Of a stretch of 64,000 nt of DNA, positions 1 to 64,000 are shown one piece after another; within the stretch, counting starts at the first letter, position 1; every line of letters begins with the position of its first letter. The stretch comes from a virus. A program made the position numbers and the translations under genes. Below the pieces are notes generated by a model. The model worked only from the letters and a program-made list of their open reading frames with translations. It was not told where the DNA came from and did not search any database. The stretch is from IMG/VR virus record IMGVR_UViG_3300045136_000267. The stretch is one strand, 5' to 3'.

Positions 1-1
1 A

Positions 2-349
2 ATGTATCTCTTAGGTAATACTATAGGCAAAGCGCAAGAAACTTATGCTGCTAAGACTAAAGAAGTGGAATCTGATGAAGATATGATTGAAAGCTATGCT
101 CAGATTGCTGGTACTAGACTAAGTGATGTGCAAGCTCTAAACAAATTCTCTATTAGCTTGATGAAGAAATTGAATAGATTAGCAGCAATGGAATCTTCTC
201 CACAGAAAAATACCAGAAGAACTCCTATAGTCAAGAATTTTACTCCCGAGAATAAACTCGAATCTGAGCATAAGCTAGAAGAAACTGCTACTAAAGAACA
301 TAAATCTTCTGTCAGCCTTGAAGAATTATTTAATGAACAGAAAATTTAA
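2..349 (+). CDS. Hypothetical protein, 5'-truncated by the window edge
   Basis: Open frame from the window start that stops 2 nt before the RNAP start codon. Confidence 0.6.
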   Translation: MYLLGNTIGKAQETYAAKTKEVESDEDMIESYAQIAGTRLSDVQALNKFSISLMKKLNRLAAMESSPQKNTRRTPIVKNFTPENKLESEHKLEETATKEHKSSVSLEELFNEQKI

Positions 350-351
350 TT

Positions 352-3300
352 ATGCAGACATTAGCTAGGCCTGTTCAAGAACTTGAAGAATTGAATCCTG
401 ATACCTTTAAGTCTGTAGATACATCTCCAACGTTACCTACTATTACTGACATTCCCAAGAATTCTATAGCAGTAGATGACATTCAAGCAATCAGACATAA
501 AATCTTTGATAATGTACTTAAAACATTATCTTCTGCTCCAGCACACGCTTATGGTAATTATGTTCTTAAATTAGAGAATCTTAAATATGCTGACCCTGAT
601 AAGTTTTCTATTCAAGACGAAAGAGATGCAATTATTAAAGGTAATTCTCTTACTAGAAGACTAGTAGGCGATTATGTTCTTATTGATGCCAAGACTGGGA
701 AAGAGATAGCTAGAAGAAAGCAGTTAGTAGCTAGAGTACCTTATCTTACTAGTCATGGATCCTTCATTTTCAATGGAAATGCTTACAGTATTGCCAATCA
801 ACTACGTTTAAAGCCTGGCGTCTTCATACGTCTCCGTGGTGATGGTAATGCAGATACTTTCGTAAATACTGTCAAAGGATTGACTCATCATTATACCCTT
901 GACCCTGAAAAGGGTATATTCTACATGTCCTTTGGTAATGTAAATATTCCACTATTTACCGTTCTAAAAGCACTCAACGTCCCTGATGAAAAGATTCTAA
1001 GTGCTTGGGGTCAGAAACTATATGCTTCTAACGCCGCTGCCGGAGCTAAAGCTAACATTGCTAAATTATTTAAGAACAGATTATCTCCAGAACAGATAAA
1101 TCAAGCTCTTCCTAAACTATTAGAGAGCATGAAGTTAGATCCAACAGCTACCCAGCTAACTATTGGTATTCCTGCTACCCATGTCACTCCAGACGTAATG
1201 CTTGAAGCTACTAAGAAAATGCTAAAAGTATGGAAGGGAGAAGCAGAAGCTGATGAGCGTGATGCTTTACACTTCCAGAAAATAGCAGGAGTAGAACATT
1301 TAATTCCAGAATATGTATTCAGAGCACATCAAGGATTACGTAAGTTCATTCCTAGAGCTGTAAGAAAGAATTTCGATTTAAGCGTTATCCCTAGTAATTA
1401 TTATTGGACAGGCATCTCAGATTTACTTCTCGGTAGTGGCTTAGCCGAGATTTTGGAAGAAATTAATCCCACTGAGACCCTCGATAGACTATACAGAGTT
1501 ACTAAGTTAGGCGCCGGTGGTATTGAACAAGTAGAAGCCGTACCAGAGGAAGCTAGATCTGTACATCAGACCCACATGGGTTTTATAGATCCAGCAGTAA
1601 CAGGTAAGTTAAAGCGAGTAGGCGTAGATTTAAGACTTGCATATCTTACTAGGAGAGATGAGAACGGTAAACTTTATACAGTATTTAAAGATGTAAAGTC
1701 CGGTAAATTCGTATGGCGTTCTCCAGAAGATCTCATTAATGCCGTAGTAGTTTATCCTGGTGAAATGGATAATAAAGATAATTATGTATTGGGATCTAAG
1801 AACGGCAGAATTAGATATTTCAACAGAGAAGAAGTAGATTACGAACTACCTTATGGGGAACAATATTTCAATACAATTACTAATTTTCTACCTGCACAAG
1901 GAACAACCTTCCCCCAACGTATCATGATGGGTCAGCAAATGCATTTGCAGGCCCTTCCATTAATTAATGCTGAAGAACCTCTAGTTCAGGGGAAGCTACC
2001 TAATCAAGATAACTCTTTCCAAAGAGCTGCATATAAATATTACGGTGTAGTTAAAAGTGATGTAGATGGAATAGTAGAATCTGTAAGTCCTAATAGAATA
2101 GTTGTCAGAGACAAAAGATCTAATAAGAAAACTGTATACGAATTATACAATAATTTCCCTTTCAATAGAAAGACGTTCATTCATAACACCCCAGTAGTTA
2201 AAACAGGGGATGAAGTATACAAGAACCAATTATTAGCGACTTCTAATTTCTCCGATAAGAATGGCAATCCCGCTTTCGGATTAAATGCTTACATAGCATT
2301 TTTACCTTATCGTGGTTACAACTATGAAGATGCTTACGTGGTATCTGAATCTTTTGCTAAAAGATTAAACTCTGAACATATGTATCAAGAAACTCTGGAT
2401 ATAGCTCCAAACATAATCACTGGAAAAGATGCTTATAAAGCGGCGTTTCCAGGTAAGTATTCAGAGGAATTTTACAATAACTATGATGAAAATGGATTCT
2501 TAAAACCAGGTAGAAAAGCTATTAAAGGACAACCATTAATTTTAGCTGTAAAATCTGCAGATCCGGGTAGAATAGGAGCAAAAAAGAAGATACTTTCTGA
2601 TGCATCTATTATTTGGGATCATGAAAATCCTGGTGTAGTAATAGATACTCATAAAGGAAGAGACAATCTTTATATCAACATTAAGTCTAATTCTTTAGCA
2701 ATTGAAGGAGACAAGTTAACCGGTAGATTTGGTGACAAGGGTGTAATCGCTAGGATCATTCCTGATAGTGAAATGCCTAGAGATAGTCTAGGCAGACCCT
2801 TTGATTTACTAGTTAATCCTCTAGGACTAGCTACTAGAGGTAATATGGGGCAAATCTATGAGGCTGTTCTAGGTAAAATTGCCGCTAAAAATAAGAAACC
2901 TGTATTTGTTCCAGCCTTCATGAGCGACTATTACGTTTTTGCTGATAATATGTTGAAGGCCAATAGGGTTTCCCCCACAGATACTGTTTATGACCCAAAA
3001 TTTGGCACATATATTCCTAATGTTTTAACTGGATATAAATATGTGATGAAATTGCATCACATGGCAGAATCTAAGTTGCAAGAAAGAGAGACTGCTGAAT
3101 ATACAGCAGAAGACATGCCTGCTAGAGGAGGTAAGACAGGGGCAAAATATATAGGTTTCTTGGAATTGATGGGTATCTTAGGTCACAATGCTTTCAATGT
3201 TATTAGAGATGCCAAGTTTGTTAGAGGACAAAGAAATGACAGATTTTGGCTAGATTTCATGCGTGGTGCTACTCCCACAGTCAATACATCAACATTGGTT

Positions 3301-4755
3301 TATGATAAATTTGTAAACCTATTAAAAGCTGCAGGTATAAATATAGAAAGTAACAACGACACTTTGAATCTTTTCGCCCTTACAAACTCTGATATCGCTA
3401 ACCTGACTGCAGATAGGGTAATTAGAAATCCAAATACTGTTAAAGTATTACGTGATGATGTTAAGCCAATAACAGGCGGTTTATTTGATCCGACTATTAC
3501 TGGAGGTCTAGATGGTAGGCATTGGAGCTATTTTGAATTATCTGAACCATTTCCAAATCCAGTAATGGAAGATGTAATTCGTACATTATTGGATTTAACA
3601 GAGAAAGATTACATTGACATTCTAATAGGAAAGAAAACTCTTGAAGGTTCAAATAAATTAGGGCCAGAAGCCCTTAAGGAAGTCTTATCAGAATTTAATG
3701 TTGATAAAGAACTAGATACAGCTATTCGCAATTACAAAGTAGCTCCTGCTAGCAAAAAAAGTGCTTTGATAAAGAAGATTAGATATCTACGGGCTATAAA
3801 GCAAACTAATCAAAAGCCAGAAGAATGGTTCTGGACGAGAATGCCTATTATTCCACCAATCTTTCGTCCAGTCTCCTTAACTAATAAAGTAATAACGGTA
3901 GCTGATGTTAATGCTTTGTATCAAGATTTGTATGAAGCTAATGAAATATTAAATTCTCAGAAGAAATTCATGGAAAATCCATCAGAAGCTAGACTTGCTG
4001 TCTACAACGGCATGAAGGCTGTAGCAGGAATAGGTGATCCTATTCAAGTTAAACATAAGCAGCAGGGGTTAAGGGGTTTATTACAGCAGATAGTAGGTAC
4101 CAGGTCTAAAACAAGCTATGTAATGCGTAAGCTTATTGGTATAACTACTGACTTGGTAGGTAGAGCTGTAATCATTCCAAATCCTGCCTTGGATATAGAT
4201 CATGTAGGTATTCCCATAGAAATGGCCTGGACTTTATTCAGGCCAGTAATAATAAGAAATCTGACTAAACGCGGACTTTCTCTAGTAGATGCAATAAAAG
4301 CATATAATGATAAATCTAAATATGCAGTAGATGCGTTACTAGAAGAGATAAATAACAGGGTAGTTATAGTAAATAGAGCGCCAGTACTGCATAGATATGG
4401 TGTAATGGCATTTAAGCCAGTTCTTACAAAGAATAAAGTAGTAGAATTCAATCCTCAAATAACGTCAGCTTTTGGAGCAGACTTTGATGGTGATGCTGTT
4501 CAAGTACATCTTCCCATACTTGATGAAGCTCAAAAAGAAGCTAAGATGAAAATGCTACCATCAAAGAATTTATTCTCTTCTGCTAATTTTGGACTGTTAT
4601 ATCCTCCGATTAGAGAGTATGCTTTAGGTTTATGGCTGGCAACAGCTTACGAAGATAAAACTAAAAAACCTGTAAGGTTTAAATCTATTGGCGACCTACT
4701 TAAAGCATATAATAGAGGTGAAATTACAATAAATACGCCAGTAGAAATTGGTTAG
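352..4755 (+). CDS. Phage multi-subunit RNA polymerase: beta fused to the N-terminal (catalytic) half of beta'
   Basis: Beta motifs GYNYEDA, GDKLTGRFGDKG, NPLG..RGN.GQ, KLHHM and the C-terminal FVNLLKAAGINIE. These run directly into beta' motifs KPITGGLF, PIIPPIFRP, GRAVI, NRAPVLHR and the catalytic GADFDGD (4474-4494). Confidence 0.96.
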   Translation: MQTLARPVQELEELNPDTFKSVDTSPTLPTITDIPKNSIAVDDIQAIRHKIFDNVLKTLSSAPAHAYGNYVLKLENLKYADPDKFSIQDERDAIIKGNSLTRRLVGDYVLIDAKTGKEIARRKQLVARVPYLTSHGSFIFNGNAYSIANQLRLKPGVFIRLRGDGNADTFVNTVKGLTHHYTLDPEKGIFYMSFGNVNIPLFTVLKALNVPDEKILSAWGQKLYASNAAAGAKANIAKLFKNRLSPEQINQALPKLLESMKLDPTATQLTIGIPATHVTPDVMLEATKKMLKVWKGEAEADERDALHFQKIAGVEHLIPEYVFRAHQGLRKFIPRAVRKNFDLSVIPSNYYWTGISDLLLGSGLAEILEEINPTETLDRLYRVTKLGAGGIEQVEAVPEEARSVHQTHMGFIDPAVTGKLKRVGVDLRLAYLTRRDENGKLYTVFKDVKSGKFVWRSPEDLINAVVVYPGEMDNKDNYVLGSKNGRIRYFNREEVDYELPYGEQYFNTITNFLPAQGTTFPQRIMMGQQMHLQALPLINAEEPLVQGKLPNQDNSFQRAAYKYYGVVKSDVDGIVESVSPNRIVVRDKRSNKKTVYELYNNFPFNRKTFIHNTPVVKTGDEVYKNQLLATSNFSDKNGNPAFGLNAYIAFLPYRGYNYEDAYVVSESFAKRLNSEHMYQETLDIAPNIITGKDAYKAAFPGKYSEEFYNNYDENGFLKPGRKAIKGQPLILAVKSADPGRIGAKKKILSDASIIWDHENPGVVIDTHKGRDNLYINIKSNSLAIEGDKLTGRFGDKGVIARIIPDSEMPRDSLGRPFDLLVNPLGLATRGNMGQIYEAVLGKIAAKNKKPVFVPAFMSDYYVFADNMLKANRVSPTDTVYDPKFGTYIPNVLTGYKYVMKLHHMAESKLQERETAEYTAEDMPARGGKTGAKYIGFLELMGILGHNAFNVIRDAKFVRGQRNDRFWLDFMRGATPTVNTSTLVYDKFVNLLKAAGINIESNNDTLNLFALTNSDIANLTADRVIRNPNTVKVLRDDVKPITGGLFDPTITGGLDGRHWSYFELSEPFPNPVMEDVIRTLLDLTEKDYIDILIGKKTLEGSNKLGPEALKEVLSEFNVDKELDTAIRNYKVAPASKKSALIKKIRYLRAIKQTNQKPEEWFWTRMPIIPPIFRPVSLTNKVITVADVNALYQDLYEANEILNSQKKFMENPSEARLAVYNGMKAVAGIGDPIQVKHKQQGLRGLLQQIVGTRSKTSYVMRKLIGITTDLVGRAVIIPNPALDIDHVGIPIEMAWTLFRPVIIRNLTKRGLSLVDAIKAYNDKSKYAVDALLEEINNRVVIVNRAPVLHRYGVMAFKPVLTKNKVVEFNPQITSAFGADFDGDAVQVHLPILDEAQKEAKMKMLPSKNLFSSANFGLLYPPIREYALGLWLATAYEDKTKKPVRFKSIGDLLKAYNRGEITINTPVEIG

Positions 4756-4778
4756 TCTTTTTTATTAGGAGAGTTTGA

Positions 4779-5372
4779 ATGAAAGGTTCTCATTTATTTC
4801 AATTAGATCCTAATGCTTTCATGAAGGCTTTAGCTAAATTAGCTTCCGAAAAGAACGCCTTTGTTCCTCCTGGTGGCGGTGCTCCTCCTGGTGCTCCTCC
4901 TGGAGGTATGCCTATGGATCCTGCCATGATGGGTATGGCAGCTCCTCCCGGTGGTGGTGCTACTCCAATGGATCCTGCCATGATGGGTATGGCTCCTCCG
5001 CCTGGAGGTATGCCTATGGATCCATCAATGATGGGTGGCGGGGCTCCTCCTGGTGGAGGCGCTCCTCCTCCGATGGGCGGTGGGCTTCCTCCGGAATTGA
5101 TGCAGTTATTAGCTTCTCCGCCCGGCGGTGCTCCTGAGTCCACTGATAATTCTGGCGCTCCTGGCTCTGAAGTCGGTGAGGAGCAAGGTACCGGTACTTC
5201 TACCAGTACTCTAATGGAAATGAAACCCGAAGAGTTCAAAACCTTAGTGATTGATGCTGTAGAAAAAGGTTTCGCTAATTCTGCAGATTCAATGTTAAGG
5301 GTACTAGAAGATATTAGAGATGCTTTAACTAATAAGGCTGGTACTTCTAGAGGCGAGAACGAGAACCTCTAA
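4779..5372 (+). CDS. Pro/Gly/Met-rich low-complexity protein between the RNAP genes
   Basis: AGGAG RBS, three PMDP(A/S)MMG repeats and several GGAPP repeats; tightly packed with both neighbours. Confidence 0.8.
   Translation: MKGSHLFQLDPNAFMKALAKLASEKNAFVPPGGGAPPGAPPGGMPMDPAMMGMAAPPGGGATPMDPAMMGMAPPPGGMPMDPSMMGGGAPPGGGAPPPMGGGLPPELMQLLASPPGGAPESTDNSGAPGSEVGEEQGTGTSTSTLMEMKPEEFKTLVIDAVEKGFANSADSMLRVLEDIRDALTNKAGTSRGENENL
4870..5140 (+). repeat. Coding repeats (atggatcc..ccatgatgggt x3; gctcctcc(t)ggtgg)
   Basis: Imperfect direct repeats visible in the DNA, with locally high GC. Confidence 0.8.
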
Positions 5373-5379
5373 TTAATTA

Positions 5380-7230
5380 ATGACTACAGCAGGTGCTGTT
5401 TTAATAAATGCAATATTACCAGAGGATATAAAAGTATCTGGTACTTTAGACGTAAAAGAGATAAGGGCTCTTTTGTCTAAAGTAGCTCAGAAGTATCCAG
5501 ATAAATTTCCAGAGATTTCTTTGAAGTTAGGGAACTTGGGTGCCGATTTTGCATATCGGCACCCAAAGTCTTCTTTTTCTTGGGAGGAATTAGCTCCTAC
5601 ATACGAATTAGATAATCTAAGAAAAGATTTATATTCTAAAGTTAGAGAAATAATTTCCGATTCCACTACAGACTGGGATAAAAAGTCTAGTAAAATAATA
5701 GATATAGTATCTAAATATGATGATCTCTTCTTGGAAAAAACCAAAGAGATATTGAAACAGAGAGGTGGGGCTCTTTACGGTCAGTCTTCTTCTGGTACTA
5801 GAGGTAAACCTGTAGATATTAGAAGACTTCTAACGGGTGATATTCTCTACGTAGATCATAAGAATCGACCTATTCCTGTTCCAGTATTACGCGGTTATTC
5901 AATGGGTCTAAGACCAAGCGAATACTGGCTAGCAACTTTCGGCGCCAGAAAAGGATTCGTGACTACGAATCTTGGAACAGCAGATGCTGGGTACCTAAGC
6001 AAACAATTAACTAATGCTGCTCATAGACTTATAGTCACTGCTGTTGATTATAAAGGTAAGGATCCACTACCTATTGGATTACCAGTAGATACTTCAGATC
6101 CTGATAATGCTGGTAGCTTTCTTGCCGCAGATGTAGGCGGCTATAAACGAAATACTTTATTAACTCCAGAGATATTAGCTGATTTGAAAAATAAAGGTTT
6201 TAACCAGATTCTTGTCAGAAGCGTTTTAACCAAAAGACTACCAGGTGGTGGAGTAACTGCTAAAGATGTTGGATTAATGGAAAACGGTAGAATGTTAAGC
6301 CCAGGGGATATGATTGGAATAATTGCTTCTCAATCTCTAGGTGAACCTGTAACACAAATGGTTATTGGGGCTAAACATTCTGGTGGTACTTCTAAGACTA
6401 AGATAGACATTGGTTCTTTGATTCTAGCTTTGCAAGTACCCAAACAATATAGGGGAGCTGTACATACCGACAATGCAGGTACTGTTAAAAACATTACGGA
6501 TGCTTCTGCTGGTGGTAAGATTGTTACCATTGATAATGAACAGTATTACGTACCTCCGCAAGAAGAAGTAAATGTAAAAATTGGTGACTTTGTAGAAGCT
6601 GGTGATCCTATTAGTTCTGGAATTCCAAATATTTCTAAGTTAGTACAGCATAAAGGCATTGGAGAAGGTAGAAGGAAATATGTAGAATTATTAAGAGATA
6701 TTTATAAGCAAACAGGTTTTAATATAATAAGAAGAAACTTTGAAATATTAGTTTCTGGATTAATAGATCATGTAAAATTAACTCAACCCATAGGGAATTA
6801 CATTCCTGGAGATGTGGTATCTTACACGTGGTTAGAATCTAAGTGGACACCACGGGAAGGTAGTAAATGGATATCAGTAGATAAAGCTGCAGGAAAATAT
6901 CTAGAATTGCCAGTTTTACATTATACTATCGGAACAGCTATTGCACCATCTATGGTGAAAATATTAAAACAATTTAATATTGACAATGTTTTAGTACATG
7001 ACGATCCTCCGCCATTTGAACCTTACATGGTTCCGGCTGCTAAAGTTATTGATTATGATCCAGATTGGTTAGTACGATTTTTAGGTGGTACCTTTGGACA
7101 GAAGAGAAGCTTAATAAAAGCTGTTAGTGAGGGACATAAGAGTGAGATTTTCTCTACTTCTTATGTACCTCCTTTCGTTACCGGGAAAGCATTTGCCACG
7201 GAGTGGCCTAAAAAGATTCTGCAAAGTTGA
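5380..7230 (+). CDS. Phage RNA polymerase beta' C-terminal half
   Basis: Starts TTAG..LIN.ILP; SGTRG; bridge helix GARKGFVTTNLGTADAGYLSKQL; trigger loop SQSLGEPVTQM...HSGG; GD.V.AGD; RRNFEILV. Confidence 0.94.
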   Translation: MTTAGAVLINAILPEDIKVSGTLDVKEIRALLSKVAQKYPDKFPEISLKLGNLGADFAYRHPKSSFSWEELAPTYELDNLRKDLYSKVREIISDSTTDWDKKSSKIIDIVSKYDDLFLEKTKEILKQRGGALYGQSSSGTRGKPVDIRRLLTGDILYVDHKNRPIPVPVLRGYSMGLRPSEYWLATFGARKGFVTTNLGTADAGYLSKQLTNAAHRLIVTAVDYKGKDPLPIGLPVDTSDPDNAGSFLAADVGGYKRNTLLTPEILADLKNKGFNQILVRSVLTKRLPGGGVTAKDVGLMENGRMLSPGDMIGIIASQSLGEPVTQMVIGAKHSGGTSKTKIDIGSLILALQVPKQYRGAVHTDNAGTVKNITDASAGGKIVTIDNEQYYVPPQEEVNVKIGDFVEAGDPISSGIPNISKLVQHKGIGEGRRKYVELLRDIYKQTGFNIIRRNFEILVSGLIDHVKLTQPIGNYIPGDVVSYTWLESKWTPREGSKWISVDKAAGKYLELPVLHYTIGTAIAPSMVKILKQFNIDNVLVHDDPPPFEPYMVPAAKVIDYDPDWLVRFLGGTFGQKRSLIKAVSEGHKSEIFSTSYVPPFVTGKAFATEWPKKILQS

Positions 7231-7250
7231 TGCAAATGAGTTTTTGAATT

Positions 7251-9587
7251 ATGACTTCTAGCTTAAGTACTAGTTTTTCTGTCTTAAGAAAATTACCTGA
7301 AAAGAGGTTTCTGGGTAATTATAAATTTGCAGCCGCAGAGGGGGATGAAGGTAATTATGAAGCTGCTTTGAGCAACATTGCTCATGCTTATATACAAGAC
7401 GTAGCCCCAGATCTACTTCCTTATGAATTGGGATTTCAGTTAGTTGAAAAGAACAGAGACGCTAATAGAGCCCTTGGTGTATTTGGTTTTAAGATAAACA
7501 ACTTAGTTTGTTATATTCCTATTTTCTTTATTGATGGAGACATTTTTGGCCTAGATCTTCTCTTTGTTCATAATTTTAAGCGCTGGATTCCTCTTGAGAG
7601 AGAATTTGTAAAGAAATTAATTAATTCTTCTAAAGCAGCTGTAGGTAGTCCAGTAGATGCTCTATCTAAATCGTTATTATCTGAATTACCTAATTTAATG
7701 CAATTTAAGCCTTATACGCTCAAGTGGGCTATGGACCTACCTGAATGGCTAAGACCTTTCTCTGTAGAACTAGTAAATAACAAAAGAGCACCTAAAGTAG
7801 AGAGAAAAGAGAGATTATTAGATTTACTTTCTAAATCCGCTTCTGCCGCAAGGAAATTTAGTGAATTTTTACTTGAGCATCCTATTTACATTAAATCTTT
7901 TGACAAAGCCTATGGTTTGAATCGTATTAAAGAAGCTATTAAAACAGCGGCTGATACTGACAAAAAACCAGTAATTCCTTCATTGGAGGAATCTGGTAAA
8001 CCTGCTGATGTAGAGATTTATACTAATATCCATTCAGACGCTATTCATAAACTTACTGAGACAGAATTGGCCACCCTTAGAAGACAAGGATATTATGTAA
8101 AGGATAAGAGAAATAAAACTACTATTATAAAACCGTATGAATTTAACAATAAGAAAGCACAGACGGTAGATAAAGCAGGTTTTTATCATCTATTACTTGC
8201 CGATCTATCTAGAGTGTGTGCTTTTGTAGTACCTATCGTAGCTGAATTTGATGAAGATGTTTATTCGTCTTCTAATGAGAACGAAAGAAAGCGTCGTGAT
8301 AAGCATATTAAGCATTCTTATTTAGTAGTTCCTATTTATAGAATGGCAGAAGATGGTGAAATCTTAAAGACTTATTCTGGTGACCTTGGCTTTGTCGCTT
8401 ATTCTGATAGCTTAGTGGCTATTAATACTCCAAAAGACTATGATAAACATTCTATTAATGACTTTAAGTCATTAAGAAATATCGAAGGTAATAAAGATTA
8501 TTACAGCAGATATATAGTATTTACAGCAAATAATGCTACTCCTCCTATTAGGCAGTTAAAGAAATTAGATAAACAACATAGAGGTAGGACACTATTCTCT
8601 GTAGACTTAGACTGTGGTTGTGTATCTGAGGGACCAATCGAGCCATATCCTACCCATCTTGTATTAGATCCTGTTCTAACTAATGAAATTAAGTTCCATA
8701 AGAGATTTGATAATAATGCTAAATGGAATGAAAAGTCTATAAGATTACATGTTCCTGTCAATGCTAAATATGTGAAACTAATAAACGATTATGTAGACTC
8801 TGATTCTGAAGAGGCAGAAATAAATAGTATTAGGCATGGTCTTGTTAGTTCTAATGACATTTTACGTACTCTTCTTAAGAGTGCAGATGGTGAATTAAAG
8901 GCATTTGAAATATCTAACGATGAGGTAATCATTAATAACAAACCCTTGAATAAGAAAGCTGCCTTTCAACATCTAATTCTAGACTATGGCTTGAGTGAAG
9001 CTGACGCTAAAGAAGTATTGAAGAAAGTTGCATATAAGAAGGAAGCTAGATACGTCTATAAAAAAGCAGATGATATGAATTTTCCAAATGCTCCTCCGCC
9101 TCCAGGAGGACCTGCATTGGAAAAGATGCAGCCTTATCTAGGTTCGTTTGGACAAGCTCCTGCAACTAGTCCTCTTTACTCTATTCTAGTAAATCAAATT
9201 CCAGGCCTCCCATTGCCTGATAATCCTTATTCTGATCTCAAAGGTACTATTGATTTTGATAAGATTGTCAATCAAGCGATTCAATCCGGGGAAAAAGAAA
9301 TTCTGGACACTAGCGTATTTACTGGTTTGATCCATGCTACTGATGAGAGAGAATTAATAGATAAATATTTTGATGACATAGTAGATGGTCTAAATGCTAT
9401 TGGACAACTATTATTTAATATTTACATGCATAAAGACAAAATTGAAGAAGTATATGGTAAAGAATCTTATAAAGAGATAGAAAATCTAGTTAGAAATAAT
9501 TTCAGAAATTTAGGAAAGATGGTAGTAAGGTTATTCAATAGACCTAATACTTCTAACTTCAAACCATTAACTTCTTTAGAGGTGTAA
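7251..9587 (+). CDS. Large hypothetical protein, probably virion/head-associated
   Basis: 778-aa ORF at the start of the head region with many K-x-A motifs. Confidence 0.55.
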   Translation: MTSSLSTSFSVLRKLPEKRFLGNYKFAAAEGDEGNYEAALSNIAHAYIQDVAPDLLPYELGFQLVEKNRDANRALGVFGFKINNLVCYIPIFFIDGDIFGLDLLFVHNFKRWIPLEREFVKKLINSSKAAVGSPVDALSKSLLSELPNLMQFKPYTLKWAMDLPEWLRPFSVELVNNKRAPKVERKERLLDLLSKSASAARKFSEFLLEHPIYIKSFDKAYGLNRIKEAIKTAADTDKKPVIPSLEESGKPADVEIYTNIHSDAIHKLTETELATLRRQGYYVKDKRNKTTIIKPYEFNNKKAQTVDKAGFYHLLLADLSRVCAFVVPIVAEFDEDVYSSSNENERKRRDKHIKHSYLVVPIYRMAEDGEILKTYSGDLGFVAYSDSLVAINTPKDYDKHSINDFKSLRNIEGNKDYYSRYIVFTANNATPPIRQLKKLDKQHRGRTLFSVDLDCGCVSEGPIEPYPTHLVLDPVLTNEIKFHKRFDNNAKWNEKSIRLHVPVNAKYVKLINDYVDSDSEEAEINSIRHGLVSSNDILRTLLKSADGELKAFEISNDEVIINNKPLNKKAAFQHLILDYGLSEADAKEVLKKVAYKKEARYVYKKADDMNFPNAPPPPGGPALEKMQPYLGSFGQAPATSPLYSILVNQIPGLPLPDNPYSDLKGTIDFDKIVNQAIQSGEKEILDTSVFTGLIHATDERELIDKYFDDIVDGLNAIGQLLFNIYMHKDKIEEVYGKESYKEIENLVRNNFRNLGKMVVRLFNRPNTSNFKPLTSLEV

Positions 9588-9590
9588 TAA

Positions 9591-10046
9591 ATGTTTACAT
9601 ATGAACGTACAATAGGCGATTTACAGATACCTGATAATGAAACGGAATATGGTTTTGCTATTTCCGTGCCGTTCTACGGAAAAGTTAAGAAATTAGTAGT
9701 AAAACAAACGGGTGGTACTTCGGTACCATTTACAGTTAATCTCTATAGCGCTAGAGTAGTAAAAACGGCTAACAATCCAACTCCAGCTATTAACCTCAGT
9801 GTTACACCAAAAGAATTATACAAAATAATTCCGACTCAAGCGCAGGTATCTGCTGGTGGAACCTATACTCTAATAACTGACAATGATGGTTATGCTTATA
9901 TGAATATTGATGTTTCTCCTATTACTTCAGCACCGTCTATGGCAAATCCAACACGCAATATTTATGTAGCTATTACTCTTGGATCCGCTGCGCCAAATGT
10001 AACAACGTGGTCTGTTGGTATTGCTCTTTGCACTGAAGGTAATTGA
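9591..10046 (+). CDS. Hypothetical beta-rich structural protein
   Basis: GAGGT RBS; Thr/Val-rich composition. Confidence 0.5.
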   Translation: MFTYERTIGDLQIPDNETEYGFAISVPFYGKVKKLVVKQTGGTSVPFTVNLYSARVVKTANNPTPAINLSVTPKELYKIIPTQAQVSAGGTYTLITDNDGYAYMNIDVSPITSAPSMANPTRNIYVAITLGSAAPNVTTWSVGIALCTEGN

Positions 10047-10972
10047 TGATTCAGGATAAATTGAATCTAAATATAGACAAAACACTATTAAAGTTATCCA
10101 AGGATCATCCATCTCGTCCTGTAAACTGGAGATGGCTATTAGCGCTCAGGGTAGTAGACAATAACTCTTTAGAAATACTAGTTGACAAAGAAGATAAATA
10201 TTTATCCATTGCCATAGAACTAGCTTCTAGAATAAAGCAAGCTAATTCATTGCAAGAATATTTAGCTATAAAAAGAGATCTACCCCATGCTTTCAGAGCA
10301 TGGGAACTCTATGAAGAAGATTCTAATGCTTTTTCTAAAGAAATAGAGGCAAGAATATTAGCAAGAGAACAGATACTCACTATTGCTAGCAGATTTAATC
10401 TGGAACCACAAGTAGTAAAAACATATGAAGCTTTATTTTTTAATGTTTTAGATAGAATAGAGAATAAATCTTATATCTCCTCTATAATATATAATACTTA
10501 TCTTGACGACGCTTTTGATACTTATAAATTGTGGAAACACGTAGCTTACTTTGGATCTCCAGAAGCTTTGGAATTCATTATTAATAAAAGTCCGTCAGAA
10601 GATCTTTTAAATTCAGCGGATTCACTATCTAATATAGACGGTATTTCCTATGCTAAGCAGTTATTAACTGTCGAATTATTAAAGAACAAAACTAGTGATA
10701 TGGATACTTTTTCTAATATTCTTGGTCAGTTTGTAGAGATTGCTAAGCTTTCTAAAGATTTGGATGTCGGGGACGTTAATAAAGATATTACAGAAAGAAT
10801 TCATGATGTTATTAAGAAGATCAATTGGACTGTAGGTAGTCGTTTTGTTAAATTAGAAGAATTGCCAAACGTTTCTGGTTTAAGTATATTAGATTGCGAT
10901 ACTAATAATAAAGAGAGTTCGATTTATGGCACAGGTGCCGATAATAACCGAGAGAACAGTAGAGAAACTTAG
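10046..10972 (+). CDS. Hypothetical protein
   Basis: Long ORF whose start overlaps the upstream stop. Confidence 0.6.
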   Translation: MIQDKLNLNIDKTLLKLSKDHPSRPVNWRWLLALRVVDNNSLEILVDKEDKYLSIAIELASRIKQANSLQEYLAIKRDLPHAFRAWELYEEDSNAFSKEIEARILAREQILTIASRFNLEPQVVKTYEALFFNVLDRIENKSYISSIIYNTYLDDAFDTYKLWKHVAYFGSPEALEFIINKSPSEDLLNSADSLSNIDGISYAKQLLTVELLKNKTSDMDTFSNILGQFVEIAKLSKDLDVGDVNKDITERIHDVIKKINWTVGSRFVKLEELPNVSGLSILDCDTNNKESSIYGTGADNNRENSRET

Positions 10973-12224
10973 TAAATATCTTGATAGTGTCAATAATCTA
11001 GTAGATCAAGGTCATTCTCCAACTGAGGCTTTGAAGAAGGTAGCCGAGGAGAATAATCTATCCCCAGAATACATTCGTTCAGTTGGAATTGCTTACAATA
11101 GTGGACTTACGAACTATTATATTCATCATGAGAAGAGAGCTACTGCATTATATGACACAGAACTTTGTGAGCCTGAGAAAGTTATAAAAGAGCTTTTTAC
11201 TCCTAGAAGTAAGAAGGCAGAAGACGTAGATCCTTTCTATCTATATTCTCCTGCCTTTCATGACATCGGTAGATATCGTCCGCCCGAGCCAGTAGTTAAA
11301 GCTGCTGAGTTCAGATCTGTAGAATCTATCTCTAAAGAGATAAATACGCTTATTCAATACAAACGTAAAGAAAAAGAGATTTTAGAATCTGAACTTAAAA
11401 TGATATATGAATTAGTAGATGCTGATCTGAGAAAGATAGCAAGCTACTACGAACGTGATGGTGCTATTGATCCTCATATAGTAAATGAAACTTGCAAGAC
11501 TTTGAATATAGTGTCAGGACCAATATTAAAGGCAGCAGAAGTTCCTGATAATAAACAGTATTATTCTAAGAATACTACCTTCTCTAATAAATTGGAACCT
11601 TATAGATATATTATAAGAATAAATGAGTTCACTAAGAAAGCTAATATAATTAGAGATAAAATCCAAGTATTAGATAATGAATTAGCTATTATTGACAAGA
11701 AATTAGAAGGATTTAAAAAAAAACTACCTAACCAGTCAGAAAACGAATTAAATTCAGATAAACAAACAAAAACGGCACAAGCAACACCCCCTTCATCACA
11801 AATAAAACCTCCTTCATTAGAAGAAACATATTCTAAATTTGAAGAATCTCGTAAAAAAATATTTGATTTCGCGGCTTCAACTTTCGATCAAGAATCTATA
11901 TCCTATCCTGGTAGTTTTACTCCAGTAGATAAAGCTCAACCAGAGCATAGTAAAGATATATTAAAAGCCAATGCAAATGTAGTTAAAGTTATTTTAACTA
12001 ATTTAATGTTAAACGATCCTATAATCTCAAAATATGAACCAGAAAAAGTACTAGATGCTTATTCAAAATTAGCTGCTCTAGCCCCAGCCGCCATGACTCG
12101 CGAAGTTATCATGGTTCCTTTACTACAGAAGATATTAGAAACTGGTACATTAGATCCGCTAGATGTAGCTAATCTTATTAAGTTTAACCTCCAGATTGCA
12201 AAGCACATTGAGAACGTATCTTGA
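10926..12224 (+). CDS. Hypothetical coiled-coil head-associated protein
   Basis: 432 aa with K-x-A motifs (EKRA, SKKA, VKAA, RKIA, TKTA). Confidence 0.55.
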   Translation: MAQVPIITERTVEKLSKYLDSVNNLVDQGHSPTEALKKVAEENNLSPEYIRSVGIAYNSGLTNYYIHHEKRATALYDTELCEPEKVIKELFTPRSKKAEDVDPFYLYSPAFHDIGRYRPPEPVVKAAEFRSVESISKEINTLIQYKRKEKEILESELKMIYELVDADLRKIASYYERDGAIDPHIVNETCKTLNIVSGPILKAAEVPDNKQYYSKNTTFSNKLEPYRYIIRINEFTKKANIIRDKIQVLDNELAIIDKKLEGFKKKLPNQSENELNSDKQTKTAQATPPSSQIKPPSLEETYSKFEESRKKIFDFAASTFDQESISYPGSFTPVDKAQPEHSKDILKANANVVKVILTNLMLNDPIISKYEPEKVLDAYSKLAALAPAAMTREVIMVPLLQKILETGTLDPLDVANLIKFNLQIAKHIENVS

Positions 12225-12225
12225 T

Positions 12226-12825
12226 ATGCCGATAACAGCACAACCAGATAACCAAGAACTCGAATATATCCTCTCTAATTTTGATGAAATAATTAACAAT
12301 TATCAGAATGCCAATCTCCCAGAAGATTTATTTCAACGAATATTAAGTGGTATTTTTATTGGATACATTATTTCAGGAGAGACTCTGAAGAATGTACCAG
12401 AAGAAAACAAATATATGGAATTACTGAATCTACTTATTTATGCAGGGTTAGCCGGAGTTACTACTACTATTAATAATGAAAATAAAGAAACTCATGGAGG
12501 TAGCCCCTACAAAGATTTAGCAGAAAGAATTACTTATGTATGTTCTAGTATTCACCCGGAATGGACTACATTACTAGAACTTTGCTCTGTAACATCTAAG
12601 GTGATGTTAAGCAAAGCAAAATCAATATTGACTCAATATAATAAATATGAAATATTGATTGGGTTGTCTTGTTTAATTAATTTATTATTGACAAGTACAA
12701 TCCTGGACAAAGCAGATAATAAGGATGCAATTATAGAGTTGATGCTAGTCTTTGGAGCCAGTGTTGGACTAGCTATTGCATTCTTAAGAGACTTAGGCCT
12801 TAGTTTTAAACAACAACAGGAATGA
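12226..12825 (+). CDS. Hypothetical protein with hydrophobic helices
   Basis: ATG 1 nt after the upstream stop; several apolar segments. Confidence 0.5.
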   Translation: MPITAQPDNQELEYILSNFDEIINNYQNANLPEDLFQRILSGIFIGYIISGETLKNVPEENKYMELLNLLIYAGLAGVTTTINNENKETHGGSPYKDLAERITYVCSSIHPEWTTLLELCSVTSKVMLSKAKSILTQYNKYEILIGLSCLINLLLTSTILDKADNKDAIIELMLVFGASVGLAIAFLRDLGLSFKQQQE

Positions 12826-12851
12826 TTTAATAGTTACTTAAGGAGTAAAAG

Positions 12852-13418
12852 ATGACTCAGCTAACTAATGAAGGTTTAGCTTTTGTATTACAATCGTATT
12901 CTAAAGAACTTGAATCTGCTCAAAAGAAGGTTAAGAAATTAGCTTCTGCAAAAAAGAATAATATTAAGACAGCTGGTAGCAGATTTAGTATTAATGAATT
13001 AGAAGGCGTAAGTCCTGGTGGTCTAGGTGATTTGCTATTAAATCCCCTAGTTTTAGGTGGTCTTATAGCTGCACTTTATGGTGCCGGTAAGCACGGTCTG
13101 ATTCCTGGATTAGATACTGTAAGAGAGAAAATTAATCCTGTGACAGAGGCTGCCACGGGTGCTTTTAGTAATCCAGGGGCTACAGCAAAGAGTCTCAAGA
13201 ATGTACTTGCTTCCGCCTTATCTGATTATGGACCTGCTGCTGGGGTAGGTGCTCTTGCTTCTATTTTGGGTCAGATCCTTAAAGGTGATGGTATCAGTCT
13301 GTTAAGCGCAGGCGGTACTGGTTTAGTTACTGGTGGTGGTCTAGCTGTAATTGATGCGTTAGCTAAAGCCTTAGGTACTAATACGCAAGGCAGTGGATCA
13401 GGCGGCGGTAGGGCTTGA
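12852..13418 (+). CDS. Gly/Ala-rich putative internal virion (ejection) protein
   Basis: AAGGAG RBS; IKTAG motif followed by GxxxG hydrophobic segments; no Cys. Confidence 0.5.
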   Translation: MTQLTNEGLAFVLQSYSKELESAQKKVKKLASAKKNNIKTAGSRFSINELEGVSPGGLGDLLLNPLVLGGLIAALYGAGKHGLIPGLDTVREKINPVTEAATGAFSNPGATAKSLKNVLASALSDYGPAAGVGALASILGQILKGDGISLLSAGGTGLVTGGGLAVIDALAKALGTNTQGSGSGGGRA

Positions 13419-13541
13419 GCACCTACCATTGTCATTAAATAACCATTGATGCCGTTGCTAATAAAAGCAAAAAGCATTGCTTAATATCTTATTTATTAGA
13501 ATATAAGGATAACAGCATTGTTTTAAAAATGAACTTTAAAC

Positions 13542-14015
13542 ATGAACATTAACGATGTTAACCCATACACAGAAGAATTTCTCAAGCAAGCTGAATTAGA
13601 TGTAGGAAAGTTATTATCGGATCCTCATGTTTTATATCCTTCTATCGGCATAGCTATCTCTCTAGCTACTAACACTAATCCTTTGATCCCCGCTCTTATA
13701 GGTCTAGCCGCTGCAGAATATCAAGATCCAAAGATACTAAATGCTATTAACCCAGAAAGTTACGCTAAAGCAAAAATCAAAGAAGAAGTTAGTAAGGCTA
13801 TATGGCATCCTTTATCCGTAGCAGGCGCAACAGCCGCCGGCACGTACGCAGGCTCAAGAGTTGCAAATGCTATTGCTACTCAAGGCCCTGGCACAGCTTT
13901 AAAGAATATGGCTGCTAGTTCAGGCAAATTTATTGGACCAGCTGCAGGTGCTACTGCTGCTCTCTCAATCCCAGTTCTATTAAACTTTTTAGCAGATAAA
14001 ATAATTGGTAAATAG
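13542..14015 (+). CDS. Ala/Gly-rich putative internal virion protein
   Basis: FLKQAE motif and hydrophobic small-residue helices; no Cys. Confidence 0.5.
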   Translation: MNINDVNPYTEEFLKQAELDVGKLLSDPHVLYPSIGIAISLATNTNPLIPALIGLAAAEYQDPKILNAINPESYAKAKIKEEVSKAIWHPLSVAGATAAGTYAGSRVANAIATQGPGTALKNMAASSGKFIGPAAGATAALSIPVLLNFLADKIIGK

Positions 14016-14031
14016 AACTGGTAACTACGAC

Positions 14032-15126
14032 ATGAAACCAGAATTAGTATTTCCAGTAGTTCTTGCGTCTTATTCTGAAGATAAGATAGCTAGAGAATTA
14101 TTAAATAATGATTCTATGATAAAAATAGCTGGCCCGGGTGATTTTTTAAGAAATGTTCTTAAATGGTTAAGATTTCGAAGAGGAACATCAGTAATGCCTC
14201 CAAGCGCAAGATCAACAGCAGCTCCAAAAGCAGCTCCAAAAGCAGCTCCAACAGCAGCACAAAAAAATCTACCTGATATTAAACCCACAGATGTGCCTGG
14301 TGCAGCTAAAGTCGAGCAATCTGCTGAGAGAGGCTTAAATGTACTTAAAGAAATTATACAAACTAATAAGCTTGATATAGGAGAAGTGGAAAAGGCACTA
14401 CCACTAGTATCAGAGTTTGTGGAAAACGAAAAAAATATCGTTAAACTACCTAGGTCTCCACAATATAAAAAGCAGTTAGTTGAACTCCTCAAGAGACAGT
14501 CTGAACTTAGTAGTAAACTGCAAGATATAGGATTTACTTCTGATAATTTAAAAAAGATTAAGAGCCTCGATCCGGATGAGTTAAAACAAGTTGTAGCAAA
14601 GGGAATACAAGAAGCAAAAACTGATCAAGCAGCAAAAACTAATCAACCAGCAGATACTGCTCAACTAGCAAATGCTGCTCAAGCAACAAAAACCGATCAA
14701 CCACTTGATACGACTCAAAATAGTAATAAAGAGTCAACCTGGATAAGCGATTTGATAAATAGTTTAATTATAGGTGGTTCTGTACTAGGCTCAGGACACC
14801 AAATATCACAATCTCTGACAAAGGGTGAAAATACTAATAGACAGATTTTAAGAGGCTTAGAACAAAACGCTAGAGGACCAAGCGCTAGTTTAACGGCCCC
14901 TACAGATCAAAGAACGGAATCAGATCAAGGAGATGGTCCACCGAAACAACAAATACCTCCATTACTAGCTGCAGGCTTAGGTGCTTTACTAATTGGTGGT
15001 TTAGCACAACGTAGATATGGTAACGAGGAAGGCCGATACGATTCATTAGGAGATTCATTATTGCCAATGCTAGCAGGTGGCTTAGTAGGATATGGTGGTG
15101 CTGAAGCGATTAATAGGTATGTTTAA
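14032..15126 (+). CDS. Putative internal virion protein with C-terminal glycine-zipper helices
   Basis: IKIAG motif, AAPK repeats, C-terminal LLAAGLGALLIGGL and LAGGLVGYGG; no Cys. Confidence 0.5.
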   Translation: MKPELVFPVVLASYSEDKIARELLNNDSMIKIAGPGDFLRNVLKWLRFRRGTSVMPPSARSTAAPKAAPKAAPTAAQKNLPDIKPTDVPGAAKVEQSAERGLNVLKEIIQTNKLDIGEVEKALPLVSEFVENEKNIVKLPRSPQYKKQLVELLKRQSELSSKLQDIGFTSDNLKKIKSLDPDELKQVVAKGIQEAKTDQAAKTNQPADTAQLANAAQATKTDQPLDTTQNSNKESTWISDLINSLIIGGSVLGSGHQISQSLTKGENTNRQILRGLEQNARGPSASLTAPTDQRTESDQGDGPPKQQIPPLLAAGLGALLIGGLAQRRYGNEEGRYDSLGDSLLPMLAGGLVGYGGAEAINRYV

Positions 15127-15142
15127 TAAATTTTAATTTAAC

Positions 15143-16543
15143 ATGCTAAAGTTAGTAGAACCATCCTGGAATTTTGGATCTCAAGTAGTTTCCCACGTAA
15201 AGATAGCTAGTACTGGAATTAAAGGAATTGACTATAAGAATCTTGCCAAAGAAACTAGCGAAGAATTTGCTCATGATGTAAAGAATCTTATTAAACCTGC
15301 TTCTGGTGAAGAATATGTTCATGTAATAGCACTTGGTTCTTTAGAATATTACGGTTGCAACCGTGTAGGTGATGCTTTTGAAGTAGAAGTTTGCAAGAAA
15401 TATCATCCTACTTTTACTAAGAAAGCCAAGTGGTATAGAAACCATATTCATCACGATCCTAGCCGTTCTTATGGGGTTGTTAAGTTATCTCATTTTGATC
15501 CTAAATTAAATAGAATAGATCTTATTGCTGCTTTAAATGCAACTAAAACCGCTGCAGATAGAAACGGTGGTCTAATAGCAGACAAGGAGCTAGAAAAGCT
15601 ATATTCTGGAGAGACTATTCCAGTAAGCATGGCTTGCTATGTAAGCTATGACATTTGCTCTGGCTGTGGTCATAAAGCTAAGAACGTATATGAAAGATGT
15701 ACTCCTAATATTTGTGTAAAATATGGAGGTTGTAAAGACAATCTAGGGAAGACATTTGATGATGGTCATACTCTTCATGTGAAGAACCCCGATCCTGTCT
15801 TCTTTGATATCAGTTATGTAACTATACCTGCCGATAGAATTGCATTTAGTATTGGATTAGTTAAAGATCCTAATGTTTCTATCAAGAAATTAGCAGATGT
15901 AGGTCTTAGAAATATTCTGTATAAAACTATTGATAAGCCTAAGCATAGATATGAGTTAGTATCAAAGAAAGTAGAACCTAATTCTATAACTCTAACTATT
16001 GTTGCTAAAATGGCAGCTCTGGAAAGACATGGAATTCTTCCAGAGTACAATAAATATACTAGCGCCCTCGCTTCCAGACCTATAGTTCAACTCAATGAAC
16101 ATGTACCTACAGTAATATCTACACTTAATAAATATGCTTGTGTGGCTCCTCCATTAGTATTCTTCCGTGAGATATATCCAGTTATTAGAAAGAAAAATCC
16201 AGTAAATGCTCATATTGATGTATCTACTTGTTTCAGAGATTTGTTAAAATCTGCAAGTAGAGATATTGATTTAGAAACTAATCCATATCTACATTATACT
16301 TCAGGTGAACTTAATAGGATTAAAGTAAACTGGTTAAAGGAAAATTGGTCACTGAATTTAGAAAAGTTGAATAAAGATATTGCTTTTTTGAAAAAACAGG
16401 CTAACTTTAGAAGAATACAGGAAGTAAGAAATCCAGAATTGGCAAAAGAATATGCTCTTTATCAATTAGGTTTCTTACTGGAAAATACAAGAGACGATTT
16501 AAAACAAGTACTTGTTCTTGCTAATCAAATCGGAGATAAATGA
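15143..16543 (+). CDS. Prohead maturation protease with Cys-rich insert
   Basis: N..GD.F, WYRNH (His), VSMAC.V.YD.CSGCGH (Ser) and FFDISYV..PAD motifs typical of caudoviral prohead proteases; lies upstream of scaffold and capsid genes. Confidence 0.75.
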   Translation: MLKLVEPSWNFGSQVVSHVKIASTGIKGIDYKNLAKETSEEFAHDVKNLIKPASGEEYVHVIALGSLEYYGCNRVGDAFEVEVCKKYHPTFTKKAKWYRNHIHHDPSRSYGVVKLSHFDPKLNRIDLIAALNATKTAADRNGGLIADKELEKLYSGETIPVSMACYVSYDICSGCGHKAKNVYERCTPNICVKYGGCKDNLGKTFDDGHTLHVKNPDPVFFDISYVTIPADRIAFSIGLVKDPNVSIKKLADVGLRNILYKTIDKPKHRYELVSKKVEPNSITLTIVAKMAALERHGILPEYNKYTSALASRPIVQLNEHVPTVISTLNKYACVAPPLVFFREIYPVIRKKNPVNAHIDVSTCFRDLLKSASRDIDLETNPYLHYTSGELNRIKVNWLKENWSLNLEKLNKDIAFLKKQANFRRIQEVRNPELAKEYALYQLGFLLENTRDDLKQVLVLANQIGDK

Positions 16544-17763
16544 TGAACAACGATCATGTTTTTAACAGAATCATTAAATTACTGGATGATATCGCATCCG
16601 TAAAAGAGGCCTCGGATACTAATATGGCTGACAAGAGTTCTGTCAGCAAAACTAAGCCTACGGCTGATCCGCTTGCTAGCGTTGGTTCTTTAGACCTGCC
16701 GGATCCGGACGACGCTATTTCTTATGCTTCTGTCGGGCAAGCTGGTGCTTCTCCAAATCCTGATGCTACCTTTGTAGGAGAAGATCCTAAGAACGAGAAG
16801 CCTTCTAAAACTGTAGGCAGACTAGACTTTCCTTTGGAAAAGTATAAGAAACATGCTTCTGCAGTTTCAACAGAAGAGTTATTGAGAGATGCTGTCAGCC
16901 TTGGCAACTCTATTCTTTTTGACATTATACAAGAAGAGGAACAGCCTGTAAAACAAGCTCATGTTCCTGCACAAGCTCAAAATACTAATGAAAAGAAAGA
17001 AGCTGTAGTAGATACCTCTAAGTTTGAGCATGTAAAGACTGCTGAAGACGTAGTTCAATTGTCTTCGGGCGTGCTTGATGCTGTTAAGAAGCAAGCTGAA
17101 TTTCACGCTCAGTTAGTAGGTGAATATTTATACGGAAACTTGCTATCTAAAAGCATTGTAAAGGCTGCTGAAGAGGAGAAAGTTGACGAAGAGACAGAAA
17201 AAGAAGAGGATTCAGAGCCAGCCGATGATACAGATAACCCAGCTCCGAACCTTCAAGAAGATAAAGAACCTGTAGATGCTTTAGTTGAAGCAGAGGAAAA
17301 AAAAAATAGCAACTCCACTGGAGATTCTGAGGGGTCTGAGGAGGAAACCGAAAAAAGATTGAAGGAGGAGATAGCTGCTGCTGCAGCGGAAAATGCTGCC
17401 CAAGAAGCTGCTGAAAAGACAGTTGAAGAAGGGTCTGCTCCTGATACTGATTCTTTAGATCTTGAAGAAGCTCTTGGTGCGCTTAATGAAATGAATTCTG
17501 CGGAAGGAAGTAATGAGAAAGAAATCCTTGAAATGCTAGCAACAGCTTTGAGTCAGATTGCTGGCGAGCAAGGACTTCCTCAGTTAGAAGGATTGGGAGA
17601 AGGAGGTGCTAAGTTAGCTTCGGCAATTAAGAAAGCTTCTGCTGAAGGTAAACTTAAGCCATTTAAGCCCAATACATTAGCTAAGAAATTAGCATTAGAT
17701 TACATGAAATCTTATGTATCCGAATTACTGACTAGAAGTACTAGAAAGAGAGTAAAGGTATAA
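16540..17763 (+). CDS. Putative capsid scaffold protein
   Basis: Acidic, Glu/Ala-rich, between protease and capsid genes; about 9 K-x-A motifs. Confidence 0.55.
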   Translation: MMNNDHVFNRIIKLLDDIASVKEASDTNMADKSSVSKTKPTADPLASVGSLDLPDPDDAISYASVGQAGASPNPDATFVGEDPKNEKPSKTVGRLDFPLEKYKKHASAVSTEELLRDAVSLGNSILFDIIQEEEQPVKQAHVPAQAQNTNEKKEAVVDTSKFEHVKTAEDVVQLSSGVLDAVKKQAEFHAQLVGEYLYGNLLSKSIVKAAEEEKVDEETEKEEDSEPADDTDNPAPNLQEDKEPVDALVEAEEKKNSNSTGDSEGSEEETEKRLKEEIAAAAAENAAQEAAEKTVEEGSAPDTDSLDLEEALGALNEMNSAEGSNEKEILEMLATALSQIAGEQGLPQLEGLGEGGAKLASAIKKASAEGKLKPFKPNTLAKKLALDYMKSYVSELLTRSTRKRVKV

Positions 17764-17780
17764 CTTGGAGATCCTAAACC

Positions 17781-18164
17781 ATGAAACAGTTAGATAATGA
17801 GAAGCTCATTGCTTTGATGAATATCTACAATGAGCTTACTAAAAGAGTAGGTGATTATTATACGAAGGAAGCTCAATATAAAGAGCATGCTTCGTCTTTA
17901 GCAGATCAAATTATTAATGATTTGCGAGAAGCGAACTTGATTAATGAAGATCAATCTAATAAATTGAAAGAGAATTTATTGAAAAGTGCTACTGCTGCTT
18001 TGACTACTTTAAGTGAAGTAGCAAAGAATGTAGCCAACTCTAATATTAATTCTCTTGGAACTCCATATTCCGTTGCTGGTGATAGATTCTCTGGTAAGAA
18101 TGTATTCTCTAGCAGATATGTGGAGTTTGATGGTTTGACTTTAGACAAGACTAGATACTTGTAA
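17781..18164 (+). CDS. Hypothetical head protein
   Basis: GGAG RBS; helical composition; TKEA and LKSA motifs. Confidence 0.55.
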   Translation: MKQLDNEKLIALMNIYNELTKRVGDYYTKEAQYKEHASSLADQIINDLREANLINEDQSNKLKENLLKSATAALTTLSEVAKNVANSNINSLGTPYSVAGDRFSGKNVFSSRYVEFDGLTLDKTRYL

Positions 18165-18184
18165 TAAATAGTAGGAGATAAAAA

Positions 18185-18793
18185 ATGCCGGTAACTCAAG
18201 TATTCACTAATCAACTTAATTTCGTGGCCGGTTATTTCGGTCGCGGGATGTTACAGAAGGTTGTATTACCTGCTGATACTAGCAAAGCCTTTGCCGTTGC
18301 AGGTCGCTGCGGTTATTTAGATAACAACGGCAAATGGGTTCACGGTCCTTGTCCGATTGGTAAAGGCGTTCCGTTCTTTGTATGGCGCGGTGTTAATAAC
18401 TTTGACACTACTAATGACGGTACTGATTCTGGTGACTCTTCTCTGAGACACTGGATTTCTAGCAACGCTAGAGGCTTCATCACTTGCTTTGCTGGTACTG
18501 GAGGGTATGAATTCCAAACCACCGAATTCGTATCTGGCACCTATAACAATGGTGATGCCCTGACTGTAGGTACTGCTTCTGGGGAAGAGGGTAAGTTAAA
18601 AGCCTTATCTGGAACTTTATATGCTGCTAACACGCCTGCTGTAGTGGGTTTTGCTAGCCCGTTCCACCAGACTCCTGAAAACTTCTTGACTAGCAGCGTT
18701 GCCAATCAAGCTAATGCTGTTCCTATTGGGACTAATGCACATGGTAAGTCTGTGTTAAACTTCCATACCTGGTTTATTCCGAGATCGGCTTAA
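18185..18793 (+). CDS. Putative capsid decoration/cement protein
   Basis: Immediately upstream of the major capsid gene; TTEF...Y..GD.LT...GKL pattern; strong RBS; biased codon usage. Confidence 0.6.
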   Translation: MPVTQVFTNQLNFVAGYFGRGMLQKVVLPADTSKAFAVAGRCGYLDNNGKWVHGPCPIGKGVPFFVWRGVNNFDTTNDGTDSGDSSLRHWISSNARGFITCFAGTGGYEFQTTEFVSGTYNNGDALTVGTASGEEGKLKALSGTLYAANTPAVVGFASPFHQTPENFLTSSVANQANAVPIGTNAHGKSVLNFHTWFIPRSA

Positions 18794-18828
18794 TAATTAA
18801 CATTTAAAATAGATAGGAGCTATAGAAA

Positions 18829-19755
18829 ATGGCCATAAAGACTACGTTACGTAATGAAGCATTTCTTAATGAAGTGCAATCTGGTTCGCCTCAGCTAGTT
18901 AAGCAGGCCCAGGAGAGAATGACCTCTATGGTCCGCTTAATGGTGCGTGAAGGTGCTGTAGATAGACAGGTACTCGTTCCAGAGTACATCACGTATAGCG
19001 ATCTTGATCGTCAGGTTGATACTGATGTTATGGTCAAGATCGTGGATGTGGAACCGAATAGCCCTGCTGCTTTCAGCGTAGGCTTTGGTTCTGCTTCTCC
19101 GATGTTCTGGATCGCGGCTAGACGTGTTCGTGCTACGTTTAACCGCATCAAGACTAATGAAGCTCTGTATGATATTGAACTTCTTGGTACCTGGGAGATG
19201 GATATCCAGGAAGTCATCGCTAATAACATGATTCGCGATATCTTGGCTAGAGAAGACGGTGGCTTCTTTAATGCTGTAAATGACTTCGTTGGTGCTGCTG
19301 ACGCTGTTAATAGCGTAACCCAGTCCGTTACTTATGCCACTATTTATGGTGGTTATACTAGAGAAACTCTTCAGGAAGCGGCTGCCGTTATGTTGAAATC
19401 GGCATATCGTCTGCAGCCTGTAACTGTAGTAATTAATACAGTTACTGCTAGAAGATTGATGTCACTTGGTCGTGAAGAGTTGGGTGACGATTCTGCTGGT
19501 AGAATCTTCCGTGAAGGGTTCTCGCAGTGGAAGTTCGATAACCTCAACTGGGTAGTCACTAGCAAGCGTCATATCGTGGCTGACGATGAAATGTATTTCT
19601 TTGCCGACCCGCGTGCGGTAGGTAAGTTCTACATTCTGAATGATACCACTACCCATCTGACCGTTGACGGTCATGACCTGAGATTCTATTCGTCTCAGAC
19701 TTACTCGCAAGTTGTTGTGAACGTTGCCGGTTTAGCCAAAGTACGCTTCGCGTAA
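18829..19755 (+). CDS. Major capsid protein (probable HK97 fold)
   Basis: 308 aa after protease, scaffold and decoration genes; AGGAG RBS; strongest codon bias in the window; I..REDG.F helix. Confidence 0.75.
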   Translation: MAIKTTLRNEAFLNEVQSGSPQLVKQAQERMTSMVRLMVREGAVDRQVLVPEYITYSDLDRQVDTDVMVKIVDVEPNSPAAFSVGFGSASPMFWIAARRVRATFNRIKTNEALYDIELLGTWEMDIQEVIANNMIRDILAREDGGFFNAVNDFVGAADAVNSVTQSVTYATIYGGYTRETLQEAAAVMLKSAYRLQPVTVVINTVTARRLMSLGREELGDDSAGRIFREGFSQWKFDNLNWVVTSKRHIVADDEMYFFADPRAVGKFYILNDTTTHLTVDGHDLRFYSSQTYSQVVVNVAGLAKVRFA

Positions 19756-19773
19756 TGGCAGGAGGATAATTAT

Positions 19774-20169
19774 ATGGAACTTAATACTAAGATGGCTTCT
19801 GATGCCGTTCAGAAGCTTATCAAAGATTGGTATGTGCCTGCCTTTATGACTAAATTGGCGGAGTATGGAATCAAGACTGATGATCCTGAGACTGTACAGA
19901 AGCTGTTTAGTATGGCGGCAACTTTAGCTACTCTGAATGAATATGGCAGAATTCAGAAAGAGAATGCTGAGGCTAATGCTCTGAAAGCTGCCGTAAAGAC
20001 TGCTGCTGATGATCTTGCTGCTCTTGTCAGTGGTAAGACTGTTCAGAAGCAGAATAAAGAGTTAGTAGATGCTGCTGTTTGCCGCAATGCGGTCGTGGAT
20101 GATCCAGAGCTTAGAAAAGCCGCTTTGATTTATGGCTATCTAACCTCTGGTGGTAAAGTAGGAGACTAG
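19774..20169 (+). CDS. Hypothetical head protein
   Basis: AGGAGG RBS; TKMA, TKLA and VKTAA motifs. Confidence 0.6.
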   Translation: MELNTKMASDAVQKLIKDWYVPAFMTKLAEYGIKTDDPETVQKLFSMAATLATLNEYGRIQKENAEANALKAAVKTAADDLAALVSGKTVQKQNKELVDAAVCRNAVVDDPELRKAALIYGYLTSGGKVGD

Positions 20170-20173
20170 ATAA

Positions 20174-20554
20174 ATGCAATATACATATAATAGTTCCATT
20201 TTTCAAATATCTACTAGCTCTAAAATGGTCTGTTTATGCACTATCATAAAGAATACTTCGTCTAGCAGTGTTTTTGTTCTGGTACCACGGCATGGTAAAA
20301 CTGTAGCTCCTAATGAGCAAGTTGTATTTGTTGGTAGTATTGCCGACTGGCTTCAGTCTAAAAGGTACAGAACTAGAAACTCTGTATTGAGACTATTTGA
20401 TGCATCTACCGGTAATGAAAACTTTAATAAATGTGTTATCCAACAGACTCCTGTTCCACACTTGTTCAACTCTGGGGGTACTGGTAATACTAAGATTATT
20501 GCTATATCTGGTGGTACCGATACTTTCGGTATAGCTAACCCTTGCTGGGCTTAG
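20174..20554 (+). CDS. Hypothetical structural protein
   Basis: Last ORF before the terminator. Confidence 0.5.
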   Translation: MQYTYNSSIFQISTSSKMVCLCTIIKNTSSSSVFVLVPRHGKTVAPNEQVVFVGSIADWLQSKRYRTRNSVLRLFDASTGNENFNKCVIQQTPVPHLFNSGGTGNTKIIAISGGTDTFGIANPCWA

Positions 20555-20610
20555 TTTTAATACTTTACTTTATTTAATCTTTGTAGACTCATATTTTTAT
20601 TGTATACTTT

Positions 20611-20647
20611 GGGGAGTGATTTAAGGATCACTCCCCTCTTTTTATTT
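20611..20647 (+). terminator. Rho-independent terminator closing the head operon
   Basis: GGGGAGTGAT-ttaagg-ATCACTCCCC stem followed by TCTTTTTATTT. Confidence 0.8.
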
Positions 20648-20658
20648 AGGGATTCGTT

Positions 20659-21243
20659 ATGGTTGGAAAGAGACAAAGAAAGAAAAATGTTTCTAATAGA
20701 TCTAAGAAAACAGTAGCTAAAGAAGAGATAAAAGAACAATTAACGCAAGTAGATTTAAATAAAGAACAATTATCTGAAATTACTCCTGAGATTAAAATTG
20801 AACTTACTCAGGAACAGCCTACTGTCAAAATAGAAGAAGCTCAACCTAGTGTAGAAAATGTAACTCCAGAATCTATTACAGAAGAGGCTAAAGATAATGT
20901 AGAAAAGGTAACTTCAGAGGAAGCTGCTATCCTTGATTCTATTTATGAAGAGATACATGCTCTGTTAGAGGAAGACAATAAAACAAAAGAAGAAGTCAAG
21001 CCAGAAGAAAAAATAGATTTTGTAGAAGTTAAAGATACTGTAAAAGAGAATGAAGAATATAAAGAAGCTGTCAATGCATTCATAAATACTATCAAAGACA
21101 AGAAAGAGCCAGTAACAGAATGGCTTAGAGATAAAACATTAAACTTTATAGACTCTTTTGCATTAGAAGTAACTTTGATGTTTATAATACTTTTAGTGAT
21201 CCTTGTCACCAGCATAGTTGGTTTATTCAACTTGATACATTGA
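20659..21243 (+). CDS. Acidic protein with a C-terminal transmembrane helix
   Basis: Basic N-terminus, Glu-rich middle, C-terminal VTLMFIILLVILVTSIVGLF. Confidence 0.6.
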   Translation: MVGKRQRKKNVSNRSKKTVAKEEIKEQLTQVDLNKEQLSEITPEIKIELTQEQPTVKIEEAQPSVENVTPESITEEAKDNVEKVTSEEAAILDSIYEEIHALLEEDNKTKEEVKPEEKIDFVEVKDTVKENEEYKEAVNAFINTIKDKKEPVTEWLRDKTLNFIDSFALEVTLMFIILLVILVTSIVGLFNLIH

Positions 21244-21253
21244 GAATGTCACT

Positions 21254-21577
21254 ATGCCAAGACCATCTGTTATCAGAATTAATTGTACTGAAATTATTCA
21301 AGTAGATATCTTCGATAAAATATCTGGACTACCAATTACAAATGGAATGGTCACGTGTAAATTATTAGACAAAAATAGAAATTTGATTGATGGTAGTTTA
21401 GTAGAATTAACGCATATAAATGATCAGCCAGGTACGTGGAGGGGAATATTTTCAGAAACTGTTACTGGATCTCTTACTAAAGGAGATAGGTATATACTCG
21501 TATTTGATATAATATCTCCATTAGGTAGAAGTTATGCAGAAAGTAAAATAGAAGCCATAGTAAGCGATTTAGAATAG
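21254..21577 (+). CDS. Small beta-rich structural protein
   Basis: ORF in the neck region; PG.WRG pattern. Confidence 0.45.
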   Translation: MPRPSVIRINCTEIIQVDIFDKISGLPITNGMVTCKLLDKNRNLIDGSLVELTHINDQPGTWRGIFSETVTGSLTKGDRYILVFDIISPLGRSYAESKIEAIVSDLE

Positions 21578-21578
21578 C

Positions 21579-22436
21579 ATGCCTAATGTAATTAAACCGC
21601 ATACCTACTACAACGAAGAAGTATTAACTAAAACACATGGCTTTCATTCTAGACAGAATTTAATAACTTCTTTCGTTCACAATCTAAAAGGCTTCAATGG
21701 AGAACTTGTAAATATCAATGATTTACAATCAGAACATGGGAAAACATTCATTCCTAAAATTGCATATAGAGAAGCTTCTTTTGCCGATCCGACGGTAATC
21801 ATAGATCAAGATAATTGCTCTATTACAGACAAACCATCTGGCGAAATTGCCTTCAAATTACCAGATGAAATAAGAAAAGTACCAGGAATATATACTGTAG
21901 AGATAGCTCTTTTTGATGGTAGCTCGAATAAACTCGACGATATATATTTCTCTAATGTTTTATATTTATATAACGAGCCTAGCAATTGGACAGAAGTAAA
22001 TTATACATTACCTAGTTTAGGTGATATAAGGCTATCTGTCAGAGATTCATCTCCTATTGAGAATGAACTATTAGGAAATGTAGACTTTGATATTGCTGAA
22101 ATCTGTTTTGCTATGGCTAGAGTTATCCAGTATTGGAATACCATTCCTCCGCATATCAGCGTATTTACTACTAGAAATTTCCCATTTAGAAATTTATGGA
22201 TTAATGGAACACAGTTGTTCTTATTTGAAATTGCTCAAGAGCATTACAGAAGAAATCAATTAGCATACTCTGCTGGTGGTCTATCTATAGACGATAAGAA
22301 TAAAATGAATCTTTATAGAGCAGCATTCCAGGATAAATTACAACTATTCTTGGCTGAAATTAAACATCAGAAGTACGTAATGAACGTAAATGTATCTACT
22401 ACAATTACAGGACCTTTTTCTACAGGCTTGTTATAG
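21579..22436 (+). CDS. Putative head-tail adaptor (neck) protein
   Basis: Position, and the C-terminal RNQLAYSAGGLSIDDK pattern. Confidence 0.5.
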   Translation: MPNVIKPHTYYNEEVLTKTHGFHSRQNLITSFVHNLKGFNGELVNINDLQSEHGKTFIPKIAYREASFADPTVIIDQDNCSITDKPSGEIAFKLPDEIRKVPGIYTVEIALFDGSSNKLDDIYFSNVLYLYNEPSNWTEVNYTLPSLGDIRLSVRDSSPIENELLGNVDFDIAEICFAMARVIQYWNTIPPHISVFTTRNFPFRNLWINGTQLFLFEIAQEHYRRNQLAYSAGGLSIDDKNKMNLYRAAFQDKLQLFLAEIKHQKYVMNVNVSTTITGPFSTGLL

Positions 22437-22438
22437 AG

Positions 22439-23248
22439 ATGTTTAATTTCTATAAAATAGACTCAAGTCCTGTATTTAAAAGAGTAGTAATAGATTTCAA
22501 TATAGAAGGGCTCTCTACTATCTATTGGGAATTAAAGCCATCATTCAAAGATGTTTTACCTTATCAATATTACATAGATTTCAATCCAGAATTCAATAAT
22601 CCAGACGAATGGATAACTATTGCTGGTCCATTAGTTAATGCAACGTCTTATTCATTCAGTAATATCAGAACTCCTGGAAGAATAAGAACCTTTGGATTTA
22701 AAATAAGATTAGAAACTCCAGCTAATTCTTATGAATCAGAAATTTACAGTAATCAAGGATTATTAACATATAAACAACAAGTACAATATAAAACTATCAC
22801 AAGAAGAGTCAGTATGGTTTTAATACCAATAAAAGCTAAACTGTTGAAAAGAAAATGGTTTGGTCCAAGATGTGGTAAATGTATCAACTCTGAAACTGGA
22901 GAAGTTACTGATTCACATTGTACAACATGCTATGGAACTGGTTATGTAGGAGGATATTGGAAAGCAGCAGATATTAGACTACTAGATATTTCAACCGCTT
23001 CTTATACTGATAGATTAGATCCAAGTTTAGTAGCAGGACAAACTGGTCATCAAATAGTGAAAGCCGCTACGGTAGGTATTCCATTTGCTGAAGCATACGA
23101 TGTTATCGTGCGGGAAGATGTAGATAGAAGATATTATGTCAGACAGACATCTACTAGAGCCGAGATGGCTGGAATTCCTGTCATTACAGATCTGGACATG
23201 GGCGTAGCTGATTTTGATGACATAATTTATAGTTTTCCAGTAGAATAA
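22439..23248 (+). CDS. Putative head closure/neck protein with Zn-finger
   Basis: G.RC.KC...C.TCYGTGYVGGY motif seen in neck proteins of large phages. Confidence 0.55.
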   Translation: MFNFYKIDSSPVFKRVVIDFNIEGLSTIYWELKPSFKDVLPYQYYIDFNPEFNNPDEWITIAGPLVNATSYSFSNIRTPGRIRTFGFKIRLETPANSYESEIYSNQGLLTYKQQVQYKTITRRVSMVLIPIKAKLLKRKWFGPRCGKCINSETGEVTDSHCTTCYGTGYVGGYWKAADIRLLDISTASYTDRLDPSLVAGQTGHQIVKAATVGIPFAEAYDVIVREDVDRRYYVRQTSTRAEMAGIPVITDLDMGVADFDDIIYSFPVE

Positions 23249-23910
23249 TGGGTGACATTTCTGCAAATCCGATTGATCTACTAGATATTAAGTATCTATA
23301 TAGATACCCCATTAGACCTAATCTCATGAATGCTACACTTCTCAATTTAACACGTCATTATTTTACCAAACCAGAATATTTGGTCACTCCTAGATTTAAA
23401 GGAAAGCCAAATAGAGGAATAACTCCATCAGAGCAAGATAGCGTAAAAATTGTATCTGTTGCAGCTAGAGAGAAAGTAACTACAGATAAAATCCCTTTAA
23501 TCGCTCTACGAAGACTGGAATGGGTTCCAGTTCAACTAGGACTAGGTGATGGAATAATTAATTCTAGTACAAAAAACACCTTTACTACTTCTTTCCAAGG
23601 CGGACATGCATTTTTCTGTAGATCAACAGAAATGGGAGAAGTAGAATATTTAGTTGAAGAAGTAATGAATTTACTAATAAGATATCAGACTGTGATCAGA
23701 AGACTACTCAATTTAGCTCAATTCAATGTTTCTCTTGTAGAAAAAGTATCAATGTCTGTTTACCATAAAGAATATTATACCTGCCCTGTCACAGTTAAAT
23801 ATACATGGGTAGAAAGCTGGTCTTACGATAAATCTATTGATGACATAGTTGGGGTAATAGACAGAACATTAATGGAGATAGGTTGGCCTCCGCCAGTTAT
23901 AGATAAATAG
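23248..23910 (+). CDS. Putative tail terminator/completion protein
   Basis: Gene position and size. Confidence 0.4.
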   Translation: MGDISANPIDLLDIKYLYRYPIRPNLMNATLLNLTRHYFTKPEYLVTPRFKGKPNRGITPSEQDSVKIVSVAAREKVTTDKIPLIALRRLEWVPVQLGLGDGIINSSTKNTFTTSFQGGHAFFCRSTEMGEVEYLVEEVMNLLIRYQTVIRRLLNLAQFNVSLVEKVSMSVYHKEYYTCPVTVKYTWVESWSYDKSIDDIVGVIDRTLMEIGWPPPVIDK

Positions 23911-23921
23911 AGGATAATTAC

Positions 23922-24338
23922 ATGTCTACGTATTCAAGCTCATGTACTACAGTAAATGATATCACGATAACTGCATTTGGGAATTTAGGTGTTGCTAGAG
24001 CTTTTGTATTTAAATATGAATTTAAACCAGCTATAGTTACGGGATTAAATCTCAAAAATAGTTTCCTAGTATATGCTAGGCCTATTGGTATTGGAGAAGT
24101 AGTACATGTATTGTTTTTGGAAGGTAGTCCTACTGGAGGCGGAAATAGCTTTACAAAATTAGATCCTTGTAGGGAAGGCTCTGTAGAAGTTCGAAGAGAT
24201 GGAAGTTCAAGCGCACTGGCGTTTAGAGCAGGTAAAGCATACTTGGTCGGAGTAGAAGGAAGAATAACAGTAGAACAATATTTATTTATAGAGTCTTTGA
24301 GATTTTACTTTTTTGATTATGATGTAGGACAAAAATGA
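23922..24338 (+). CDS. Putative tail tube-like protein
   Basis: 138 aa, beta-rich, GAGGA RBS, position. Confidence 0.3.
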   Translation: MSTYSSSCTTVNDITITAFGNLGVARAFVFKYEFKPAIVTGLNLKNSFLVYARPIGIGEVVHVLFLEGSPTGGGNSFTKLDPCREGSVEVRRDGSSSALAFRAGKAYLVGVEGRITVEQYLFIESLRFYFFDYDVGQK

Positions 24339-26902
24339 AAAGAGCTTTTCACGAAGAAAAACAAGGGCAGGCTAATGCCCTTCCAACTTCTTATCTAAAT
24401 GCTTCTCTTAAGCAAGAAGTACATAATAAATATACAAAAGCGTTTGACTCTCATCTTAAAGCTAACAGAATATACGAACCTCCGACATTAAGAAAAGGAT
24501 TAGTAATCTTCTCTAATCCAATGCTACGTGTCTACTATGTAGCAACTGAAAACGGAGGGCCTGTAAAAGAATGTCTCTACTTAATGAGAGGTTCTGGAAA
24601 TATTTTGGGTGTATATGACGCCAGTACTATTTCTGTAAATACAAAAGTCTGGTATATAGACGATCCCTCTAGTAGATATGGAATAATCATAGGCGCTGAG
24701 CCTAAGTATAATATAAATCCCACTACGGCAATCAATGAAATAATAGGTCAAGAATCTGAAATAGGACCTTTGCATCAAAATGCATATAAACTATTAACCC
24801 CACAATTCAATAATAATAGAAGGACAGCGCTAGCCGACTATTCAGGTAGGACTCCAGAAGATAGTACTGAAGTAGGTGAACATACACTAATTTCCGAATC
24901 TGGTTCTGCTATTCATCTAGATCCTTTCATGGCAATGATTAGAGCATCAGACATTAGCGGTGTCTGGTGCTTCTATATTGACTCTTTAACTAGAGTATCT
25001 GGTCAACATCTAGAGTTATGGTCTGGTGTTTCTGAATTCAGAGCACATTCTGACTTTCACTATAGCTTTATCTATGAAGGGGTAGCCCGAAATGTAGCTG
25101 AACAAGCTGGGCTTCCAACTAAAATGGATACTCGGGCTAGACTCCAGGAAGTTCTGAAAATAGACAGCGCTAGAAAAAGGAAGCCTCTTCATTATGATAA
25201 AAGATTCAGTGGTTCTCTATTCAATGGCGACAGACGTTTAATGATTGCTGTTGGAGATCAGGAATGGAAATATGGTGATACTAAGAACGTCAAAGGATTA
25301 TCAGATTTTTATAGATGTAAATTTGGTCAAATAGGAATTAAATCTGCTACAGGAATTCATCTCGTAAAATCTCCACATATTCGTTTTGTTGAAGAAAAAG
25401 CAGTTGGAGGTTTTGATGAAAGTGTAGAGAATTACAATCCTAACAGCTTTAGATATGAAATTCTTCAAGCAGAAACTGCGGTACCTAAGCCATTTGTAAT
25501 TCATGATATACATGCTTTTCTATTTGATTATTTACCTAATAACTATCCTAGCAGTAACAATAAAAGATTTTATGTAAACGATAATAACCGGAGCCAAAAT
25601 ACATCAGGACCCTCTCTTTCTGGTTTTAGTCAGAATTATGAGCTTTTACAAGAACCTTCTTCTGAAGAGGTCACGGTAGGTAGTGATGAAAAAATAAGAG
25701 TCTATAAAAATAATTCATACATTAGCATGACTGCAGACGGTTCTATAATATTAGGAGACGGGTATGGCGCTACTATAACTATGACAAGAGGAAAAATTCA
25801 AATAGATGCACCTTTAGGAATTGAATTCATAAGCGGTAGAAACTTCATTGTCCATGCCGGCAGAGACGTAATTCTTAGAGCTAAGAATTGTGTAGACGTA
25901 TCTACTACTGAGGGTTCCATACGTAATATTTCTGGTGCCAACTTCTATGTTAGAGCAGCACACAAGAAAAATAATAGTGGAATAGTATTAGAGGCAGACA
26001 GTGAAGCGGACCCAGGAGATTCTACACCAGGAATAGGGGATGATGCTTTTTATCCAGGTATAAATTTGAAATCAAGTAACGCTTGTATTGCTATTCAATC
26101 TAAATCTGTCTTTTTAAATGGAACTAGAGGAATATTGGAATACGCCGACTCTGGTAATATCGTTAGGGCAGGTAACAATTTAATAGATGTATCAAAAGAA
26201 TATGTTCACCAGATTTTTGGCGATCTGTCCGGGTCTGGTGATAGCTCTAACAGTGGATCTGGTAGTGGATCAGGCAGCGGATCGGGTAGTAGATCAGGTA
26301 GCGGATCAGGTAGCGGGTCTGAAGAATGTAATCCAGTATCTAGTACATCCGACATCCAATGTAATACCTTTTCTGCCTCTGGCAATTATTTAGGACATGA
26401 TCTTTTTGTTAGAGGTAGGATTATAGGAGGATCTTCTGGTCACTTTAAATGCAAAGTAAAATGTGATGATGCCAGTACAGCCAATAATGCTAATAGTGAA
26501 AAATCAAATCTAGAAATAAATGCAAGGACGGCTAAAAACGCTGCTGAAGATCTTTTAGAAAATAATCAGACTTTACTAGAAGATATGTCTATCACTTTTA
26601 GAAATTCCGAGCAGTATAAGAGTTCTGGATACACGATAATAGCTCCTAGATGGAAGGACTGGGGAACTAGTGAATGGAAAGAAGACGGTCTTTGGTCAAC
26701 GACTGATAGTACAGCGTCTATTACCTATCCATTCCCAGGGGAAGCAGCTTTTGATGGGAATGTACAACCTATCATTTGGGTTAATCCGAAGTTTTCTGAT
26801 AAGTATGGAAATGTAACAACAACTATAAATAATATCGGCAATACTAATTATTCAGTGCAGATTCAACGAAGTAATATGCATAAATTCAAAATAGTAGGAT
26901 AA
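24335..26902 (+). CDS. Putative baseplate spike protein (gp5/VgrG-like)
   Basis: Beta-helix-like run SYISMTADGSIILGDGYGATITMTRGKIQIDAPLGIEFISGRNFIVHAGRDVILRA; Gly-Ser linker. Confidence 0.55.
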   Translation: MKRAFHEEKQGQANALPTSYLNASLKQEVHNKYTKAFDSHLKANRIYEPPTLRKGLVIFSNPMLRVYYVATENGGPVKECLYLMRGSGNILGVYDASTISVNTKVWYIDDPSSRYGIIIGAEPKYNINPTTAINEIIGQESEIGPLHQNAYKLLTPQFNNNRRTALADYSGRTPEDSTEVGEHTLISESGSAIHLDPFMAMIRASDISGVWCFYIDSLTRVSGQHLELWSGVSEFRAHSDFHYSFIYEGVARNVAEQAGLPTKMDTRARLQEVLKIDSARKRKPLHYDKRFSGSLFNGDRRLMIAVGDQEWKYGDTKNVKGLSDFYRCKFGQIGIKSATGIHLVKSPHIRFVEEKAVGGFDESVENYNPNSFRYEILQAETAVPKPFVIHDIHAFLFDYLPNNYPSSNNKRFYVNDNNRSQNTSGPSLSGFSQNYELLQEPSSEEVTVGSDEKIRVYKNNSYISMTADGSIILGDGYGATITMTRGKIQIDAPLGIEFISGRNFIVHAGRDVILRAKNCVDVSTTEGSIRNISGANFYVRAAHKKNNSGIVLEADSEADPGDSTPGIGDDAFYPGINLKSSNACIAIQSKSVFLNGTRGILEYADSGNIVRAGNNLIDVSKEYVHQIFGDLSGSGDSSNSGSGSGSGSGSGSRSGSGSGSGSEECNPVSSTSDIQCNTFSASGNYLGHDLFVRGRIIGGSSGHFKCKVKCDDASTANNANSEKSNLEINARTAKNAAEDLLENNQTLLEDMSITFRNSEQYKSSGYTIIAPRWKDWGTSEWKEDGLWSTTDSTASITYPFPGEAAFDGNVQPIIWVNPKFSDKYGNVTTTINNIGNTNYSVQIQRSNMHKFKIVG
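26230..26320 (+). repeat. Coding (GS)n linker repeat
   Basis: ggtagcggatca-type 12-nt units encoding SGSGSGSG. Confidence 0.85.
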
Positions 26903-26905
26903 ATT

Positions 26906-27361
26906 ATGTCAACTATCTTCACTCAAAAAGAAATAGAAAATTTCCTGATCGCAATATTTACTGATCCTTCTTCTTTCCAGAAGGAATATTCTTTAATAGA
27001 TGATCTTAAAGTATCTTTCTGTTTGTTATCTAGTAATGAACATTTGTTAATAGAGAATTACATAGATGAATTAATTTCTAATTCCAAAATAACTAATAAT
27101 GTCCAAGCTATTAAGGAAAAGAAGAAATTACAAATGTTATTATCCGTATATTCTTTATCTTCTACTAAACATAAGATTTTCTATAAGAAAACAAATAATT
27201 TGAATATAGATTTTTCCAGTATATGTAATAATCTGAAAAGTCAAGTACTTTATTCTCTGTTTATTGCAAGGTGGAAAGAATTCAATAATTATATCAAAGC
27301 TATAGTAAAGGAGGCGACTGCCCCGGATTTTTTTCAAGGTACAAGGGAATCTACTTCTTAA
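26906..27361 (+). CDS. Tail assembly chaperone (short form)
   Basis: 151 aa ending APDFF, with a slippery heptamer and hairpin near the 3' end; in the tail module. Confidence 0.7.
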   Translation: MSTIFTQKEIENFLIAIFTDPSSFQKEYSLIDDLKVSFCLLSSNEHLLIENYIDELISNSKITNNVQAIKEKKKLQMLLSVYSLSSTKHKIFYKKTNNLNIDFSSICNNLKSQVLYSLFIARWKEFNNYIKAIVKEATAPDFFQGTRESTS

Positions 27362-27675
27362 TAGATTCCCTTTTAGATATTATAGATAACAAATCTTTAA
27401 CATTAAAATATCTCCCAGGAAAGCTTGTTCTTTGTCTTAAAACTAGATATTCCTATGTAAATAGGAAGATAGATATTCTCAAAACTAGAAATACAGTTCT
27501 ATCTTCTCTAGCTAAAATTAGTAAAATAGATAAGGAAATTGTTATTCAATCTTATAATAGCTATGCAAATTTTGCATTAACACAAAGCACCCAAGCTTTA
27601 AATATAAAGGATAAATACGCAGATTTGATTGAAAGGCTAGAGAGATTGAAAGCTAGCAGGAACCTAAATGCCTAG
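26906..27675 (+). CDS. Tail assembly chaperone, -1 frameshift extended form
   Basis: The -1 frame is open with no ATG from the slip site to TAG at 27673-27675, filling the gap in the ORF track. Confidence 0.75.
27328..27372 (+). promoter_or_regulatory. Programmed -1 ribosomal frameshift signal
   Basis: T TTT TTT (27328-27334), 8-nt spacer, perfect 11-bp stem AAGGGAATCTA/TAGATTCCCTT. Confidence 0.8.
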
Positions 27676-28246
27676 AAAATTCAGAAGGTTAAGAAAACCT
27701 AGACAATATCTTAAAAAGGATAAAAGATATGACAATTTATCTGCTATTATGTCTAGTAGAGAAGAAAAGACAGCAATCAATACTTTTACTCCAAAGGTGG
27801 ACGACGAGGTTTTGATTAATAAAAACGATGTAAGAAGAATAGAAATAGAATCAGAGAATCAACAATCTTATGCAGATGCAAACGTGGAAATAGAAGACAT
27901 TGATACTACTCAGAAAATAGAACAGAATGAACTTAATATTCCAGAAGATAGAGATGAAATAAATATTGATCTAGGAGAAATTCAACAGCAGAATATACAG
28001 ATGGACATTTCAAATATTAATCTAGATTCTCAAAACGTGTATATACCTAATTTATCAAATACAGAGGACATAGAAATTCCTCAAACTCTTGTAGAGTCAA
28101 ATATTCCTTCCCTGGATACTGAATCTTATTCCAATTTTAATATGATGGATTTACAAAATTTAGGAATAAGAGACAGCGGACCACAGATTCCAAATGTCGG
28201 TGATATAGACTTTAGTCCATTAAATACACAAGTAACACATTACTAA
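27668..28246 (+). CDS. Hypothetical protein (basic N-terminus, acidic Asn/Ile-rich body)
   Basis: Start overlaps the stop of the frameshifted frame. Confidence 0.55.
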   Translation: MPRKFRRLRKPRQYLKKDKRYDNLSAIMSSREEKTAINTFTPKVDDEVLINKNDVRRIEIESENQQSYADANVEIEDIDTTQKIEQNELNIPEDRDEINIDLGEIQQQNIQMDISNINLDSQNVYIPNLSNTEDIEIPQTLVESNIPSLDTESYSNFNMMDLQNLGIRDSGPQIPNVGDIDFSPLNTQVTHY

Positions 28247-28250
28247 TAGT

Positions 28251-28970
28251 ATGGCAGATAACTTTGTTCCTCCTAAGAGTTGGATTATTAAACCTACGCC
28301 TGAAGAAAAAAAATCTAAAGACCCTTTTACTTCATTATTTGAAGGAGGTTTTGCCTCAGCTAAATATCCAACATCAATGACCCATTCTACTCCTAATATT
28401 TCTAATTTAGGAGTAACATTAAGTATAGTTAATCCAGACCCTCCTGATGATCAAAGTGCTTTTACTGTCCTGCAATTAGAGAAAGCGGGTCTTATTCCTT
28501 CATTTATAAAAGCACTTACAGTAAATAATATTCAAACGAGTCCTACTTTAAGCGGAGTAATGTATACTTATATCTTCCCACCTTCTGCATTTAAATGTAT
28601 TATTGCTGGATATATTCTGAGAAACGAAGTTATCCAAGAAGAAACGACAAGAAGGATAAATAATCAACTTGTAACTACAAAACAGGCTAAAAATATTCAA
28701 GCCACTCCGTTTTCTATGCTATCTAATTTGGCTACATTAGTAGCAGCAAGTTATTATGGAGCCTTATGTCGAATAGACATTAGCAATGTAACCGTGACTG
28801 TAGAGCAAGACAATGATCCAAGATCTAAGTCTTATGGGCAAATGGTAGAAAAGGACATCGCAACAGACAGTATGTACCTCATCGGTTTTTTAGAAAATGT
28901 AGGATTCGAGTTCAGTGATACAGAAAATAAAATAGGTAAGTTTGAATTACATTTTCATTGTTATCCATAA
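28251..28970 (+). CDS. Putative tail/baseplate protein
   Basis: Position; tube-like C-terminal beta pattern (LIGFLENVGFEF..FELHF). Confidence 0.35.
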   Translation: MADNFVPPKSWIIKPTPEEKKSKDPFTSLFEGGFASAKYPTSMTHSTPNISNLGVTLSIVNPDPPDDQSAFTVLQLEKAGLIPSFIKALTVNNIQTSPTLSGVMYTYIFPPSAFKCIIAGYILRNEVIQEETTRRINNQLVTTKQAKNIQATPFSMLSNLATLVAASYYGALCRIDISNVTVTVEQDNDPRSKSYGQMVEKDIATDSMYLIGFLENVGFEFSDTENKIGKFELHFHCYP

Positions 28971-28976
28971 AGAACT

Positions 28977-30722
28977 ATGCCTGTACCTTATGTTGCATTA
29001 GGCGTTAGACTATTTGCTTTTGTCCAGCATCCTGATTATGGATGGGCTCCTCTCTCTGTAACATCTTTCCAATGTGATTATACTATAAATCAGATTCCTC
29101 AGGCTACAATTGAAGCTCCTCTAGGAGTAACGCGCGATTATCTTATTAGTACAGCTCATGTACTTAATGGTAATTTATTTAGAATTCCAATAGTAGTAAT
29201 AGCCTCTGTAGATTACGGTTTTGGTTCTCAGGGTACCTTAGGTCTATTACTAGATAGTCCTTTAGCTTATCCTAAAGTCTTTTTACTATTTTCTGGTTAT
29301 GTAACTAAAGTAACAGTAATAAGAAGAGAGAAGGGTGTTTTTGCCAGTCTCTCTTGTGTACATTGGTTGTCTCAGTTGGACTTCTCTTCTGGCATCTCTT
29401 CAGTTATACATCCAAATAATCCAGCCCATTTGACATTTCCAGCTTTCTACAAAACAGGAGCTGGGGGTTTTCTTGGTGGAGGAGCCAGAGGATTTTCTCC
29501 TTTAGAAGTAGTACAAGGATTATTAACAGTTAAGGAACTAAAAGATGATCCGTGGGAATATGGAATCTATAGATGGCTGGCTTTTTTAGCAAAGACAGAC
29601 GCGGCATATTTCGCTCAACCATATGTTTTAAATGCTTTAAATTCAATTATCTACAAGTTTTATGTAATAGAACCTCCATATACTAGACCAGAATTACGCC
29701 CTGCTCTAAGACCAAGAACCGATTATCCTGATGCAGAAAGGATACTTGCTAATATTGCAGACTCTTTAGCTGGTAGGACTACGAACCATACAAAGAATGA
29801 TTTGTTGAATATCACGTCTTTAGCACAAAATACAATCTGGTCTAAATTGGTTAACGAATTATCTCCTGAATTACAATTCGTAATATGTCCATTGCCTGGG
29901 TATGCTCGGGTTATACCATATAATCCTGTATATGCTCCAGTTAAATTTCCTATAGATAGTTTCTCGTTTGATAGTAACTGGTATGTACCTTTTAAATACT
30001 CAAAGGTTGTCTCTTTTACAATAAGAACAGACCAAATTTTCTCTACTGTAGAAACAAGTGCAGCACAGATTCCTGTTAAAGTATTTGGTTTATATGGTAA
30101 TTATGCTCCATTAGCTGGAAGTAATTTAGAAGTAGGTAATTCTTTACAATCATTTATTGGTGGCTATTATGCTGCCCCAGAGATAACAGCAGGACAAATA
30201 GTTTTAGAGAAAGCTCCATTTTTCTTATCTATGTCTTCTGTACCATCTGTATATCTAGGTCAAATGATATCATTCAATAGAGCTACTATGAGAAACTTAC
30301 CTGCTGCGATACAGACTAATAGGGAAATAGCTTTAGCGGGACTAGCAGAGCAGACAATATTAGATAGAATGGCTAAATTTTTGTATGCTAAGAAATTGAC
30401 AGAACATAGGCAGCTAGAAATAGCGGGACCATTACGTTTTGATATTTGTCCTGGTAGTACAATTGCTGTAGAAGCAGTAGGTTCAAATTATTTGCCTGGT
30501 TCTTTTGCAACAGATACAGCTGTTATAGGATATGTATATAGTGTAGGATATGATATAGATTTAAATAGACAGAATACACCGGCTAGAACTATTTTTAGAC
30601 TAACGAATTTGAGGAATATATTTGAAAATTGTTACACCTTTAGTTTTACAGTTAGACGCCATCCTCTGTATAAATATTCATTTATAGGCGGTACAATGGC
30701 AAATCAATTGTATTATGGCTGA
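28977..30722 (+). CDS. Putative baseplate hub protein
   Basis: N-terminal VTSF.C.Y.IN.IP.ATI, LFSGYV and C-terminal IAGPLRFDICPGSTI patterns of hub (gpD/gp27-type) proteins. Confidence 0.5.
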   Translation: MPVPYVALGVRLFAFVQHPDYGWAPLSVTSFQCDYTINQIPQATIEAPLGVTRDYLISTAHVLNGNLFRIPIVVIASVDYGFGSQGTLGLLLDSPLAYPKVFLLFSGYVTKVTVIRREKGVFASLSCVHWLSQLDFSSGISSVIHPNNPAHLTFPAFYKTGAGGFLGGGARGFSPLEVVQGLLTVKELKDDPWEYGIYRWLAFLAKTDAAYFAQPYVLNALNSIIYKFYVIEPPYTRPELRPALRPRTDYPDAERILANIADSLAGRTTNHTKNDLLNITSLAQNTIWSKLVNELSPELQFVICPLPGYARVIPYNPVYAPVKFPIDSFSFDSNWYVPFKYSKVVSFTIRTDQIFSTVETSAAQIPVKVFGLYGNYAPLAGSNLEVGNSLQSFIGGYYAAPEITAGQIVLEKAPFFLSMSSVPSVYLGQMISFNRATMRNLPAAIQTNREIALAGLAEQTILDRMAKFLYAKKLTEHRQLEIAGPLRFDICPGSTIAVEAVGSNYLPGSFATDTAVIGYVYSVGYDIDLNRQNTPARTIFRLTNLRNIFENCYTFSFTVRRHPLYKYSFIGGTMANQLYYG

Positions 30723-31485
30723 GTTAAAAACAGAAGACAGATTGAAATTAGCTTGGAAACAGTGGTATGAAAACCCAGAAAACAAGCAGCTATCAACTAA
30801 ATTAATGAATGAATTTACACCTATTATTAATTCATTCATTACTACTTATCTAGGTGCTAGTTATGTAAATGACCCTCTTATTCAGGGACGGGCTAAAACA
30901 GTCCTTTTTGAGTCTCTAGGTAAGTATGATCCAACCAAGGGTAGTCTTACTACCTTTGCATGGACTAATCTTCAAAGATTGCAGAGATATATGTCAAAAC
31001 ATCAGAATGTCTTGCATATGTCTGAGCAATCTATTATGTTATCTAAGGCCTTAAATGAAGCTACAGAAAGACTTAGAGAAAGTCTTGGGAGAGAACCATC
31101 TGATCAAGAATTAGCTGATAATCTAGGAATATCTATTAAAAGAATAGAAACAATTCGTAAAAGGCAGCAAGTTGGATATGAGGGTTCTTTTGAAGAAGCT
31201 ACTGGAGAAGATTCAGCCTCTTTACCCGCAGCTAAGAAAGCTAAAGATTTACAGTATCTCTATAATGTGTATTATGATGCCTTGGAAGATAATAAAGATA
31301 AATATATACTAGAATCGACGTTTGGTTTGCACGGAAAACCTAAAAAGACTATATCAGAAATTGCTAAGGATTTAAATATATCTAGAAACAATGTGAATCA
31401 AAGATTAAACAAAATAAGAGAAGATTTTAAAGTATTAACACAGACTGCCACTTCAGGTTCTAGTATAGATTTAGAACTAGAATAA
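30715..31485 (+). CDS. Sigma-70 family RNA polymerase sigma factor (FliA/SigB-like size)
   Basis: Region 2 KYDPTKGSLTTFA, region 3 LGREPSDQELADNLGIS and region 4 HTH KTISEIAKDLNISRNNVNQ. Confidence 0.9.
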   Translation: MAELKTEDRLKLAWKQWYENPENKQLSTKLMNEFTPIINSFITTYLGASYVNDPLIQGRAKTVLFESLGKYDPTKGSLTTFAWTNLQRLQRYMSKHQNVLHMSEQSIMLSKALNEATERLRESLGREPSDQELADNLGISIKRIETIRKRQQVGYEGSFEEATGEDSASLPAAKKAKDLQYLYNVYYDALEDNKDKYILESTFGLHGKPKKTISEIAKDLNISRNNVNQRLNKIREDFKVLTQTATSGSSIDLELE

Positions 31486-31511
31486 TCAATTTCCTCCTAG
31501 GAGTAAAAACA

Positions 31512-31940
31512 ATGTTATTTCTACGACCAATGTTACAAAGCCTAAAAAGAGGTGCTCCTGGAGAATGGTATATAGCAGATCTTAATAACAAAGTAAATTG
31601 GCACGACAAAAGTCAGGTTAAAAATAGACTAAATAATGCCTTCAGGCAATCTGAGTCTATTTATCTTCAGGCAATGCTTTCTAGGCAAGTACCTGCGGGT
31701 ACTGCTATGTCTGCATTAATGCAGCTCAATTACTTTAATGCTATTAATAGAGCATTGTATTTACGATATTGTACACCTCCAATCATGATGAGTTATCAAG
31801 TAAGGAGGTTTTATCATTTCACTTATGGTAATGGAATATGGGATAAGGTTTTCACCTACTTTTATGCATATGAAAACATAAACCCAACTGCTAGAGATCC
31901 GGTAGTAATTACTAATAGTAATAATACAAATAACGAATGA
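31512..31940 (+). CDS. Hypothetical protein
   Basis: AGGAG RBS and ORF. Confidence 0.55.
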   Translation: MLFLRPMLQSLKRGAPGEWYIADLNNKVNWHDKSQVKNRLNNAFRQSESIYLQAMLSRQVPAGTAMSALMQLNYFNAINRALYLRYCTPPIMMSYQVRRFYHFTYGNGIWDKVFTYFYAYENINPTARDPVVITNSNNTNNE

Positions 31941-31944
31941 TACC

Positions 31945-32298
31945 ATGCCGTTTGATATTCAAGTTAAAAACAATAGTATTTCTCTTATAGATAGTAAAGT
32001 TGAAATTGAAAAATATCTAAACATCTTTTTCGATCTATATTTACATCGAATTTTAACTAAGAGAGTACTATTCAAAGATCTAAGATTTGGAGATGATGAG
32101 AAGAAACGTAAGATAATATATAATGCACACATCTACGCTACAACTAAGTGGAATAAATCATTAAAAAGATTGCAAATACAAGGCAGTATAATTCGAGGAT
32201 TTACAATCAACAATAATCTATTACTTGTAAAAGCTGAGCTTGTTATGTCTGATGGTGAATATTTATACATTACTTACAGAACACAACTTTTTAACTGA
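31945..32298 (+). CDS. Hypothetical protein (possible small baseplate wedge protein)
   Basis: Size and position only. Confidence 0.35.
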   Translation: MPFDIQVKNNSISLIDSKVEIEKYLNIFFDLYLHRILTKRVLFKDLRFGDDEKKRKIIYNAHIYATTKWNKSLKRLQIQGSIIRGFTINNNLLLVKAELVMSDGEYLYITYRTQLFN

Positions 32299-32316
32299 TA
32301 AAATAAGGTATCACGT

Positions 32317-33759
32317 ATGTTTATCCAAGAATTGTTATCTGCTGTAAAGTCTGAACTCAGAGAAGACTATCTAGAAACCATTAAACAAAATCTACGAAAG
32401 CTGTTTGAAGAAGCAGGAATAAAAATACAGCCAGAAGGTCCCGCCTTTGATCGTTACATATTAACGCCTCAAGCTATTGTAATAGGTACTATAGACCTAC
32501 TGATGGATAGAATTTTAAATCTGAAATCTATTTCTTTAGATAATCCTATTGATAAAATTATACTGAACTATCTGATAGCAAAAGTAGATTCTAAAGAAAG
32601 AAGTAGTGATAAGAAGATAACGGTGTGTTTCCTAATTGATAATAAAGTATCTCCATATATTCTAATTCCAGACAATTCAACTTTATTTAATGACAAATGT
32701 GAATTGCTGCTTCTTGAATCTATAACACCAGAAAAGTGCAAACCAATTTCTTCTTCTGTATCTAAAGCTATGGGTACTTGTGTAATAACACAACAGAAGG
32801 ATAATATCCTTTTATTTGATTCCTTTGAGTTGAAGTATCCAATAGATGGAGTTCTATCTATACTTTCTTGCAATGAAAGATTACTTTCAAAAATTCAAAG
32901 TAAGGGAAGAAAAATTCAATTAATCTTAGAATCTTTCCAATTAGGAGAATTTGATGCCAAATTATATAGCTTACTAAATGGAGTCTCTTCTTTTAGTTTT
33001 TCTCGAAGAAATATTACTTATCTTTTAGACAAAGATTGCATTAATGTTATTTTCAAACCCTTAAATCGAGTATTAAATACAGAGATATTTATTCCAATAG
33101 AACAATTAGTAAGAGAAGAAAAGATTGTTTTTACAACAGAGCAACCATTATTTGCTATAAATGCCTTTGAAAAGAAAGATGGATCTGCAGTAAAAACGGA
33201 CTATGAAATCTTTACTAAAAATGAAAGCTATTTGATAAATGACTTAATGTCTACAGTAGAAATAGAGACAGGATTATCTGCTATAGAAGCAAAAGACGTT
33301 ATAGGAATAATTACATATGGAATTCAAGGACTTGGAATATTAAAGGAATCTTGTGAAGTATTAAATGATATGAAAATGAATACTTTTAGGCCATATCTAG
33401 CTAACATAGTACTCCCTGAGATAAGTATTGAATTGATGGTCGTTGGGGGAAACACATTTCCTAATTTATTTGAGATCCTAAATATTTTAGAAGATATTAT
33501 TTTAGACAGACACAATGACATGGGTTTCCGTAGTACTGATATAGAAGCATATTTATTGAGAAGAAACATACAAGCAAAGGTAACTATCAGTAAAATCTAC
33601 AGACAGGTTAAAAATAAGACAGGAGATAGAATAACTATAGATTTTGAAGAGGAACAAGTAGATAATGAAGTGAAGCTTCAGAAGTATGAAGCAGCATTTA
33701 TTTTACCTGCTCTTATAAAAATCGAGAATAAAGGACAAGAAAGTGGACAAACAGACTGA
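32317..33759 (+). CDS. Hypothetical protein (possible diverged baseplate wedge protein)
   Basis: 480 aa; N-terminal GPAFDRYILTP loosely resembles baseplate J starts. Confidence 0.35.
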   Translation: MFIQELLSAVKSELREDYLETIKQNLRKLFEEAGIKIQPEGPAFDRYILTPQAIVIGTIDLLMDRILNLKSISLDNPIDKIILNYLIAKVDSKERSSDKKITVCFLIDNKVSPYILIPDNSTLFNDKCELLLLESITPEKCKPISSSVSKAMGTCVITQQKDNILLFDSFELKYPIDGVLSILSCNERLLSKIQSKGRKIQLILESFQLGEFDAKLYSLLNGVSSFSFSRRNITYLLDKDCINVIFKPLNRVLNTEIFIPIEQLVREEKIVFTTEQPLFAINAFEKKDGSAVKTDYEIFTKNESYLINDLMSTVEIETGLSAIEAKDVIGIITYGIQGLGILKESCEVLNDMKMNTFRPYLANIVLPEISIELMVVGGNTFPNLFEILNILEDIILDRHNDMGFRSTDIEAYLLRRNIQAKVTISKIYRQVKNKTGDRITIDFEEEQVDNEVKLQKYEAAFILPALIKIENKGQESGQTD

Positions 33760-33955
33760 TGGGAAACTGTTTATCTTTATACTACCTAAAGAAGCAGCAG
33801 AAAATCCAGAATTAGTAGAGTTACATAAAGTAATTACTAATTCATTAGTAGATAAGTTAGAAGAATTTTACAGTATGCTTCTAGATAAAATAGAAATAGC
33901 AGATGTAGCTAATAACGATTTTATTATTCAGTTAAATAGTTGGAGATATAACTAA
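33743..33955 (+). CDS. Hypothetical protein
   Basis: Short ORF overlapping the upstream gene. Confidence 0.45.
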   Translation: MDKQTDGKLFIFILPKEAAENPELVELHKVITNSLVDKLEEFYSMLLDKIEIADVANNDFIIQLNSWRYN

Positions 33956-34047
33956 TTTCGTTTCTTAGACGTTTCTCCGACCAGGGCTGATAGTTGTGCA
34001 ATGCCTGCGAAGAGGCTTCGTTTCTTCGACGACGACCGGAGGGTATT

Positions 34048-34380
34048 ATGAAAGAGTTGACTAAAAGAAGCTATAAGAGTCTAGTACTTAATAAAGATAA
34101 GTTTCAGGTTAAAGAAGAAGAGCCTGAAGTAGTGAAAGAGATAGGTCGAACCTATTATATCTTATCCGTACTCACAAAAGAGAATGCAGAGCTGTTCAAA
34201 CCTGATATCTTTGAGTTCGTAGATCAATACTTGAAAAGAAGAGGAATCAGGGCTACAGTAGATGCTAACCCGCAAGTACTACCCGAAGATGAAGAGGGTA
34301 ATCTTGTAATTCCTTCAACTAATCAGACTAAGCACGTCGATCATTTCCGTTTTGTATTCAAGTGTCCAGAGAAAGGCTGA
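34048..34380 (+). CDS. Hypothetical protein
   Basis: ATG with a GGAGGG RBS. Confidence 0.55.
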   Translation: MKELTKRSYKSLVLNKDKFQVKEEEPEVVKEIGRTYYILSVLTKENAELFKPDIFEFVDQYLKRRGIRATVDANPQVLPEDEEGNLVIPSTNQTKHVDHFRFVFKCPEKG

Positions 34381-34383
34381 AAT

Positions 34384-34830
34384 ATGTCTTTCACCTTATT
34401 ATCTGATGGAATAGATAACGATACTATTACTATAAAGTCTGCAGATGCTATAGTAGATAAACTAATAGAACTAAACCTAACAAGAAAAGAATTACTAAAA
34501 ATCATATTTTACAAAATAGTAGTAACAGAGAAACTACTTTTAGATAAGATAATAAATGCAGACAAGTTAAATGTCTTAGCAGCACTGATATTAATAATCA
34601 AAGACTTTGAAATCACTGAGATAGATTTAAAGTATATAGTAGAAGGACGACATTTATTACAGCTAGTAATAGCTGACAATAGATATATTTATTTACTCTT
34701 CAAAGACAAGTATTCCACAGCAATAGATGTTAAAACATTAGAATATATATCGCTTAAAGAACTCCGCTTTGGTAAAATCCAAGTTGGAGCTTCATTAGTG
34801 GTAAACCTTAAAGAAACAGGAGAAGAGTAG
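34384..34830 (+). CDS. Hypothetical protein
   Basis: Tightly packed ORF. Confidence 0.5.
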   Translation: MSFTLLSDGIDNDTITIKSADAIVDKLIELNLTRKELLKIIFYKIVVTEKLLLDKIINADKLNVLAALILIIKDFEITEIDLKYIVEGRHLLQLVIADNRYIYLLFKDKYSTAIDVKTLEYISLKELRFGKIQVGASLVVNLKETGEE

Positions 34831-34838
34831 ATAACGGT

Positions 34839-35060
34839 ATGTCCGTTTTCTTTAGTCATGATGCACTGAAAAAGATGGCCAGCTCTCAGTTCATGAAAGA
34901 TAAATATCCAGATGTGTTTAATAATCTTCCAACTATTACAGTCAAAACATGCTGTAGATCGGAAACTAGAGTAGACTATGATGCTTTACTGAAAAGAATC
35001 AATAGTTTTCCAGATAATGTTCAAGAAGATATAGCCAGAGATTATTCTACGCTACCATAA
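34839..35060 (+). CDS. Small hypothetical protein
   Basis: Tightly packed ORF with a KTCCR motif. Confidence 0.5.
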   Translation: MSVFFSHDALKKMASSQFMKDKYPDVFNNLPTITVKTCCRSETRVDYDALLKRINSFPDNVQEDIARDYSTLP

Positions 35061-35061
35061 T

Positions 35062-35658
35062 ATGACAGAATCAAAAGAGCCAAAAATAATAGACAGAGAA
35101 TTTGCTATCCAATTAGCTATTAGACACAACGATTTACTATTTGAAGACCCTACTGTAATAGAAGATGAATTTGAAGCAAGAAGGGAATCTAAAACAGCTT
35201 ATAACAAATTCATGGCTGCTAAATGTCTCATAGAAACCAATTATTACTGGTCTCGTTTACAACATTTCCTACACTTATGTAATTCTATAACCTATGGTTA
35301 TGTCTTTCCAGAAATAACCCCAATGGCTTCTATAGAGGCTATTGGATGGTCTATTGTAGAAACTACTTTATTAACTCAAGACCTGAAGGAAGCCGTTTTA
35401 GAGGATAATATTCTGGCTTATATAGAAGAACGTATTAAATATGAACAGGAATTTCCATTTACTCTATATCCGTTTATTACAACCCTATCTCCTAAGAATT
35501 ATGATTCTTCAGAAATAAATAATTGGATAGTCGTAGGAATGAAGAACATGGTTCATGCTATCAGAAACGAATTTGAGAAGAGGAAAGAGAAGCTTACAGC
35601 AGCTTCTTTAGATGATTTAGAGTCTAAACTGAAAATCTTCAAGGTCTCCTTGTCTTGA
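35062..35658 (+). CDS. Hypothetical protein
   Basis: Tightly packed ORF. Confidence 0.55.
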   Translation: MTESKEPKIIDREFAIQLAIRHNDLLFEDPTVIEDEFEARRESKTAYNKFMAAKCLIETNYYWSRLQHFLHLCNSITYGYVFPEITPMASIEAIGWSIVETTLLTQDLKEAVLEDNILAYIEERIKYEQEFPFTLYPFITTLSPKNYDSSEINNWIVVGMKNMVHAIRNEFEKRKEKLTAASLDDLESKLKIFKVSLS

Positions 35659-36732
35659 TTTATTGATCAAGGATATACAGTCTGAATACGATGCCATATC
35701 TTTGCTTTTCTCAATGTCAGATACAGGCATTGCTTTATCTATAGCAGTAAGCAAGAATTCTACTAATTTAGAATTCACATAATCTTTACCATACAGAAAT
35801 ACATTAACAGTATCTTTGTAATCATTTAAATCAAAATATAGTGAACTTTTGCTAATGTTCCATTGAACTTTTGTAGACTGAGATATCCAAATTACCTTTG
35901 GTAATCTTCTGAGAACACACGTATATATTCTATAAAGTCCTTTTATATTCCTATTGTAAACTCCACTTCTATCTGTAGTTGGATGATCTAAATTTCTATT
36001 TAATAGAATTTTAGGAATACAGTTATATTGATTTATACTTTTACGGATAATATCTAAATAAAGTTCTAAATTATCTACAATAAAAATGTAGTCGTTTATG
36101 GTATCATTACCACTAAAATCATTGTAGATAGCGCTTAAACCACAAAACATATTCTTATAGAATAATGTAGAAGGTAAAGAGATAACAGCACCACAATTAG
36201 CAGATATAGCAAATCCTACAGGAACCCCTGGTATCAAGTCTAAAGGTAATATTAATGTTTCTGTATTTTTAGTTGTGTTAAAGACAGCTCTAACAGCGGA
36301 TACTGCAGTATACTCTGGATCTCCAAGAGTTAATATATTCAATAATTTAGTTAATGTTAAATCACTTATATTATGAGTTATACCTAATGAATTAAGAAAC
36401 CTAGACTTATTATTAAGAGTATATTGTTTATTAATTTTCCATTGAATTAAGTTAGATCCTAACCTTAGAACATTTCTTACGGAAGCTGAAGCCGTCAACT
36501 TACTACTTTTAACAGTCTTAAGTACGAACCTTTCGTATATAGATAGGTCAGGAATACCATAGGGATCTAGCTTAATTAACCGTCGGATAGCGGCTATTAT
36601 TGGAGAGATACAAACATTACAGTCTGGACAGAAAGCATAAGTAAAATCTAAATATGGTTCTTCCTCTGCTTTTAGCTTTTTGTTACAATATTGACATTGA
36701 TAATAATCAGCACAATAATTGTCCGGTACCAT
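35617..36732 (-). CDS. Hypothetical protein with an N-terminal Zn ribbon
   Basis: CQYC...CPDC; probable start MVPDNYC at 36732. Confidence 0.6.
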   Translation of the reverse strand: MVPDNYCADYYQCQYCNKKLKAEEEPYLDFTYAFCPDCNVCISPIIAAIRRLIKLDPYGIPDLSIYERFVLKTVKSSKLTASASVRNVLRLGSNLIQWKINKQYTLNNKSRFLNSLGITHNISDLTLTKLLNILTLGDPEYTAVSAVRAVFNTTKNTETLILPLDLIPGVPVGFAISANCGAVISLPSTLFYKNMFCGLSAIYNDFSGNDTINDYIFIVDNLELYLDIIRKSINQYNCIPKILLNRNLDHPTTDRSGVYNRNIKGLYRIYTCVLRRLPKVIWISQSTKVQWNISKSSLYFDLNDYKDTVNVFLYGKDYVNSKLVEFLLTAIDKAMPVSDIEKSKDMASYSDCISLINKSRQGDLEDFQFRL

Positions 36733-36787
36733 TTTTTGGACAAGTTTCTTGATACTTAAGAAATAATTACAAGGAGACGGTAACCAC

Positions 36788-37852
36788 ATGACAACGGCCT
36801 ATCTGTATAGACTAATGAATGAATTTGAATTTCCCGAATTCGTTAAAAATGCAACGGCTGATGACGTAAGTATACCAGAGGAAGGTATTCCTGACCATCT
36901 ATATGCAGATGATAAATTCAAGAAATATCCATGTCATACTAAGGCAGCTACTGCCATTTCTGCTGCCCAGTTTGTAGAAGACTTTGATACACTTAGTGAA
37001 GAGAGAAGAAAATACATATTGAAAAATCTGCTATCTCATGCACAGCAACTTAAAATTGCAGAAGATATTACTAAGATTCTGACTACCAAGCCTGCTAGAA
37101 AAGAGAAGTATGCTTTAGACATAGTAGATCTTGAAGGTAATAGAAGACGTTTATTTCCAATCAGAAATGAAACAGAAACTAAGAAAGCCGCTTCTTACTT
37201 ACTAGAACATTGGAGAGATATTCCTGCAGATCACAGAGAGACCATTGCTAATAATATCCTTAAAGAAGCTGCTGATAATAACTATGCTTTAGGTGAATAC
37301 AAAATTAAGCTGGAAAAACTATCTGGCAATGGCCTCATTGATAAAGATCAATTAAAGAAAATTGCTAACTATTTTGTTACACATTATGGAAAAAGAGGCA
37401 CATATGGTAATGGAGCTAATCCTGCTGCATATCTAATCAATTTAGCTGCTCTAGCAGAAGCTACTCCGATTACAGACAAGGATAAGCTGTGGGAGCTTAC
37501 CAAGATTGCATCTGATATTTCCATAAACTATAATGGAATAACTGAACCCATAGAATTTGATGTAATTGTAAGTGAAACTGAATTAGATAAATCGCTTAAT
37601 AATTATGTGCTACTGAAGAGCGGTTCTTGCTACAACTTTAATGACATTGACATTACAGTAGACGATATTAAAGATGGAATGGAATTCTTAGAAGATGTCA
37701 TAGTAGATGATACTTTTGTATCTCGACATAAGCTTAAGACTAAGTTAGCCAATCTACCAGAGAAACAGGCTTTGATAGTGGAAGAATTATTACGTGAAAA
37801 GAGGATAAAGCCTATTCTCAAGAAAGAGAAAAATTACGAGATTCCAGTTTAA
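36788..37852 (+). CDS. Hypothetical K-x-A-rich protein, probably head-associated
   Basis: AAGGAG RBS; VKNA, TKAA, EKYA, TKKAA, LKEAA, KKIA and TKIA motifs. Confidence 0.6.
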   Translation: MTTAYLYRLMNEFEFPEFVKNATADDVSIPEEGIPDHLYADDKFKKYPCHTKAATAISAAQFVEDFDTLSEERRKYILKNLLSHAQQLKIAEDITKILTTKPARKEKYALDIVDLEGNRRRLFPIRNETETKKAASYLLEHWRDIPADHRETIANNILKEAADNNYALGEYKIKLEKLSGNGLIDKDQLKKIANYFVTHYGKRGTYGNGANPAAYLINLAALAEATPITDKDKLWELTKIASDISINYNGITEPIEFDVIVSETELDKSLNNYVLLKSGSCYNFNDIDITVDDIKDGMEFLEDVIVDDTFVSRHKLKTKLANLPEKQALIVEELLREKRIKPILKKEKNYEIPV

Positions 37853-39624
37853 TTGATTTCCTCTGTTTCCTCTGGATCTGAACCTTCTATATCCTCAAAG
37901 TTAGAGAAGGCGTATGAAGGCCAAGTCTTAGAAATGTGCCATAGGCTTACTGCGCCTATAGCAGTTGCAAGAGCAAAGTCATCCTTACCGCCTTTCCTTC
38001 TAGTAATCTTATAGATTTCTTTACCTCCTCTACCTAGAGTTCTTTCTTCTACCAGATCCAGAAAGTCATATACTAGAGGTCTGTCTATTTCTTCTCCATC
38101 AGGTTTATGGAACAGAATATCTTTGCTTCGTATGCAAGCACAAACTATTTGCAACAATTTAGTTTTATCTACTTTATAATAAGTTCTATTTCTGGGACTA
38201 GAAACAGTAGGAACTATCAAATAATTAGGAGAATATCCGACAAGGTATATTGGTACTAATTGAGAAGAAGCGATACCCCACTGTCTCAAAAGAATTTCTC
38301 GTAAGTGTCCTGCAGATCCTGTGTAATCATGGCATAAAAAAGATGGCATAATTAATTGGTACATATGTAATAATAATCTAGATTCTGTTTCTGGAGTCTG
38401 ATCCTTGTATTTAAGTCCATATCTGACGTGAATTTTACCGTCAGAAGTAAGCCCTAAAATAGATACAGCCGTTAAGCTATCTCCACTTAATCCACCACCA
38501 CCCCAGTCTACACTCATAGCTACATAATCATACATATGCCTTACGTTTAAGAAGTCTTCTGGTCGGACTTTCTCTAATACTGAAGCATTTCTAAGTTCAT
38601 GTTCTGCAATGAGTGCTTCAGCAACATCATAACTCTCACCTAGTACTTCGTTAACAAAACGATATCTAGGTGTAGGACCTAATCCTTTTTGCTTATCTAA
38701 TAAAGCCGACCAACGATCATAGTCTGCATAGTGCATGGGCATTATTATCTGAGGTACATGAATACCAAAAGATTTAGTAACTAGATCTGGCTTCTCTGCA
38801 ACCCACTCTCCAGTCCTTCTAGGACTAATGTTTTTCCGGCATTTAGCACATACAACTGCAGGATACTCTTCTGAAATGTGAATATTTAATGGACCTATCA
38901 TCTTCTCTATGTGATGAGCTAGGTTTGGAATATTCCAGAAACCACAATGCTCGCATTTAATAACGAATTCGCATTTAGAACTCTCTTGCCAGAGGCTCTC
39001 TAGAGTTCCATCAAAGGACAAAGGAGTGCCTGTATAGAGTTGAATACGCCAAGGAGAAGCGTTCAAGGTCTCTAGGATAACCGGAATATTATCTATATCA
39101 AAGTCTTGCGTTTCGTCGATGATTAGCACATCGTTCGTGTAAGAACGGATACGAGACGGGTCGTCATGAGAATAGTTAAAAGCAATTCTAGATTGATTAG
39201 TAAAATCCTTGAATAAAGTACCTTGAGCGCATGAAGAATCTACCAATTTGTGATAGAGAGGAGAAGTTCTTATGAAAGGTTTTACGTAGCTGTTGCTTAG
39301 GTTAGATGCCTGGCTCTTCAATGGAGTGATAATCATTATTTTGTGACCAGGAATCGACATAGCTCTAAGTACTGATAGTGCAGAGAAAGATGTAGACTTA
39401 CCAAGCTGACGACCAGCTTTGACTACTATCTTTCTTTGTAGGTGCTTATTAAATAATGGAGATAATGGAAAATAATCAATTAATGTAAATGGTTGTCCAT
39501 TTAACCTTAAGAAGATAGGTAATAACGGCTCTAAAGAACAATTAGCCTGGTTACTAGTAAGTTCTTCTAGCTTCTTAAAGAAATCCTTTAGTACAAGATC
39601 ATCATTTTTACTTGTGGGTTTCAT
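37849..39624 (-). CDS. terL: Terminase large subunit (lambda gpA-like)
   Basis: Walker A AGRQLGKST, Walker B IIDETQD, GTP coupling motif, CEHC/CAKC, NEVLGESY, nuclease VDWG and DDFALA. Confidence 0.9.
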   Translation of the reverse strand: MKPTSKNDDLVLKDFFKKLEELTSNQANCSLEPLLPIFLRLNGQPFTLIDYFPLSPLFNKHLQRKIVVKAGRQLGKSTSFSALSVLRAMSIPGHKIMIITPLKSQASNLSNSYVKPFIRTSPLYHKLVDSSCAQGTLFKDFTNQSRIAFNYSHDDPSRIRSYTNDVLIIDETQDFDIDNIPVILETLNASPWRIQLYTGTPLSFDGTLESLWQESSKCEFVIKCEHCGFWNIPNLAHHIEKMIGPLNIHISEEYPAVVCAKCRKNISPRRTGEWVAEKPDLVTKSFGIHVPQIIMPMHYADYDRWSALLDKQKGLGPTPRYRFVNEVLGESYDVAEALIAEHELRNASVLEKVRPEDFLNVRHMYDYVAMSVDWGGGGLSGDSLTAVSILGLTSDGKIHVRYGLKYKDQTPETESRLLLHMYQLIMPSFLCHDYTGSAGHLREILLRQWGIASSQLVPIYLVGYSPNYLIVPTVSSPRNRTYYKVDKTKLLQIVCACIRSKDILFHKPDGEEIDRPLVYDFLDLVEERTLGRGGKEIYKITRRKGGKDDFALATAIGAVSLWHISKTWPSYAFSNFEDIEGSDPEETEEIN

Positions 39625-40004
39625 TGTGGATAAAACTACTTATAAAATCACATCAGGGATTATCTCTAATAATACAAAAGCTAGACAATATTCTAATGAA
39701 TATCACGTAGAGTGTAAAGCGTTAGATAATAATAAGTTAGGATTGATAGGCGCTTCTCTTTTCGCAGTTTGCTCAATAGCTCAATTTCTTACTACCCTAA
39801 TACCAATGGTAGTAAGAGGTGTTACTTCTTTACAGGAAGTAACTATACAAGGTAATTATTATGTTCCAGGCGAACATGATGGAAAAATAGTAGAAGTTAG
39901 ATGTAACGGTAAAACCGTAAAGATAAGAGTTAGTCATAAGATTCAGTACGTGAAGCTAAATATTTGCAGGCGCTAATTAATACAAATTCAGCCTGCCAGA
40001 ACAC

Positions 40005-40034
40005 GCCGCTGAAGTAAGTTCAGCGGCTTTTTCT
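40005..40034 (+). terminator. Rho-independent terminator
   Basis: GCCGCTGAA-gtaag-TTCAGCGGC followed by TTTTT. Confidence 0.75.
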
Positions 40035-40059
40035 CCCTTTTAGCTAAAAAACCATTCCC

Positions 40060-41103
40060 ATGTTTTTATTCACTGCAGACTGGCACATCCGAAATAAACC
40101 TAAGAATGTAATTGCTAGAAAGATTATAGAGAATGATCAAGTAATAGCCATAAATTTATTCTCGCGTAAACTAAAAGAACTTAAACCAGATTCAGTTTTT
40201 CTGCTTGGCGATATATTTGATACTAACAGAGTTAGCGGTCACGCTATCCAGTTGTTAACCAATGTAATTGAGTTGTGTAAAACACTTAAAATAAAGTTAT
40301 TCTTTGTAGAAGGGCAACACGACAAAAACGAGGTTCCTATATTATCTGCTATAGATCCCTATGTAAAGTTACTGGATAAGATATTAATTGAATTTAATAG
40401 TTTCAAAATATATGGACTATCTATTCTAGATACTCTACCGACGGAAAAGATAGTTACTAATGCAGATTTTTTAGTAACACATCAAGTATGGCAAGAGATA
40501 TTACCATTCTTGCCTACTTTGAATCTTAGTCTAATAGATGCTAAAGAAGTTATCTCAGGAGATTATCATAAACCTATATCTATTAAGAACTTACATTTTA
40601 CTGGTACATTGTATCCACAAAGTATTTCAGAAGTAGAAGACAAATCTGTCTTATTCTTTGATGGTAAAGAATTAACTAGAATAGGCATTCCTTCTAGAAA
40701 ACTATTTAGATTTGAGATAAATAAAGCAACAGACACATTTAACTTGCAGAAGCAGATAGAAGAAATCATTAACAATTGTAAAGATTTACCTGCTGAAATA
40801 AAAGTTCCCATAATTGAACTTAGATTTACTGGAATGGATAAATCTGAATATCCAAAAGAATTACAATTTTTAATTAAAGAATTGTCAGATCAGGTTCTTT
40901 TTTCTCAAGCTTTCGTTCAGGAAGAAACTGTCAAAGAAGAAGTTAATAACAAAGATAAATCCATTCTTTCTTTGGAAGAGAATATTAGGAAATGTACAGA
41001 CAATGAAGAAGTAATAAATCTGTGTCTGAATTGTATTGACAGAGGAATGCCTGCTATCGAGGAGTATTTTAATGCTGACATTAGAAAGTCTCAGAATTGT
41101 TAA
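40060..41103 (+). CDS. sbcD: SbcD/Mre11-like metallophosphoesterase nuclease
   Basis: ADWH, GDIFD, GQHD, VTHQ and GDYH motifs. Confidence 0.9.
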   Translation: MFLFTADWHIRNKPKNVIARKIIENDQVIAINLFSRKLKELKPDSVFLLGDIFDTNRVSGHAIQLLTNVIELCKTLKIKLFFVEGQHDKNEVPILSAIDPYVKLLDKILIEFNSFKIYGLSILDTLPTEKIVTNADFLVTHQVWQEILPFLPTLNLSLIDAKEVISGDYHKPISIKNLHFTGTLYPQSISEVEDKSVLFFDGKELTRIGIPSRKLFRFEINKATDTFNLQKQIEEIINNCKDLPAEIKVPIIELRFTGMDKSEYPKELQFLIKELSDQVLFSQAFVQEETVKEEVNNKDKSILSLEENIRKCTDNEEVINLCLNCIDRGMPAIEEYFNADIRKSQNC

Positions 41104-42985
41104 TCTATTTCAATATGAAGATGCAGAAGTACATTTTACTCCAGGGATTAATTTGATTACTGGACCAAACGGATCTGGTAAAACAAATATTATAAATTGT
41201 ATCTTCTATGCTCTATCTGGTAACCTACCAACAGTTAAAGAGAAATGCTATAGAATTGGGTCCTCTGCTAAAGACGCTTTAGTTGAATTAACTTTAGTCT
41301 CAAATAGAGATAGATATAAAATAACTAGATTTTTAGATACACCAGGTAAAACTAGCATAATAAAAGGTAAATCCCTGATTGCTATAGGAGCGGAAAAGGT
41401 TAATTCAGCTATTCTAGAACTTTTAGGCTCTGATAACAAAATAGATATATCTAATGTATATGTAACTCAGGATAAGCTGCGATTTATTATTGATAGTCCT
41501 CCTAGAGAAAGAAAACAGTGGCTACTCAACATTCTAGGTTTATCAAAAATAAAATCTCTATGTGAAAATCTAGGTGTATTTATAAATACCTGGAAGAAGG
41601 TTATCTCTGAAGTAAACTTAGATTCTATTGAAAAAGAGATAGAAGAATTAACAAATAAATTGAATTCTATACCTAGTATAGATAAAACTGCAGAACAAAT
41701 AACAAAAGAGATACAAGAGGTAATCAATAAAATATCTGAAGCTAAGGTGATAGAACAGTTATTGAGCATGCTGCAAGAACTAACTGATAAAGAGGGAGAA
41801 GTAATAAATAAAAAGGAGGATTTTAAAAAGAAATTGATTCTAACAGAAGAACAGATTTCTAATCATTTACAAGCAACAGCTACCATCAAGAAATTAAGAC
41901 AAGACGCTCTTTCTGTATTCAGAAGAAGACAGAAGATTCTTAAAAAGACAGAACAGATTTCTATTAAAGAGCTAGAGAACAAGAACTTATTTCTGAGGGT
42001 AAAATTACAAACTATCCTCAATAATTTATCTGCTTGCCCAATATGCGAAACTCCTACCCATGAAACTGACTTAACAAAAGCTACTGTAGAATCTGTAGAG
42101 CAAGAGATAGCTGAAAATAATGAATTGATTATTAAGATAAAGAAGGAGATTCTAGCAGCCACAAAAGATACTGGAATTCTCAGAGAAGAAGTCAAATCAA
42201 AAATCAAATTTATAAGAGAAGAAATAAATAAGAATAAATCTTTATTACTGAAAGACGTCTCAGAAGAAATAGTAAATCAGCAGTCTAAGATAATAGATGA
42301 AATCAAGAAACTAGAAAATGAATTAGATCATATCTCTGCAAGTATAACTGATATAACAGATAAAACTAAAGGAAAGAAATATATTCGTAGGGAAAAAGAG
42401 GAAGAGAAATTAAAATTACTAGAGCAGGAAAGAGAAATTCTATTTGAAAGGAAATCTGTTACAGAGTTATTAAATAGCAAGATAAAGGAAAGGGATAAAT
42501 TAAAGGAATTTAAGGATAAAGAGAAAAAGCTGGAAATTATCAAAGAGGTCAGAAGGATATTCTCTTCCGAACAGTTTATAGCAAACGCAACTACCTCTTT
42601 TACCAAGAAGTTAGAATCAAGGATAAATAGATATTTATCTGTCTTACAAGCTAACTATAGAATAGAATTCTCTCCTCTTATGGAAGTCCTAACTAAATTC
42701 CACGATGGTAAAATACTAACAGAAAAATCATTATCTTTTGGTGAGCAGTTGATGCTTTGCCTCAGCTTCAACTTCTCTATATTAGCAGATACTAATTCTG
42801 GCTTCATTCTCTTAGACGAACCTACTCTTGGACTAGATGAATATCGCGTGTCTCTGTTACCAGAATTCTTTCGCGAAGTAGCGAAGGTGATGTCTGATGA
42901 ATATCAGTTCATCTGTACCTCTCATGAAGAAAGGCTGGTCTCCGGAGCAGATTCCGTAATTGATGTCCTAAGTCTGCAGGCGTGA
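41072..42985 (+). CDS. sbcC: SbcC/Rad50-like SMC ATPase
   Basis: GPNGSGKT, coiled coils, CPIC zinc hook, LSFGE signature, LDEPT, TSH. Confidence 0.92.
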   Translation: MLTLESLRIVNLFQYEDAEVHFTPGINLITGPNGSGKTNIINCIFYALSGNLPTVKEKCYRIGSSAKDALVELTLVSNRDRYKITRFLDTPGKTSIIKGKSLIAIGAEKVNSAILELLGSDNKIDISNVYVTQDKLRFIIDSPPRERKQWLLNILGLSKIKSLCENLGVFINTWKKVISEVNLDSIEKEIEELTNKLNSIPSIDKTAEQITKEIQEVINKISEAKVIEQLLSMLQELTDKEGEVINKKEDFKKKLILTEEQISNHLQATATIKKLRQDALSVFRRRQKILKKTEQISIKELENKNLFLRVKLQTILNNLSACPICETPTHETDLTKATVESVEQEIAENNELIIKIKKEILAATKDTGILREEVKSKIKFIREEINKNKSLLLKDVSEEIVNQQSKIIDEIKKLENELDHISASITDITDKTKGKKYIRREKEEEKLKLLEQEREILFERKSVTELLNSKIKERDKLKEFKDKEKKLEIIKEVRRIFSSEQFIANATTSFTKKLESRINRYLSVLQANYRIEFSPLMEVLTKFHDGKILTEKSLSFGEQLMLCLSFNFSILADTNSGFILLDEPTLGLDEYRVSLLPEFFREVAKVMSDEYQFICTSHEERLVSGADSVIDVLSLQA

Positions 42986-43869
42986 GTATGCACAGCACAT
43001 CCAAGAAGTTCTTTGTGTTCAACACTGGGAAAAACATTTATGGCTATCCAGGTAAGCCTATAACATTTGCAGATATTTATGCTGCAAAGCCAGAGTTTAT
43101 CTATACTAATGGAATCTACCAAGCATTTTCTATTATTAGTGAATTTGATAGAAAGATAACCGTTAAAGTATCTGCACCGACGTTATGGCAAGGTAATACC
43201 CTTCTCAAACTATTTAATAGGGTAAGAAATCTGAGTAAAGTCATACCTACCTCCCGTGGAGGATTTAGGCAAGTGACTGATGTAGATTCTTCTATTTATC
43301 GTTTGAGATATCAGCTAGAGAATGGTTCTATCTCTAATCTAGAATATCCCCTCGTAATTACTAATACCTTATTCAATTGGGAACTTACTCAGAAATTGCA
43401 ATTCTTTCCATTCCTCAGCCTCCCCCATTTATACAAACTTTATAGCCTAATTCTCGACGTACGCTGGTTCTTTTATCCGGAGCATAAAATAAGTAAGCTA
43501 GAACGATATTTTGGTTACGGAGTTAAGAAAGATGACTATAATGATAAACTTTATGATAGAATAGACACGCTTAGAAGTACCTGGAAAGAACTAAACATAG
43601 CAGAAAGTATAAAAGCATGTGAAAAAGATATAGATATTTCAGATCCAAAGCTATTTCTCTGGAGATATTGGTATTCTTGTCTTACAAAGACGCATAGTGA
43701 AGCTAGCGCCGACTTTAAAACTTCAAAGAAATTCTTATCTATTCTAGCATACCTATGGATAGATTCTGTCTACGCCCACTGTTATGATAGGCTATTCGAA
43801 CCTACTAGAATTTTAGACGACGCGGCTGCTAAGGAGTACATCTTATGGTCGAAACAAAAGTGCTCTTAG
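42982..43869 (+). CDS. Hypothetical protein
   Basis: GTG start overlapping the sbcC stop. Confidence 0.6.
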   Translation: MSMHSTSKKFFVFNTGKNIYGYPGKPITFADIYAAKPEFIYTNGIYQAFSIISEFDRKITVKVSAPTLWQGNTLLKLFNRVRNLSKVIPTSRGGFRQVTDVDSSIYRLRYQLENGSISNLEYPLVITNTLFNWELTQKLQFFPFLSLPHLYKLYSLILDVRWFFYPEHKISKLERYFGYGVKKDDYNDKLYDRIDTLRSTWKELNIAESIKACEKDIDISDPKLFLWRYWYSCLTKTHSEASADFKTSKKFLSILAYLWIDSVYAHCYDRLFEPTRILDDAAAKEYILWSKQKCS

Positions 43870-45335
43870 TAGACAGAGGAAACTATCTTTTCATTAAAGA
43901 CCATAAACAGTACGATTCCCTAATTTACAAAGAGCTTTCATATGTGCATAAGCAATACGATGTGAATTATGCACATATGGTTATGTTAAGGAAAACGTGC
44001 TATGAAGAAATAGATGTTAAAAATGAAAAGATAATAGTAACTCCAAGTGGTTTCCTAGATAGAATTAAGGCATTATTTGAAAGAAATAACATTAAATATG
44101 AATATCAAAAACAAGGAGATTTCCATGACTGCGTTGCAGAATATACAGATGAATCCCTGTTAGGGAATATCACTCTCAGAGGAAAGCAAATTCAGTGTCT
44201 TAAACAGATATTAACAAATCGACGAGGAATAATTAAAGCGCCTGTAGGCTTCGGCAAATCTTTCTTGTTTCCAGTCCTTGCCAGATTGGCTAGCTCTGCT
44301 AAAATTGACATAGTAGTCAAGAGGAAGGACATTGCCCAGGCTATTTATAAGGATTGCAAGAACTTCTGCATTCCTGTAGGATTAGTAACTTCTGGTAAAA
44401 AGCATAAACAAAGGGTTACTATCTATACCGCTGGCAGCCTTGGTCATTCTGACTATGACGCAAATCTTGTCTTAGTAGATGAATGCCATGAGCTGGCTAC
44501 TGATAGATATCTTTCTTATCTTCTAAGATATAAGAAAGCCAATATCTTCGGATTCTCTGCCACTCCTTTCACTCGATTTGATAACGAAGGATTCGTTCTA
44601 GAGGGAGTATTCGGAAAAGTTATCTATGAATCCACTTATAACGATAATGTATCAGTTAAAAGCGTAGTTCCTATAGTCATAAGGTGGATTCCTGTAAGTT
44701 ATCATCAGAAGTATAGTAACATAAAACATGAAGCTATCTATAAGAAAATATTCATTTGGAATAACATAAACAGGAATCGTAAGATAGCTCAAGTAGCGGA
44801 TGAGTATTTGAACCAGGGTAAGCAAGTACTCATAATTACTGAAACAGTAGAACACGCTCTCAGACTTAAAGCGTTACTGCCTAGATTTACTCTCTGCACA
44901 GGGGCTGTATCTGCTACCAAGATAAAGAGATTCAAAGCTCAAGGATTGCCAGTAGATAGCTTAAATGTAGCAGGGAGGAGCGAATTATACGATGACTTTA
45001 AATCTAGGAAGTTGATGGGTGTAATAGCCACAGACGTGTGGTCAACAGGTGTAAGCTTTGATGATTTAGATGTACTAGTTAGAGCAGATGCTAGAGCTAG
45101 CGGTACTATAAGTACTCAGGTACCAGGAAGAGTTTCTCGTATCCCTAAATTGACAGATAAGGAAGTAGGAATAGTAGTAGATTTTGCTGATATCTTTGAC
45201 ACTAAGTTATATAATAGGTCACTTAGTAGATTTAGAATTTACAAACAATTGGGATGGATACAATGCGATGCATTACTGCATCCGATTACAAAGCTTTCAG
45301 ACTTAAAGAATCCTTCTATCTTTACACAGCTCTAA
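43845..45335 (+). CDS. Superfamily 2 DExH helicase (UvsW/ResIII-like)
   Basis: APVGFGKS, DECH, SAT and QVPGRVSR motifs. Confidence 0.9.
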   Translation: MVETKVLLVDRGNYLFIKDHKQYDSLIYKELSYVHKQYDVNYAHMVMLRKTCYEEIDVKNEKIIVTPSGFLDRIKALFERNNIKYEYQKQGDFHDCVAEYTDESLLGNITLRGKQIQCLKQILTNRRGIIKAPVGFGKSFLFPVLARLASSAKIDIVVKRKDIAQAIYKDCKNFCIPVGLVTSGKKHKQRVTIYTAGSLGHSDYDANLVLVDECHELATDRYLSYLLRYKKANIFGFSATPFTRFDNEGFVLEGVFGKVIYESTYNDNVSVKSVVPIVIRWIPVSYHQKYSNIKHEAIYKKIFIWNNINRNRKIAQVADEYLNQGKQVLIITETVEHALRLKALLPRFTLCTGAVSATKIKRFKAQGLPVDSLNVAGRSELYDDFKSRKLMGVIATDVWSTGVSFDDLDVLVRADARASGTISTQVPGRVSRIPKLTDKEVGIVVDFADIFDTKLYNRSLSRFRIYKQLGWIQCDALLHPITKLSDLKNPSIFTQL

Positions 45336-45928
45336 GCAAAGGAAATGCAGCTAATGTCTATCAATATCAAAGGACTATAAAAGCTGTTGATACCAGAAGT
45401 CATAATACTGCACTGAAAATAGTAAAGAAGTTAGAAGAAAATGATATTTCTGATTATGAAGGTTATGTAAGAGCAGGATTTGTTGTATTCAGACAACCTT
45501 ATTTGAATATGCTATTAAGTGATAAGGTTCTAAAAGATTACGTAAGTCGTTTAGCTACAAGGCTTAACCAATTTTCCAATAATATTATTTCCTGCCTCCA
45601 CAAATTCAGTGTAGATTGTACGACCCCTCCTATATCCTTGTTACAAAACGAGGAGGTCAGATTCGTCTTAGCAGCTAAACAAGTGGAGAATCCTATCGTA
45701 AGACTTTACCTGTTATTCACTTACACGAATAAAGCACTTCCTAAATCCTTAATAAGGCAGTCTATGTTACAATACAAGTTGTGGCCTCTTGCTTATCACA
45801 AGACAGAAATAGGTAAAATAATTCTGAATAAGATAGATCACATTCTTAATATTAAAGACGATAATGGAGGTTTATATGATTCAGCAATGGAAAAAGATGA
45901 TAATAAATTTCTGTGTCAAGAAAAATAA
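45254..45928 (+). CDS. Hypothetical protein
   Basis: ORF between the two helicase genes. Confidence 0.5.
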   Translation: MDTMRCITASDYKAFRLKESFYLYTALSKGNAANVYQYQRTIKAVDTRSHNTALKIVKKLEENDISDYEGYVRAGFVVFRQPYLNMLLSDKVLKDYVSRLATRLNQFSNNIISCLHKFSVDCTTPPISLLQNEEVRFVLAAKQVENPIVRLYLLFTYTNKALPKSLIRQSMLQYKLWPLAYHKTEIGKIILNKIDHILNIKDDNGGLYDSAMEKDDNKFLCQEK

Positions 45929-45999
45929 AGGCAAAATAGATATGACGGATATTATCCTAAGCAAAGATATTAAAGAAAAGACAACGAAAAGAAAGGATT

Positions 46000-47505
46000 T
46001 TGTCCGTGGTAAGGATAAGTAGGGAGATAATTCAGTATGTTATCATTGCTGCGGCCAAGAACGAAAAGTTACTCCTGGAATTAAAGTCTAGGATAAATGA
46101 CAAATGCTTCACTATTGCCGAAATACTTGAAGAATACATCTGGAAAGCATTAGTAGATTACTATGAAACTACAGACTCACTGCCGGATGCTCTTACTCTG
46201 AAGACTAATACTATTAGATTACTGCTCAAAGATGAAATAAACTATGATGAGAATAATCTGAAAGAATTTCTAGAATATTTTGAGAATGATGAAGTTTCTG
46301 AGAAATTTGCCAGAGAACTAGCTTTAGAGTGGCTAGTGCATAGAAAAGTTGTAGAACCACTACCACAGAAACTAAGTGAAGATGTAAATAAAGTAGTTCC
46401 AGCTTTAGATAAAGCTCTTGAAGAAATAAATAGTCTCAGATTCGTAGAAGATTCTACTGAATCTATATTCAAGTCTTATGAAGAGAGACATGAGTCTATA
46501 GAGAATATAGTTACTCTAGGAATTCCGTTCCTAGATGACAAATTCAATGGGGGTCTATTACCTAATGAGGTAACGCTGTTATTAGGTCCTTCTGGCGTAG
46601 GTAAAACTACTCTCTCCGTACAAATAGCTTGTAGCTGTGCTAAATACGCATATGCAAATAATCTAGAAGGCAAAGTTGTTTATGTAACGTACGAAGATGA
46701 CAAATCTAAGATTGCAGAAAGAGTCATTGCAAATCTAGCAAGAATTCCTAGATCTAGATTACTTAAGATTACAAATCCTGAAGAGCAGCTAGATAGAGTT
46801 AATCCAGCGCCAGGTTACGAGCATCTGATAAATAGAGATTATGCACCAGAGTATGAAAGATATCACTCTATTAAATGGATAGATAAATATCTGACAGTCT
46901 TAGATTTCTCTGGTAGATCAGGGCAACCTTCTCTAGGTTGCGGCGGCTTCGATGAAATCTTGGCCGTATTAAAGACAATGAAGCAAGACAAGATTCGTCT
47001 TATCTTGATAGATTGGTTAGGGGTAATGGCTAATAGATATCTTTATTCTACTAATGTTAGAAATTCTAAAGACGAGTATATCCGTATTCTTAAAGATGCT
47101 CCAGATACTGCTTATAGGAAACTATGTAAGAACTTTGATGCTCCAGTAATATTAGTACATCAATTGGCTGGTGCTGTAAACAAACTATCACCTAACAAAC
47201 AAGTGCATCACAGCGACGCAGAAGGTTGTAAGAGCATTGCTGTATCTGCTATGCACTGTATTACTTTAGGTACTCTAGATAAAGATTCTAGATGTAGAAT
47301 GGATATTACTAAAACTCGTAGAAATAAGAAACCAGATGGCTCTGTCCTTCAACTCAACGGCAACTTCAATGAGTTTATCGACCTGTCTAATGATGTTATT
47401 ATTGATTCTGCTACTGGTTACTTTGTCAGCAGAGAAGATTTCTTAGCAGAAAGAGAAGAAGAGGCTAGAGACAAATATGACGATATCAGAAAGAAATACT
47501 TCTAA
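46000..47505 (+). CDS. DnaB-like replicative helicase
   Basis: GPSGVGKTT, YVTYE, ILIDW, HQL and K.R finger. Confidence 0.85.
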   Translation: MSVVRISREIIQYVIIAAAKNEKLLLELKSRINDKCFTIAEILEEYIWKALVDYYETTDSLPDALTLKTNTIRLLLKDEINYDENNLKEFLEYFENDEVSEKFARELALEWLVHRKVVEPLPQKLSEDVNKVVPALDKALEEINSLRFVEDSTESIFKSYEERHESIENIVTLGIPFLDDKFNGGLLPNEVTLLLGPSGVGKTTLSVQIACSCAKYAYANNLEGKVVYVTYEDDKSKIAERVIANLARIPRSRLLKITNPEEQLDRVNPAPGYEHLINRDYAPEYERYHSIKWIDKYLTVLDFSGRSGQPSLGCGGFDEILAVLKTMKQDKIRLILIDWLGVMANRYLYSTNVRNSKDEYIRILKDAPDTAYRKLCKNFDAPVILVHQLAGAVNKLSPNKQVHHSDAEGCKSIAVSAMHCITLGTLDKDSRCRMDITKTRRNKKPDGSVLQLNGNFNEFIDLSNDVIIDSATGYFVSREDFLAEREEEARDKYDDIRKKYF

Positions 47506-48442
47506 AGTACTGAATGCCCAGTTATACAATAAATTGTCAAATTTATTCCATAATATCAAAATCCATAGGCAAGGTGACAAAGCTGTCTACAGAACTATCA
47601 GTAACAAAATAGATATCATAGATTGGGGCGAGTGTTATTCTGTAGACTGCCCCTTCTGCGGGGATAAAAGATCCAGGTTGTGGATCAGCCATATCTGGGG
47701 AATGCAGGTAGGTAAATATAAAGTATACCCTGCTGTTTGTTACAACTCTAATTGTATAAATAGTAAAGCTAAAAGATTTAAGTTAATCAAAGCAATTGCA
47801 TTTAATACTACCTGCGTAGTAGCTAATACACAGATAATAAAGTGTCAAGATACAGAAGAGATTAGTGAACTAAAGGAAGCCTTTATCCCCAAAGGCTCTA
47901 TCTCTTTGGTAAATACAATATATGAGCTAGCTTACAACTACATAAGAGAACGAGGATTTGATCCTAAATCTTTAGCTCAAAAATATAATCTATATGTAAA
48001 TATAGATGCTAGAAACGGTTTCCTGAATAATAGGATTATTATTCCAGTGTACTTTAAGGAGAAACTGGTAGGCTGGACTGCTAGAACTATAAATGACAGC
48101 TCTCCTAAATATATTCATATGCCTGGAATGAAAACAAAAACAATTCTATTTAACTTTGATAATGCTGTAAAATATAGATCCTCTGTGATCATAGTCGAAG
48201 GAGTGTTTGACGTATTCCGAATGACGGAAACTCTTGGTAAAGAAAATACTGTGTGTTTATTTGGAAAGACCGCTTCTAGCACACAGATAGATCTACTGGA
48301 AAAGAATTGGAAGCGTAAGGTTGTATTACTAGATAAAGATGCAGAGGCAGAAGCCAAAGAATTAGCATCGAGATTAACTAACGCCGTTGTCCTTAGCTCT
48401 GAAATAACTGATGATCCTGATTCCTTCTTCCACGACCAATGA
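47477..48442 (+). CDS. DNA primase (Zn-finger plus TOPRIM)
   Basis: CPFC..C..C, RIIIP, GWTAR, PKY, VEGVFD and LDKD. Confidence 0.9.
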   Translation: MTISERNTSKVLNAQLYNKLSNLFHNIKIHRQGDKAVYRTISNKIDIIDWGECYSVDCPFCGDKRSRLWISHIWGMQVGKYKVYPAVCYNSNCINSKAKRFKLIKAIAFNTTCVVANTQIIKCQDTEEISELKEAFIPKGSISLVNTIYELAYNYIRERGFDPKSLAQKYNLYVNIDARNGFLNNRIIIPVYFKEKLVGWTARTINDSSPKYIHMPGMKTKTILFNFDNAVKYRSSVIIVEGVFDVFRMTETLGKENTVCLFGKTASSTQIDLLEKNWKRKVVLLDKDAEAEAKELASRLTNAVVLSSEITDDPDSFFHDQ

Positions 48443-51375
48443 AGACTTATACTAAATCTAGGTCCAAATATTATGGGATTGATTACTTTAAAGACTATTT
48501 AGGAACATCTGTAATTGATTATTTCAAAAAGATAATTCCAGATATTACAGATGAAGAATTATTACTTGTAATAAATAAGTTTTACAAGAAAGCATTATAT
48601 TCAGTAAAACATTTACAAATAAACTATTACGAACAAGATATTCAAGACAATGTATATATTGTTCCTGGACATTTCTATTCTCCAAAACTCTATAATTATA
48701 TTGATTTTTACAATAAAAAGATATTTGTAGAACCTAAGGATTTTGACCAATATGGTCCCATAATGAATCCAGATAATACGATAATGATATTAGGAAAGCA
48801 TATAGGTGAAGAAGATTACAGATACAAAATAAACTTCTGTGGGACTGTTGGTTACAATACTCTGCAAAAGATAGTTAACTGGAAGAATAATAGTACGAAA
48901 TACAAAGACCACGCTATTTACCTAGCGAACTTCATTAGGTGGAAGCTGCTAATTAATTCAGATAAAGCTATTAAACAGTTTACTAAAGACTGCTATCCGC
49001 TAGTAGCTAATGAAATATATATCTTAAAACCAAAATTGATTATCTACTTTCATGCTAACCCTTGTACTTTATTACTTAAGAAACTACTGAACACCGATCT
49101 CAAAGTAGGTACTATTTCTACTTATAAATTCGAGACACCAGACGGTGAAATATGCGAAGGTAATATCTTAACTACTACTTTCTCTAAGATTGCTCAATTA
49201 GATTTATTTCTAGAAGAAATTGAGAAAACTAAAGTAAGCACTAATAGCAACGAAAATAACGAAATTCCTATAGAACTACTTACAATAGATAAACTTAGAC
49301 AGCTTAGAAATGAATTAGTAGGAAAAGACACGACGATAGCTGTAGACTGCGAGTGGAATGGAGAAATAGAACGTTCTGGTGCTTTCTTAAGAAGTATTCA
49401 AATAGCTACTGATGATGGTACTTATGTACTACTCTTAACAGATGAAACTGGACAGCCTTTATTTACAGACATAGAGATAGAAGAAATAAGATCTCTATTG
49501 AAAGATATATTTCTATGTCCAAGTATTACCCTGGCAGGCTCATTCTTCTATACTGACGCTGTTTGGTTAAGGAAATTTGGAATAGATCTATATCCAAAAT
49601 TCTCTAAGTTACCAAAGGAATTTATATATAGTGATGTTGTAAAACTAAAAGATATAAAAGTAGGTGTATTTGACATTGCTATGGCTTCTCTTGCTCTGGA
49701 TGAAGAATTGAGTCTAGATCTATGCGAGATAGCAAAAAGAACTGTAGGAGCAGAGCGCTGGGATAAAGATATAGTAGATTGGGTAAAACAGCATAAGAAG
49801 GAGCAAGACGGTTTAAGCTATGGTAATGCACCTACAGAAATGTTAGTTAGATATGGTGGTTTAGACGTTTACTACACGTTAAAGAGCTATCATGTTCTAA
49901 AAGATTTATTATACAAAGATAAAAAGGAACTTAATTCTTGGGGTGCCTTCATTAGCACTAGCAGGATGTGTTGCGCCATACTAGATATGATGTACTATGG
50001 CGTACGCATCAGCTTAGACTTATGGAATGAATTACGTCTTAACTTTAAGAAAGCTTATAACAGATTAGTAGATGAAGTTAGAGAGAAGATAAAATGGCCA
50101 TCCTTCGATCCACGAAAAATGGATCACCTAAGAATAGTTCTATATGGAAGAGAATTTGATGTAGAAGGTATTCTTCCTCCAGAAGCCCAAGTAGAAAATC
50201 TAAAACCAATCAAGCTAACAGATAAAACGTTAAATAAAAGATTTAAAGGCTGGGATACGCTAGACGAAAAGACTAAGAAACTAGTAGGAGTAAGTGTAGA
50301 TAAAGAGACTTGTGGAATTTTATCTGCCAGTAGTCAGTTAGCTAAAGATATAAGTAATATCAAAATAGTAGATCATGCCATAAAAAATACATTATCTGAA
50401 AAATGGGAACGCTTTATTCAAGATGACGGTAGGGTTAGGTCTTTCGTTTCTCCTACATTAAAGACTGGTAGATGTAGGAGTTCCAGACCTAACATGCAAA
50501 ATTTTAGTAAAAGAAGAGACGAAGAGTTTAAGAATCTATGTAAAATAGACACCACCCTTAGATCAATCATTATTCCAGCGGAAGGGTATTCCCTAGTAGA
50601 ATGCGACTTTGCATCTGCAGAGCTTTTTGTACTAGGAGTAATGTCTGGGGAAGACCTTCTAATAGAACATTGTAGAAGATCTGCTCTTCCAGACAATCAT
50701 CCAGATTACTACGATATTCATTCCAATCTAGCTTGCAAAGCTTTTAAGTTGGATTGTCCACCAACTAAAGAAGCATTAAAGAAGTTAGGTAAAGCTCATC
50801 TAAGAACCATAGCAAAGTCATTAATTTACGGCATAAATTATGGGAGAGGAATTTCCACTATTTGTAAACAAATTAAATCTGAAGAACATATAGAAATCAA
50901 CGAAGATGATGCTATCAAATTAAAAGATATTATTATGGAAAGCTATCCAAAAATTGCTGATCTACAAGAAGTACTAATGAATGTTCCGATACATCCTGGA
51001 TATCAAATCAATTATTTTGGTAGAATTAAACATTTCCGAAAAGCTTATGATGAGGAGACTTTACATAAGTATCAGAGAGAATCTCTAAATTATCCCTTCC
51101 AATCAATGGTTGCAGATTGCTTAAATCTATTCACGTTTTATCTACAGAAAATAGCAGTTAAAGAATTTAAGGAGGATGAATTACAACTTAGAATATTGCT
51201 ACCATTACATGATGCATTATTAATAGAAGTTAAGTCAGAGTATGCTGAATTAGTAGCTAATGAATTAATTCCAGAGATAGCTAAGAAAGTAACTTTCAAG
51301 CAATGGAATATCTATGGGCAAGCGATGTCAGACAAAGAGTATCATCTAGACATGGTGTCTAAGATTCTGAAGTGA
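48439..51375 (+). CDS. Family A DNA polymerase with 3'-5' exonuclease and an N-terminal UDG-like domain
   Basis: ExoI VDCE, ExoIII YGGLD, TGR.RSS.PNMQN, motif A DFASAE, motif B R..AKSLIYGINYG, motif C LHDA. Confidence 0.93.
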   Translation: MKTYTKSRSKYYGIDYFKDYLGTSVIDYFKKIIPDITDEELLLVINKFYKKALYSVKHLQINYYEQDIQDNVYIVPGHFYSPKLYNYIDFYNKKIFVEPKDFDQYGPIMNPDNTIMILGKHIGEEDYRYKINFCGTVGYNTLQKIVNWKNNSTKYKDHAIYLANFIRWKLLINSDKAIKQFTKDCYPLVANEIYILKPKLIIYFHANPCTLLLKKLLNTDLKVGTISTYKFETPDGEICEGNILTTTFSKIAQLDLFLEEIEKTKVSTNSNENNEIPIELLTIDKLRQLRNELVGKDTTIAVDCEWNGEIERSGAFLRSIQIATDDGTYVLLLTDETGQPLFTDIEIEEIRSLLKDIFLCPSITLAGSFFYTDAVWLRKFGIDLYPKFSKLPKEFIYSDVVKLKDIKVGVFDIAMASLALDEELSLDLCEIAKRTVGAERWDKDIVDWVKQHKKEQDGLSYGNAPTEMLVRYGGLDVYYTLKSYHVLKDLLYKDKKELNSWGAFISTSRMCCAILDMMYYGVRISLDLWNELRLNFKKAYNRLVDEVREKIKWPSFDPRKMDHLRIVLYGREFDVEGILPPEAQVENLKPIKLTDKTLNKRFKGWDTLDEKTKKLVGVSVDKETCGILSASSQLAKDISNIKIVDHAIKNTLSEKWERFIQDDGRVRSFVSPTLKTGRCRSSRPNMQNFSKRRDEEFKNLCKIDTTLRSIIIPAEGYSLVECDFASAELFVLGVMSGEDLLIEHCRRSALPDNHPDYYDIHSNLACKAFKLDCPPTKEALKKLGKAHLRTIAKSLIYGINYGRGISTICKQIKSEEHIEINEDDAIKLKDIIMESYPKIADLQEVLMNVPIHPGYQINYFGRIKHFRKAYDEETLHKYQRESLNYPFQSMVADCLNLFTFYLQKIAVKEFKEDELQLRILLPLHDALLIEVKSEYAELVANELIPEIAKKVTFKQWNIYGQAMSDKEYHLDMVSKILK

Positions 51376-52697
51376 CTTTTGCTAGACAGGAGTGTGCTGT
51401 GAGAGAGCTTAAGATTAGTGACAACCCTCTAATGAGGGGTCGTGGTGGTAACTTTGAATCCTTTATTCTAGCTCCAGTAAATGGTACTAGAAGATATCTA
51501 TTTAAACCAACTTGGGATTTTACAGCTTTAGTGTTTAGACCTCTTCCAATAGTAGATGAAAACGATCAGATCACTAGCTTAGAGCTTGACGGAGACATTG
51601 GTAATTGGTTTGGTTCTGGATTTGACGTAGCAGAAGTAGCAGGAGAACGCTTTGCTAACTTTGTAGTAAGGCATAGGTTAGAAGACTTCTCCGTACGAGA
51701 AGACTCTCCAGCCTGGGCACTGCATACATTTTTCAGTAAGTATAGTAAAGTCAAAATGCTGTATGCCCTAGGTAAAACCGAGGAAGCTGAACACAAGAAG
51801 GCTTTACTTGATCCGAAGATCTATAAGAGACTAGAAATAGATACCAGGACTTCTGTTAAAGTAAAGCAAATGACTGCTATTCAGTCATTAGTCCTGGTTC
51901 ATAAGTCTAAATTGTATGAACCAATGTGTGGACTAGAACCACACCTTCCTGCCGTCCCTATAGTTTTATTACCATCATCAGCTAGTCAAGAAGTTGAGTC
52001 TAATATTAAAGAAACAGGAGGTCATATTGTAGATGTAACTGGAGAAGAAGGTGCTTTTATCCGTGTTGTAAGACACGGTACAGATAAAAGCTGGTATCCT
52101 ACCAGCGGTAAACCTGGGCTAACCCAGTATGAAGTAAGGGTATTGAGTAAATACGATCAGCATTTACCAAATCTACCAAAAGATTTTGATATTACGTCTA
52201 AAACTACGAAATGGTCAAAGACATTTATCCTTCTTTCTCCTGAGGAGCAACTCAATATTATTCTTTGGTGCAATATTCCTAGTATCTATCTTTACTGTGC
52301 TCTTGCTGATTCTTTCGATTTACCCAATAGGGTAATTAAAGAAGCAACTAAGGAGCTAGGTATCACCTCTGTTCCCATTGATTCTACTATCCCTGTTTCG
52401 GAAAAAGTGGCTAGAGTAGAGGAACAGAGAACGCCACAAGTAAAGCAAGAAGTCAAGGATGATCTAGATAGCGTTACTTTCACACAAAAGGCTGTAGTAC
52501 AAGAACAGCCAAAGAAAGAATCTGGTAAGTCTCTATTGAATAAGATTTCTAACCAATTATTAGAAGATGACGATGAAGACGAAGTACCGTTTGAAGCAGA
52601 GGATATCAACAGTAAGAAAGATATAGTAGAAGAAGAGGATGAAGATATTGAATCACTAATTAAAGCTATTAGAGCCAAGAGAAATAAAGGACAGTAA
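51372..52697 (+). CDS. Hypothetical protein, possibly ssDNA-binding
   Basis: Between the polymerase and RecA-like genes; FRPLP motif and acidic tail DDDEDEVPF. Confidence 0.4.
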   Translation: MTFARQECAVRELKISDNPLMRGRGGNFESFILAPVNGTRRYLFKPTWDFTALVFRPLPIVDENDQITSLELDGDIGNWFGSGFDVAEVAGERFANFVVRHRLEDFSVREDSPAWALHTFFSKYSKVKMLYALGKTEEAEHKKALLDPKIYKRLEIDTRTSVKVKQMTAIQSLVLVHKSKLYEPMCGLEPHLPAVPIVLLPSSASQEVESNIKETGGHIVDVTGEEGAFIRVVRHGTDKSWYPTSGKPGLTQYEVRVLSKYDQHLPNLPKDFDITSKTTKWSKTFILLSPEEQLNIILWCNIPSIYLYCALADSFDLPNRVIKEATKELGITSVPIDSTIPVSEKVARVEEQRTPQVKQEVKDDLDSVTFTQKAVVQEQPKKESGKSLLNKISNQLLEDDDEDEVPFEAEDINSKKDIVEEEDEDIESLIKAIRAKRNKGQ

Positions 52698-52709
52698 TAA
52701 ACTAATACC

Positions 52710-52730
52710 GCCTGCCAATAAATGGCAGGC
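52710..52730 (+). promoter_or_regulatory. Hairpin just upstream of the tRNA
   Basis: GCCTGCCA-ataaa-TGGCAGGC with no real U tract. Confidence 0.45.
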
Positions 52731-52735
52731 ATTCT

Positions 52736-52821
52736 GGTCAGGTGGTGGAATCGGCAGACACATCGGACTTAAAATCCGATGACCAGAAATGGTCGTACGG
52801 GTTCGAGTCCCGTCCTGACCA
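52736..52821 (+). tRNA. tRNA-Leu(TAA), CCA not encoded
   Basis: Acceptor GGTCAGG/CCTGACC plus discriminator A; anticodon stem TCGGA/TCCGA with loop CTTAAAA; long variable arm; GGTTCGAGTCC T-arm. Confidence 0.95.
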
Positions 52822-52867
52822 CTAATTGTCTGTTTAGCGTTACTTTGTGCTACTTTAGGGTCTCCGT

Positions 52868-54061
52868 ATGAGCAGTCTGTTTAAGTCAGCATTAGAAGAA
52901 ATTAAGGAAGAATTATGTAATGAAGGTGTATTAGAACAGTATGGTAGCAACACACTTTGTATTAAGGTTCCATCATTAGCATTCAGATATTTAATTCAAT
53001 ATGAAGGTTTACCATTAAGCAAATTCATATTAGTTACTGGACCTCATGCTTCATATAAATCTACACTATGTCTAGAAATTGCTAAATGGCATCTAGAAAT
53101 GGGAGGAGAAGCAGTATTATTCGATACTGAAGGTGCTTCTTCTACCCTACATCAAGCTGTACTAGGACAAGCTATCTTTGCTAAAGAATATCAATTTATG
53201 GAAGATTGGATAGATGCTTTAATAAGAAGAGTAGTTCCAAAATTTAAGCAAGCAATAAATGCTGGAGTACATGCTCCTGTCTGTTTTATCATTGATTCTA
53301 TAATTGGTTCTGAGTCTAAGAAAACTAGCAATAAATTAGAAGAAGATGTAAACACACTATCTAGCTATCCTCTAGAGGCTAAATTACTATCTGGTTTTCT
53401 GAAACACAAGAATTCTATCCTACTAAATTATCCTTTTACGTTACTAGCAACAAATCATATTAAAGAATCTATAAATCCATATGGTGGACCTGAGAAATAT
53501 ATCCCAGGCGGTAGAGCATTGACGTATCATGCTCAACTGATTTTAGAAATGCATAAAGAGAAGGCACCAGAACTTAAATCAGATAGTTATGAATCTGCAT
53601 TGAGAATAACGGTTACTAAAAACAGATTTGGTCCTGAAAAGAATTCTATTATTGTTCCGTTTGTCATAAAGCAAGCAGGCATTCATGAAACTATTCTAGT
53701 AGCTAGATTCTTATGGAATACAGCTACTGTGAAAATGCTTCATGAAGGTGCCGGGTTTAATATCAGAATTAAAGATAAATTATTAAATAAAATTAGATCT
53801 GTAATAAATATAGAGAGTAGATCCGCTGGTAGTAAGGGAATAAGATACTTCTGTAAGGAGTTAGGAGTATCTAGAGAAAGTGCTATATCAGCGGAGGAAT
53901 TGGGAAAAATGATCGAGTCTAATCAGCAGCTCCTTGAGGAGTTATACAAGGTGCTGATGATTAGAAAAGCTACGTTCATAGAACCTAAAAACGTAGCTGT
54001 CAAGGAGACCAACAGCAAGGAGGATGTTAAAGTAGAAGCAGATGAAGCAAATGAAGAATAA
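52868..54061 (+). CDS. RecA/UvsX-like recombinase
   Basis: GLP, GPHASYKST, FDTE, IIDSI, TNH, PGGRAL and KNRFG. Confidence 0.85.
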   Translation: MSSLFKSALEEIKEELCNEGVLEQYGSNTLCIKVPSLAFRYLIQYEGLPLSKFILVTGPHASYKSTLCLEIAKWHLEMGGEAVLFDTEGASSTLHQAVLGQAIFAKEYQFMEDWIDALIRRVVPKFKQAINAGVHAPVCFIIDSIIGSESKKTSNKLEEDVNTLSSYPLEAKLLSGFLKHKNSILLNYPFTLLATNHIKESINPYGGPEKYIPGGRALTYHAQLILEMHKEKAPELKSDSYESALRITVTKNRFGPEKNSIIVPFVIKQAGIHETILVARFLWNTATVKMLHEGAGFNIRIKDKLLNKIRSVINIESRSAGSKGIRYFCKELGVSRESAISAEELGKMIESNQQLLEELYKVLMIRKATFIEPKNVAVKETNSKEDVKVEADEANEE

Positions 54062-54144
54062 AAAGGATTGAAAACTAGTTCTGTTTTCACAAGTCCAAGG
54101 AGGAGAAGTTATCGACACGAACTTAAAATCTCGGAGATATAACC

Positions 54145-54573
54145 ATGTTTCGTGAAATAGTTAAATTGTTAGTAGATATTTGCAATCCTGTCTGTCCAGA
54201 AAAAATAATACGAGAAGGACATAATCCACAAATACAGAATACAGATAAAGAAATCAATGTAATAAAAATTACTCCTGGAAATAAAATTCAAGTAACTAAA
54301 AACATCCCTTCAAATAAAATTGAAGTGGTAAAGATTACTCCTGAGAGTAAAGTTACTGTTCAGAGTAAAAATAAGCTCGTACACGATATTAAATTTAAGA
54401 ATAGTCCTAAACCTGCAATTACACACAAACAATGTACTAAACGTGTTCGTAAGGAAATGTCTTCTCGTCCAAAGAAGGAGGATCCGAGAAGGAGTTTCAG
54501 AAATGAGTCTGTTCCAATTACAGGATGTTTTCGGAGGAGAAAACTACGATGGAGAGGTAGACGCATACATTAG
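54145..54573 (+). CDS. Basic hypothetical protein with internal repeats
   Basis: GGAG RBS; repeated (K)I.V.K.(T)P units. Confidence 0.5.
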   Translation: MFREIVKLLVDICNPVCPEKIIREGHNPQIQNTDKEINVIKITPGNKIQVTKNIPSNKIEVVKITPESKVTVQSKNKLVHDIKFKNSPKPAITHKQCTKRVRKEMSSRPKKEDPRRSFRNESVPITGCFRRRKLRWRGRRIH

Positions 54574-54934
54574 GAGGTTATCTAGAAAGAAGCTTAATAA
54601 GACATCCCTACAGCTCGCCGCCTGTAGGGATGTTTTTTCTTTAGATACCAATCTAGTTTTACTGAAAGCTCTAAGAAGTAATAAATATTGGGAGAACGTA
54701 TTAAAGGAAATAGATAAGAAAATTAAGTCACAACTCACACAGAAGCATGCAATAGTAATAACTAGAATTAGAGGGCTAAATAATTTCTGTATGATCTCGG
54801 ATTACATAACTGCTTATAATATGGGCCCTCCATTTATTTTATTGAAGAACTATGTAACTAAAGTATTTGACGAAGATGTAGCTATCGTTACATTAAAGAG
54901 ATTCATCAACTATCTCCTAGCAGATTATTCTTAG
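54503..54934 (+). CDS. Hypothetical protein
   Basis: ATG at 54503 with an AAGGAG RBS. Confidence 0.55.
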   Translation: MSLFQLQDVFGGENYDGEVDAYIRRLSRKKLNKTSLQLAACRDVFSLDTNLVLLKALRSNKYWENVLKEIDKKIKSQLTQKHAIVITRIRGLNNFCMISDYITAYNMGPPFILLKNYVTKVFDEDVAIVTLKRFINYLLADYS

Positions 54935-54946
54935 GAGAAATTACTA

Positions 54947-55735
54947 ATGACATTATTTAAATTAGAACTCTTTGGAAATAAGACATTAATGATCAATACT
55001 ATTACAGTCGATGAAAATACAAATTATGTAGGCATCAGTTCTAATGACTGTCAGGTACATAAAGTCTTAGATCATGTTGATTCAGATTCTGGAATTAGAT
55101 TACTGAAGAATTCCGGATTTCCTGTTTTAGTACCTGTACTGAAACACCTATTTATCAATTCAAAAGATAAATATTTAGATTTAATAGTTTTATTCTTTAA
55201 AGCGATAAAAGAGTCTAAGTTGGATGCCAAAGAAATAGTTCTCTTCTACGAAATTAATAAAGAAAACGATAAACCTGTAAATCTAGGTTTGTATATCGGA
55301 GGGGACGAAGCCTTTGAAGATGAATCTATAGCTTGTATCTGGCCACATTTAGTGACCGTATATACAAGAATAGAACAGAGTCTAGCTAACAATATTCACA
55401 ATAATATTTCTAAATACAAATGTTTCTATCTAGAGGCCGATAAAAAGAACCAAGTAAAAGTTAAAGAAGGAAATATTAAAACCACTGTAGAAAGTGATGG
55501 TTACACAAAAGTATATATGTCAGCTACAACAGAATCTTTGGATAAGAAGAAAATTCCAGAGGAATTAGATAAAACAATGGATACATTTACTATGTTATTA
55601 ATGATTATCAATGAATGCGTTAAACACATAGCTAAGAAAAGACTTCCAGTTAAGCAAATACTTTATCTAGTATCAACGACTGTCATAGAAGACATAGATT
55701 CTTACGCCGCTTGTGTATTAGTGGAACTCCAATAA
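54947..55735 (+). CDS. Hypothetical protein
   Basis: AGGAG RBS and ORF. Confidence 0.6.
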   Translation: MTLFKLELFGNKTLMINTITVDENTNYVGISSNDCQVHKVLDHVDSDSGIRLLKNSGFPVLVPVLKHLFINSKDKYLDLIVLFFKAIKESKLDAKEIVLFYEINKENDKPVNLGLYIGGDEAFEDESIACIWPHLVTVYTRIEQSLANNIHNNISKYKCFYLEADKKNQVKVKEGNIKTTVESDGYTKVYMSATTESLDKKKIPEELDKTMDTFTMLLMIINECVKHIAKKRLPVKQILYLVSTTVIEDIDSYAACVLVELQ

Positions 55736-55749
55736 TAGGAGATATAAAG

Positions 55750-56607
55750 ATGGTAGATTTAATCACCGAAGCTGAACGTATCATTTCTCAATTCAATCAA
55801 GAAGAAAAAGAGATATACGAAAATCTTAGAGAAATGCTTCTGAATGAAGCTAAATTAGAACTGATTGGTAGATATAAAATTGCCAAATATGTTCATGACA
55901 TCTATACAAGAGCCAAAGAGAAATCCAGCCTCTATGGACAATCTCTGATTTCTAGATTAGCCATTGCTATTGGCTACAAAAGCGTGAATCCTTTGTATGA
56001 AATGATTAAAGTAGTAGATACTTGGAAGACGGAAGAAGAATTCAAATTGAATGTAATTGATACCCTAGGGCAAGACGAAGATAAAGTAACCTGGAAAGAA
56101 GTAGTATTCATTTCCAGAAGAGATGAAGCAGAACAGAAAGTAATTATTGATAAGTTACAAAAGGGAAAGGATTTAGAAGAAGTCAAGAAAGAACTTGATT
56201 ACAAACCTACCAAACCTGGTAAATCTGTTAAGAAAGTAGATTCTATTAATGATTTCACAAATCAGATAAATAAAGTTTGCAACGATATACTTAGTAGAAA
56301 GGAGGATTCCTGGGACGACTTCGATTTACTTGGAGAAGTTACAGCCGTCCTAGAATATGAGACGGAATCAGTTATTGAAACCGTATTGAATAAATTAGAT
56401 CAGACATTAGAAAATCTTAAGACCCTGAGAACTGAACTCTATGGTATGATAGTAGAAATGGAGAAAATTAGAGAAAGAATAGAGAAAAGATTAACACAAA
56501 AAGATGATAAGACTGAAGATGATTCAGAAGATAGAGGCATTGGAGATGACGAAGAAGACTACGAAGAAGAAGACGACTACTCAACAGAAGCCGAGCAAGA
56601 TGAATAG
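55750..56607 (+). CDS. Hypothetical coiled-coil protein with an acidic tail
   Basis: AGGAG RBS and ATG at 55750. Confidence 0.6.
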   Translation: MVDLITEAERIISQFNQEEKEIYENLREMLLNEAKLELIGRYKIAKYVHDIYTRAKEKSSLYGQSLISRLAIAIGYKSVNPLYEMIKVVDTWKTEEEFKLNVIDTLGQDEDKVTWKEVVFISRRDEAEQKVIIDKLQKGKDLEEVKKELDYKPTKPGKSVKKVDSINDFTNQINKVCNDILSRKEDSWDDFDLLGEVTAVLEYETESVIETVLNKLDQTLENLKTLRTELYGMIVEMEKIRERIEKRLTQKDDKTEDDSEDRGIGDDEEDYEEEDDYSTEAEQDE

Positions 56608-57292
56608 TATCCTTATTGAAAATAAAGCCTCCATTGGAGAGAAATATCTAGCAGAGAAATATACAGAAATTCTATTACTAATTAGATCTTGTCTAGATGA
56701 CTGTAATAGACGGACGTTGACAGTAGAACTTGCTAATAGCATAGCTAGTAAGCTAGATATTACTATCAAAAGCATTGATGATATTTTTCATGGGCAACAG
56801 AAAAGTGCTGTAAAGCAGCTAGATGAAGATGTATTTAGAGGAATCCTAGAGCCTTATCTAGGAGAAAAGTTGTTACCGTCTCACATCACAGAAATTGCTT
56901 ATTTGATAACTGGTAATCTATTCGATCTCACTGAAGATACGAGATTAGCTAAAAGAGGCGGTGAACAGACTCAGAAAGCTTTCTATGTTATTACAGGCTT
57001 TGATATCAAAGATATGACATTGACTATGAAAGTACTAACAGGTTCCCATGCCGGATCTGTAGTATATAAGAAAGCTAATAAAGTAGAATTCTTGAAAGCT
57101 CTAGCGTATAGACTAGGTTTCAGTATGAGATTCAACGAAAAGAATAAACTTGTGTTTAGATCAGGATATGATCTAGTAGGTAAATTCGGATATGGAGAAT
57201 TTACTGTGCTTGGAGATACTTGCATTGTCAAAAATATGTTCCTGGATGAGAAAGTCAATGTAATTAAATCCTTGAATAGAAGAGATACCTAG
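56600..57292 (+). CDS. Hypothetical protein
   Basis: ATG overlapping the end of the upstream gene. Confidence 0.55.
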   Translation: MNSILIENKASIGEKYLAEKYTEILLLIRSCLDDCNRRTLTVELANSIASKLDITIKSIDDIFHGQQKSAVKQLDEDVFRGILEPYLGEKLLPSHITEIAYLITGNLFDLTEDTRLAKRGGEQTQKAFYVITGFDIKDMTLTMKVLTGSHAGSVVYKKANKVEFLKALAYRLGFSMRFNEKNKLVFRSGYDLVGKFGYGEFTVLGDTCIVKNMFLDEKVNVIKSLNRRDT

Positions 57293-57304
57293 GAGACTGA
57301 AACT

Positions 57305-57856
57305 ATGCTACAGTATAGACCTACGGAAGGAACTGTTCCTGATAGGCTATATTACTCTCCTGCTAGAGATCTAGCTAATTGTGGAGTAGGTATTATTACT
57401 GCCGCTATGACTTTCCTTGAGGAAGATATTGATGCTGGTAAATTTACTTTCAGTGATTTTACAATAGAGGATTTAGAAGCTGCTGTAGAAAAGCTAGGTA
57501 AAGCTGTATCCAACATCTTAGAAAAGACAGATCAAGAAGCTCTCCTTGAGAGCGGCTTTCTGGACTGCGATCCTGCGATAATAAATACTGTACTTAGTTA
57601 TATTGGGAAAGCTCTAATCTATTCCACTTATATTGCTATTAAAGATGTTCATTGTCTAGGGGATAAGCCTCCATTAGCGGTAGAAGAATTCATTAGACAA
57701 ATAAATGAATATCATAAACAAATAGTTACAAGAACAATAATGAGAAAGACTAATAGAGCTTTTAGAAAAGTAAAAGATTTATGTTTGAGAGTAATAAATG
57801 CTGTCAGAGAAAGTCTAGATTCTTTGACAGATATGATACTCAACAAAGGACCTTAA
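57305..57856 (+). CDS. Hypothetical protein
   Basis: AGGAG RBS and ORF. Confidence 0.6.
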   Translation: MLQYRPTEGTVPDRLYYSPARDLANCGVGIITAAMTFLEEDIDAGKFTFSDFTIEDLEAAVEKLGKAVSNILEKTDQEALLESGFLDCDPAIINTVLSYIGKALIYSTYIAIKDVHCLGDKPPLAVEEFIRQINEYHKQIVTRTIMRKTNRAFRKVKDLCLRVINAVRESLDSLTDMILNKGP

Positions 57857-57857
57857 A

Positions 57858-58334
57858 ATGATTCTAGGAATTGATGTAGGTATTAACGGTGGATACGCCT
57901 TAATAAACGGTAATAATGAGCTTATAGAATGTGGTAAGCTGCCATTTAGAGCACAGAAGGTAAAGAAGAATAAGTACAAGAAGGTTCAAGACGTAGAAGG
58001 CACACAGAAACTATTTACTTCATTGAAGAAAGCTTTCAATGTCTCTGTAGCAGTAATAGAGAATGTACACCCAATGGCCGGCCAGGGCGTTAGTAGTACT
58101 GGGAATTTTTTAAAAGCTGCTGGGATCATTGAAGGCCTGCTAAAAGGATTAGACTTTGAAGTAATCAAAGTCAGTCCTAGAACATGGAAGAAAGCATTAG
58201 AAGTAGATAGTGATAAAAAGAAGTCAAAAGCTCTTGCAGAGACTATATTTAGGACAACGTTTGGTACCCATGATATTGCTGAGGCAGCATTGCTAGCTTT
58301 ATACGGGAACATAGTAAAGAAACAAGGAAGATAA
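57858..58334 (+). CDS. RuvC-like Holliday junction resolvase
   Basis: ILGIDVG, VIENV, P.TWKK and DIAEAALLA. Confidence 0.88.
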   Translation: MILGIDVGINGGYALINGNNELIECGKLPFRAQKVKKNKYKKVQDVEGTQKLFTSLKKAFNVSVAVIENVHPMAGQGVSSTGNFLKAAGIIEGLLKGLDFEVIKVSPRTWKKALEVDSDKKKSKALAETIFRTTFGTHDIAEAALLALYGNIVKKQGR

Positions 58335-58336
58335 GA

Positions 58337-58906
58337 ATGCCACTGGCTGTAGCTATATCAACAACTGGACTTGATCCAGAACAAGACGTCCTATTACAAT
58401 TGTGTCTAGTAGCGGAAACTGAAAATATTATTACCAGACAAATATCCATATTTATAAGGCCTGATGTTACTACTACAGATTTAGAAGAAATAGAAGATAA
58501 ATTAGAAGCTAGTAACAATAGAGAAGCAATATTAGAAAGTAGCGGAATAAAAATAGCGAAGCGAGCAAAGCTAACCTTAGAAGAATTGATAGATACCGGA
58601 ATCGGAATTAAAACCGCACATAGGATTTTCTCCGGATTAGTTAGTAGGTTCGGTTTTCCGTTACTGTTAGTAAATGAGTGGGTAAAGGAGTTTTTACAGG
58701 CCAAACAGTTCAACATTCCTTCAGAGGTCGTGTATGTAAACAGTGCCATCGTTGAAAGGTATGGCCAAACGTTTCAAAAAGTTCCACTTCATAGAAAGGT
58801 AGAAATACTATTAGAGGATAAAGATCTATCATATAAAATAGAAACTGGTGACTGTTTAAGTAAGGCACATGCTTTACTTAAACTATTTTCACTAGTTAAT
58901 AAATAA
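58337..58906 (+). CDS. DnaQ/DEDD exonuclease-like protein, probably inactive
   Basis: AVAISTTGLDP..D.LLQL matches DxETTGLDP..D.IIQI but lacks the catalytic D and E. Confidence 0.55.
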   Translation: MPLAVAISTTGLDPEQDVLLQLCLVAETENIITRQISIFIRPDVTTTDLEEIEDKLEASNNREAILESSGIKIAKRAKLTLEELIDTGIGIKTAHRIFSGLVSRFGFPLLLVNEWVKEFLQAKQFNIPSEVVYVNSAIVERYGQTFQKVPLHRKVEILLEDKDLSYKIETGDCLSKAHALLKLFSLVNK

Positions 58907-58929
58907 TCAGAAATGAAAATTGATTTCAT

Positions 58930-58965
58930 ACAATAGCCACCAGAAATGGTGGCTATTGTTATTTA
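58930..58965 (+). terminator. Terminator hairpin
   Basis: 13-bp stem ACAATAGCCACCA-GAAA-TGGTGGCTATTGT followed by TATTTA. Confidence 0.75.
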
Positions 58966-59055
58966 TAGACAAAACTGTAAATTAGTGACTTACAGAAATC
59001 TAATTGACATAGTTCTCGTACCCGATTCTGTGCAACACAAGGAAGGAATGCCACC

Positions 59056-59604
59056 GTGACTGAAATCATAACCCTTTCGGAACAACCGTCCTATGGTCCT
59101 GAGATTCAGGACAATATTCCCGTCTTCACGCACGGTGTTCTGGTAAGAATGCTCGGAGATGATCTTCTCGTTAAACTATGTAATCACAACAATGTGCCAA
59201 TTCTCATCACACATTTAGACTTCGAGCTATTCGAGGATTTACCGAAAGTCAATGGAATTGACTTCAATCGGGCACTATTTGCCTCACCTGAATTTCAGAA
59301 GGTGCAAAGTATCTTATCCCAATTAATCGTTGCATTAAATGAAAAAGGGACTGAGTTAGCAGCATTCTCTTTTAAGGAAATGTATTTACCGTGCAAGAAA
59401 GATACTAATGCTGTTCAAGCCAAAGTACATGTTTGTGAGGCGCATACTAACGATTCCTATCTAGAAGCAGTACTTGGGGAGGATAGAAAAGTCAGATTTG
59501 TTAATAGAACCCCAGAAGGTTATGCCAAATTTATTTCTGAAGAATTGTCAAAACTGTCGGTAGATTCGATGTTCCTCCAAAACCTGGGATCTGCTCAAGG
59601 ATGA
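59056..59604 (+). CDS. Hypothetical protein
   Basis: GTG start with an AAGGA RBS. Confidence 0.55.
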   Translation: MTEIITLSEQPSYGPEIQDNIPVFTHGVLVRMLGDDLLVKLCNHNNVPILITHLDFELFEDLPKVNGIDFNRALFASPEFQKVQSILSQLIVALNEKGTELAAFSFKEMYLPCKKDTNAVQAKVHVCEAHTNDSYLEAVLGEDRKVRFVNRTPEGYAKFISEELSKLSVDSMFLQNLGSAQG

Positions 59605-60293
59605 ACGATACTAGCTTTAGTTCGTTTTATCTGGATGGAGTGCTTCTATACAGAAATGAAGCTGCTGCTGAGGTAAGGAGATATCTATTAGATAATAACT
59701 ACATAACTAGTAACGGCTTCTTTATAGTAAATGGTAAACCATATACAGAAAATGAAGATGTTCATCATTTTGTATCCCCAATATCAGACGGTGACCAACA
59801 TATCACTTGGTTTCTAGGCTCCATCCCAATGTCTAAAATGACGTATGATATCTTTTTGAAGAAAGGGAAGTTGAGAGCAGATAATCTACCTATTAAAAGA
59901 CTTACTGCGGTTCTACCACATTTGAAATTTCCAGATTCTTTATTCTATTTTCTAGTAGAACGTCCTTTTGAAGGTTGGATAGTAAAAACTACTGATGACA
60001 TCTCACATGTTACCTTTGCAACAAACAATAAAATATTTCTTATTGATGTAAATAAATTTGTACCTAAATATTGCAAACATTTACAGAAAAACTACCGTCC
60101 TGGACGTGAAAGAGAATATCTATTTGATTTTGTACGACTAATGCATTTAGCAGATATGAATAAAGAAAATTCGCATAAGATATATGGACGAACATCTTAT
60201 GCTAGACACATAGTGATAAAAGATCTAGTTAGTAGAATCTTAGCAGATAGTAAAGACTGTATCCATCTAGAGCCTGTAGCTTGTCCTTTCTGA
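59601..60293 (+). CDS. Hypothetical protein
   Basis: ATGA overlap with the upstream gene. Confidence 0.55.
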   Translation: MNDTSFSSFYLDGVLLYRNEAAAEVRRYLLDNNYITSNGFFIVNGKPYTENEDVHHFVSPISDGDQHITWFLGSIPMSKMTYDIFLKKGKLRADNLPIKRLTAVLPHLKFPDSLFYFLVERPFEGWIVKTTDDISHVTFATNNKIFLIDVNKFVPKYCKHLQKNYRPGREREYLFDFVRLMHLADMNKENSHKIYGRTSYARHIVIKDLVSRILADSKDCIHLEPVACPF

Positions 60294-60308
60294 GTTTGGA
60301 GTATTTCA

Positions 60309-61337
60309 ATGCCTGCAGAAATTACAATTACGCATAGAGTTGCAGAGGCTGCTTTCTCTAATACGCCGGCTTGGCATGGTCTAGGAACTGTCTTTGACCA
60401 TGATATGACCTCTCAAGAGGCTATTACAGCGGCTAGGCTGGATTGGACTGTCAAGAAGAAGCCTATCTTCACCTTAGGCGACGACGGGCAGTATAAGCCC
60501 GTGAAAGGCTTTCTAGCCCTTACTAGAGAAGATACCGGGGATGCCCTCAGTATCGTGTCTAAGAAATATAAAGAATTCCAAAACACAGAAGCATTCGAGT
60601 TCCTAGATACATTAAACGAAGAAGGTACTATTAGATACGAAAGCGCTATATCACTCTCAGGCGGTAAACTAGTAGTATTACTAGCTAAGATTCCATCAGT
60701 GCAGGATGAAGTTGTAGAAGGAGATAATCTGAATAGATACCTACTATTCAGCAATAATCACGGTGGAGGCAGTATTAAGATCTTCCCCACCTCTATCAGG
60801 GTAGTATGCGTCAATACTTATCGAATTGCGTTATCAGGAGCAGAACATAAGCTGATTATTTCTCACAGAGGAAATATTACAGAAAAGTTAAATAAGACTA
60901 GGAATGCCATTGAAGTCTGTAATAACGGCTTCAGGGTTTACACTTCTGTAGCCAGGACATTAAGTAGAGTTAAGTTTGATATGAATGATTGGAATGATTT
61001 TCTAGATAAGTTAATGCCTATTCCTTATGGAGACGGTGAAGCTCACAAGAGAACTATAAATAGGATTACTAGTGAGAGACAAGCCTTGACTAAGTTGTTC
61101 ACAGAGGACCCAAAGCAGAAAATCAATGGTATTGGTTTCACTGCTTGGTCAGCCCTGTGTGCTGTGAATGAGTATGTAGATTACAGGGAAAGAAGAGGTA
61201 AGACTGTAGCAAAGAAGAATGCTGCTAGATTTAATGATATGCTCTGGGGAAACGGAGATGACATCAAACGTTTCGCCCTAGCTAATCTACTAGATTTTGC
61301 TGGTGTAGCAGAACCAGAGTATAGTATCGTTCTGTAG
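60309..61337 (+). CDS. DUF932 family phage/plasmid protein
   Basis: PAWHGLG, LDW.V, Y...QN.EAF, YLL..N.HGG, IRVVCVNT and TAW.A..AV.EY.D. Confidence 0.88.
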   Translation: MPAEITITHRVAEAAFSNTPAWHGLGTVFDHDMTSQEAITAARLDWTVKKKPIFTLGDDGQYKPVKGFLALTREDTGDALSIVSKKYKEFQNTEAFEFLDTLNEEGTIRYESAISLSGGKLVVLLAKIPSVQDEVVEGDNLNRYLLFSNNHGGGSIKIFPTSIRVVCVNTYRIALSGAEHKLIISHRGNITEKLNKTRNAIEVCNNGFRVYTSVARTLSRVKFDMNDWNDFLDKLMPIPYGDGEAHKRTINRITSERQALTKLFTEDPKQKINGIGFTAWSALCAVNEYVDYRERRGKTVAKKNAARFNDMLWGNGDDIKRFALANLLDFAGVAEPEYSIVL

Positions 61338-61364
61338 TCGTTTTCCATAGTTAATAACTAAAAT

Positions 61365-61406
61365 GAAAGGGAGGTCTGGATCTACCAGGCCTCCCTTTCT
61401 ATTTAT
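61365..61406 (+). terminator. Rho-independent terminator
   Basis: GAAAGGGAGGTCTGG-atcta-CCAGGCCTCCCTTTC followed by TATTT. Confidence 0.8.
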
Positions 61407-61443
61407 ATAGATATTTTAACTTAAATTACTTCACACTTGTATC

Positions 61444-62181
61444 ATGACCTGCGTTCCCAAACTGACGGAAGGCAATACAAAATTAGGTAAGTTGTATAAC
61501 TGGTCTATTCCAGCTAATCCTGAAATTTGTATTGCTGCTACAAAGTCTTGCAGTGCAGCTTGTTATGCAAAGAAACATTTCTATAAACTAGAAGTAATAC
61601 AAAAAGTTCATAAAAATAATTATATTTCATCTTTATCAGATTCATTTTCTATACAAATGATTTCAATTATTCAGAATATAAAGCCTAAAGTACTTAGAAT
61701 ACATACCTCTGGAGATTTCTATTCCGATAAATACGTGAAGAAATGGATTGATATTATCTGTGCTTGTCCCAATACCAAGTTCTTCACTTATACACGGGTA
61801 TGGGAGAAAGAGTACTTACTATCTTATTTAAAAGTACTAAATAGCCTCAGTAATATGATCCTTTGGTGTTCTATAGATATAGATAACTATAAGAAATGGA
61901 ACAACAACTTAGCAGCTACATTCAGTAATGTCGCGGTAATGCTGAACGATTTAGGAGAAAGCTTTATTTGCAGTGAAGTAAATGCGACAGTAGCTTTCTT
62001 AGTAAAGAAGAATAGAATTAAGAAAATAAACTCGGCAATAGTATGTCCTAAAGAGAATGGAATCAATAAAAATATGACCTGCCATAAGTGTAAAATCTGT
62101 TGGAACAAGGATGTCTTACAGAAGGTTAAAATGAAACTATGTTCAACACCTTCAGAGTCGATATTGACCCCGAATTCATAG
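61444..62181 (+). CDS. GP88-like Cys-cluster protein
   Basis: GNTKLG, C-x6-C-x3-CY, RIHTSGDF, YTR and CP...TC.KC..C. Confidence 0.75.
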   Translation: MTCVPKLTEGNTKLGKLYNWSIPANPEICIAATKSCSAACYAKKHFYKLEVIQKVHKNNYISSLSDSFSIQMISIIQNIKPKVLRIHTSGDFYSDKYVKKWIDIICACPNTKFFTYTRVWEKEYLLSYLKVLNSLSNMILWCSIDIDNYKKWNNNLAATFSNVAVMLNDLGESFICSEVNATVAFLVKKNRIKKINSAIVCPKENGINKNMTCHKCKICWNKDVLQKVKMKLCSTPSESILTPNS

Positions 62182-62936
62182 ATATATTAGAAGCTAAACT
62201 ATGTGAAGAAGATAAAGAAATGGATTATTTCTCTGTGGTAAGGGTAGGAGATAGATTCAATGTAGGAGGAGTTGGTAGTTTTGTTAGTAATAAGCTATAT
62301 GGCGCTGCAAGGAAGATAAAGTACTTTAAATTGATGGTAAAAAGAGTTAACTCTAGAGTAATAACTCAACTAATCGCATATCAACCAGATTTTCTGGCTA
62401 AGATACGAAATCCAACAATAATCGGAATAGATCTAGGAGTTAATAGGACAATAGTAACATCTGCTAATGAAGTATTTGAATTAGATTTTGGTGTAAAGCT
62501 AAATATAGCAAGATTATGCCGATTAAAGCGAAAGCTTAGAAATAAGCAGAAGGATTCAAGGGGTTATTTAAAGTTAATAGATAAGATAAACAAAACGAAG
62601 AAGATAATAAAAGAAGGCATAAGAAATTGGATATCTAGAACCGTAAGGCAGATAAAGACTAAACATAAGAAGGCTAAGTCTACTTTAATTCTAGCAACAG
62701 AAAGTATTACAAATAAACCAAACTTTATTCTTAAATACAGTTATCTCTGTCTTAAACGTGCTTGCTTGAAGAGAAGGATTCTGTTACTAGATACTTCTCC
62801 AGCAGTGCAAAATAATCCAGAAGCGTTACCTATACCCATTAAATATGAAAGAGATATCTATGCTGCAATAAAGATTGCTAAGAAAGCAGCTAATGCTCTG
62901 AAAGATAGTAATCCCAGGAGTAAATTCGAGAAGTAA
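62139..62936 (+). CDS. Shortened TnpB-like RuvC protein
   Basis: RuvC-I IGIDLGVN..IVTS, basic helices, candidate RuvC-II LATE and RuvC-III RDIYAAIKI; no CxxC finger. Confidence 0.65.
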   Translation: MFNTFRVDIDPEFIDILEAKLCEEDKEMDYFSVVRVGDRFNVGGVGSFVSNKLYGAARKIKYFKLMVKRVNSRVITQLIAYQPDFLAKIRNPTIIGIDLGVNRTIVTSANEVFELDFGVKLNIARLCRLKRKLRNKQKDSRGYLKLIDKINKTKKIIKEGIRNWISRTVRQIKTKHKKAKSTLILATESITNKPNFILKYSYLCLKRACLKRRILLLDTSPAVQNNPEALPIPIKYERDIYAAIKIAKKAANALKDSNPRSKFEK

Positions 62937-62939
62937 CTA

Positions 62940-62968
62940 TTGACCGTTACTTCTATCTGATGTAACAT
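62940..62968 (+). promoter_or_regulatory. Putative sigma-70 promoter
   Basis: TTGACC-N17-TAACAT immediately upstream of the structured region. Confidence 0.55.
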
Positions 62969-62974
62969 TCCATA

Positions 62975-63632
62975 TAGAGATGATGAGGAGATAAAGAGGT
63001 CATTCAGCGAGAATAGTCGTACGACTGGTGAATGCTACTAGACCTCATTCTCCCTCAATTATTCTACTTCTTTGGGCCACAGTGAGCTGGCAAAGGCTTC
63101 CTGACGCAGCAGATCAGGAGGTGAGAGTTCGCAGCCTGTCGCGGCGAGTGCCACCTACTACTCAGATTGTAGGGGACGGGTCTACGGGCGGTCTGGCGGT
63201 GTATGTAGCCGAGTTTTCATTCGCGGAGTGTCTCGGATAGCGCTGTCTCAGATAACAGAGAATTGCAGCCAGAGTGACTGCTAGTAGTTATTTTTAATTA
63301 ATCAACCTAGTCTCTGTTATTCATGACGGAATCAAAAACTCTGTACCGTTCGCCTGGAATCGCCTAGAAATCGTGTACATGTAACCGAACGTTTGAGGTA
63401 GTGTACACGAGGCGATGTAGCCGTGGGAAATTCCAGACATGCGCTAAGACGGTAGACTCAAACGCCTAACCCCTTTCTTAGGTTGCCTATAAGATAGATT
63501 AAAAGCATTTCTTGCGATAAAACCAGGAAGTTACCCCAGAAGGGTGACGACCTGCATAAGAATCGCAGCTGTTAAGTATTTTTTCAGGTCTTTTAGAAAA
63601 AGTGAAAAAAATACCTGAAGGTACTTAATAGA
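62975..63632 (+). ncRNA. Candidate large structured non-coding RNA, family unknown
   Basis: Non-coding, GC-enriched, many nested stems and a possible pseudoknot; strand inferred from the promoter and G-U pairs. Confidence 0.55.
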
Positions 63633-63712
63633 CATAGAGATACCATGTAAACAGCTATCTAAAATCCAATATCTATAAGATACTTCTGGATATATTAAGA
63701 TAGAGAAATAGA

Positions 63713-63798
63713 TATAGAGATATAGAAATATAAATTATAGAGATATCTATAGAGATATAGAAATATAAATTATAGAGATATCTATAGAGATATAGAAA
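63713..63798. repeat. 35-bp tandem repeat (about 2.5 copies) within an AT-rich low-complexity tract
   Basis: TATAGAGATATAGAAATATAAATTATAGAGATATC at 63713 and 63748, partial copy at 63783. Confidence 0.85.
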
Positions 63799-64000
63799 AT
63801 ACAGATTATAGATATATTAAGATAAAGATATAGAAGTATAGATATAGAACTATAGAGATGTTCTACAGAGATATAGAAGATAAATGATATCAATAGACTA
63901 TAAAGATATAGAATACAAGTAAGTAATATCTATAGAGATATAGAAGATAAAGAATCTTTATAAAGATAACAAAGATAGAAGATGTAAAGATCTCTGTAGA

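Follow-up and report, generated by a model that had tools for sequence, protein, structure and literature searches.

A cysteine-free bacterial-type RNA polymerase without β′ zinc sites, probably carried in the capsid of a large tailed phage

The window analysed here, 64,000 nt of the IMG/VR virus record IMGVR_UViG_3300045136_000267, is part of a contig covering about 44% of a genome and encodes a multisubunit RNA polymerase (RNAP) in two chains. The large chain (352..4755, + strand; 1467 aa; Pfam, blastp and alignment) comprises a complete β subunit (Rpb2 domains 2, 3 and 6) fused to the N-terminal half of β′ (Rpb1 domains 1 and 2) and ends, in the alignment, at about residue 555 of E. coli β′. 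Its Rpb2_6 match, the domain with the second double-psi barrel of β, reaches 9.4e-52 (176.8 bits against a cut-off of 23.4) and Rpb1_2 2e-25, Rpb2_3 also passes its cut-off, and blastp pairs the chain with E. coli β at 7e-33. The same fusion layout is common to 120 homologues. The second chain (5380..7230, + strand; 616 aa; Pfam, blastp and homologues) is the C-terminal half of β′ with Rpb1 domain 5, the bridge-helix and trigger-loop region (Rpb1_5, 5.5e-29); it aligns by blastp to residues 662–1283 of E. coli β′, and the alignment shows that the lineage-specific insert SI3 is absent. The catalytic Mg-binding motif, GADFDGD, was located by alignment at residues 1375–1381 of the large chain (4474..4494, + strand), and its Asp triad is complete (Asp 1377, 1379 and 1381). 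The window protein opens the motif with G, whereas P0013 and other relatives have N, as in the canonical NADFDGD. Consistent with the first-pass annotation, this is a bacterial-type β/β′ enzyme that Pfam matches readily. No match to the α subunit families (PF01000, PF01193) was found in the incomplete contig of the window phage or in the complete genome of its relative Arash, while the control search returned matches in 14 of 14 genomes. A blastn comparison of the locus DNA with 50,697 phage records gave no match.

Both zinc sites of β′, usually treated as near-universal structural elements, are lost. The N-terminal zinc ribbon (Zn1), described as common to all multisubunit RNAPs (PMC7618050), is absent in the alignment at a junction between fusion residues 1055 and 1056 (3514..3519, + strand). 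The gap spans 32 residues, E. coli β′ 68–99, which hold C70, C72, C85 and C88, and it is found in all six aligned phage sequences, that is, the window protein and five relatives, Arash included. At the former second zinc site (Zn2; 6049..6267, + strand; alignment), the E. coli ligands C814, C888, C895 and C898 correspond to Y224, K285, T293 and D296. By contrast, gp216 of Arash and the β′ C-terminal chain (β′C) of Vibrio phage D69 have cysteines at exactly the four Zn2 positions and nowhere else in β′C; overall, these two phages keep the four Zn2 cysteines plus one or two others, all of which are missing from the window enzyme. The alignments thus suggest a stepwise loss: Zn1 is deleted family-wide, and Zn2 is kept in Arash and D69 and replaced in the window enzyme.

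Neither chain contains a single cysteine (0 in 2083 aa, 1467 + 616), exactly as had been read from the translations at first pass. When the expectation is computed from position-specific base composition, ORF 352–4755 should have 18.3 in-frame TGY codons and has none, against 20 and 87 in the other two frames, and ORF 5380–7230 should have 10.2 and has none, against 5 and 38; in total, 28 in-frame codons are expected and 0 observed, versus 107 and 43 out of frame in the two genes. Cysteine makes up 1.03% of the contig's other 86 ORFs, for which the probability of none in 2083 aa is 4e-10, and with the morphogenesis half alone (0.68%) it is 6e-7. The earlier estimate of 3e-5 at 0.5% cysteine was arithmetically correct and conservative, and the contrast it drew with cysteine-containing replication proteins holds, the replication half (35–64 kb) having 1.66%.

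Counting cysteines in homologues, a check proposed by the first-pass annotation, gave values near zero rather than a normal content. The 113 fusion homologues of normal length (41–58% identity) contain 14 cysteines in 166,052 aa, and the 98 β′C homologues contain 3 in 61,862 aa. Six of the 14 fall on one ancestral position, that of E. coli C454, which is T1371 in the window protein and remains Cys in relatives P0006–P0011. The cysteine-rich relatives all bear inteins, and their cysteines are located inside them: inteins in the RNAP genes have 2–3% cysteine and the exteins none. Moreover, the extein +1 residue after each RNAP intein is always Ser or Thr and never Cys; the portal intein of the window phage has Cys at +1. 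In loci L010, L011 and L012, genes around the RNAP contain cysteine, the RNAP chains have 0–1, and the two small ORFs flanking the large chain have none. Since other cytoplasmic enzymes of the window phage keep 1.2–2.5% cysteine, the pressure is specific to these proteins. Thermophily or environment can be ruled out as the cause, because the trait recurs in homologues from many sample sources and other proteins of the same genome retain cysteine. A purely compositional or chance origin might be sought in the AT-richness of the genome (35% G+C) and in the fact that bacterial β/β′ are already poor in cysteine (22 in 2749 aa in E. coli). However, such an origin is exceedingly improbable: it is refuted by the abundance of out-of-frame TGY next to none in frame, by the probability calculated against the genome's own proteins, and by hundreds of diverged relatives that keep the rule despite cysteine-rich inteins within these genes. 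The absence of cysteine is real, selected for and family-wide. Our literature search found no paper on this trait in this RNAP family.

The RNAP genes are encoded among virion genes, on the same strand and with gaps of 2–23 nt. They had been placed at the front of the head module; membership of the module stands, but the genes are inside it, between the orthologues of the portal and the capsid protein. The portal orthologue is about 11–13 kb upstream, beyond the window. Downstream follow an orthologue of the Arash virion protein gp222 (15143–16543) and that of the major capsid protein (18829..19755, + strand; 308 aa, 0 Cys; tblastn to Arash gp226, 1e-19). Many ordinary virion proteins of this phage, the capsid protein among them, are likewise free of cysteine. 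Immediately upstream of the large chain is a cysteine-free ORF of 314 aa with 2–3 hydrophobic helices, of which the C-terminal third is in the window (1..349, + strand; full span −595..349, starting 595 nt upstream, L005:1-945:-). The same slot is occupied in L010, L011 and L012 by a cysteine-free ORF of 254–339 aa, and BLAST finds no similarity between these and the 314-aa protein. Between the two chains is a Pro/Gly/Met-rich, largely disordered, cysteine-free protein of 197 aa with 20 Met (4779..5372, + strand), the position, composition and zero cysteine of which are conserved in the same three loci. Its Atlas model has a pLDDT of 0.49, and neither small flanking ORF yielded a usable lead in the ESM Atlas. 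Searches of about 35 neighbouring ORFs with Pfam and PHROGs returned little beyond a LigD-like ligase, the portal intein, the terminase and a sigma factor. The 778-aa ORF 7251–9587 was considered as a counterpart of the C-terminal extensions of β′C in distant relatives and shows no similarity to them. A cysteine-free SNF2 helicase like Arash gp217 was also sought; the sole Helicase_C match, ORF 43845–45335, has 8 cysteines and is in the replication region, and is thus probably not such a partner.

The sigma factor (30715..31485, + strand; 256 aa, 0 Cys; Pfam and tblastn) belongs to the sigma-70 family. Sigma70_r3 (41.1 bits) and Sigma70_r4 (28.6 bits) are both over their Pfam cut-offs, whereas region 2 was not detected by Pfam. 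The protein is an orthologue of Arash gp10 (tblastn, 1e-12), and 7 of 8 homologues are cysteine-free. It is likely the specificity subunit of the window RNAP.

Arash (gp206 and gp216, with sigma gp10; OQ632216) and Vibrio phages D69, D148 and D181 share the layout of a β::β′N fusion with a separate β′C, and the Arash chains are 31% and 26% identical to those of the window. Like the window phage, the Arash/D69 family lacks the Zn1 ribbon, has its RNAP genes between portal and capsid, that is, within the head module, and encodes an orthologous, gp10-like sigma. Unlike the window phage, Arash and D69 have no Pro/Gly/Met-rich ORF between the chains, which are separated by other genes. Virion presence has been measured, within this group, in Arash alone. 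In its sucrose-gradient-purified particles, gp206 tops the list of detected proteins (128 unique peptides, 3516 spectra), and gp216 (40 unique peptides, 1210 spectra) and sigma gp10 (24 unique peptides, 467 spectra) are also present (PMC10585845). The virion-detected gp10 is cysteine-free, whereas the second sigma of Arash, gp196, has 3 cysteines and appears nowhere in the proteomics paper, virion table included (PMC10585845). Taken together with the head-module position, the occurrence of the Arash orthologues in particles makes it plausible, by analogy, that the window RNAP also resides in the virion.

Carry-over is possible in these data, because the preparation lists 116 of about 250 proteins, ribonucleotide reductase included, and the authors concede the point (PMC10585845). 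One might therefore argue that the enzyme is an ordinary middle or late RNAP that is not packaged, that something else, for instance a need to tolerate oxidative or zinc-poor conditions in infection or to evade a host factor that targets thiols, led to the loss of its cysteines and zinc sites, and that the Arash signal reflects an abundant late protein carried along with many non-structural enzymes. Arash and D69, both complete cultured relatives, have a single RNAP set each, so the same enzyme must certainly also act inside the cell, and phiKZ provides an example of a packaged RNAP with cysteines. Nevertheless, we regard this explanation as unlikely. The peptide count of gp206 exceeds that of the portal (32), the other counts compared and the likely contaminants (2–11; PMC10585845), the sigma found in virions is the cysteine-free one, the RNAP genes are among head genes, and cytoplasmic enzymes of the same phage have kept their cysteines. 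As a separate observation on the intracellular enzyme, cysteine would be harmless to an RNAP in the cytoplasm, a point that counts against packaging.

Three kinds of virion RNAP can be compared with the window enzyme. N4-like vRNAPs of Schitoviridae (N4 gp50, DEV gp71) are carried in the capsid and ejected and, as the first-pass annotation had stated for N4, are cysteine-free, like their co-ejected partners; the authors connected this suppression of cysteine with the route by way of tail and periplasm (PMC11445570, PMC3715699). The window RNAP, too, has small cysteine-free ORFs on its flanks. However, N4 vRNAP consists of one giant polypeptide whose T7-like single-subunit core has no relationship to β/β′; it works without a sigma factor and belongs to a podovirus, so the window RNAP is not of the N4 type. 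The phiKZ-like vRNAP (gp178, gp149, gp180, gp80 and gp176) is a multisubunit β/β′-type enzyme without α and ω that is packaged in a myovirus head and injected (PMC7598289, PMC7618050). Sigma-70 factors are absent from all group 1 (phiKZ-type) phages (PMC7824862). In contrast to the window phage, phiKZ divides β/β′ among 4–5 chains and encodes another, non-virion set, and its vRNAP is far more diverged from cellular enzymes, with a near-normal cysteine content: 16 in 2614 aa (0.61%), or 17 in 2856 aa with gp176, compared with 1.16% in the non-virion RNAP. The RNAP of the crAss-like Cellulophaga phage phi14:2, a podovirus, is virion-borne according to the mass-spectrometry annotation of its record and, like the window enzyme, almost cysteine-free (2 in 2180 aa, at residues 3 and 2179), as are neighbouring large virion proteins, but it is a single chain with the motif DFDID and has no detectable sequence similarity to cellular β/β′ (PMC7481178).

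A further group, mReC, comprises uncultured tailed phages whose β/β′ align readily with cellular ones and branch outside Bacteria (Weinheimer and Aylward 2020; PMC7481178). They come from environments like that of the window phage and are known from contigs of comparable size. The mReC capsid and terminase families, PF07068 and PF03237, were found in 8 and 17 mReC contigs, respectively, and the paper mentions neither fusion, virion, sigma nor cysteine (PMC7481178). The capsid orthologue of the window has no PF07068 match, and its terminase matches PF05876 and PF04466 rather than PF03237; since the two families are known for only these 8 and 17 contigs, the mismatch is compatible with kinship of the RNAPs.

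The first-pass annotation took the lack of cysteine as a sign of injection, a step that proves weaker than assumed. The injected vRNAP of phiKZ shows that a cysteine-free enzyme is not required for injection, and the many cysteine-free ordinary virion proteins imply that the trait is a sign of being in the particle, not of injection or tail passage as such. Even so, the most likely reason for the loss of cysteine and zinc is that the enzyme is packed in the particle and delivered to the host with the DNA. The data establish the architecture, the intact catalytic motif, the lost zinc sites, the family-wide selection against cysteine, the head-module position and the virion presence of the Arash orthologues; packaging, ejection, unfolding and host-independent early transcription in the window phage are inferred. 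Overall, it is probable that this tailed phage of about 200 kb packages its sole RNAP in the capsid and delivers it together with its DNA to the host, where the enzyme transcribes the first phage genes. A slimmed core of β::β′N and β′C, with no α homologue, would work with the phage sigma-70-family factor. The enzyme would be a late product, synthesised alongside the head proteins and incorporated into the capsid; on infection it would enter with the DNA and transcribe the first phage genes, and new copies would sustain later transcription. Lacking thiols, it would offer nothing to oxidise or cross-link during long extracellular storage or on entry, and, lacking metal sites, it would require no refilling if the chains unfold and refold.

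Packaging could also serve an entry role that is mainly mechanical or structural, either pulling in the genome by transcription, as in N4, or condensing DNA as an internal head protein, with the early programme left to host RNAP. Arash particles yielded very many spectra for an enzyme, the flanking cysteine-free membrane-like and disordered proteins could be ejection components, and one report describes N4 vRNAP as part of the DNA ejectosome (PMC13434306). A packaged sigma and an intact catalytic centre, on the other hand, fit promoter-specific transcription, and we consider a mainly mechanical role quite improbable, although the two roles are not mutually exclusive and nothing in the present data separates them. 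We give an even chance to the broader proposal that a widespread lineage of myophages of about 200 kb packages its sole RNAP as a complete, sigma-dependent bacterial-type holoenzyme (β::β′N, β′C and sigma-70), re-engineered stepwise for packaging, ejection and refolding. The order of steps would be deletion of zinc ribbon 1, purging of free thiols and then replacement of the second zinc site.

The window enzyme shows that a recognisably bacterial-type RNAP can exist without either zinc site and without thiols, and intermediate steps are preserved in the family. Family-wide suppression of cysteine, checked against inteins in the same genes, gives an inexpensive hint, from sequence alone, that a protein of an uncultured phage is capsid cargo, and a compact two-chain RNAP free of cysteine and zinc may be of use as an oxidation-tolerant enzyme for biotechnology. 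If the holoenzyme proposal is true, the universal RNAP family would gain its first member devoid of both thiols and metal sites. If packaging is confirmed, it would represent a fourth, independent kind of virion RNAP and no other would combine a cellular-type enzyme, use of a sigma factor and the role of single polymerase of its phage; it would also bear on how large phages escape host dependence and defences in the first minutes of infection.

The window corresponds to the minus strand of an 86.9-kb viral contig from IMG/VR and encodes a two-chain RNAP. In Pfam, the large chain (fusion protein; 352–4755, + strand, 1467 aa) matches domains of beta (Rpb2_6, 9.4e-52) and, after them, domains 1 and 2 of beta' (Rpb1_2, 2e-25), and the second chain (beta'C; 5380–7230, + strand, 616 aa) matches beta' domain 5 (5.5e-29). 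In the alignment to E. coli, the beta' portion of the large chain reaches approximately residue 555, the remainder of beta' being supplied by the second chain. With the whole of beta and the start of beta' in one chain and the rest of beta' in another, the polymerase is thus split unlike the bacterial one. The catalytic motif in the large chain, GADFDGD, retains all three aspartates. The ORF at 30715–31485 (+ strand) encodes a member of the sigma-70 family in which Pfam detects regions 3 and 4. A search for an alpha homologue found none in the contig, which is ~44% complete according to CheckV, and none in cultured Salmonella phage Arash, whose genome is complete (OQ632216).

The first-pass annotation had reported that both RNAP proteins are free of Cys, which was confirmed and strengthened: none is present in their 2083 aa, an outcome with a probability of 4e-10 at the Cys content of the other 86 ORFs of the contig (1.03%) and of 6e-7 at that of the Cys-poorer morphogenesis half (0.68%). 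TGY codons do not occur in frame in the gene of the large chain, where the other two frames contain 20 and 87, nor in the beta'C gene, where they contain 5 and 38. Position-specific base composition predicts ~28 in-frame TGY codons for the two genes together, and base composition as the cause of the missing Cys is thus ruled out. Counting Cys in homologues, the check proposed with that annotation, extended the near-zero content to the family. Homologues of the fusion protein contain 14 Cys in 166,052 residues (113 sequences of normal length, 41–58% identity) and those of beta'C 3 in 61,862 (n = 98). Six of the 14 fall in a single column, at the position of E. coli beta' C454 a little ahead of the catalytic motif, and, judging from the alignment, look like an ancestral residue retained by one subclade; the others are singletons. 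An exhaustive profile-free search returned beta'C matches at E <= 1e-30 in 964 clusters at 50% identity, and the beta'C part of 54 cluster representatives (50% identity) among the matches listed has a single Cys in 33,480 residues.

Cys-rich RNAP homologues are all longer and all intein-bearing, with Cys located inside the insert with few exceptions. The inteins of RNAP genes contain 2–3% Cys, and most of the exceptions lie where the alignment places the boundary imprecisely. The junctions that can be resolved in the alignment are canonical (Cys or Ser at the start, (H/S/E)N at the end), and the first extein residue that follows is in every case Ser or Thr, never Cys. By contrast, the portal orthologue of this phage (889 aa; L005:11030–13699, - strand, in contig DNA ~10.7–13.3 kb upstream of the window) carries an intein from C41 to N302 that is followed directly by Cys303, and has six further Cys. 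The near-confinement of Cys to inteins, with Ser or Thr at the +1 position in RNAP but Cys in the portal, shows that selection acts on the mature RNAP protein.

The zinc sites of beta' are affected as well. A 32-residue deletion in the alignment has removed the N-terminal zinc ribbon (E. coli C70, C72, C85 and C88) from the whole family, including Arash. At the second site, E. coli C814, C888, C895 and C898 correspond to Y224, K285, T293 and D296 in the beta'C of the window, whereas Arash gp216 and the beta'C of D69, a cultured Vibrio phage with the same RNAP layout, have four Cys each, exactly the ligands of this site. The large chains of Arash and D69 contain one and two Cys, respectively. 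Since the ribbon is gone family-wide and the second site is kept in Arash and D69 but replaced here, the loss appears to have been stepwise. Deletion of the ribbon would have been followed by a purge of dispensable thiols and then, in the large uncultured clade containing the window, by replacement of the second zinc site.

Judged by their Arash orthologues, the genes for the portal (~11–13 kb upstream) and the capsid protein (18829–19755) lie on either side of the RNAP genes; the gp222 orthologue and the terminase were also identified. In sucrose-gradient-purified Arash particles, the large chain gp206 was represented by 128 unique peptides and 3516 spectra, the top of all proteins, gp216 by 40 and 1210, the sigma gp10 by 24 and 467, and the portal gp204 by 32 and 877, with likely contaminants at 2–11 unique peptides (PMC10585845). 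Arash gp10 has no Cys and the second sigma, gp196, which is absent from the entire paper, virion table included (PMC10585845), has three. The gp10 orthologue in the window is Cys-free, as are seven of its eight homologues. Sampled Arash proteins with at least 15 unique peptides (n = 15) contain 43 Cys in 11,269 aa (0.38%), and a sample of enzymes and others for which no place in the particle is expected (n = 12) contains 80 in 6,330 aa (1.26%). The pressure against Cys is protein-specific and tracks virion detection in Arash, which makes the main alternative, a late polymerase that is not packaged and became thiol-free for some other reason, unlikely.

The crAss-like phage phi14:2 encodes a 2180-aa virion protein with a DFDID motif, which we take to be its crAss-type virion RNAP, and this protein has two Cys, at residues 3 and 2179. 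Published work on N4-like phages describes a virion RNAP and co-ejected partners without Cys, and ties this to transit through the tail or periplasm (PMC11445570, PMC3715699). By contrast, the injected vRNAP of phiKZ (subunits as listed in PMC7618050) has 16 Cys in 2614 aa (0.61%; 1.16% in the non-virion RNAP). Thus, Cys suppression is common but not obligatory in packaged RNAPs. In this phage, the Cys-free state is common to plain structural proteins too, such as the capsid protein. Cys suppression supports residence in the particle but does not demonstrate unfolding or injection; that the RNAP would unfold, be injected across the envelope and act independently of the host, as the first-pass annotation proposed, are further steps that we infer.

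Gene order around the RNAP is conserved in three relatives (42–58% identity): a ~300-aa ORF, the fusion protein, a ~200-aa Pro/Gly/Met-rich ORF, beta'C and a ~790-aa ORF, with a ~90-aa ORF after the Pro/Gly/Met-rich one in these relatives only. Their RNAP chains have 0–1 Cys and both small flanking ORFs none, and Cys is present in the ~90-aa and ~790-aa neighbours and in a LigD-like ligase. In the window, the slot between the RNAP chains, conserved in relatives at 42–58% identity, is occupied by a 197-aa Pro/Gly/Met-rich protein (4779–5372) with repeats such as PPGGMPMDPAMMGM, 20 Met and no Cys, which is predicted to be disordered. Directly upstream of the RNAP, a likewise Cys-free 314-aa ORF with 2–3 hydrophobic helices overlaps the window start (L005:1–945, - strand; window -595 to 349) and could encode an ejection or membrane protein; sequence comparison detected no similarity to the Cys-free ORFs in the same slot of relatives. 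Farther upstream (L005:2206–4500, - strand; ~1.9–4.2 kb from the window) lies a 764-aa protein with LigD-type 3'-phosphoesterase and ATP-dependent ligase domains, which has no Cys here and 3–4 in two relatives, preceded by a 578-aa ORF that is also Cys-free. Many representatives of 50%-identity clusters (homologues P0251–P0394) have beta'C with a 400–1100-aa low-complexity C-terminal extension, nearly Cys-free (15 in 34,545 aa) and with no Pfam match. Homologues P0144 and P0154 carry NUDIX, and P0323 is a beta'C–NUDIX–SNF2 helicase fusion, the helicase part of which matches Arash virion protein gp217. The sole Helicase_C match of the contig (43845–45335, 496 aa) has eight Cys and is located in the replication region, and thus is probably not the Arash-type Cys-free RNAP-partner helicase. 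The last 250 nt of the window (~63750–64000) are dense in AGATATAGA-like words; the window end lies 198 nt past the contig end.

Neither virion RNAPs nor ejected proteins without Cys are new as kinds, and published work already reports the Arash enzyme in virions, its interpretation being left open (PMC10585845). We found no open-access paper or preprint describing the Cys-free, zinc-free state of this Arash-like family or presenting the family as a virion RNAP class. The family may or may not be Weinheimer and Aylward's mReC lineage, whose reported capsid and terminase families are not matched by those of the window (PMC7481178). On the best reading, the enzyme is probably a bacterial-type RNAP that depends on a sigma factor, is packaged and initiates phage transcription. 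Whereas phiKZ and AR9 each have one RNAP set for the virion and a second, non-virion one, the complete genomes of Arash and D69 each encode one beta' catalytic domain and one beta, a single set, and so the same enzyme must serve all through infection.

Follow-up and report, generated by a model that had tools for sequence, protein, structure and literature searches.

A phage RNA polymerase with fused β and β′ subunits and a break inside β′

We report that a 64,000-nt stretch of viral DNA (IMG/VR virus record IMGVR_UViG_3300045136_000267; hereafter, the window) encodes the large subunits of a bacterial-type RNA polymerase (RNAP) in a rearranged form, with a complete β joined to the N-terminal part of β′ in one polypeptide (chain 1) and the rest of β′ encoded by a separate gene (chain 2). 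Both the β::β′N fusion and the break in β′ are genuine, and are the product of neither chance nor mis-assembly. The layout is not restricted to this genome, nor is it a cellular one; it is common to a whole clade of phages, and we consider it likely that the window derives from a large tailed phage which carries its own bacterial-type RNAP core as two polypeptides.

The usual description of multisubunit RNA polymerases includes a required α dimer and two separate large subunits. Hundreds of phages, by comparison, appear to possess a natural RNAP with tethered large subunits, no Zn finger and no α gene that could be found. Because single-chain and two-chain enzymes form sister clades, and one two-chain enzyme occurs in a cultured Salmonella phage, experiments can directly address how RNAP assembles, where it tolerates a split and how a large enzyme passes through a phage tail; a compact, cysteine-free polymerase of bacterial type may also suit structural work. 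The window locus is, for its part, an unremarkable member of this fused-polymerase phage family.

The polymerase locus

The features of the locus are as follows.

352 to 4755, + strand: chain 1 gene, a single uninterrupted ORF of 1467 aa (complete β and the N-terminal part of β′)
3334 to 3375, + strand: β-β′ fusion junction, placed by MAFFT (GINIE, aa 995–999; SNNDT linker; LNLF..., start of β′)
3490 to 3530, + strand: site of the deleted β′ N-terminal Zn-binding domain, between ...ITGGLDG and RHWSY... (32-column gap, MAFFT)
4477 to 4494, + strand: ADFDGD, catalytic motif of the β′ double-psi barrel (aa 1376–1381), equivalent to NADFDGD in E. coli
4779 to 5372, + strand: intervening gene, 197 aa, Pro/Gly/Met-rich with a helical C-terminus
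5380 to 7230, + strand: chain 2 gene, 616 aa, C-terminal part of β′, starting M-TTAG
5926 to 6033 (approximate), + strand: bridge-helix region of chain 2 (...FGARKGFVTTNLGTADAGYLSKQL...), equivalent to E. coli β′ ~769–805 and also aligned to β′ chain 8i23_D
6304 to 6399 (approximate), + strand: trigger-loop region of chain 2 (...GIIASQSLGEPVTQM...KHSGG), by alignment to PDB β′ chains
7251 to 9587, + strand: downstream neighbour, 778 aa, conserved, in an operon-like run with the polymerase genes

Chain 1 matches both large subunits in succession. Pfam places Rpb2_3 and Rpb2_6 of β at aa 367–918 (E 9e-52), followed by Rpb1_1 and Rpb1_2 of β′ at aa 1120–1399, and the β double-psi barrel (Rpb2 domain 6, PF00562) is present at aa 570–918 (E 9.4e-52). 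Likewise, β chains from the PDB match aa ~110–958 and β′ chains match aa ~1080–1466. Both sets of domains also occur together in at least 120 database homologs of 1443–1502 aa. When chain 1 is aligned by MAFFT with E. coli RpoB and RpoC and four relatives, GINIE falls opposite the C-terminal residues of E. coli β and, after a linker of five residues, LNLFALTNSDI corresponds to E. coli β′ residues ~18–30. The β′ Zn-binding domain is missing, with the gap lying opposite the Cys-rich C70–C88 of E. coli in all five phage sequences aligned, while the sigma-binding clamp-helix segment of β′ is kept in chain 1 according to the same method. The ADFDGD columns (A1376–D1381) are invariant in a 14-sequence family alignment.

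The end of chain 1 (residue 1467) is flush with E. coli β′ 568; in chain 2 a single residue, the initial Met, precedes the TTxG motif, and the M-TTAG start aligns with 572 TTVGR of E. coli. This split column is identical in five family members (the window, L005, L006, L007 and Vibrio phage D69; MAFFT). Chain 2 is recognised by Pfam as Rpb1_5 (E 5.5e-29) and matched by PDB β′ chains from its residue 2 onwards. These results bear out the original prediction, made from the sequence alone, in its description of the architecture: β runs within a few residues into β′; chain 1 ends 86 aa past DFDGD (aa 1377–1381), where about 87 aa had been claimed; the remainder of β′ restarts at TTAG in a separate gene; and chain 1 carries both double-psi barrels, chain 2 the bridge helix and trigger loop. 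The two products would have to reassemble non-covalently into one active centre.

Between the polymerase genes lies a 197-aa ORF which that prediction had not mentioned. It is preceded by a Shine-Dalgarno sequence (AGGAGA, 7 nt upstream) and has a homolog at the equivalent position in L005 (37% identity, E 8e-24) and a weaker one in L006; Pfam and PHROG searches with its product returned no match. Its stop codon is separated by 7 nt from the start of the chain 2 gene, and the genes for chains 1 and 2, nearly abutting and in the same orientation, are probably co-transcribed. Homologs of the 778-aa downstream neighbour are found immediately 3′ of the β′C gene in L007 and L012, with genes of similar size occupying that place in L005 and L006; Pfam, PHROG and Atlas gave no lead on this protein.

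Predicted holoenzyme and probable virion packaging

A candidate initiation factor is encoded elsewhere in the window.

30715 to 31485, + strand: σ70-family factor, 256 aa, Cys-free (Sigma70_r3, E 1.9e-10; Sigma70_r4, E 1e-6)

Both σ70 Pfam matches exceed the cut-off, and the ORF is also similar to regions 2–4 of SigA/SigB in the PDB (E ~1e-7) and to gp10 of the cultured Salmonella phage Arash (27% identity, E 9e-16). Its product is probably the initiation factor of this polymerase, and homology suggests that promoters are recognised through the phage's own σ70-like factor. No α subunit (PF01000) was found on the source contig, an 87-kb viral genome fragment which is ~44% complete (contigs of relatives measure 120–240 kb). 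Arash and D69, whose genomes are complete, contain neither PF01000 nor PF01193, and with one Rpb1_2 and one Rpb2_6 match each they hold a single polymerase set. The covalent β-β′ tether could plausibly stand in for the α dimer as an assembly platform. Both polymerase chains, as well as the σ-like ORF, are devoid of cysteine; at the frequency seen in the other ORFs (1.17%), 24 Cys would be expected in 2083 aa. Several neighbouring ORFs are likewise Cys-free.

By homology with Arash, the virion probably contains the core and σ and brings them into the host along with the DNA for early transcription. Mass spectrometry of purified Arash virions recorded 3516 spectra for gp206, the fused chain, which tops the list by spectral abundance, 1210 for gp216 and 467 for the σ factor gp10 (PMC10585845). 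Given their lengths of 1525, 606 and 234 aa, this amounts to 2.3, 2.0 and 2.0 spectra per residue, respectively, or roughly equimolar quantities. The window ORF at 15143–16543 also resembles the Arash structural protein gp222 (E 9e-28). The virion evidence comes from Arash only, whose chains are 31% and 26% identical to those of the window.

Alternatively, the polymerase may not be virion cargo at all and could be produced after infection for middle and late transcription only, while the host enzyme, possibly under the direction of the phage σ, would transcribe the early genes. Phage σ factors often act in this manner (PMC7824862), the Arash authors themselves caution that proteins abundant during infection can be carried over into preparations of virions (PMC10585845), and neither PHROG nor Pfam provided structural annotation for the neighbours of the window polymerase genes. 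Similarity of a 578-aa upstream ORF to the Arash portal was undetectable. However, the predominance of the fused chain in Arash virions, the near-equal amounts of core and σ after length normalisation, the presence of one polymerase set only in Arash and D69, and the lack of Cys in the core, the σ and several neighbouring ORFs all speak against this scenario, and we regard it as unlikely.

Virion packaging can be extended into a more ambitious proposal, in which the two chains and the phage σ would form a minimal holoenzyme free of α, zinc and cysteine, which would be kept inside the capsid and pass through the tail into the host; the tether would replace α, and the cut ahead of TTxG would have been selected rather than being neutral, for instance because it allows easier unfolding, ejection and refolding or an ordered assembly of the cargo. 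Taken as a whole, this proposal is tentative, and we hold it to be possible but doubtful.

Origin and conservation of the layout

A split intein could rejoin the two β′ pieces post-translationally, which would make the mature enzyme a single chain. Inteins are frequent in this polymerase family (Pfam Intein_splicing, LAGLIDADG), and the Thr located directly past the break is a permitted +1 nucleophile. However, alignment with E. coli reveals neither an N-intein tail of ~100 aa nor a C-intein leader of ~35 aa, only a Met being present ahead of TTAG, and Pfam finds no intein family in either chain. As neither chain extends past the E. coli β′ alignment at the break by anything the size of an intein segment, splicing of this kind is highly improbable.

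Even less credible is the notion that the window carries a single-chain β::β′ gene broken by mis-assembly or a frameshift, or one decaying into a pseudogene. A broken copy is conceivable, as single-chain relatives of ~2050 aa do exist, but the gap between the chains is occupied by a complete, conserved gene with its own Shine-Dalgarno sequence, and the ATG of chain 2 sits exactly at the homologous residue. Full-length versions of the 1467-aa (n=5) and 616-aa (n=4) ORFs, at ≥90% identity, were seen again on separate contigs (JGI, ENA, Logan). The identical break column is found in relatives with as little as 25–31% identity; eight relatives have between 1 and 9 genes separating the chain 1 and chain 2 genes (1, 2, 2, 2, 7 and 9 across the different layouts, those of Arash lying partly on the opposite strand), and both chains of Arash are detected by mass spectrometry. 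Because ORFs of equal length occur in independent assemblies and the layout recurs in distant relatives, the break is not an artefact.

A cellular origin, as a bacterial or archaeal rpoBC variant, has next to no probability: homologs have been deposited in MAGs labelled Nitrososphaerota, Aquaspirillum, Thermoguttaceae and others, but these host labels are scattered taxonomically and the contigs are phage-sized (46–183 kb), the matching CPR genomes encode rpoB (1060 aa) and rpoC (1233 aa) as ordinary separate genes, the contig of the window comes from a virus record of IMG/VR, the same genes are present in cultured phages, and in the tree every fused enzyme stands apart from the bacteria sampled (n=7).

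This tree was obtained by a quick LG+G4 search with seven bacteria, and has many rows of odd composition and a long branch for Cobetia phage Carin-5. The fused clade receives an SH-aLRT of 100, and Carin-5 is the long-branch sister to the whole of it. Inside the fused clade, the split enzymes, including those of the window, Arash and D69 (8 rows, SH-aLRT 98), and the full single-chain enzymes (15 rows) form sister clades (98/98); β′ is unsplit in the outgroups. Among the best 150 representatives listed, most are full fusions of 2020–2110 aa. One single-chain enzyme, P0245 (L017, ORF 5908–12084), is a continuous β::β′ of 2058 aa whose junction and Zn-finger deletion match those of chain 1. Because the sister clades have this junction and deletion in common, the data imply one old β-β′ fusion, followed later by one fission. 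The direction, fission and not re-fusion, is suggested by outgroup parsimony, since split and full enzymes form sister clades.

On this view, a very large phage family, with mostly ~2050-aa single-chain enzymes, would have inherited a single fusion from its common ancestor, and the clade containing the window phage, Arash and D69 would descend from a phage in which the pre-TTxG break occurred, likewise a single time. The break was probably a near-neutral gene fission, in polymerase genes that inteins and homing endonucleases appear to invade and cut again and again. Further fissions and insertions are seen elsewhere in the fused-polymerase family; a search for a mobile element at the TTxG site found none.

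The original prediction of an independently evolved fusion plus split therefore needs to be divided. Independence from the cellular examples sampled is supported, with the phage clade lying apart from all seven bacteria, and the assembly artefact that it had warned of is contradicted by the independent assemblies. The rearrangement did not arise in this genome, however, since a large phage clade, including the cultured phages Arash and D69, shares the layout, and the fusion is older than the split. With respect to the Helicobacter and Wolbachia fusions, neither of which is in the tree, independence is suggested by the junction features and phage context.

Comparison with known polymerases

The closest parallels are Arash (gp206 and gp216, with gp10 as σ) and Vibrio phages D69, D148 and D181, which have the same two-chain layout with ~1525 aa and ~606–610 aa. 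The window fits this Arash-type arrangement: a fused ORF of ~1450–1530 aa, a β′C of ~605–650 aa and a break ahead of TTxG (E. coli ~568/572). D69 shares both the split column and the Zn-finger deletion, and Arash gp10 is homologous to the product of 30715–31485. The two chains of these phages are only 31% and 25–26% identical to those of the window, the number of intervening genes differs (one in the window, nine in Arash, two in D69), and D69 has 6 Cys whereas the window chains have none. The published Arash annotation lists plain β and β′ and does not remark on the layout (PMC10585845), and we found no published description of a β::β′N plus β′C arrangement.

The single-chain phage β::β′ enzymes of ~2050 aa, such as P0245, have the junction and Zn-finger deletion of the window and no recognised α, but the β′ of P0245 is continuous through ...KTTYGR... 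and retains the cysteines of the second Zn site; no cultured representative of these enzymes was present in the phage collection.

In RpoBC of Helicobacter and Wolbachia, the C-terminus of β is also joined to the N-terminus of β′ in one ORF. These enzymes are cellular, carry a full-length β′ in the chain and work with α, ω and a Zn finger, whereas in the window β′ is cut after aa 1467, no α is found and the Zn finger is deleted. In cyanobacteria and plastids (γ/RpoC1 and RpoC2), β′ is likewise divided past the catalytic double-psi barrel, but β is a separate gene and α and ω are present. As originally predicted, the position of the break also differs: residue 1461 of chain 1 aligns with residue 552 of 624 in 8syi_D and 554 of 625 in 8h3v_E, the γ chains having 71–72 residues left, so that the cyanobacterial break is ~65 residues further downstream. 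We know of no cellular lineage in which β′ is broken at the site used by the two-chain phages.

Among phage enzymes, the ΦKZ/AR9 type is an α-less core of bacterial type with a virion-packaged version and a β′ split after the double-psi barrel (PMC7598289). It is defined, however, by fragmentation of both β and β′, two enzyme sets and operation without σ (PMC7598289, PMC7824862), whereas the β of the window is whole and fused, a σ70-like factor is present, and Arash and D69 have one set each. The mReC RNAPs, Cobetia phage Carin-5 and Rhizobium phage RHph_Y65 also encode polymerases that are readily aligned with bacterial β and β′; in these phages the subunits are separate unsplit genes (β ~900–1490 aa, β′ ~890–1390 aa; for mReC, distinct proteins of 900–1487 and 887–1391 aa in Suppl. 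Data 2 of Weinheimer & Aylward 2020), unlike the fused and split chains of the window. Finally, the single-chain RNAPs of the crAss-like and YonO type are too divergent for detection by β/β′ HMMs (PMC7481178), whereas the window enzyme gives strong Pfam and PDB matches.

Polymerase genes of the window

The first 10 kb of the window holds a run of co-oriented ORFs, among them the two polymerase chains and the gene between them:

352-4755, plus strand: P0001 (chain 1), an ORF of 1467 aa
4779-5372, plus strand: P0002 (intervening gene), 197 aa, rich in Pro, Gly and Met
5380-7230, plus strand: P0003 (chain 2), 616 aa, Pfam Rpb1_5

P0001 carries the beta domains Rpb2_3 and Rpb2_6 (aa 367-918; E 9e-52 for Rpb2_6) followed by the beta' domains Rpb1_1 and Rpb1_2 (aa 1120-1399), and bacterial chains in the PDB match it at aa ~110-958 (beta) and ~1080-1466 (beta'). 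From residue 2 on, P0003 aligns with several bacterial beta' chains in a PDB search, across the bridge helix and trigger loop. The original prediction had placed beta and the start of beta' on one chain, and this is borne out by the single 1467-aa ORF, its Pfam domains and the E. coli alignment described below; it also had the remainder of beta' restarting at TTAG in a separate gene, and ORF 5380-7230 does begin M-TTAG. Its assignment of the bridge helix and trigger loop to that other chain agrees with the alignment of P0003 to bacterial beta'.

To place the junction and the break, chains 1 and 2 of the window, three metagenomic relatives and the Vibrio phage D69 were aligned with E. coli RpoB+RpoC. 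GINIE (P0001 aa 995-999) pairs with the final residues of E. coli beta, and LNLFALTNSDI, five residues further on, with E. coli beta' ~18-30; because beta' homology resumes so soon, the beta-beta' tether is very short. The Zn-binding domain of beta' (E. coli C70-C88) is absent from all five phage sequences, leaving a clean 32-column gap. Chain 1 ends at the equivalent of E. coli beta' 568, 86 aa past DFDGD, and the M-TTAG of chain 2 lies opposite 572 TTVGR. The break column is identical in 5/5 phage sequences, and the alignment reveals no intein-sized extension at either new terminus.

Both polymerase chains are devoid of Cys. As the other ORFs of the window average 1.17% Cys, 24 would be expected in the 2083 polymerase residues. 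Fifteen plus-strand ORFs of at least 100 aa are Cys-free, including both polymerase chains and a sigma-like protein, and this set may be a mark of proteins that travel in the virion. Cys-free plus-strand ORFs of this size lie at:

2-349, 352-7230, 12852-15126, 16540-18164, 18829-19755, 20659-21243, 27668-28246, 30715-31485, 31945-32298 and 34384-34830

P0002 belongs to no family found in Pfam or PHROG, and has a homolog at the equivalent position in the relative L005 (37% identity, E 8e-24) and a weak one in L006. It is preceded by the ribosome-binding site AGGAGA, and P0003 starts 7 nt past its stop with no obvious Shine-Dalgarno sequence upstream. Promoter and terminator scans found such sites to be no commoner than in shuffled sequence. 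Given this spacing and the lack of excess over shuffles, the genes of chain 1, P0002 and chain 2 look co-transcribed. Within the chain 2 coding sequence there is a GC-rich 12-bp inverted repeat with a 7-nt loop and a T-rich tail (5536-5566, plus strand).

Recurrence of the split and the wider family

The window comes from an 86,868-b contig that IMG/VR records as a virus, with completeness put at an estimated 44%. Full-length 1467-aa versions of chain 1 (n=5, ≥90% identical) and 616-aa versions of chain 2 (n=4) occur on separate contigs in JGI, ENA and Logan, and identical proteins lie on one 164.6-kb contig. A protein search gave at least 829 homologs. Rpb2_6 and Rpb1_2 are combined in all of the best 120 of these, which are mostly 1443-1502 aa long and sit on contigs of up to 227 kb; the longer members among them carry intein or LAGLIDADG domains. 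In relatives the fused gene is followed by a variable number of small genes and then by a beta'C gene of 606-629 aa. The intervening genes number:

L005 and L006 (relatives' loci): 2 each
L007 (relative's locus): 7
Arash (cultured Salmonella phage): 9, on the opposite strand except two
Vibrio phage D69: 2

An assembly error, a frameshift or a pseudogene at the break is excluded by the recurrent ORF lengths on separate contigs, by relatives with a matching layout and by the conservation of P0002. The artefact that the original prediction had allowed for is ruled out by ORFs of the same lengths in JGI, ENA and Logan contigs and by the same layout in cultured phages.

A single-chain form of the enzyme also exists. 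On a 174-kb contig (L017), one ORF encodes the 2058-aa P0245, which is 30% identical to chain 1 and 29% to chain 2, is unbroken at KTTYGR, and shares both its junction and its Zn-finger deletion with the window enzyme; at another locus, L019, the version is 2392 aa long and includes an insert of ~345 aa. An exhaustive HMMER search with P0245:1300-2058 gave 1859 representatives at E ≤ 1e-30. The best 150 of them are mostly 2020-2110 aa long with one matched stretch in the C-terminal third, which indicates that most of these are full single-chain fusions. Many longer representatives have several matched stretches, and intein or LAGLIDADG inserts are present in both of the two checked. Because some HMMER stretches ended close to query positions 173-180, single-chain relatives were suspected of having an intein at TTxG, but BLAST and Pfam put the inserts elsewhere. 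No single-chain form was present among the cultured phages of the phage collection, and PHROGs v4 holds no fused family, P0001 matching one beta-like and one beta'-like family separately. In a scan of species-representative genomes, family members were found on phage-sized contigs binned into MAGs of unrelated phyla. CPR matches spanning beta and beta', considered as possible cellular fusions, proved to be adjacent rpoB and rpoC genes. We conclude that the window enzyme is typical of its clade of phage polymerases, which is large, conserved and essentially undescribed.

Phylogeny and the direction of change

Beta and beta' were concatenated (31 rows, 2019 columns) for a maximum-likelihood tree under LG+G4, built by a quick search and with compositional warnings. 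Every fused enzyme falls into a single clade (SH-aLRT 100) that excludes the seven bacteria sampled. Split (n=8) and single-chain (n=15) enzymes are reciprocal sisters (98/98), and the fused clade as a whole has as its sister, on a long branch, the unfused enzyme of the Cobetia phage Carin-5. Since beta' is unsplit in all outgroups of the tree, parsimony suggests that one fusion was followed by one fission.

Further cuts and inserts are found elsewhere in the family:

L090, 6487-11989: gene divided within beta, near P0001 790-808, into two genes of 1156 and 662 aa
L089, 4056-18246 of a 239-kb contig: break late in beta, where a 547-aa ORF without a known family separates the parts of the fused gene

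The ~345-aa insert of L019 (5884-13062) sits where L090 is cut; the conserved beta motif GDK...GDKG around P0001 aa 790-808 is a hot spot for both. The ORF that contains beta'C in L089 has 1656 aa, enlarged by an insert of ~380 aa and by a long extension at the C-terminus. In the Vibrio phages D181 and D148 the fused-gene match comprises two segments, exceeds that of D69 by ~0.9 kb and overlies an annotated homing endonuclease. BLAST and Pfam searches of the two single-chain relatives checked for inserts revealed no mobile element located at TTxG. A fission driven by a mobile element is therefore plausible but unproven.

Sigma factor, probable virion packaging and known systems

The complete genomes of Arash and D69 hold exactly one polymerase set each and no alpha-like gene, and none was found in the window's contig at its estimated 44% completeness. 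The window does encode a sigma factor:

30715-31485, plus strand: sigma70-family gene, 256 aa, regions 2-4, Cys-free

Its product has Sigma70_r3 and Sigma70_r4 matches above the Pfam cut-offs, matches SigA/SigB regions 2-4 in the PDB, and is a homolog of the Arash sigma gp10, which was detected in virions; the beta' clamp-helix segment is kept in the window enzyme, as judged by alignment. The protein with the most spectra in purified virions of Arash was the fused chain (3516); chain 2 gave 1210 and gp10 gave 467 (PMC10585845). The corresponding 2.3, 2.0 and 2.0 spectra per residue are compatible with equimolar packaging. From the single set without alpha, the sigma homolog and the Arash spectra, we infer that the window genes encode a two-chain core that would work with a phage sigma. 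Such a polymerase is probably carried in the particle so as to start transcription, and the beta-beta' tether could plausibly stand in for alpha.

Ten neighbouring genes received no function from PHROG and Pfam scans, nor did the downstream neighbour P0004 from an Atlas search. The sole structural lead among the neighbours is one ORF resembling an Arash structural protein; a 578-aa upstream ORF showed no tie to the Arash portal. Between that ORF and the polymerase genes lies a ligase-domain gene, which precedes the polymerase in L005 and L006 too. This gene and a DNA polymerase are placed as follows:

L092 (the window's own contig) 2060-4354, minus strand: 764 aa, with domains of the LigD phosphoesterase, ATP-dependent ligase and OB types, some 1.9-4.2 kb before the window begins
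48439-51375, plus strand: family A DNA polymerase, 978 aa, 3'-5' exonuclease domain and weak N-terminal uracil-DNA-glycosylase-superfamily match

Split beta' subunits are also known from cyanobacteria, but there the break lies ~65 residues further downstream. This position was taken from the coordinates of chain 1 against its PDB matches, in which 71-72 residues of the cyanobacterial gamma chains remain where chain 1 ends. In phmmer against the PDB, the N-terminal 125 aa of chain 2 gave only chance matches, hence no direct alignment of gamma to chain 2, and gamma alignments from a PDB search with the continuous P0245:1080-1640 did not extend to the gamma C-terminus. The original prediction of an independently evolved fusion and split stands insofar as the clade is apart from the seven bacteria sampled and its break is off the cyanobacterial site; the arrangement is, however, not private to the window genome. 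In phiKZ/AR9-type enzymes both subunits are fragmented, and there are two sets, without sigma (PMC7598289, PMC7824862). The published mReC clade was considered as a home of the fused enzymes and rejected, as its tables give beta and beta' as separate genes, unlike the window enzyme. For one mReC contig, 3300000243_SA_S2_NOR18_50mDRAFT_1000001, four genes resembling polymerase are tabulated (_40 and _76 beta-like, _47 Rpb1_5, _50 Rpb1_2; PMC7481178 Supplementary Data 1), and the contig may have either two sets of polymerase genes or a layout with a cut. We found no description of a beta::beta'N plus beta'C layout in the literature searched; the Arash paper names the proteins beta and beta' and does not remark on their layout (PMC10585845). 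The window enzyme joins traits known separately, namely a fused RpoBC, a split beta' and a multisubunit RNAP of phage.

Follow-up and report, generated by a model that had tools for sequence, protein, structure and literature searches.

The stretch of DNA that follows a small TnpB-like gene near one end of a hot-spring phage contig most probably encodes a functional structured RNA, a reading to which we assign about three chances in four. The RNA gene would measure ~0.65-0.7 kb and lie on the + strand, from ~62975 to at least 63632 and probably to 63675. It would be transcribed from a sigma-70-like promoter just past the stop codon of the TnpB-like gene, and its folded parts under constraint would be a 5' hairpin domain, two GC-rich cores and a terminal hairpin with its tail, joined by freely evolving linkers. 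A preliminary description of positions 62975-63632 had proposed a new large phage non-coding RNA, and as a probable reading this is upheld by block-wise selection, a tRNA-like GC content, a conserved promoter, one covarying hairpin and the lack of any Rfam match. Transcription, like protein binding and any guide function, we infer. Whether the RNA is the partner of the adjacent 265-aa TnpB-like protein is a more tentative matter, which we place somewhat below even odds.

The window, i.e. the whole 64,000-nt stretch of DNA that was analysed, corresponds, in reverse complement, to one end of an 86.9-kb IMG/VR virus record (~44% complete), and at least 14 studies of hot-spring and microbial-mat metagenomes contain the same DNA. 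Upstream of the flagged stretch lie co-directional genes, namely a RecA-like gene, several unknowns, DUF932 and GP88, followed by the 265-aa ORF; downstream there is an AT-rich tandem-repeat region which continues beyond the end of the window. When ORFs of at least 75 aa are masked, 62937-64000 is the longest segment without a gene on either strand, in agreement with the earlier claim that this is the largest non-coding stretch, and the two longer gaps between + strand ORFs in the window contain - strand genes.

The stretch is also richer in GC than the genes, as had been noted: 62975-63632 shows a GC content of 0.46 against 0.33 in the neighbouring gene and 0.35 in the window. Its core, 63081-63290, reaches 0.56 (0.557), compared with 0.547 for the phage's own tRNA and 0.352 for the window. 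High GC in AT-rich thermophiles is a classic mark of structural RNA genes. No second non-coding GC-rich island was found in the 87-kb contig, the remaining islands being Pro/Ala/Gly-rich coding segments or the one tRNA. Two of these, at 4779-5372 of the window and at G000:C1:83450-83650, are GC-rich, Pro/Gly/Ala/Met-rich low-complexity segments in ORFs, with repeats of the GAPPGGMPMDP type. The other GC-rich islands were considered as sister RNAs and rejected, being low-complexity coding segments.

In order to compare strains, exact look-ups of seven variants of the 265-aa protein were performed, which yielded 8 usable strain variants of the locus with 88-100% identity. The rates given below thus come from 7-8 strains of the same phage, and from 6 strains for the tail block. 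The four-fold sites of the neighbouring TnpB-like gene, of which 23 of 76 are variable (0.30), served as the neutral rate, while codon positions 1+2 of this gene vary at 0.062. The five constrained blocks (Table 1) vary at 0.00-0.045, which is below these codon positions, and the linkers between them at 0.29-0.65. Divergence is normal in the neutral linkers within the element, so the blocks owe their invariance to selection and not to youth; this selection is the strongest evidence obtained here. The constrained element extends past 63632, where the preliminary description had ended it, to ~63675. On the other side, the last 170 nt of the TnpB-like ORF display ordinary variation, with 5-9 variable sites per 60 nt.

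Table 1. Features of the locus, with the number of variable positions among strains and the probability of so few under the neutral rate
Feature	Position	Strand	Description	Variable positions	P if neutral
TnpB-like gene P0001, 265 aa	62139-62936	+	RuvC motifs GIDLG (D98), ATES (E188), ERDIYAA (D239)		
Perfect 9-bp hairpin AGAAGTAAC/GTTACTTCT	62929-62954	+	straddles the stop codon of the TnpB-like gene		
Sigma-70-like promoter TTGACC-17-TAACAT	62940-62968	+	predicted RNA start near 62975		
5' nested hairpin domain	62982-63047	+	GAGGTC/GACCTC around AGCG/UGCU and UAGUC/GACUG	3/66	2e-7
Pyrimidine-rich linker	63048-63080	+	no stable predicted helix; neutral evolution	11/33	neutral
Core block 1	63081-63290	+	hairpins CUUCCUGA/UCAGGAGG, CCUAC/GUAGG, CCGAG/CUCGG	9/210	1.5e-21
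AT-rich variable loop (loop B, GC 0.20)	63291-63310	+	site B of the mobile hairpin	13/20	neutral
Core block 2	63311-63483	+	CUGGAAU/AUUCCAG around the 10-bp hairpin UCGUGUACAU/GUGUACACGA	2/173	2.4e-24
3' variable block	63484-63565	+	covarying hairpin 63524-63536/63542-63555; mobile-hairpin site C (L014, L022)	24/82	neutral
Long AT-rich terminal hairpin	63566-63632	+	22 bp in two segments; no U-run after it	3/67	1.8e-7
AT-rich tail, 43 nt	63633-63675	+	invariant; without predicted pairing; starts with iteron-like CATAGAGATAC	0/43 (6 strains)	2e-7
Iteron-like array of direct TATAGAGATAT repeats	63676-64000	+	GC 0.22; spacing 12/23/35 nt; exceeds the window		

The complementary segments listed in the preliminary description were all found where it had placed them. 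They include the pairs ATAACAGAGA/TCTCTGTTAT at 63252/63311 and TCGTGTACA/TGTACACGA at 63371/63402, the pseudoknot candidate CGTTTGAG/CTCAAACG at 63390/63457 and the terminal stem, which spans 63569-63631. The whole stretch folds better than dinucleotide shuffles (20 per strand), with a z-score of -4.83 on the + strand and -2.62 on the - strand. By domain, z is uneven: -1.6 for the 5' domain, +1.3 for the core piece 63135-63250, which in isolation does not fold above shuffles, -2.5 for 63320-63480 and -4.8 for the 3' domain. Hence thermodynamics by itself is only moderate support for the core. Helix probabilities are 0.94-1.00 in the 5' domain and 0.9-0.98 in core block 2, and core block 1 also contains the 5' arm of a helix at 63251-63321. 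The long-range helices of the single-sequence MFE structure are broken by natural substitutions. Concerning the candidate pseudoknot, in which the core block 2 loop CGUUUGAG is complementary to 63457-63464, about 3 perfect 8-bp complements of this kind are expected by chance per 650 nt; it sits in an invariant block, and most long-range pair columns are likewise without variation. The hairpin that straddles the stop codon is followed by no U-run, so it is no obvious terminator.

The -35 element of the promoter (TTGAC) is invariant in all variants. One variant (L014) has TAATAT, and in L009, a longer sister-strain contig, an insert at the promoter site gives TTGACT-18-TATAAT in the alignment. 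Base-pair changes were then counted on both strands. In the hairpin at 63524-63555 a compensatory change from C-G to U-A at 63534:63544 occurs in three sequences, together with a change from U·G to U-A at 63532:63546, and a second compensatory pair (62948:62966) belongs to a leader hairpin that precedes the RNA start. Another eleven changes are one-sided; on the + strand they preserve pairing as G·U, where the - strand would have A·C mismatches; in core block 1, several substitutions are G·U-compatible on the + strand. Over all paired positions, substitutions on the + strand keep pairing in 13 cases and break it in 20, the latter mostly in spurious long-range helices, against 9 and 28 on the - strand. 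Of the 201 predicted pairs, 176 are invariant across strains. With relatives confined to one phage lineage, covariation has little to draw on: one hairpin covaries, and the overall score of 0.030, versus 0.026 for shuffles, is uninformative at this diversity. The base-pair changes are only suggestive as evidence for an RNA on the + strand. No reads fell on 61400-64000 in two raw-read metatranscriptomes and one RNA contig set, in which the phage was not shown to be present.

Searches for families and relatives were next considered. With Rfam 15 at gathering thresholds, the window gives no more than one tRNA, and the stretch matches no family either there or at E<=10, where 2 kb and 761 nt of sequence returned nothing but chance-level snoR38, tsr26 and Plastid-ndhJ. 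The novelty proposed for the RNA therefore stands and, as far as family models can tell, it belongs to no catalogued family. The earlier remark that it is no tmRNA, RNase P or intron core agrees with the absence of any such Rfam match, group I and II introns included. OLE, HEARO, raiA, the omega-RNA-type IS605-orfB and RAGATH-18 are likewise without match at E<=10, and ARAGORN returned nothing on the stretch. The suggestion of a GOLLD/ROOL-scale RNA did not hold as regards membership, which is excluded at the level of sequence and structure models. No relatives of the RNA were found by blastn against phages and plasmids, and core-pattern scans of viral, metagenome and genome contigs returned the same phage only, plus chance matches of 19-21 nt. 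For the protein, tblastn on phages, a search for related loci, a search of 5.8 billion clusters and HMMER on 1.84 billion representatives led to its own cluster only (identity of at least 90%). In the collections searched, the RNA and the neighbouring protein thus appear to have no relative outside one phage lineage. Synteny was followed through GP88, whose nearest relative is 34% identical and not syntenic, and through the RecA-like gene, which led only to a near-identical contig ending short of the locus. The preliminary description had also envisaged a variable guide segment matching host or phage DNA; the linker at 63048-63080, which as a guide-like segment is a possible and speculative candidate, has no match elsewhere in the 87-kb phage contig (14 nt, at most one mismatch). 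The tail after the terminal hairpin shows no target in the phage contig beyond its similarity to the repeats, and its 19-mer is absent from 185,579 genomes. No published description of the RNA was found in the literature.

The adjacent 265-aa protein matches the NCBIfam guided_TnpB profile with an E-value of 3.8e-8, residues 79-193 aligning to positions 181-298 of 389, at 33 bits versus a curated cut-off of 100. It also matches the phrog_506 transposase (7e-10) and Pfam OrfB_IS605 (0.003), and its top feature matches in the ESM Atlas are all TnpB/Cas12f-TNB families. The seven variants are 95-99% identical and the D-E-D triad is invariant in them. On these sequence grounds, the protein is TnpB-like and under purifying selection. 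TnpB proteins carry a REC/WED N-terminal lobe of ~180 aa and a C-terminal CxxC...CxxC zinc finger. Here the RuvC D-E-D triad is present, but neither a full REC/WED lobe nor a zinc finger is: there are only ~78 residues ahead of the segment whose alignment begins at profile position 181, and of the zinc finger a degenerate form is left, with two Cys only (C204, C209) in the C-terminal part. An AlphaFold2 model built from the 7-sequence alignment reached a pLDDT of 42, too poor for use, and a PDB sequence search gave no match. The start of the TnpB-like gene overlaps the upstream ORF, so that the flagged stretch is the sole non-coding DNA beside this gene.

Downstream of the RNA, 12 of the 17 window matches of the 11-nt motif TATAGAGATAT lie at 63713-63941, all on the + strand. 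TRF reports periods of 35 and 116, with 64-84% matches at several periods, and in L009 the array is ~350 nt long (11600-11950). Same-strand direct repeats, helical phase and an AT-rich region, as in an iteron-type origin, are all found here, and the array at 63676-64000 may be an origin or a region where a regulator binds at multiple sites. It is also a point at which many assemblies break off. A mini-array of the CRISPR/TranC type was considered and rejected, given the motif spacing of 12/23/35 nt, the same composition of the intervening sequence and the absence of unique spacers. Two iteron-like 9-mers, TATAGAGAT (62973-62981) and ATAGAGATA (63634-63642), flank the RNA unit in direct orientation; the former lies at the predicted transcription start and its first bases vary between strains. 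After the array, L009:12107-19882 carries at least 22 paralogous ORFs in a tandem, co-directional series, with lengths of 100-125 aa and identities of 20-39%; all begin with MKV, and PHROG gave no match to any of them. A 320-nt tandem DNA repeat lies inside this paralog array, at 17472-18448 of L009.

Strains differ in whether they carry a mobile hairpin of 30-62 nt at three sites in the RNA locus, all of which fall in neutral parts; at site B it is inserted or substituted in L003, L014 and L016. Its core is GCGAAGAGGCTTTGTTTCTTCGAC, extended in the long form by a GTGACG..CGTCAC hairpin whose loop varies. Copies were seen at L009:10808-10860, L003:11160-11225, L014:3015-3045 and 3250-3315, and L016:1430-1465. 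A further copy in the window, at 33999-34030, occupies an intergenic spacer 20 nt before a ribosome-binding site. The candidates for this hairpin are a terminator cassette, a miniature transposable element or a small RNA.

How the RNA might act can be approached from its neighbour. TnpB-family proteins use an RNA encoded beside their gene (PMC13622181), and the stretch was for this reason taken as the putative RNA gene of the TnpB-like protein. In its most likely role the RNA, or at least its 5' domain, would be the cognate RNA of this miniature protein and would supply the scaffold, perhaps also the DNA-recognition segment, of an RNA-rich ribonucleoprotein. The scaffold or guide role put forward in the preliminary description is consistent with the adjacent position and plausible from position only. 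A bolder form of this proposal, which we regard as unlikely, is an RNA-dominated minimal TnpB ribonucleoprotein in which a 265-aa RuvC core is joined by a ~0.65-kb RNA supplying the lost REC-lobe and zinc-finger architecture, so that the principle of IscB and its omega-RNA would be taken much further. Such a particle might act on the neighbouring iteron-like array or on a target in the host.

Other explanations of the locus have to be weighed against partnership with the protein. The RNA could be a large structured RNA in its own right, comparable to GOLLD, ROOL or OLE, which merely adjoins the TnpB-like gene, for instance if the RNA gene was there first and a TnpB element later inserted next to it. 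We hold this to be rather unlikely, though a serious possibility. Its size and multi-block architecture are comparable to those of the large ornate RNAs (PMC12286853, PMC5737381). Moreover, a promoter of its own follows the stop codon, no extra constraint is seen inside the 3' end of the ORF, and the constraint on the core is above that usual for a simple protein-binding scaffold. However, an independent RNA would leave a functional TnpB-like protein without a visible RNA gene, and no match to GOLLD, ROOL or OLE was found. GOLLD and ROOL often adjoin tRNA genes, and this RNA does not. It is quite unlikely, in our estimate, that the locus is a replication-origin module, in which the promoter would drive a folded pre-primer or regulatory RNA, similar to ColE1 RNA II or to T7/T4 origins, into the iteron array, with this AT-rich array as the unwinding and initiator-binding region. 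An origin primer RNA had been among the earlier suggestions, and the layout does fit: the promoter, the 0.65-kb RNA, the 43-nt invariant tail and a 350-bp array (GC 0.22) with same-strand repeats spaced by 12/23/35 nt follow one another, the 9-mers at 62973-81 and 63634-42 bracket the RNA, and the locus comes after the RecA-like, DUF932 and GP88 genes. The GC skew does not fit, as it is positive on both sides of the locus in L009, without a turn (a weak test, all genes being co-directional). Furthermore, an initiator gene was not found, and a primer RNA leaves the near-invariance over ~450 nt unexplained.

A DNA-level element without RNA function, such as a packaging site, a regulatory protein-binding region or a recombination hotspot, appears very improbable. 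Invariance with few compensatory changes would also be expected from dense protein-DNA contacts, and many assemblies end just downstream. The contig breaks near the locus are however due to the tandem repeats, GC richness and dense hairpins are not required of DNA sites in an AT-rich genome, and the observed changes are compatible with wobble pairing on just one of the strands. Barely credible is the idea that the stretch is recent foreign GC-rich DNA, or a small unrecognised protein gene, and looks conserved only through youth. Its GC does depart from that of the genome, but all strains carry the stretch, the neutral linkers within it have diverged normally, and it has no match in the genome, plasmid, phage and metagenome collections. 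The sole ORF within it, of 70 aa at 63028-63240, was rejected as a gene: it is without family, ribosome-binding site or gene-caller support, and its would-be third positions are constrained, varying at ~0.07 and not at 0.28 by our own count.

If the RNA is real, it would add to the large structured RNAs a new family from thermophilic phages, and it would be among the few large RNAs whose neighbour suggests a testable partner. If it is indeed the partner of the 265-aa protein, the two would be the smallest protein and the largest RNA known in the TnpB/Cas12 lineage. Such a pair would bear on how far RNA replaces protein domains in RNA-guided enzymes, on the domestication of TnpB by phages and on how very small genome-targeting proteins can be designed.

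Compared with known systems, the resemblance to ColE1 RNA II and to the transcription-primed origins of T7 and T4 lies in a promoter ~0.6 kb upstream of an AT-rich region and in a long folded transcript, but here the GC skew does not turn, sequence is not shared and evidence of RNase H-type processing is absent. If the locus were part of an origin instead, it would be a phage counterpart of the RNA-primed plasmid origins. With GOLLD, ROOL and OLE the element shares a 0.6-0.8-kb multi-domain RNA, and it is phage-borne like GOLLD and ROOL; in contrast, it has no covariance-model match to them, does not lie beside tRNA genes and occurs in one hot-spring phage lineage so far.

Known TnpB and TldR scaffolds are ~100-230 nt long, with a pseudoknot/triplex core followed by a 9-16-nt guide, and canonical omega-RNAs overlap the 3' end of tnpB. 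Regarding the omega-RNA/reRNA of IS200/IS605 and IS607 TnpB and the TldR gRNA, the likeness is that the RNA lies on the same strand, immediately 3' of a TnpB-family gene. This is the placement found here, with 62936 as the last position of the gene and 62982 as the first of the constrained blocks, on the + strand. The RNA is moreover structured and conserved, a hairpin domain being followed by a linker without stable predicted pairing, at the place that a guide would occupy. On the other hand, at 0.65-0.7 kb it is at least 3 times larger, and overlap with the 3' end of the ORF is lacking, the promoter coming after the stop and only the 9-bp hairpin straddling it. There is furthermore no tnpA, no transposon end, no Rfam match of the omega type and no target found, and the neighbouring protein, with 265 aa and no zinc finger, is far smaller. 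The RNAs of TnpB and TldR have their genes right next to the protein genes, on the downstream side, and that of Efa1TldR consists of a 97-nt scaffold and a 9-nt guide (PMC13622181). The 5' domain and linker of the present RNA (62982-63080) are compatible in size with a TnpB scaffold, and no feature marks a triplex or a guide in them.

The IscB omega-RNA (HEARO) is alike in concept only, as a small RuvC-type protein is paired with a large RNA that replaces the REC lobe. The protein family differs, IscB having HNH and PLMP domains, and HEARO, which has no match here, lies upstream of its gene and measures ~200-300 nt. If the link to the 265-aa protein holds, the RNA described here would be an extreme variant of the TnpB/omega-RNA theme.
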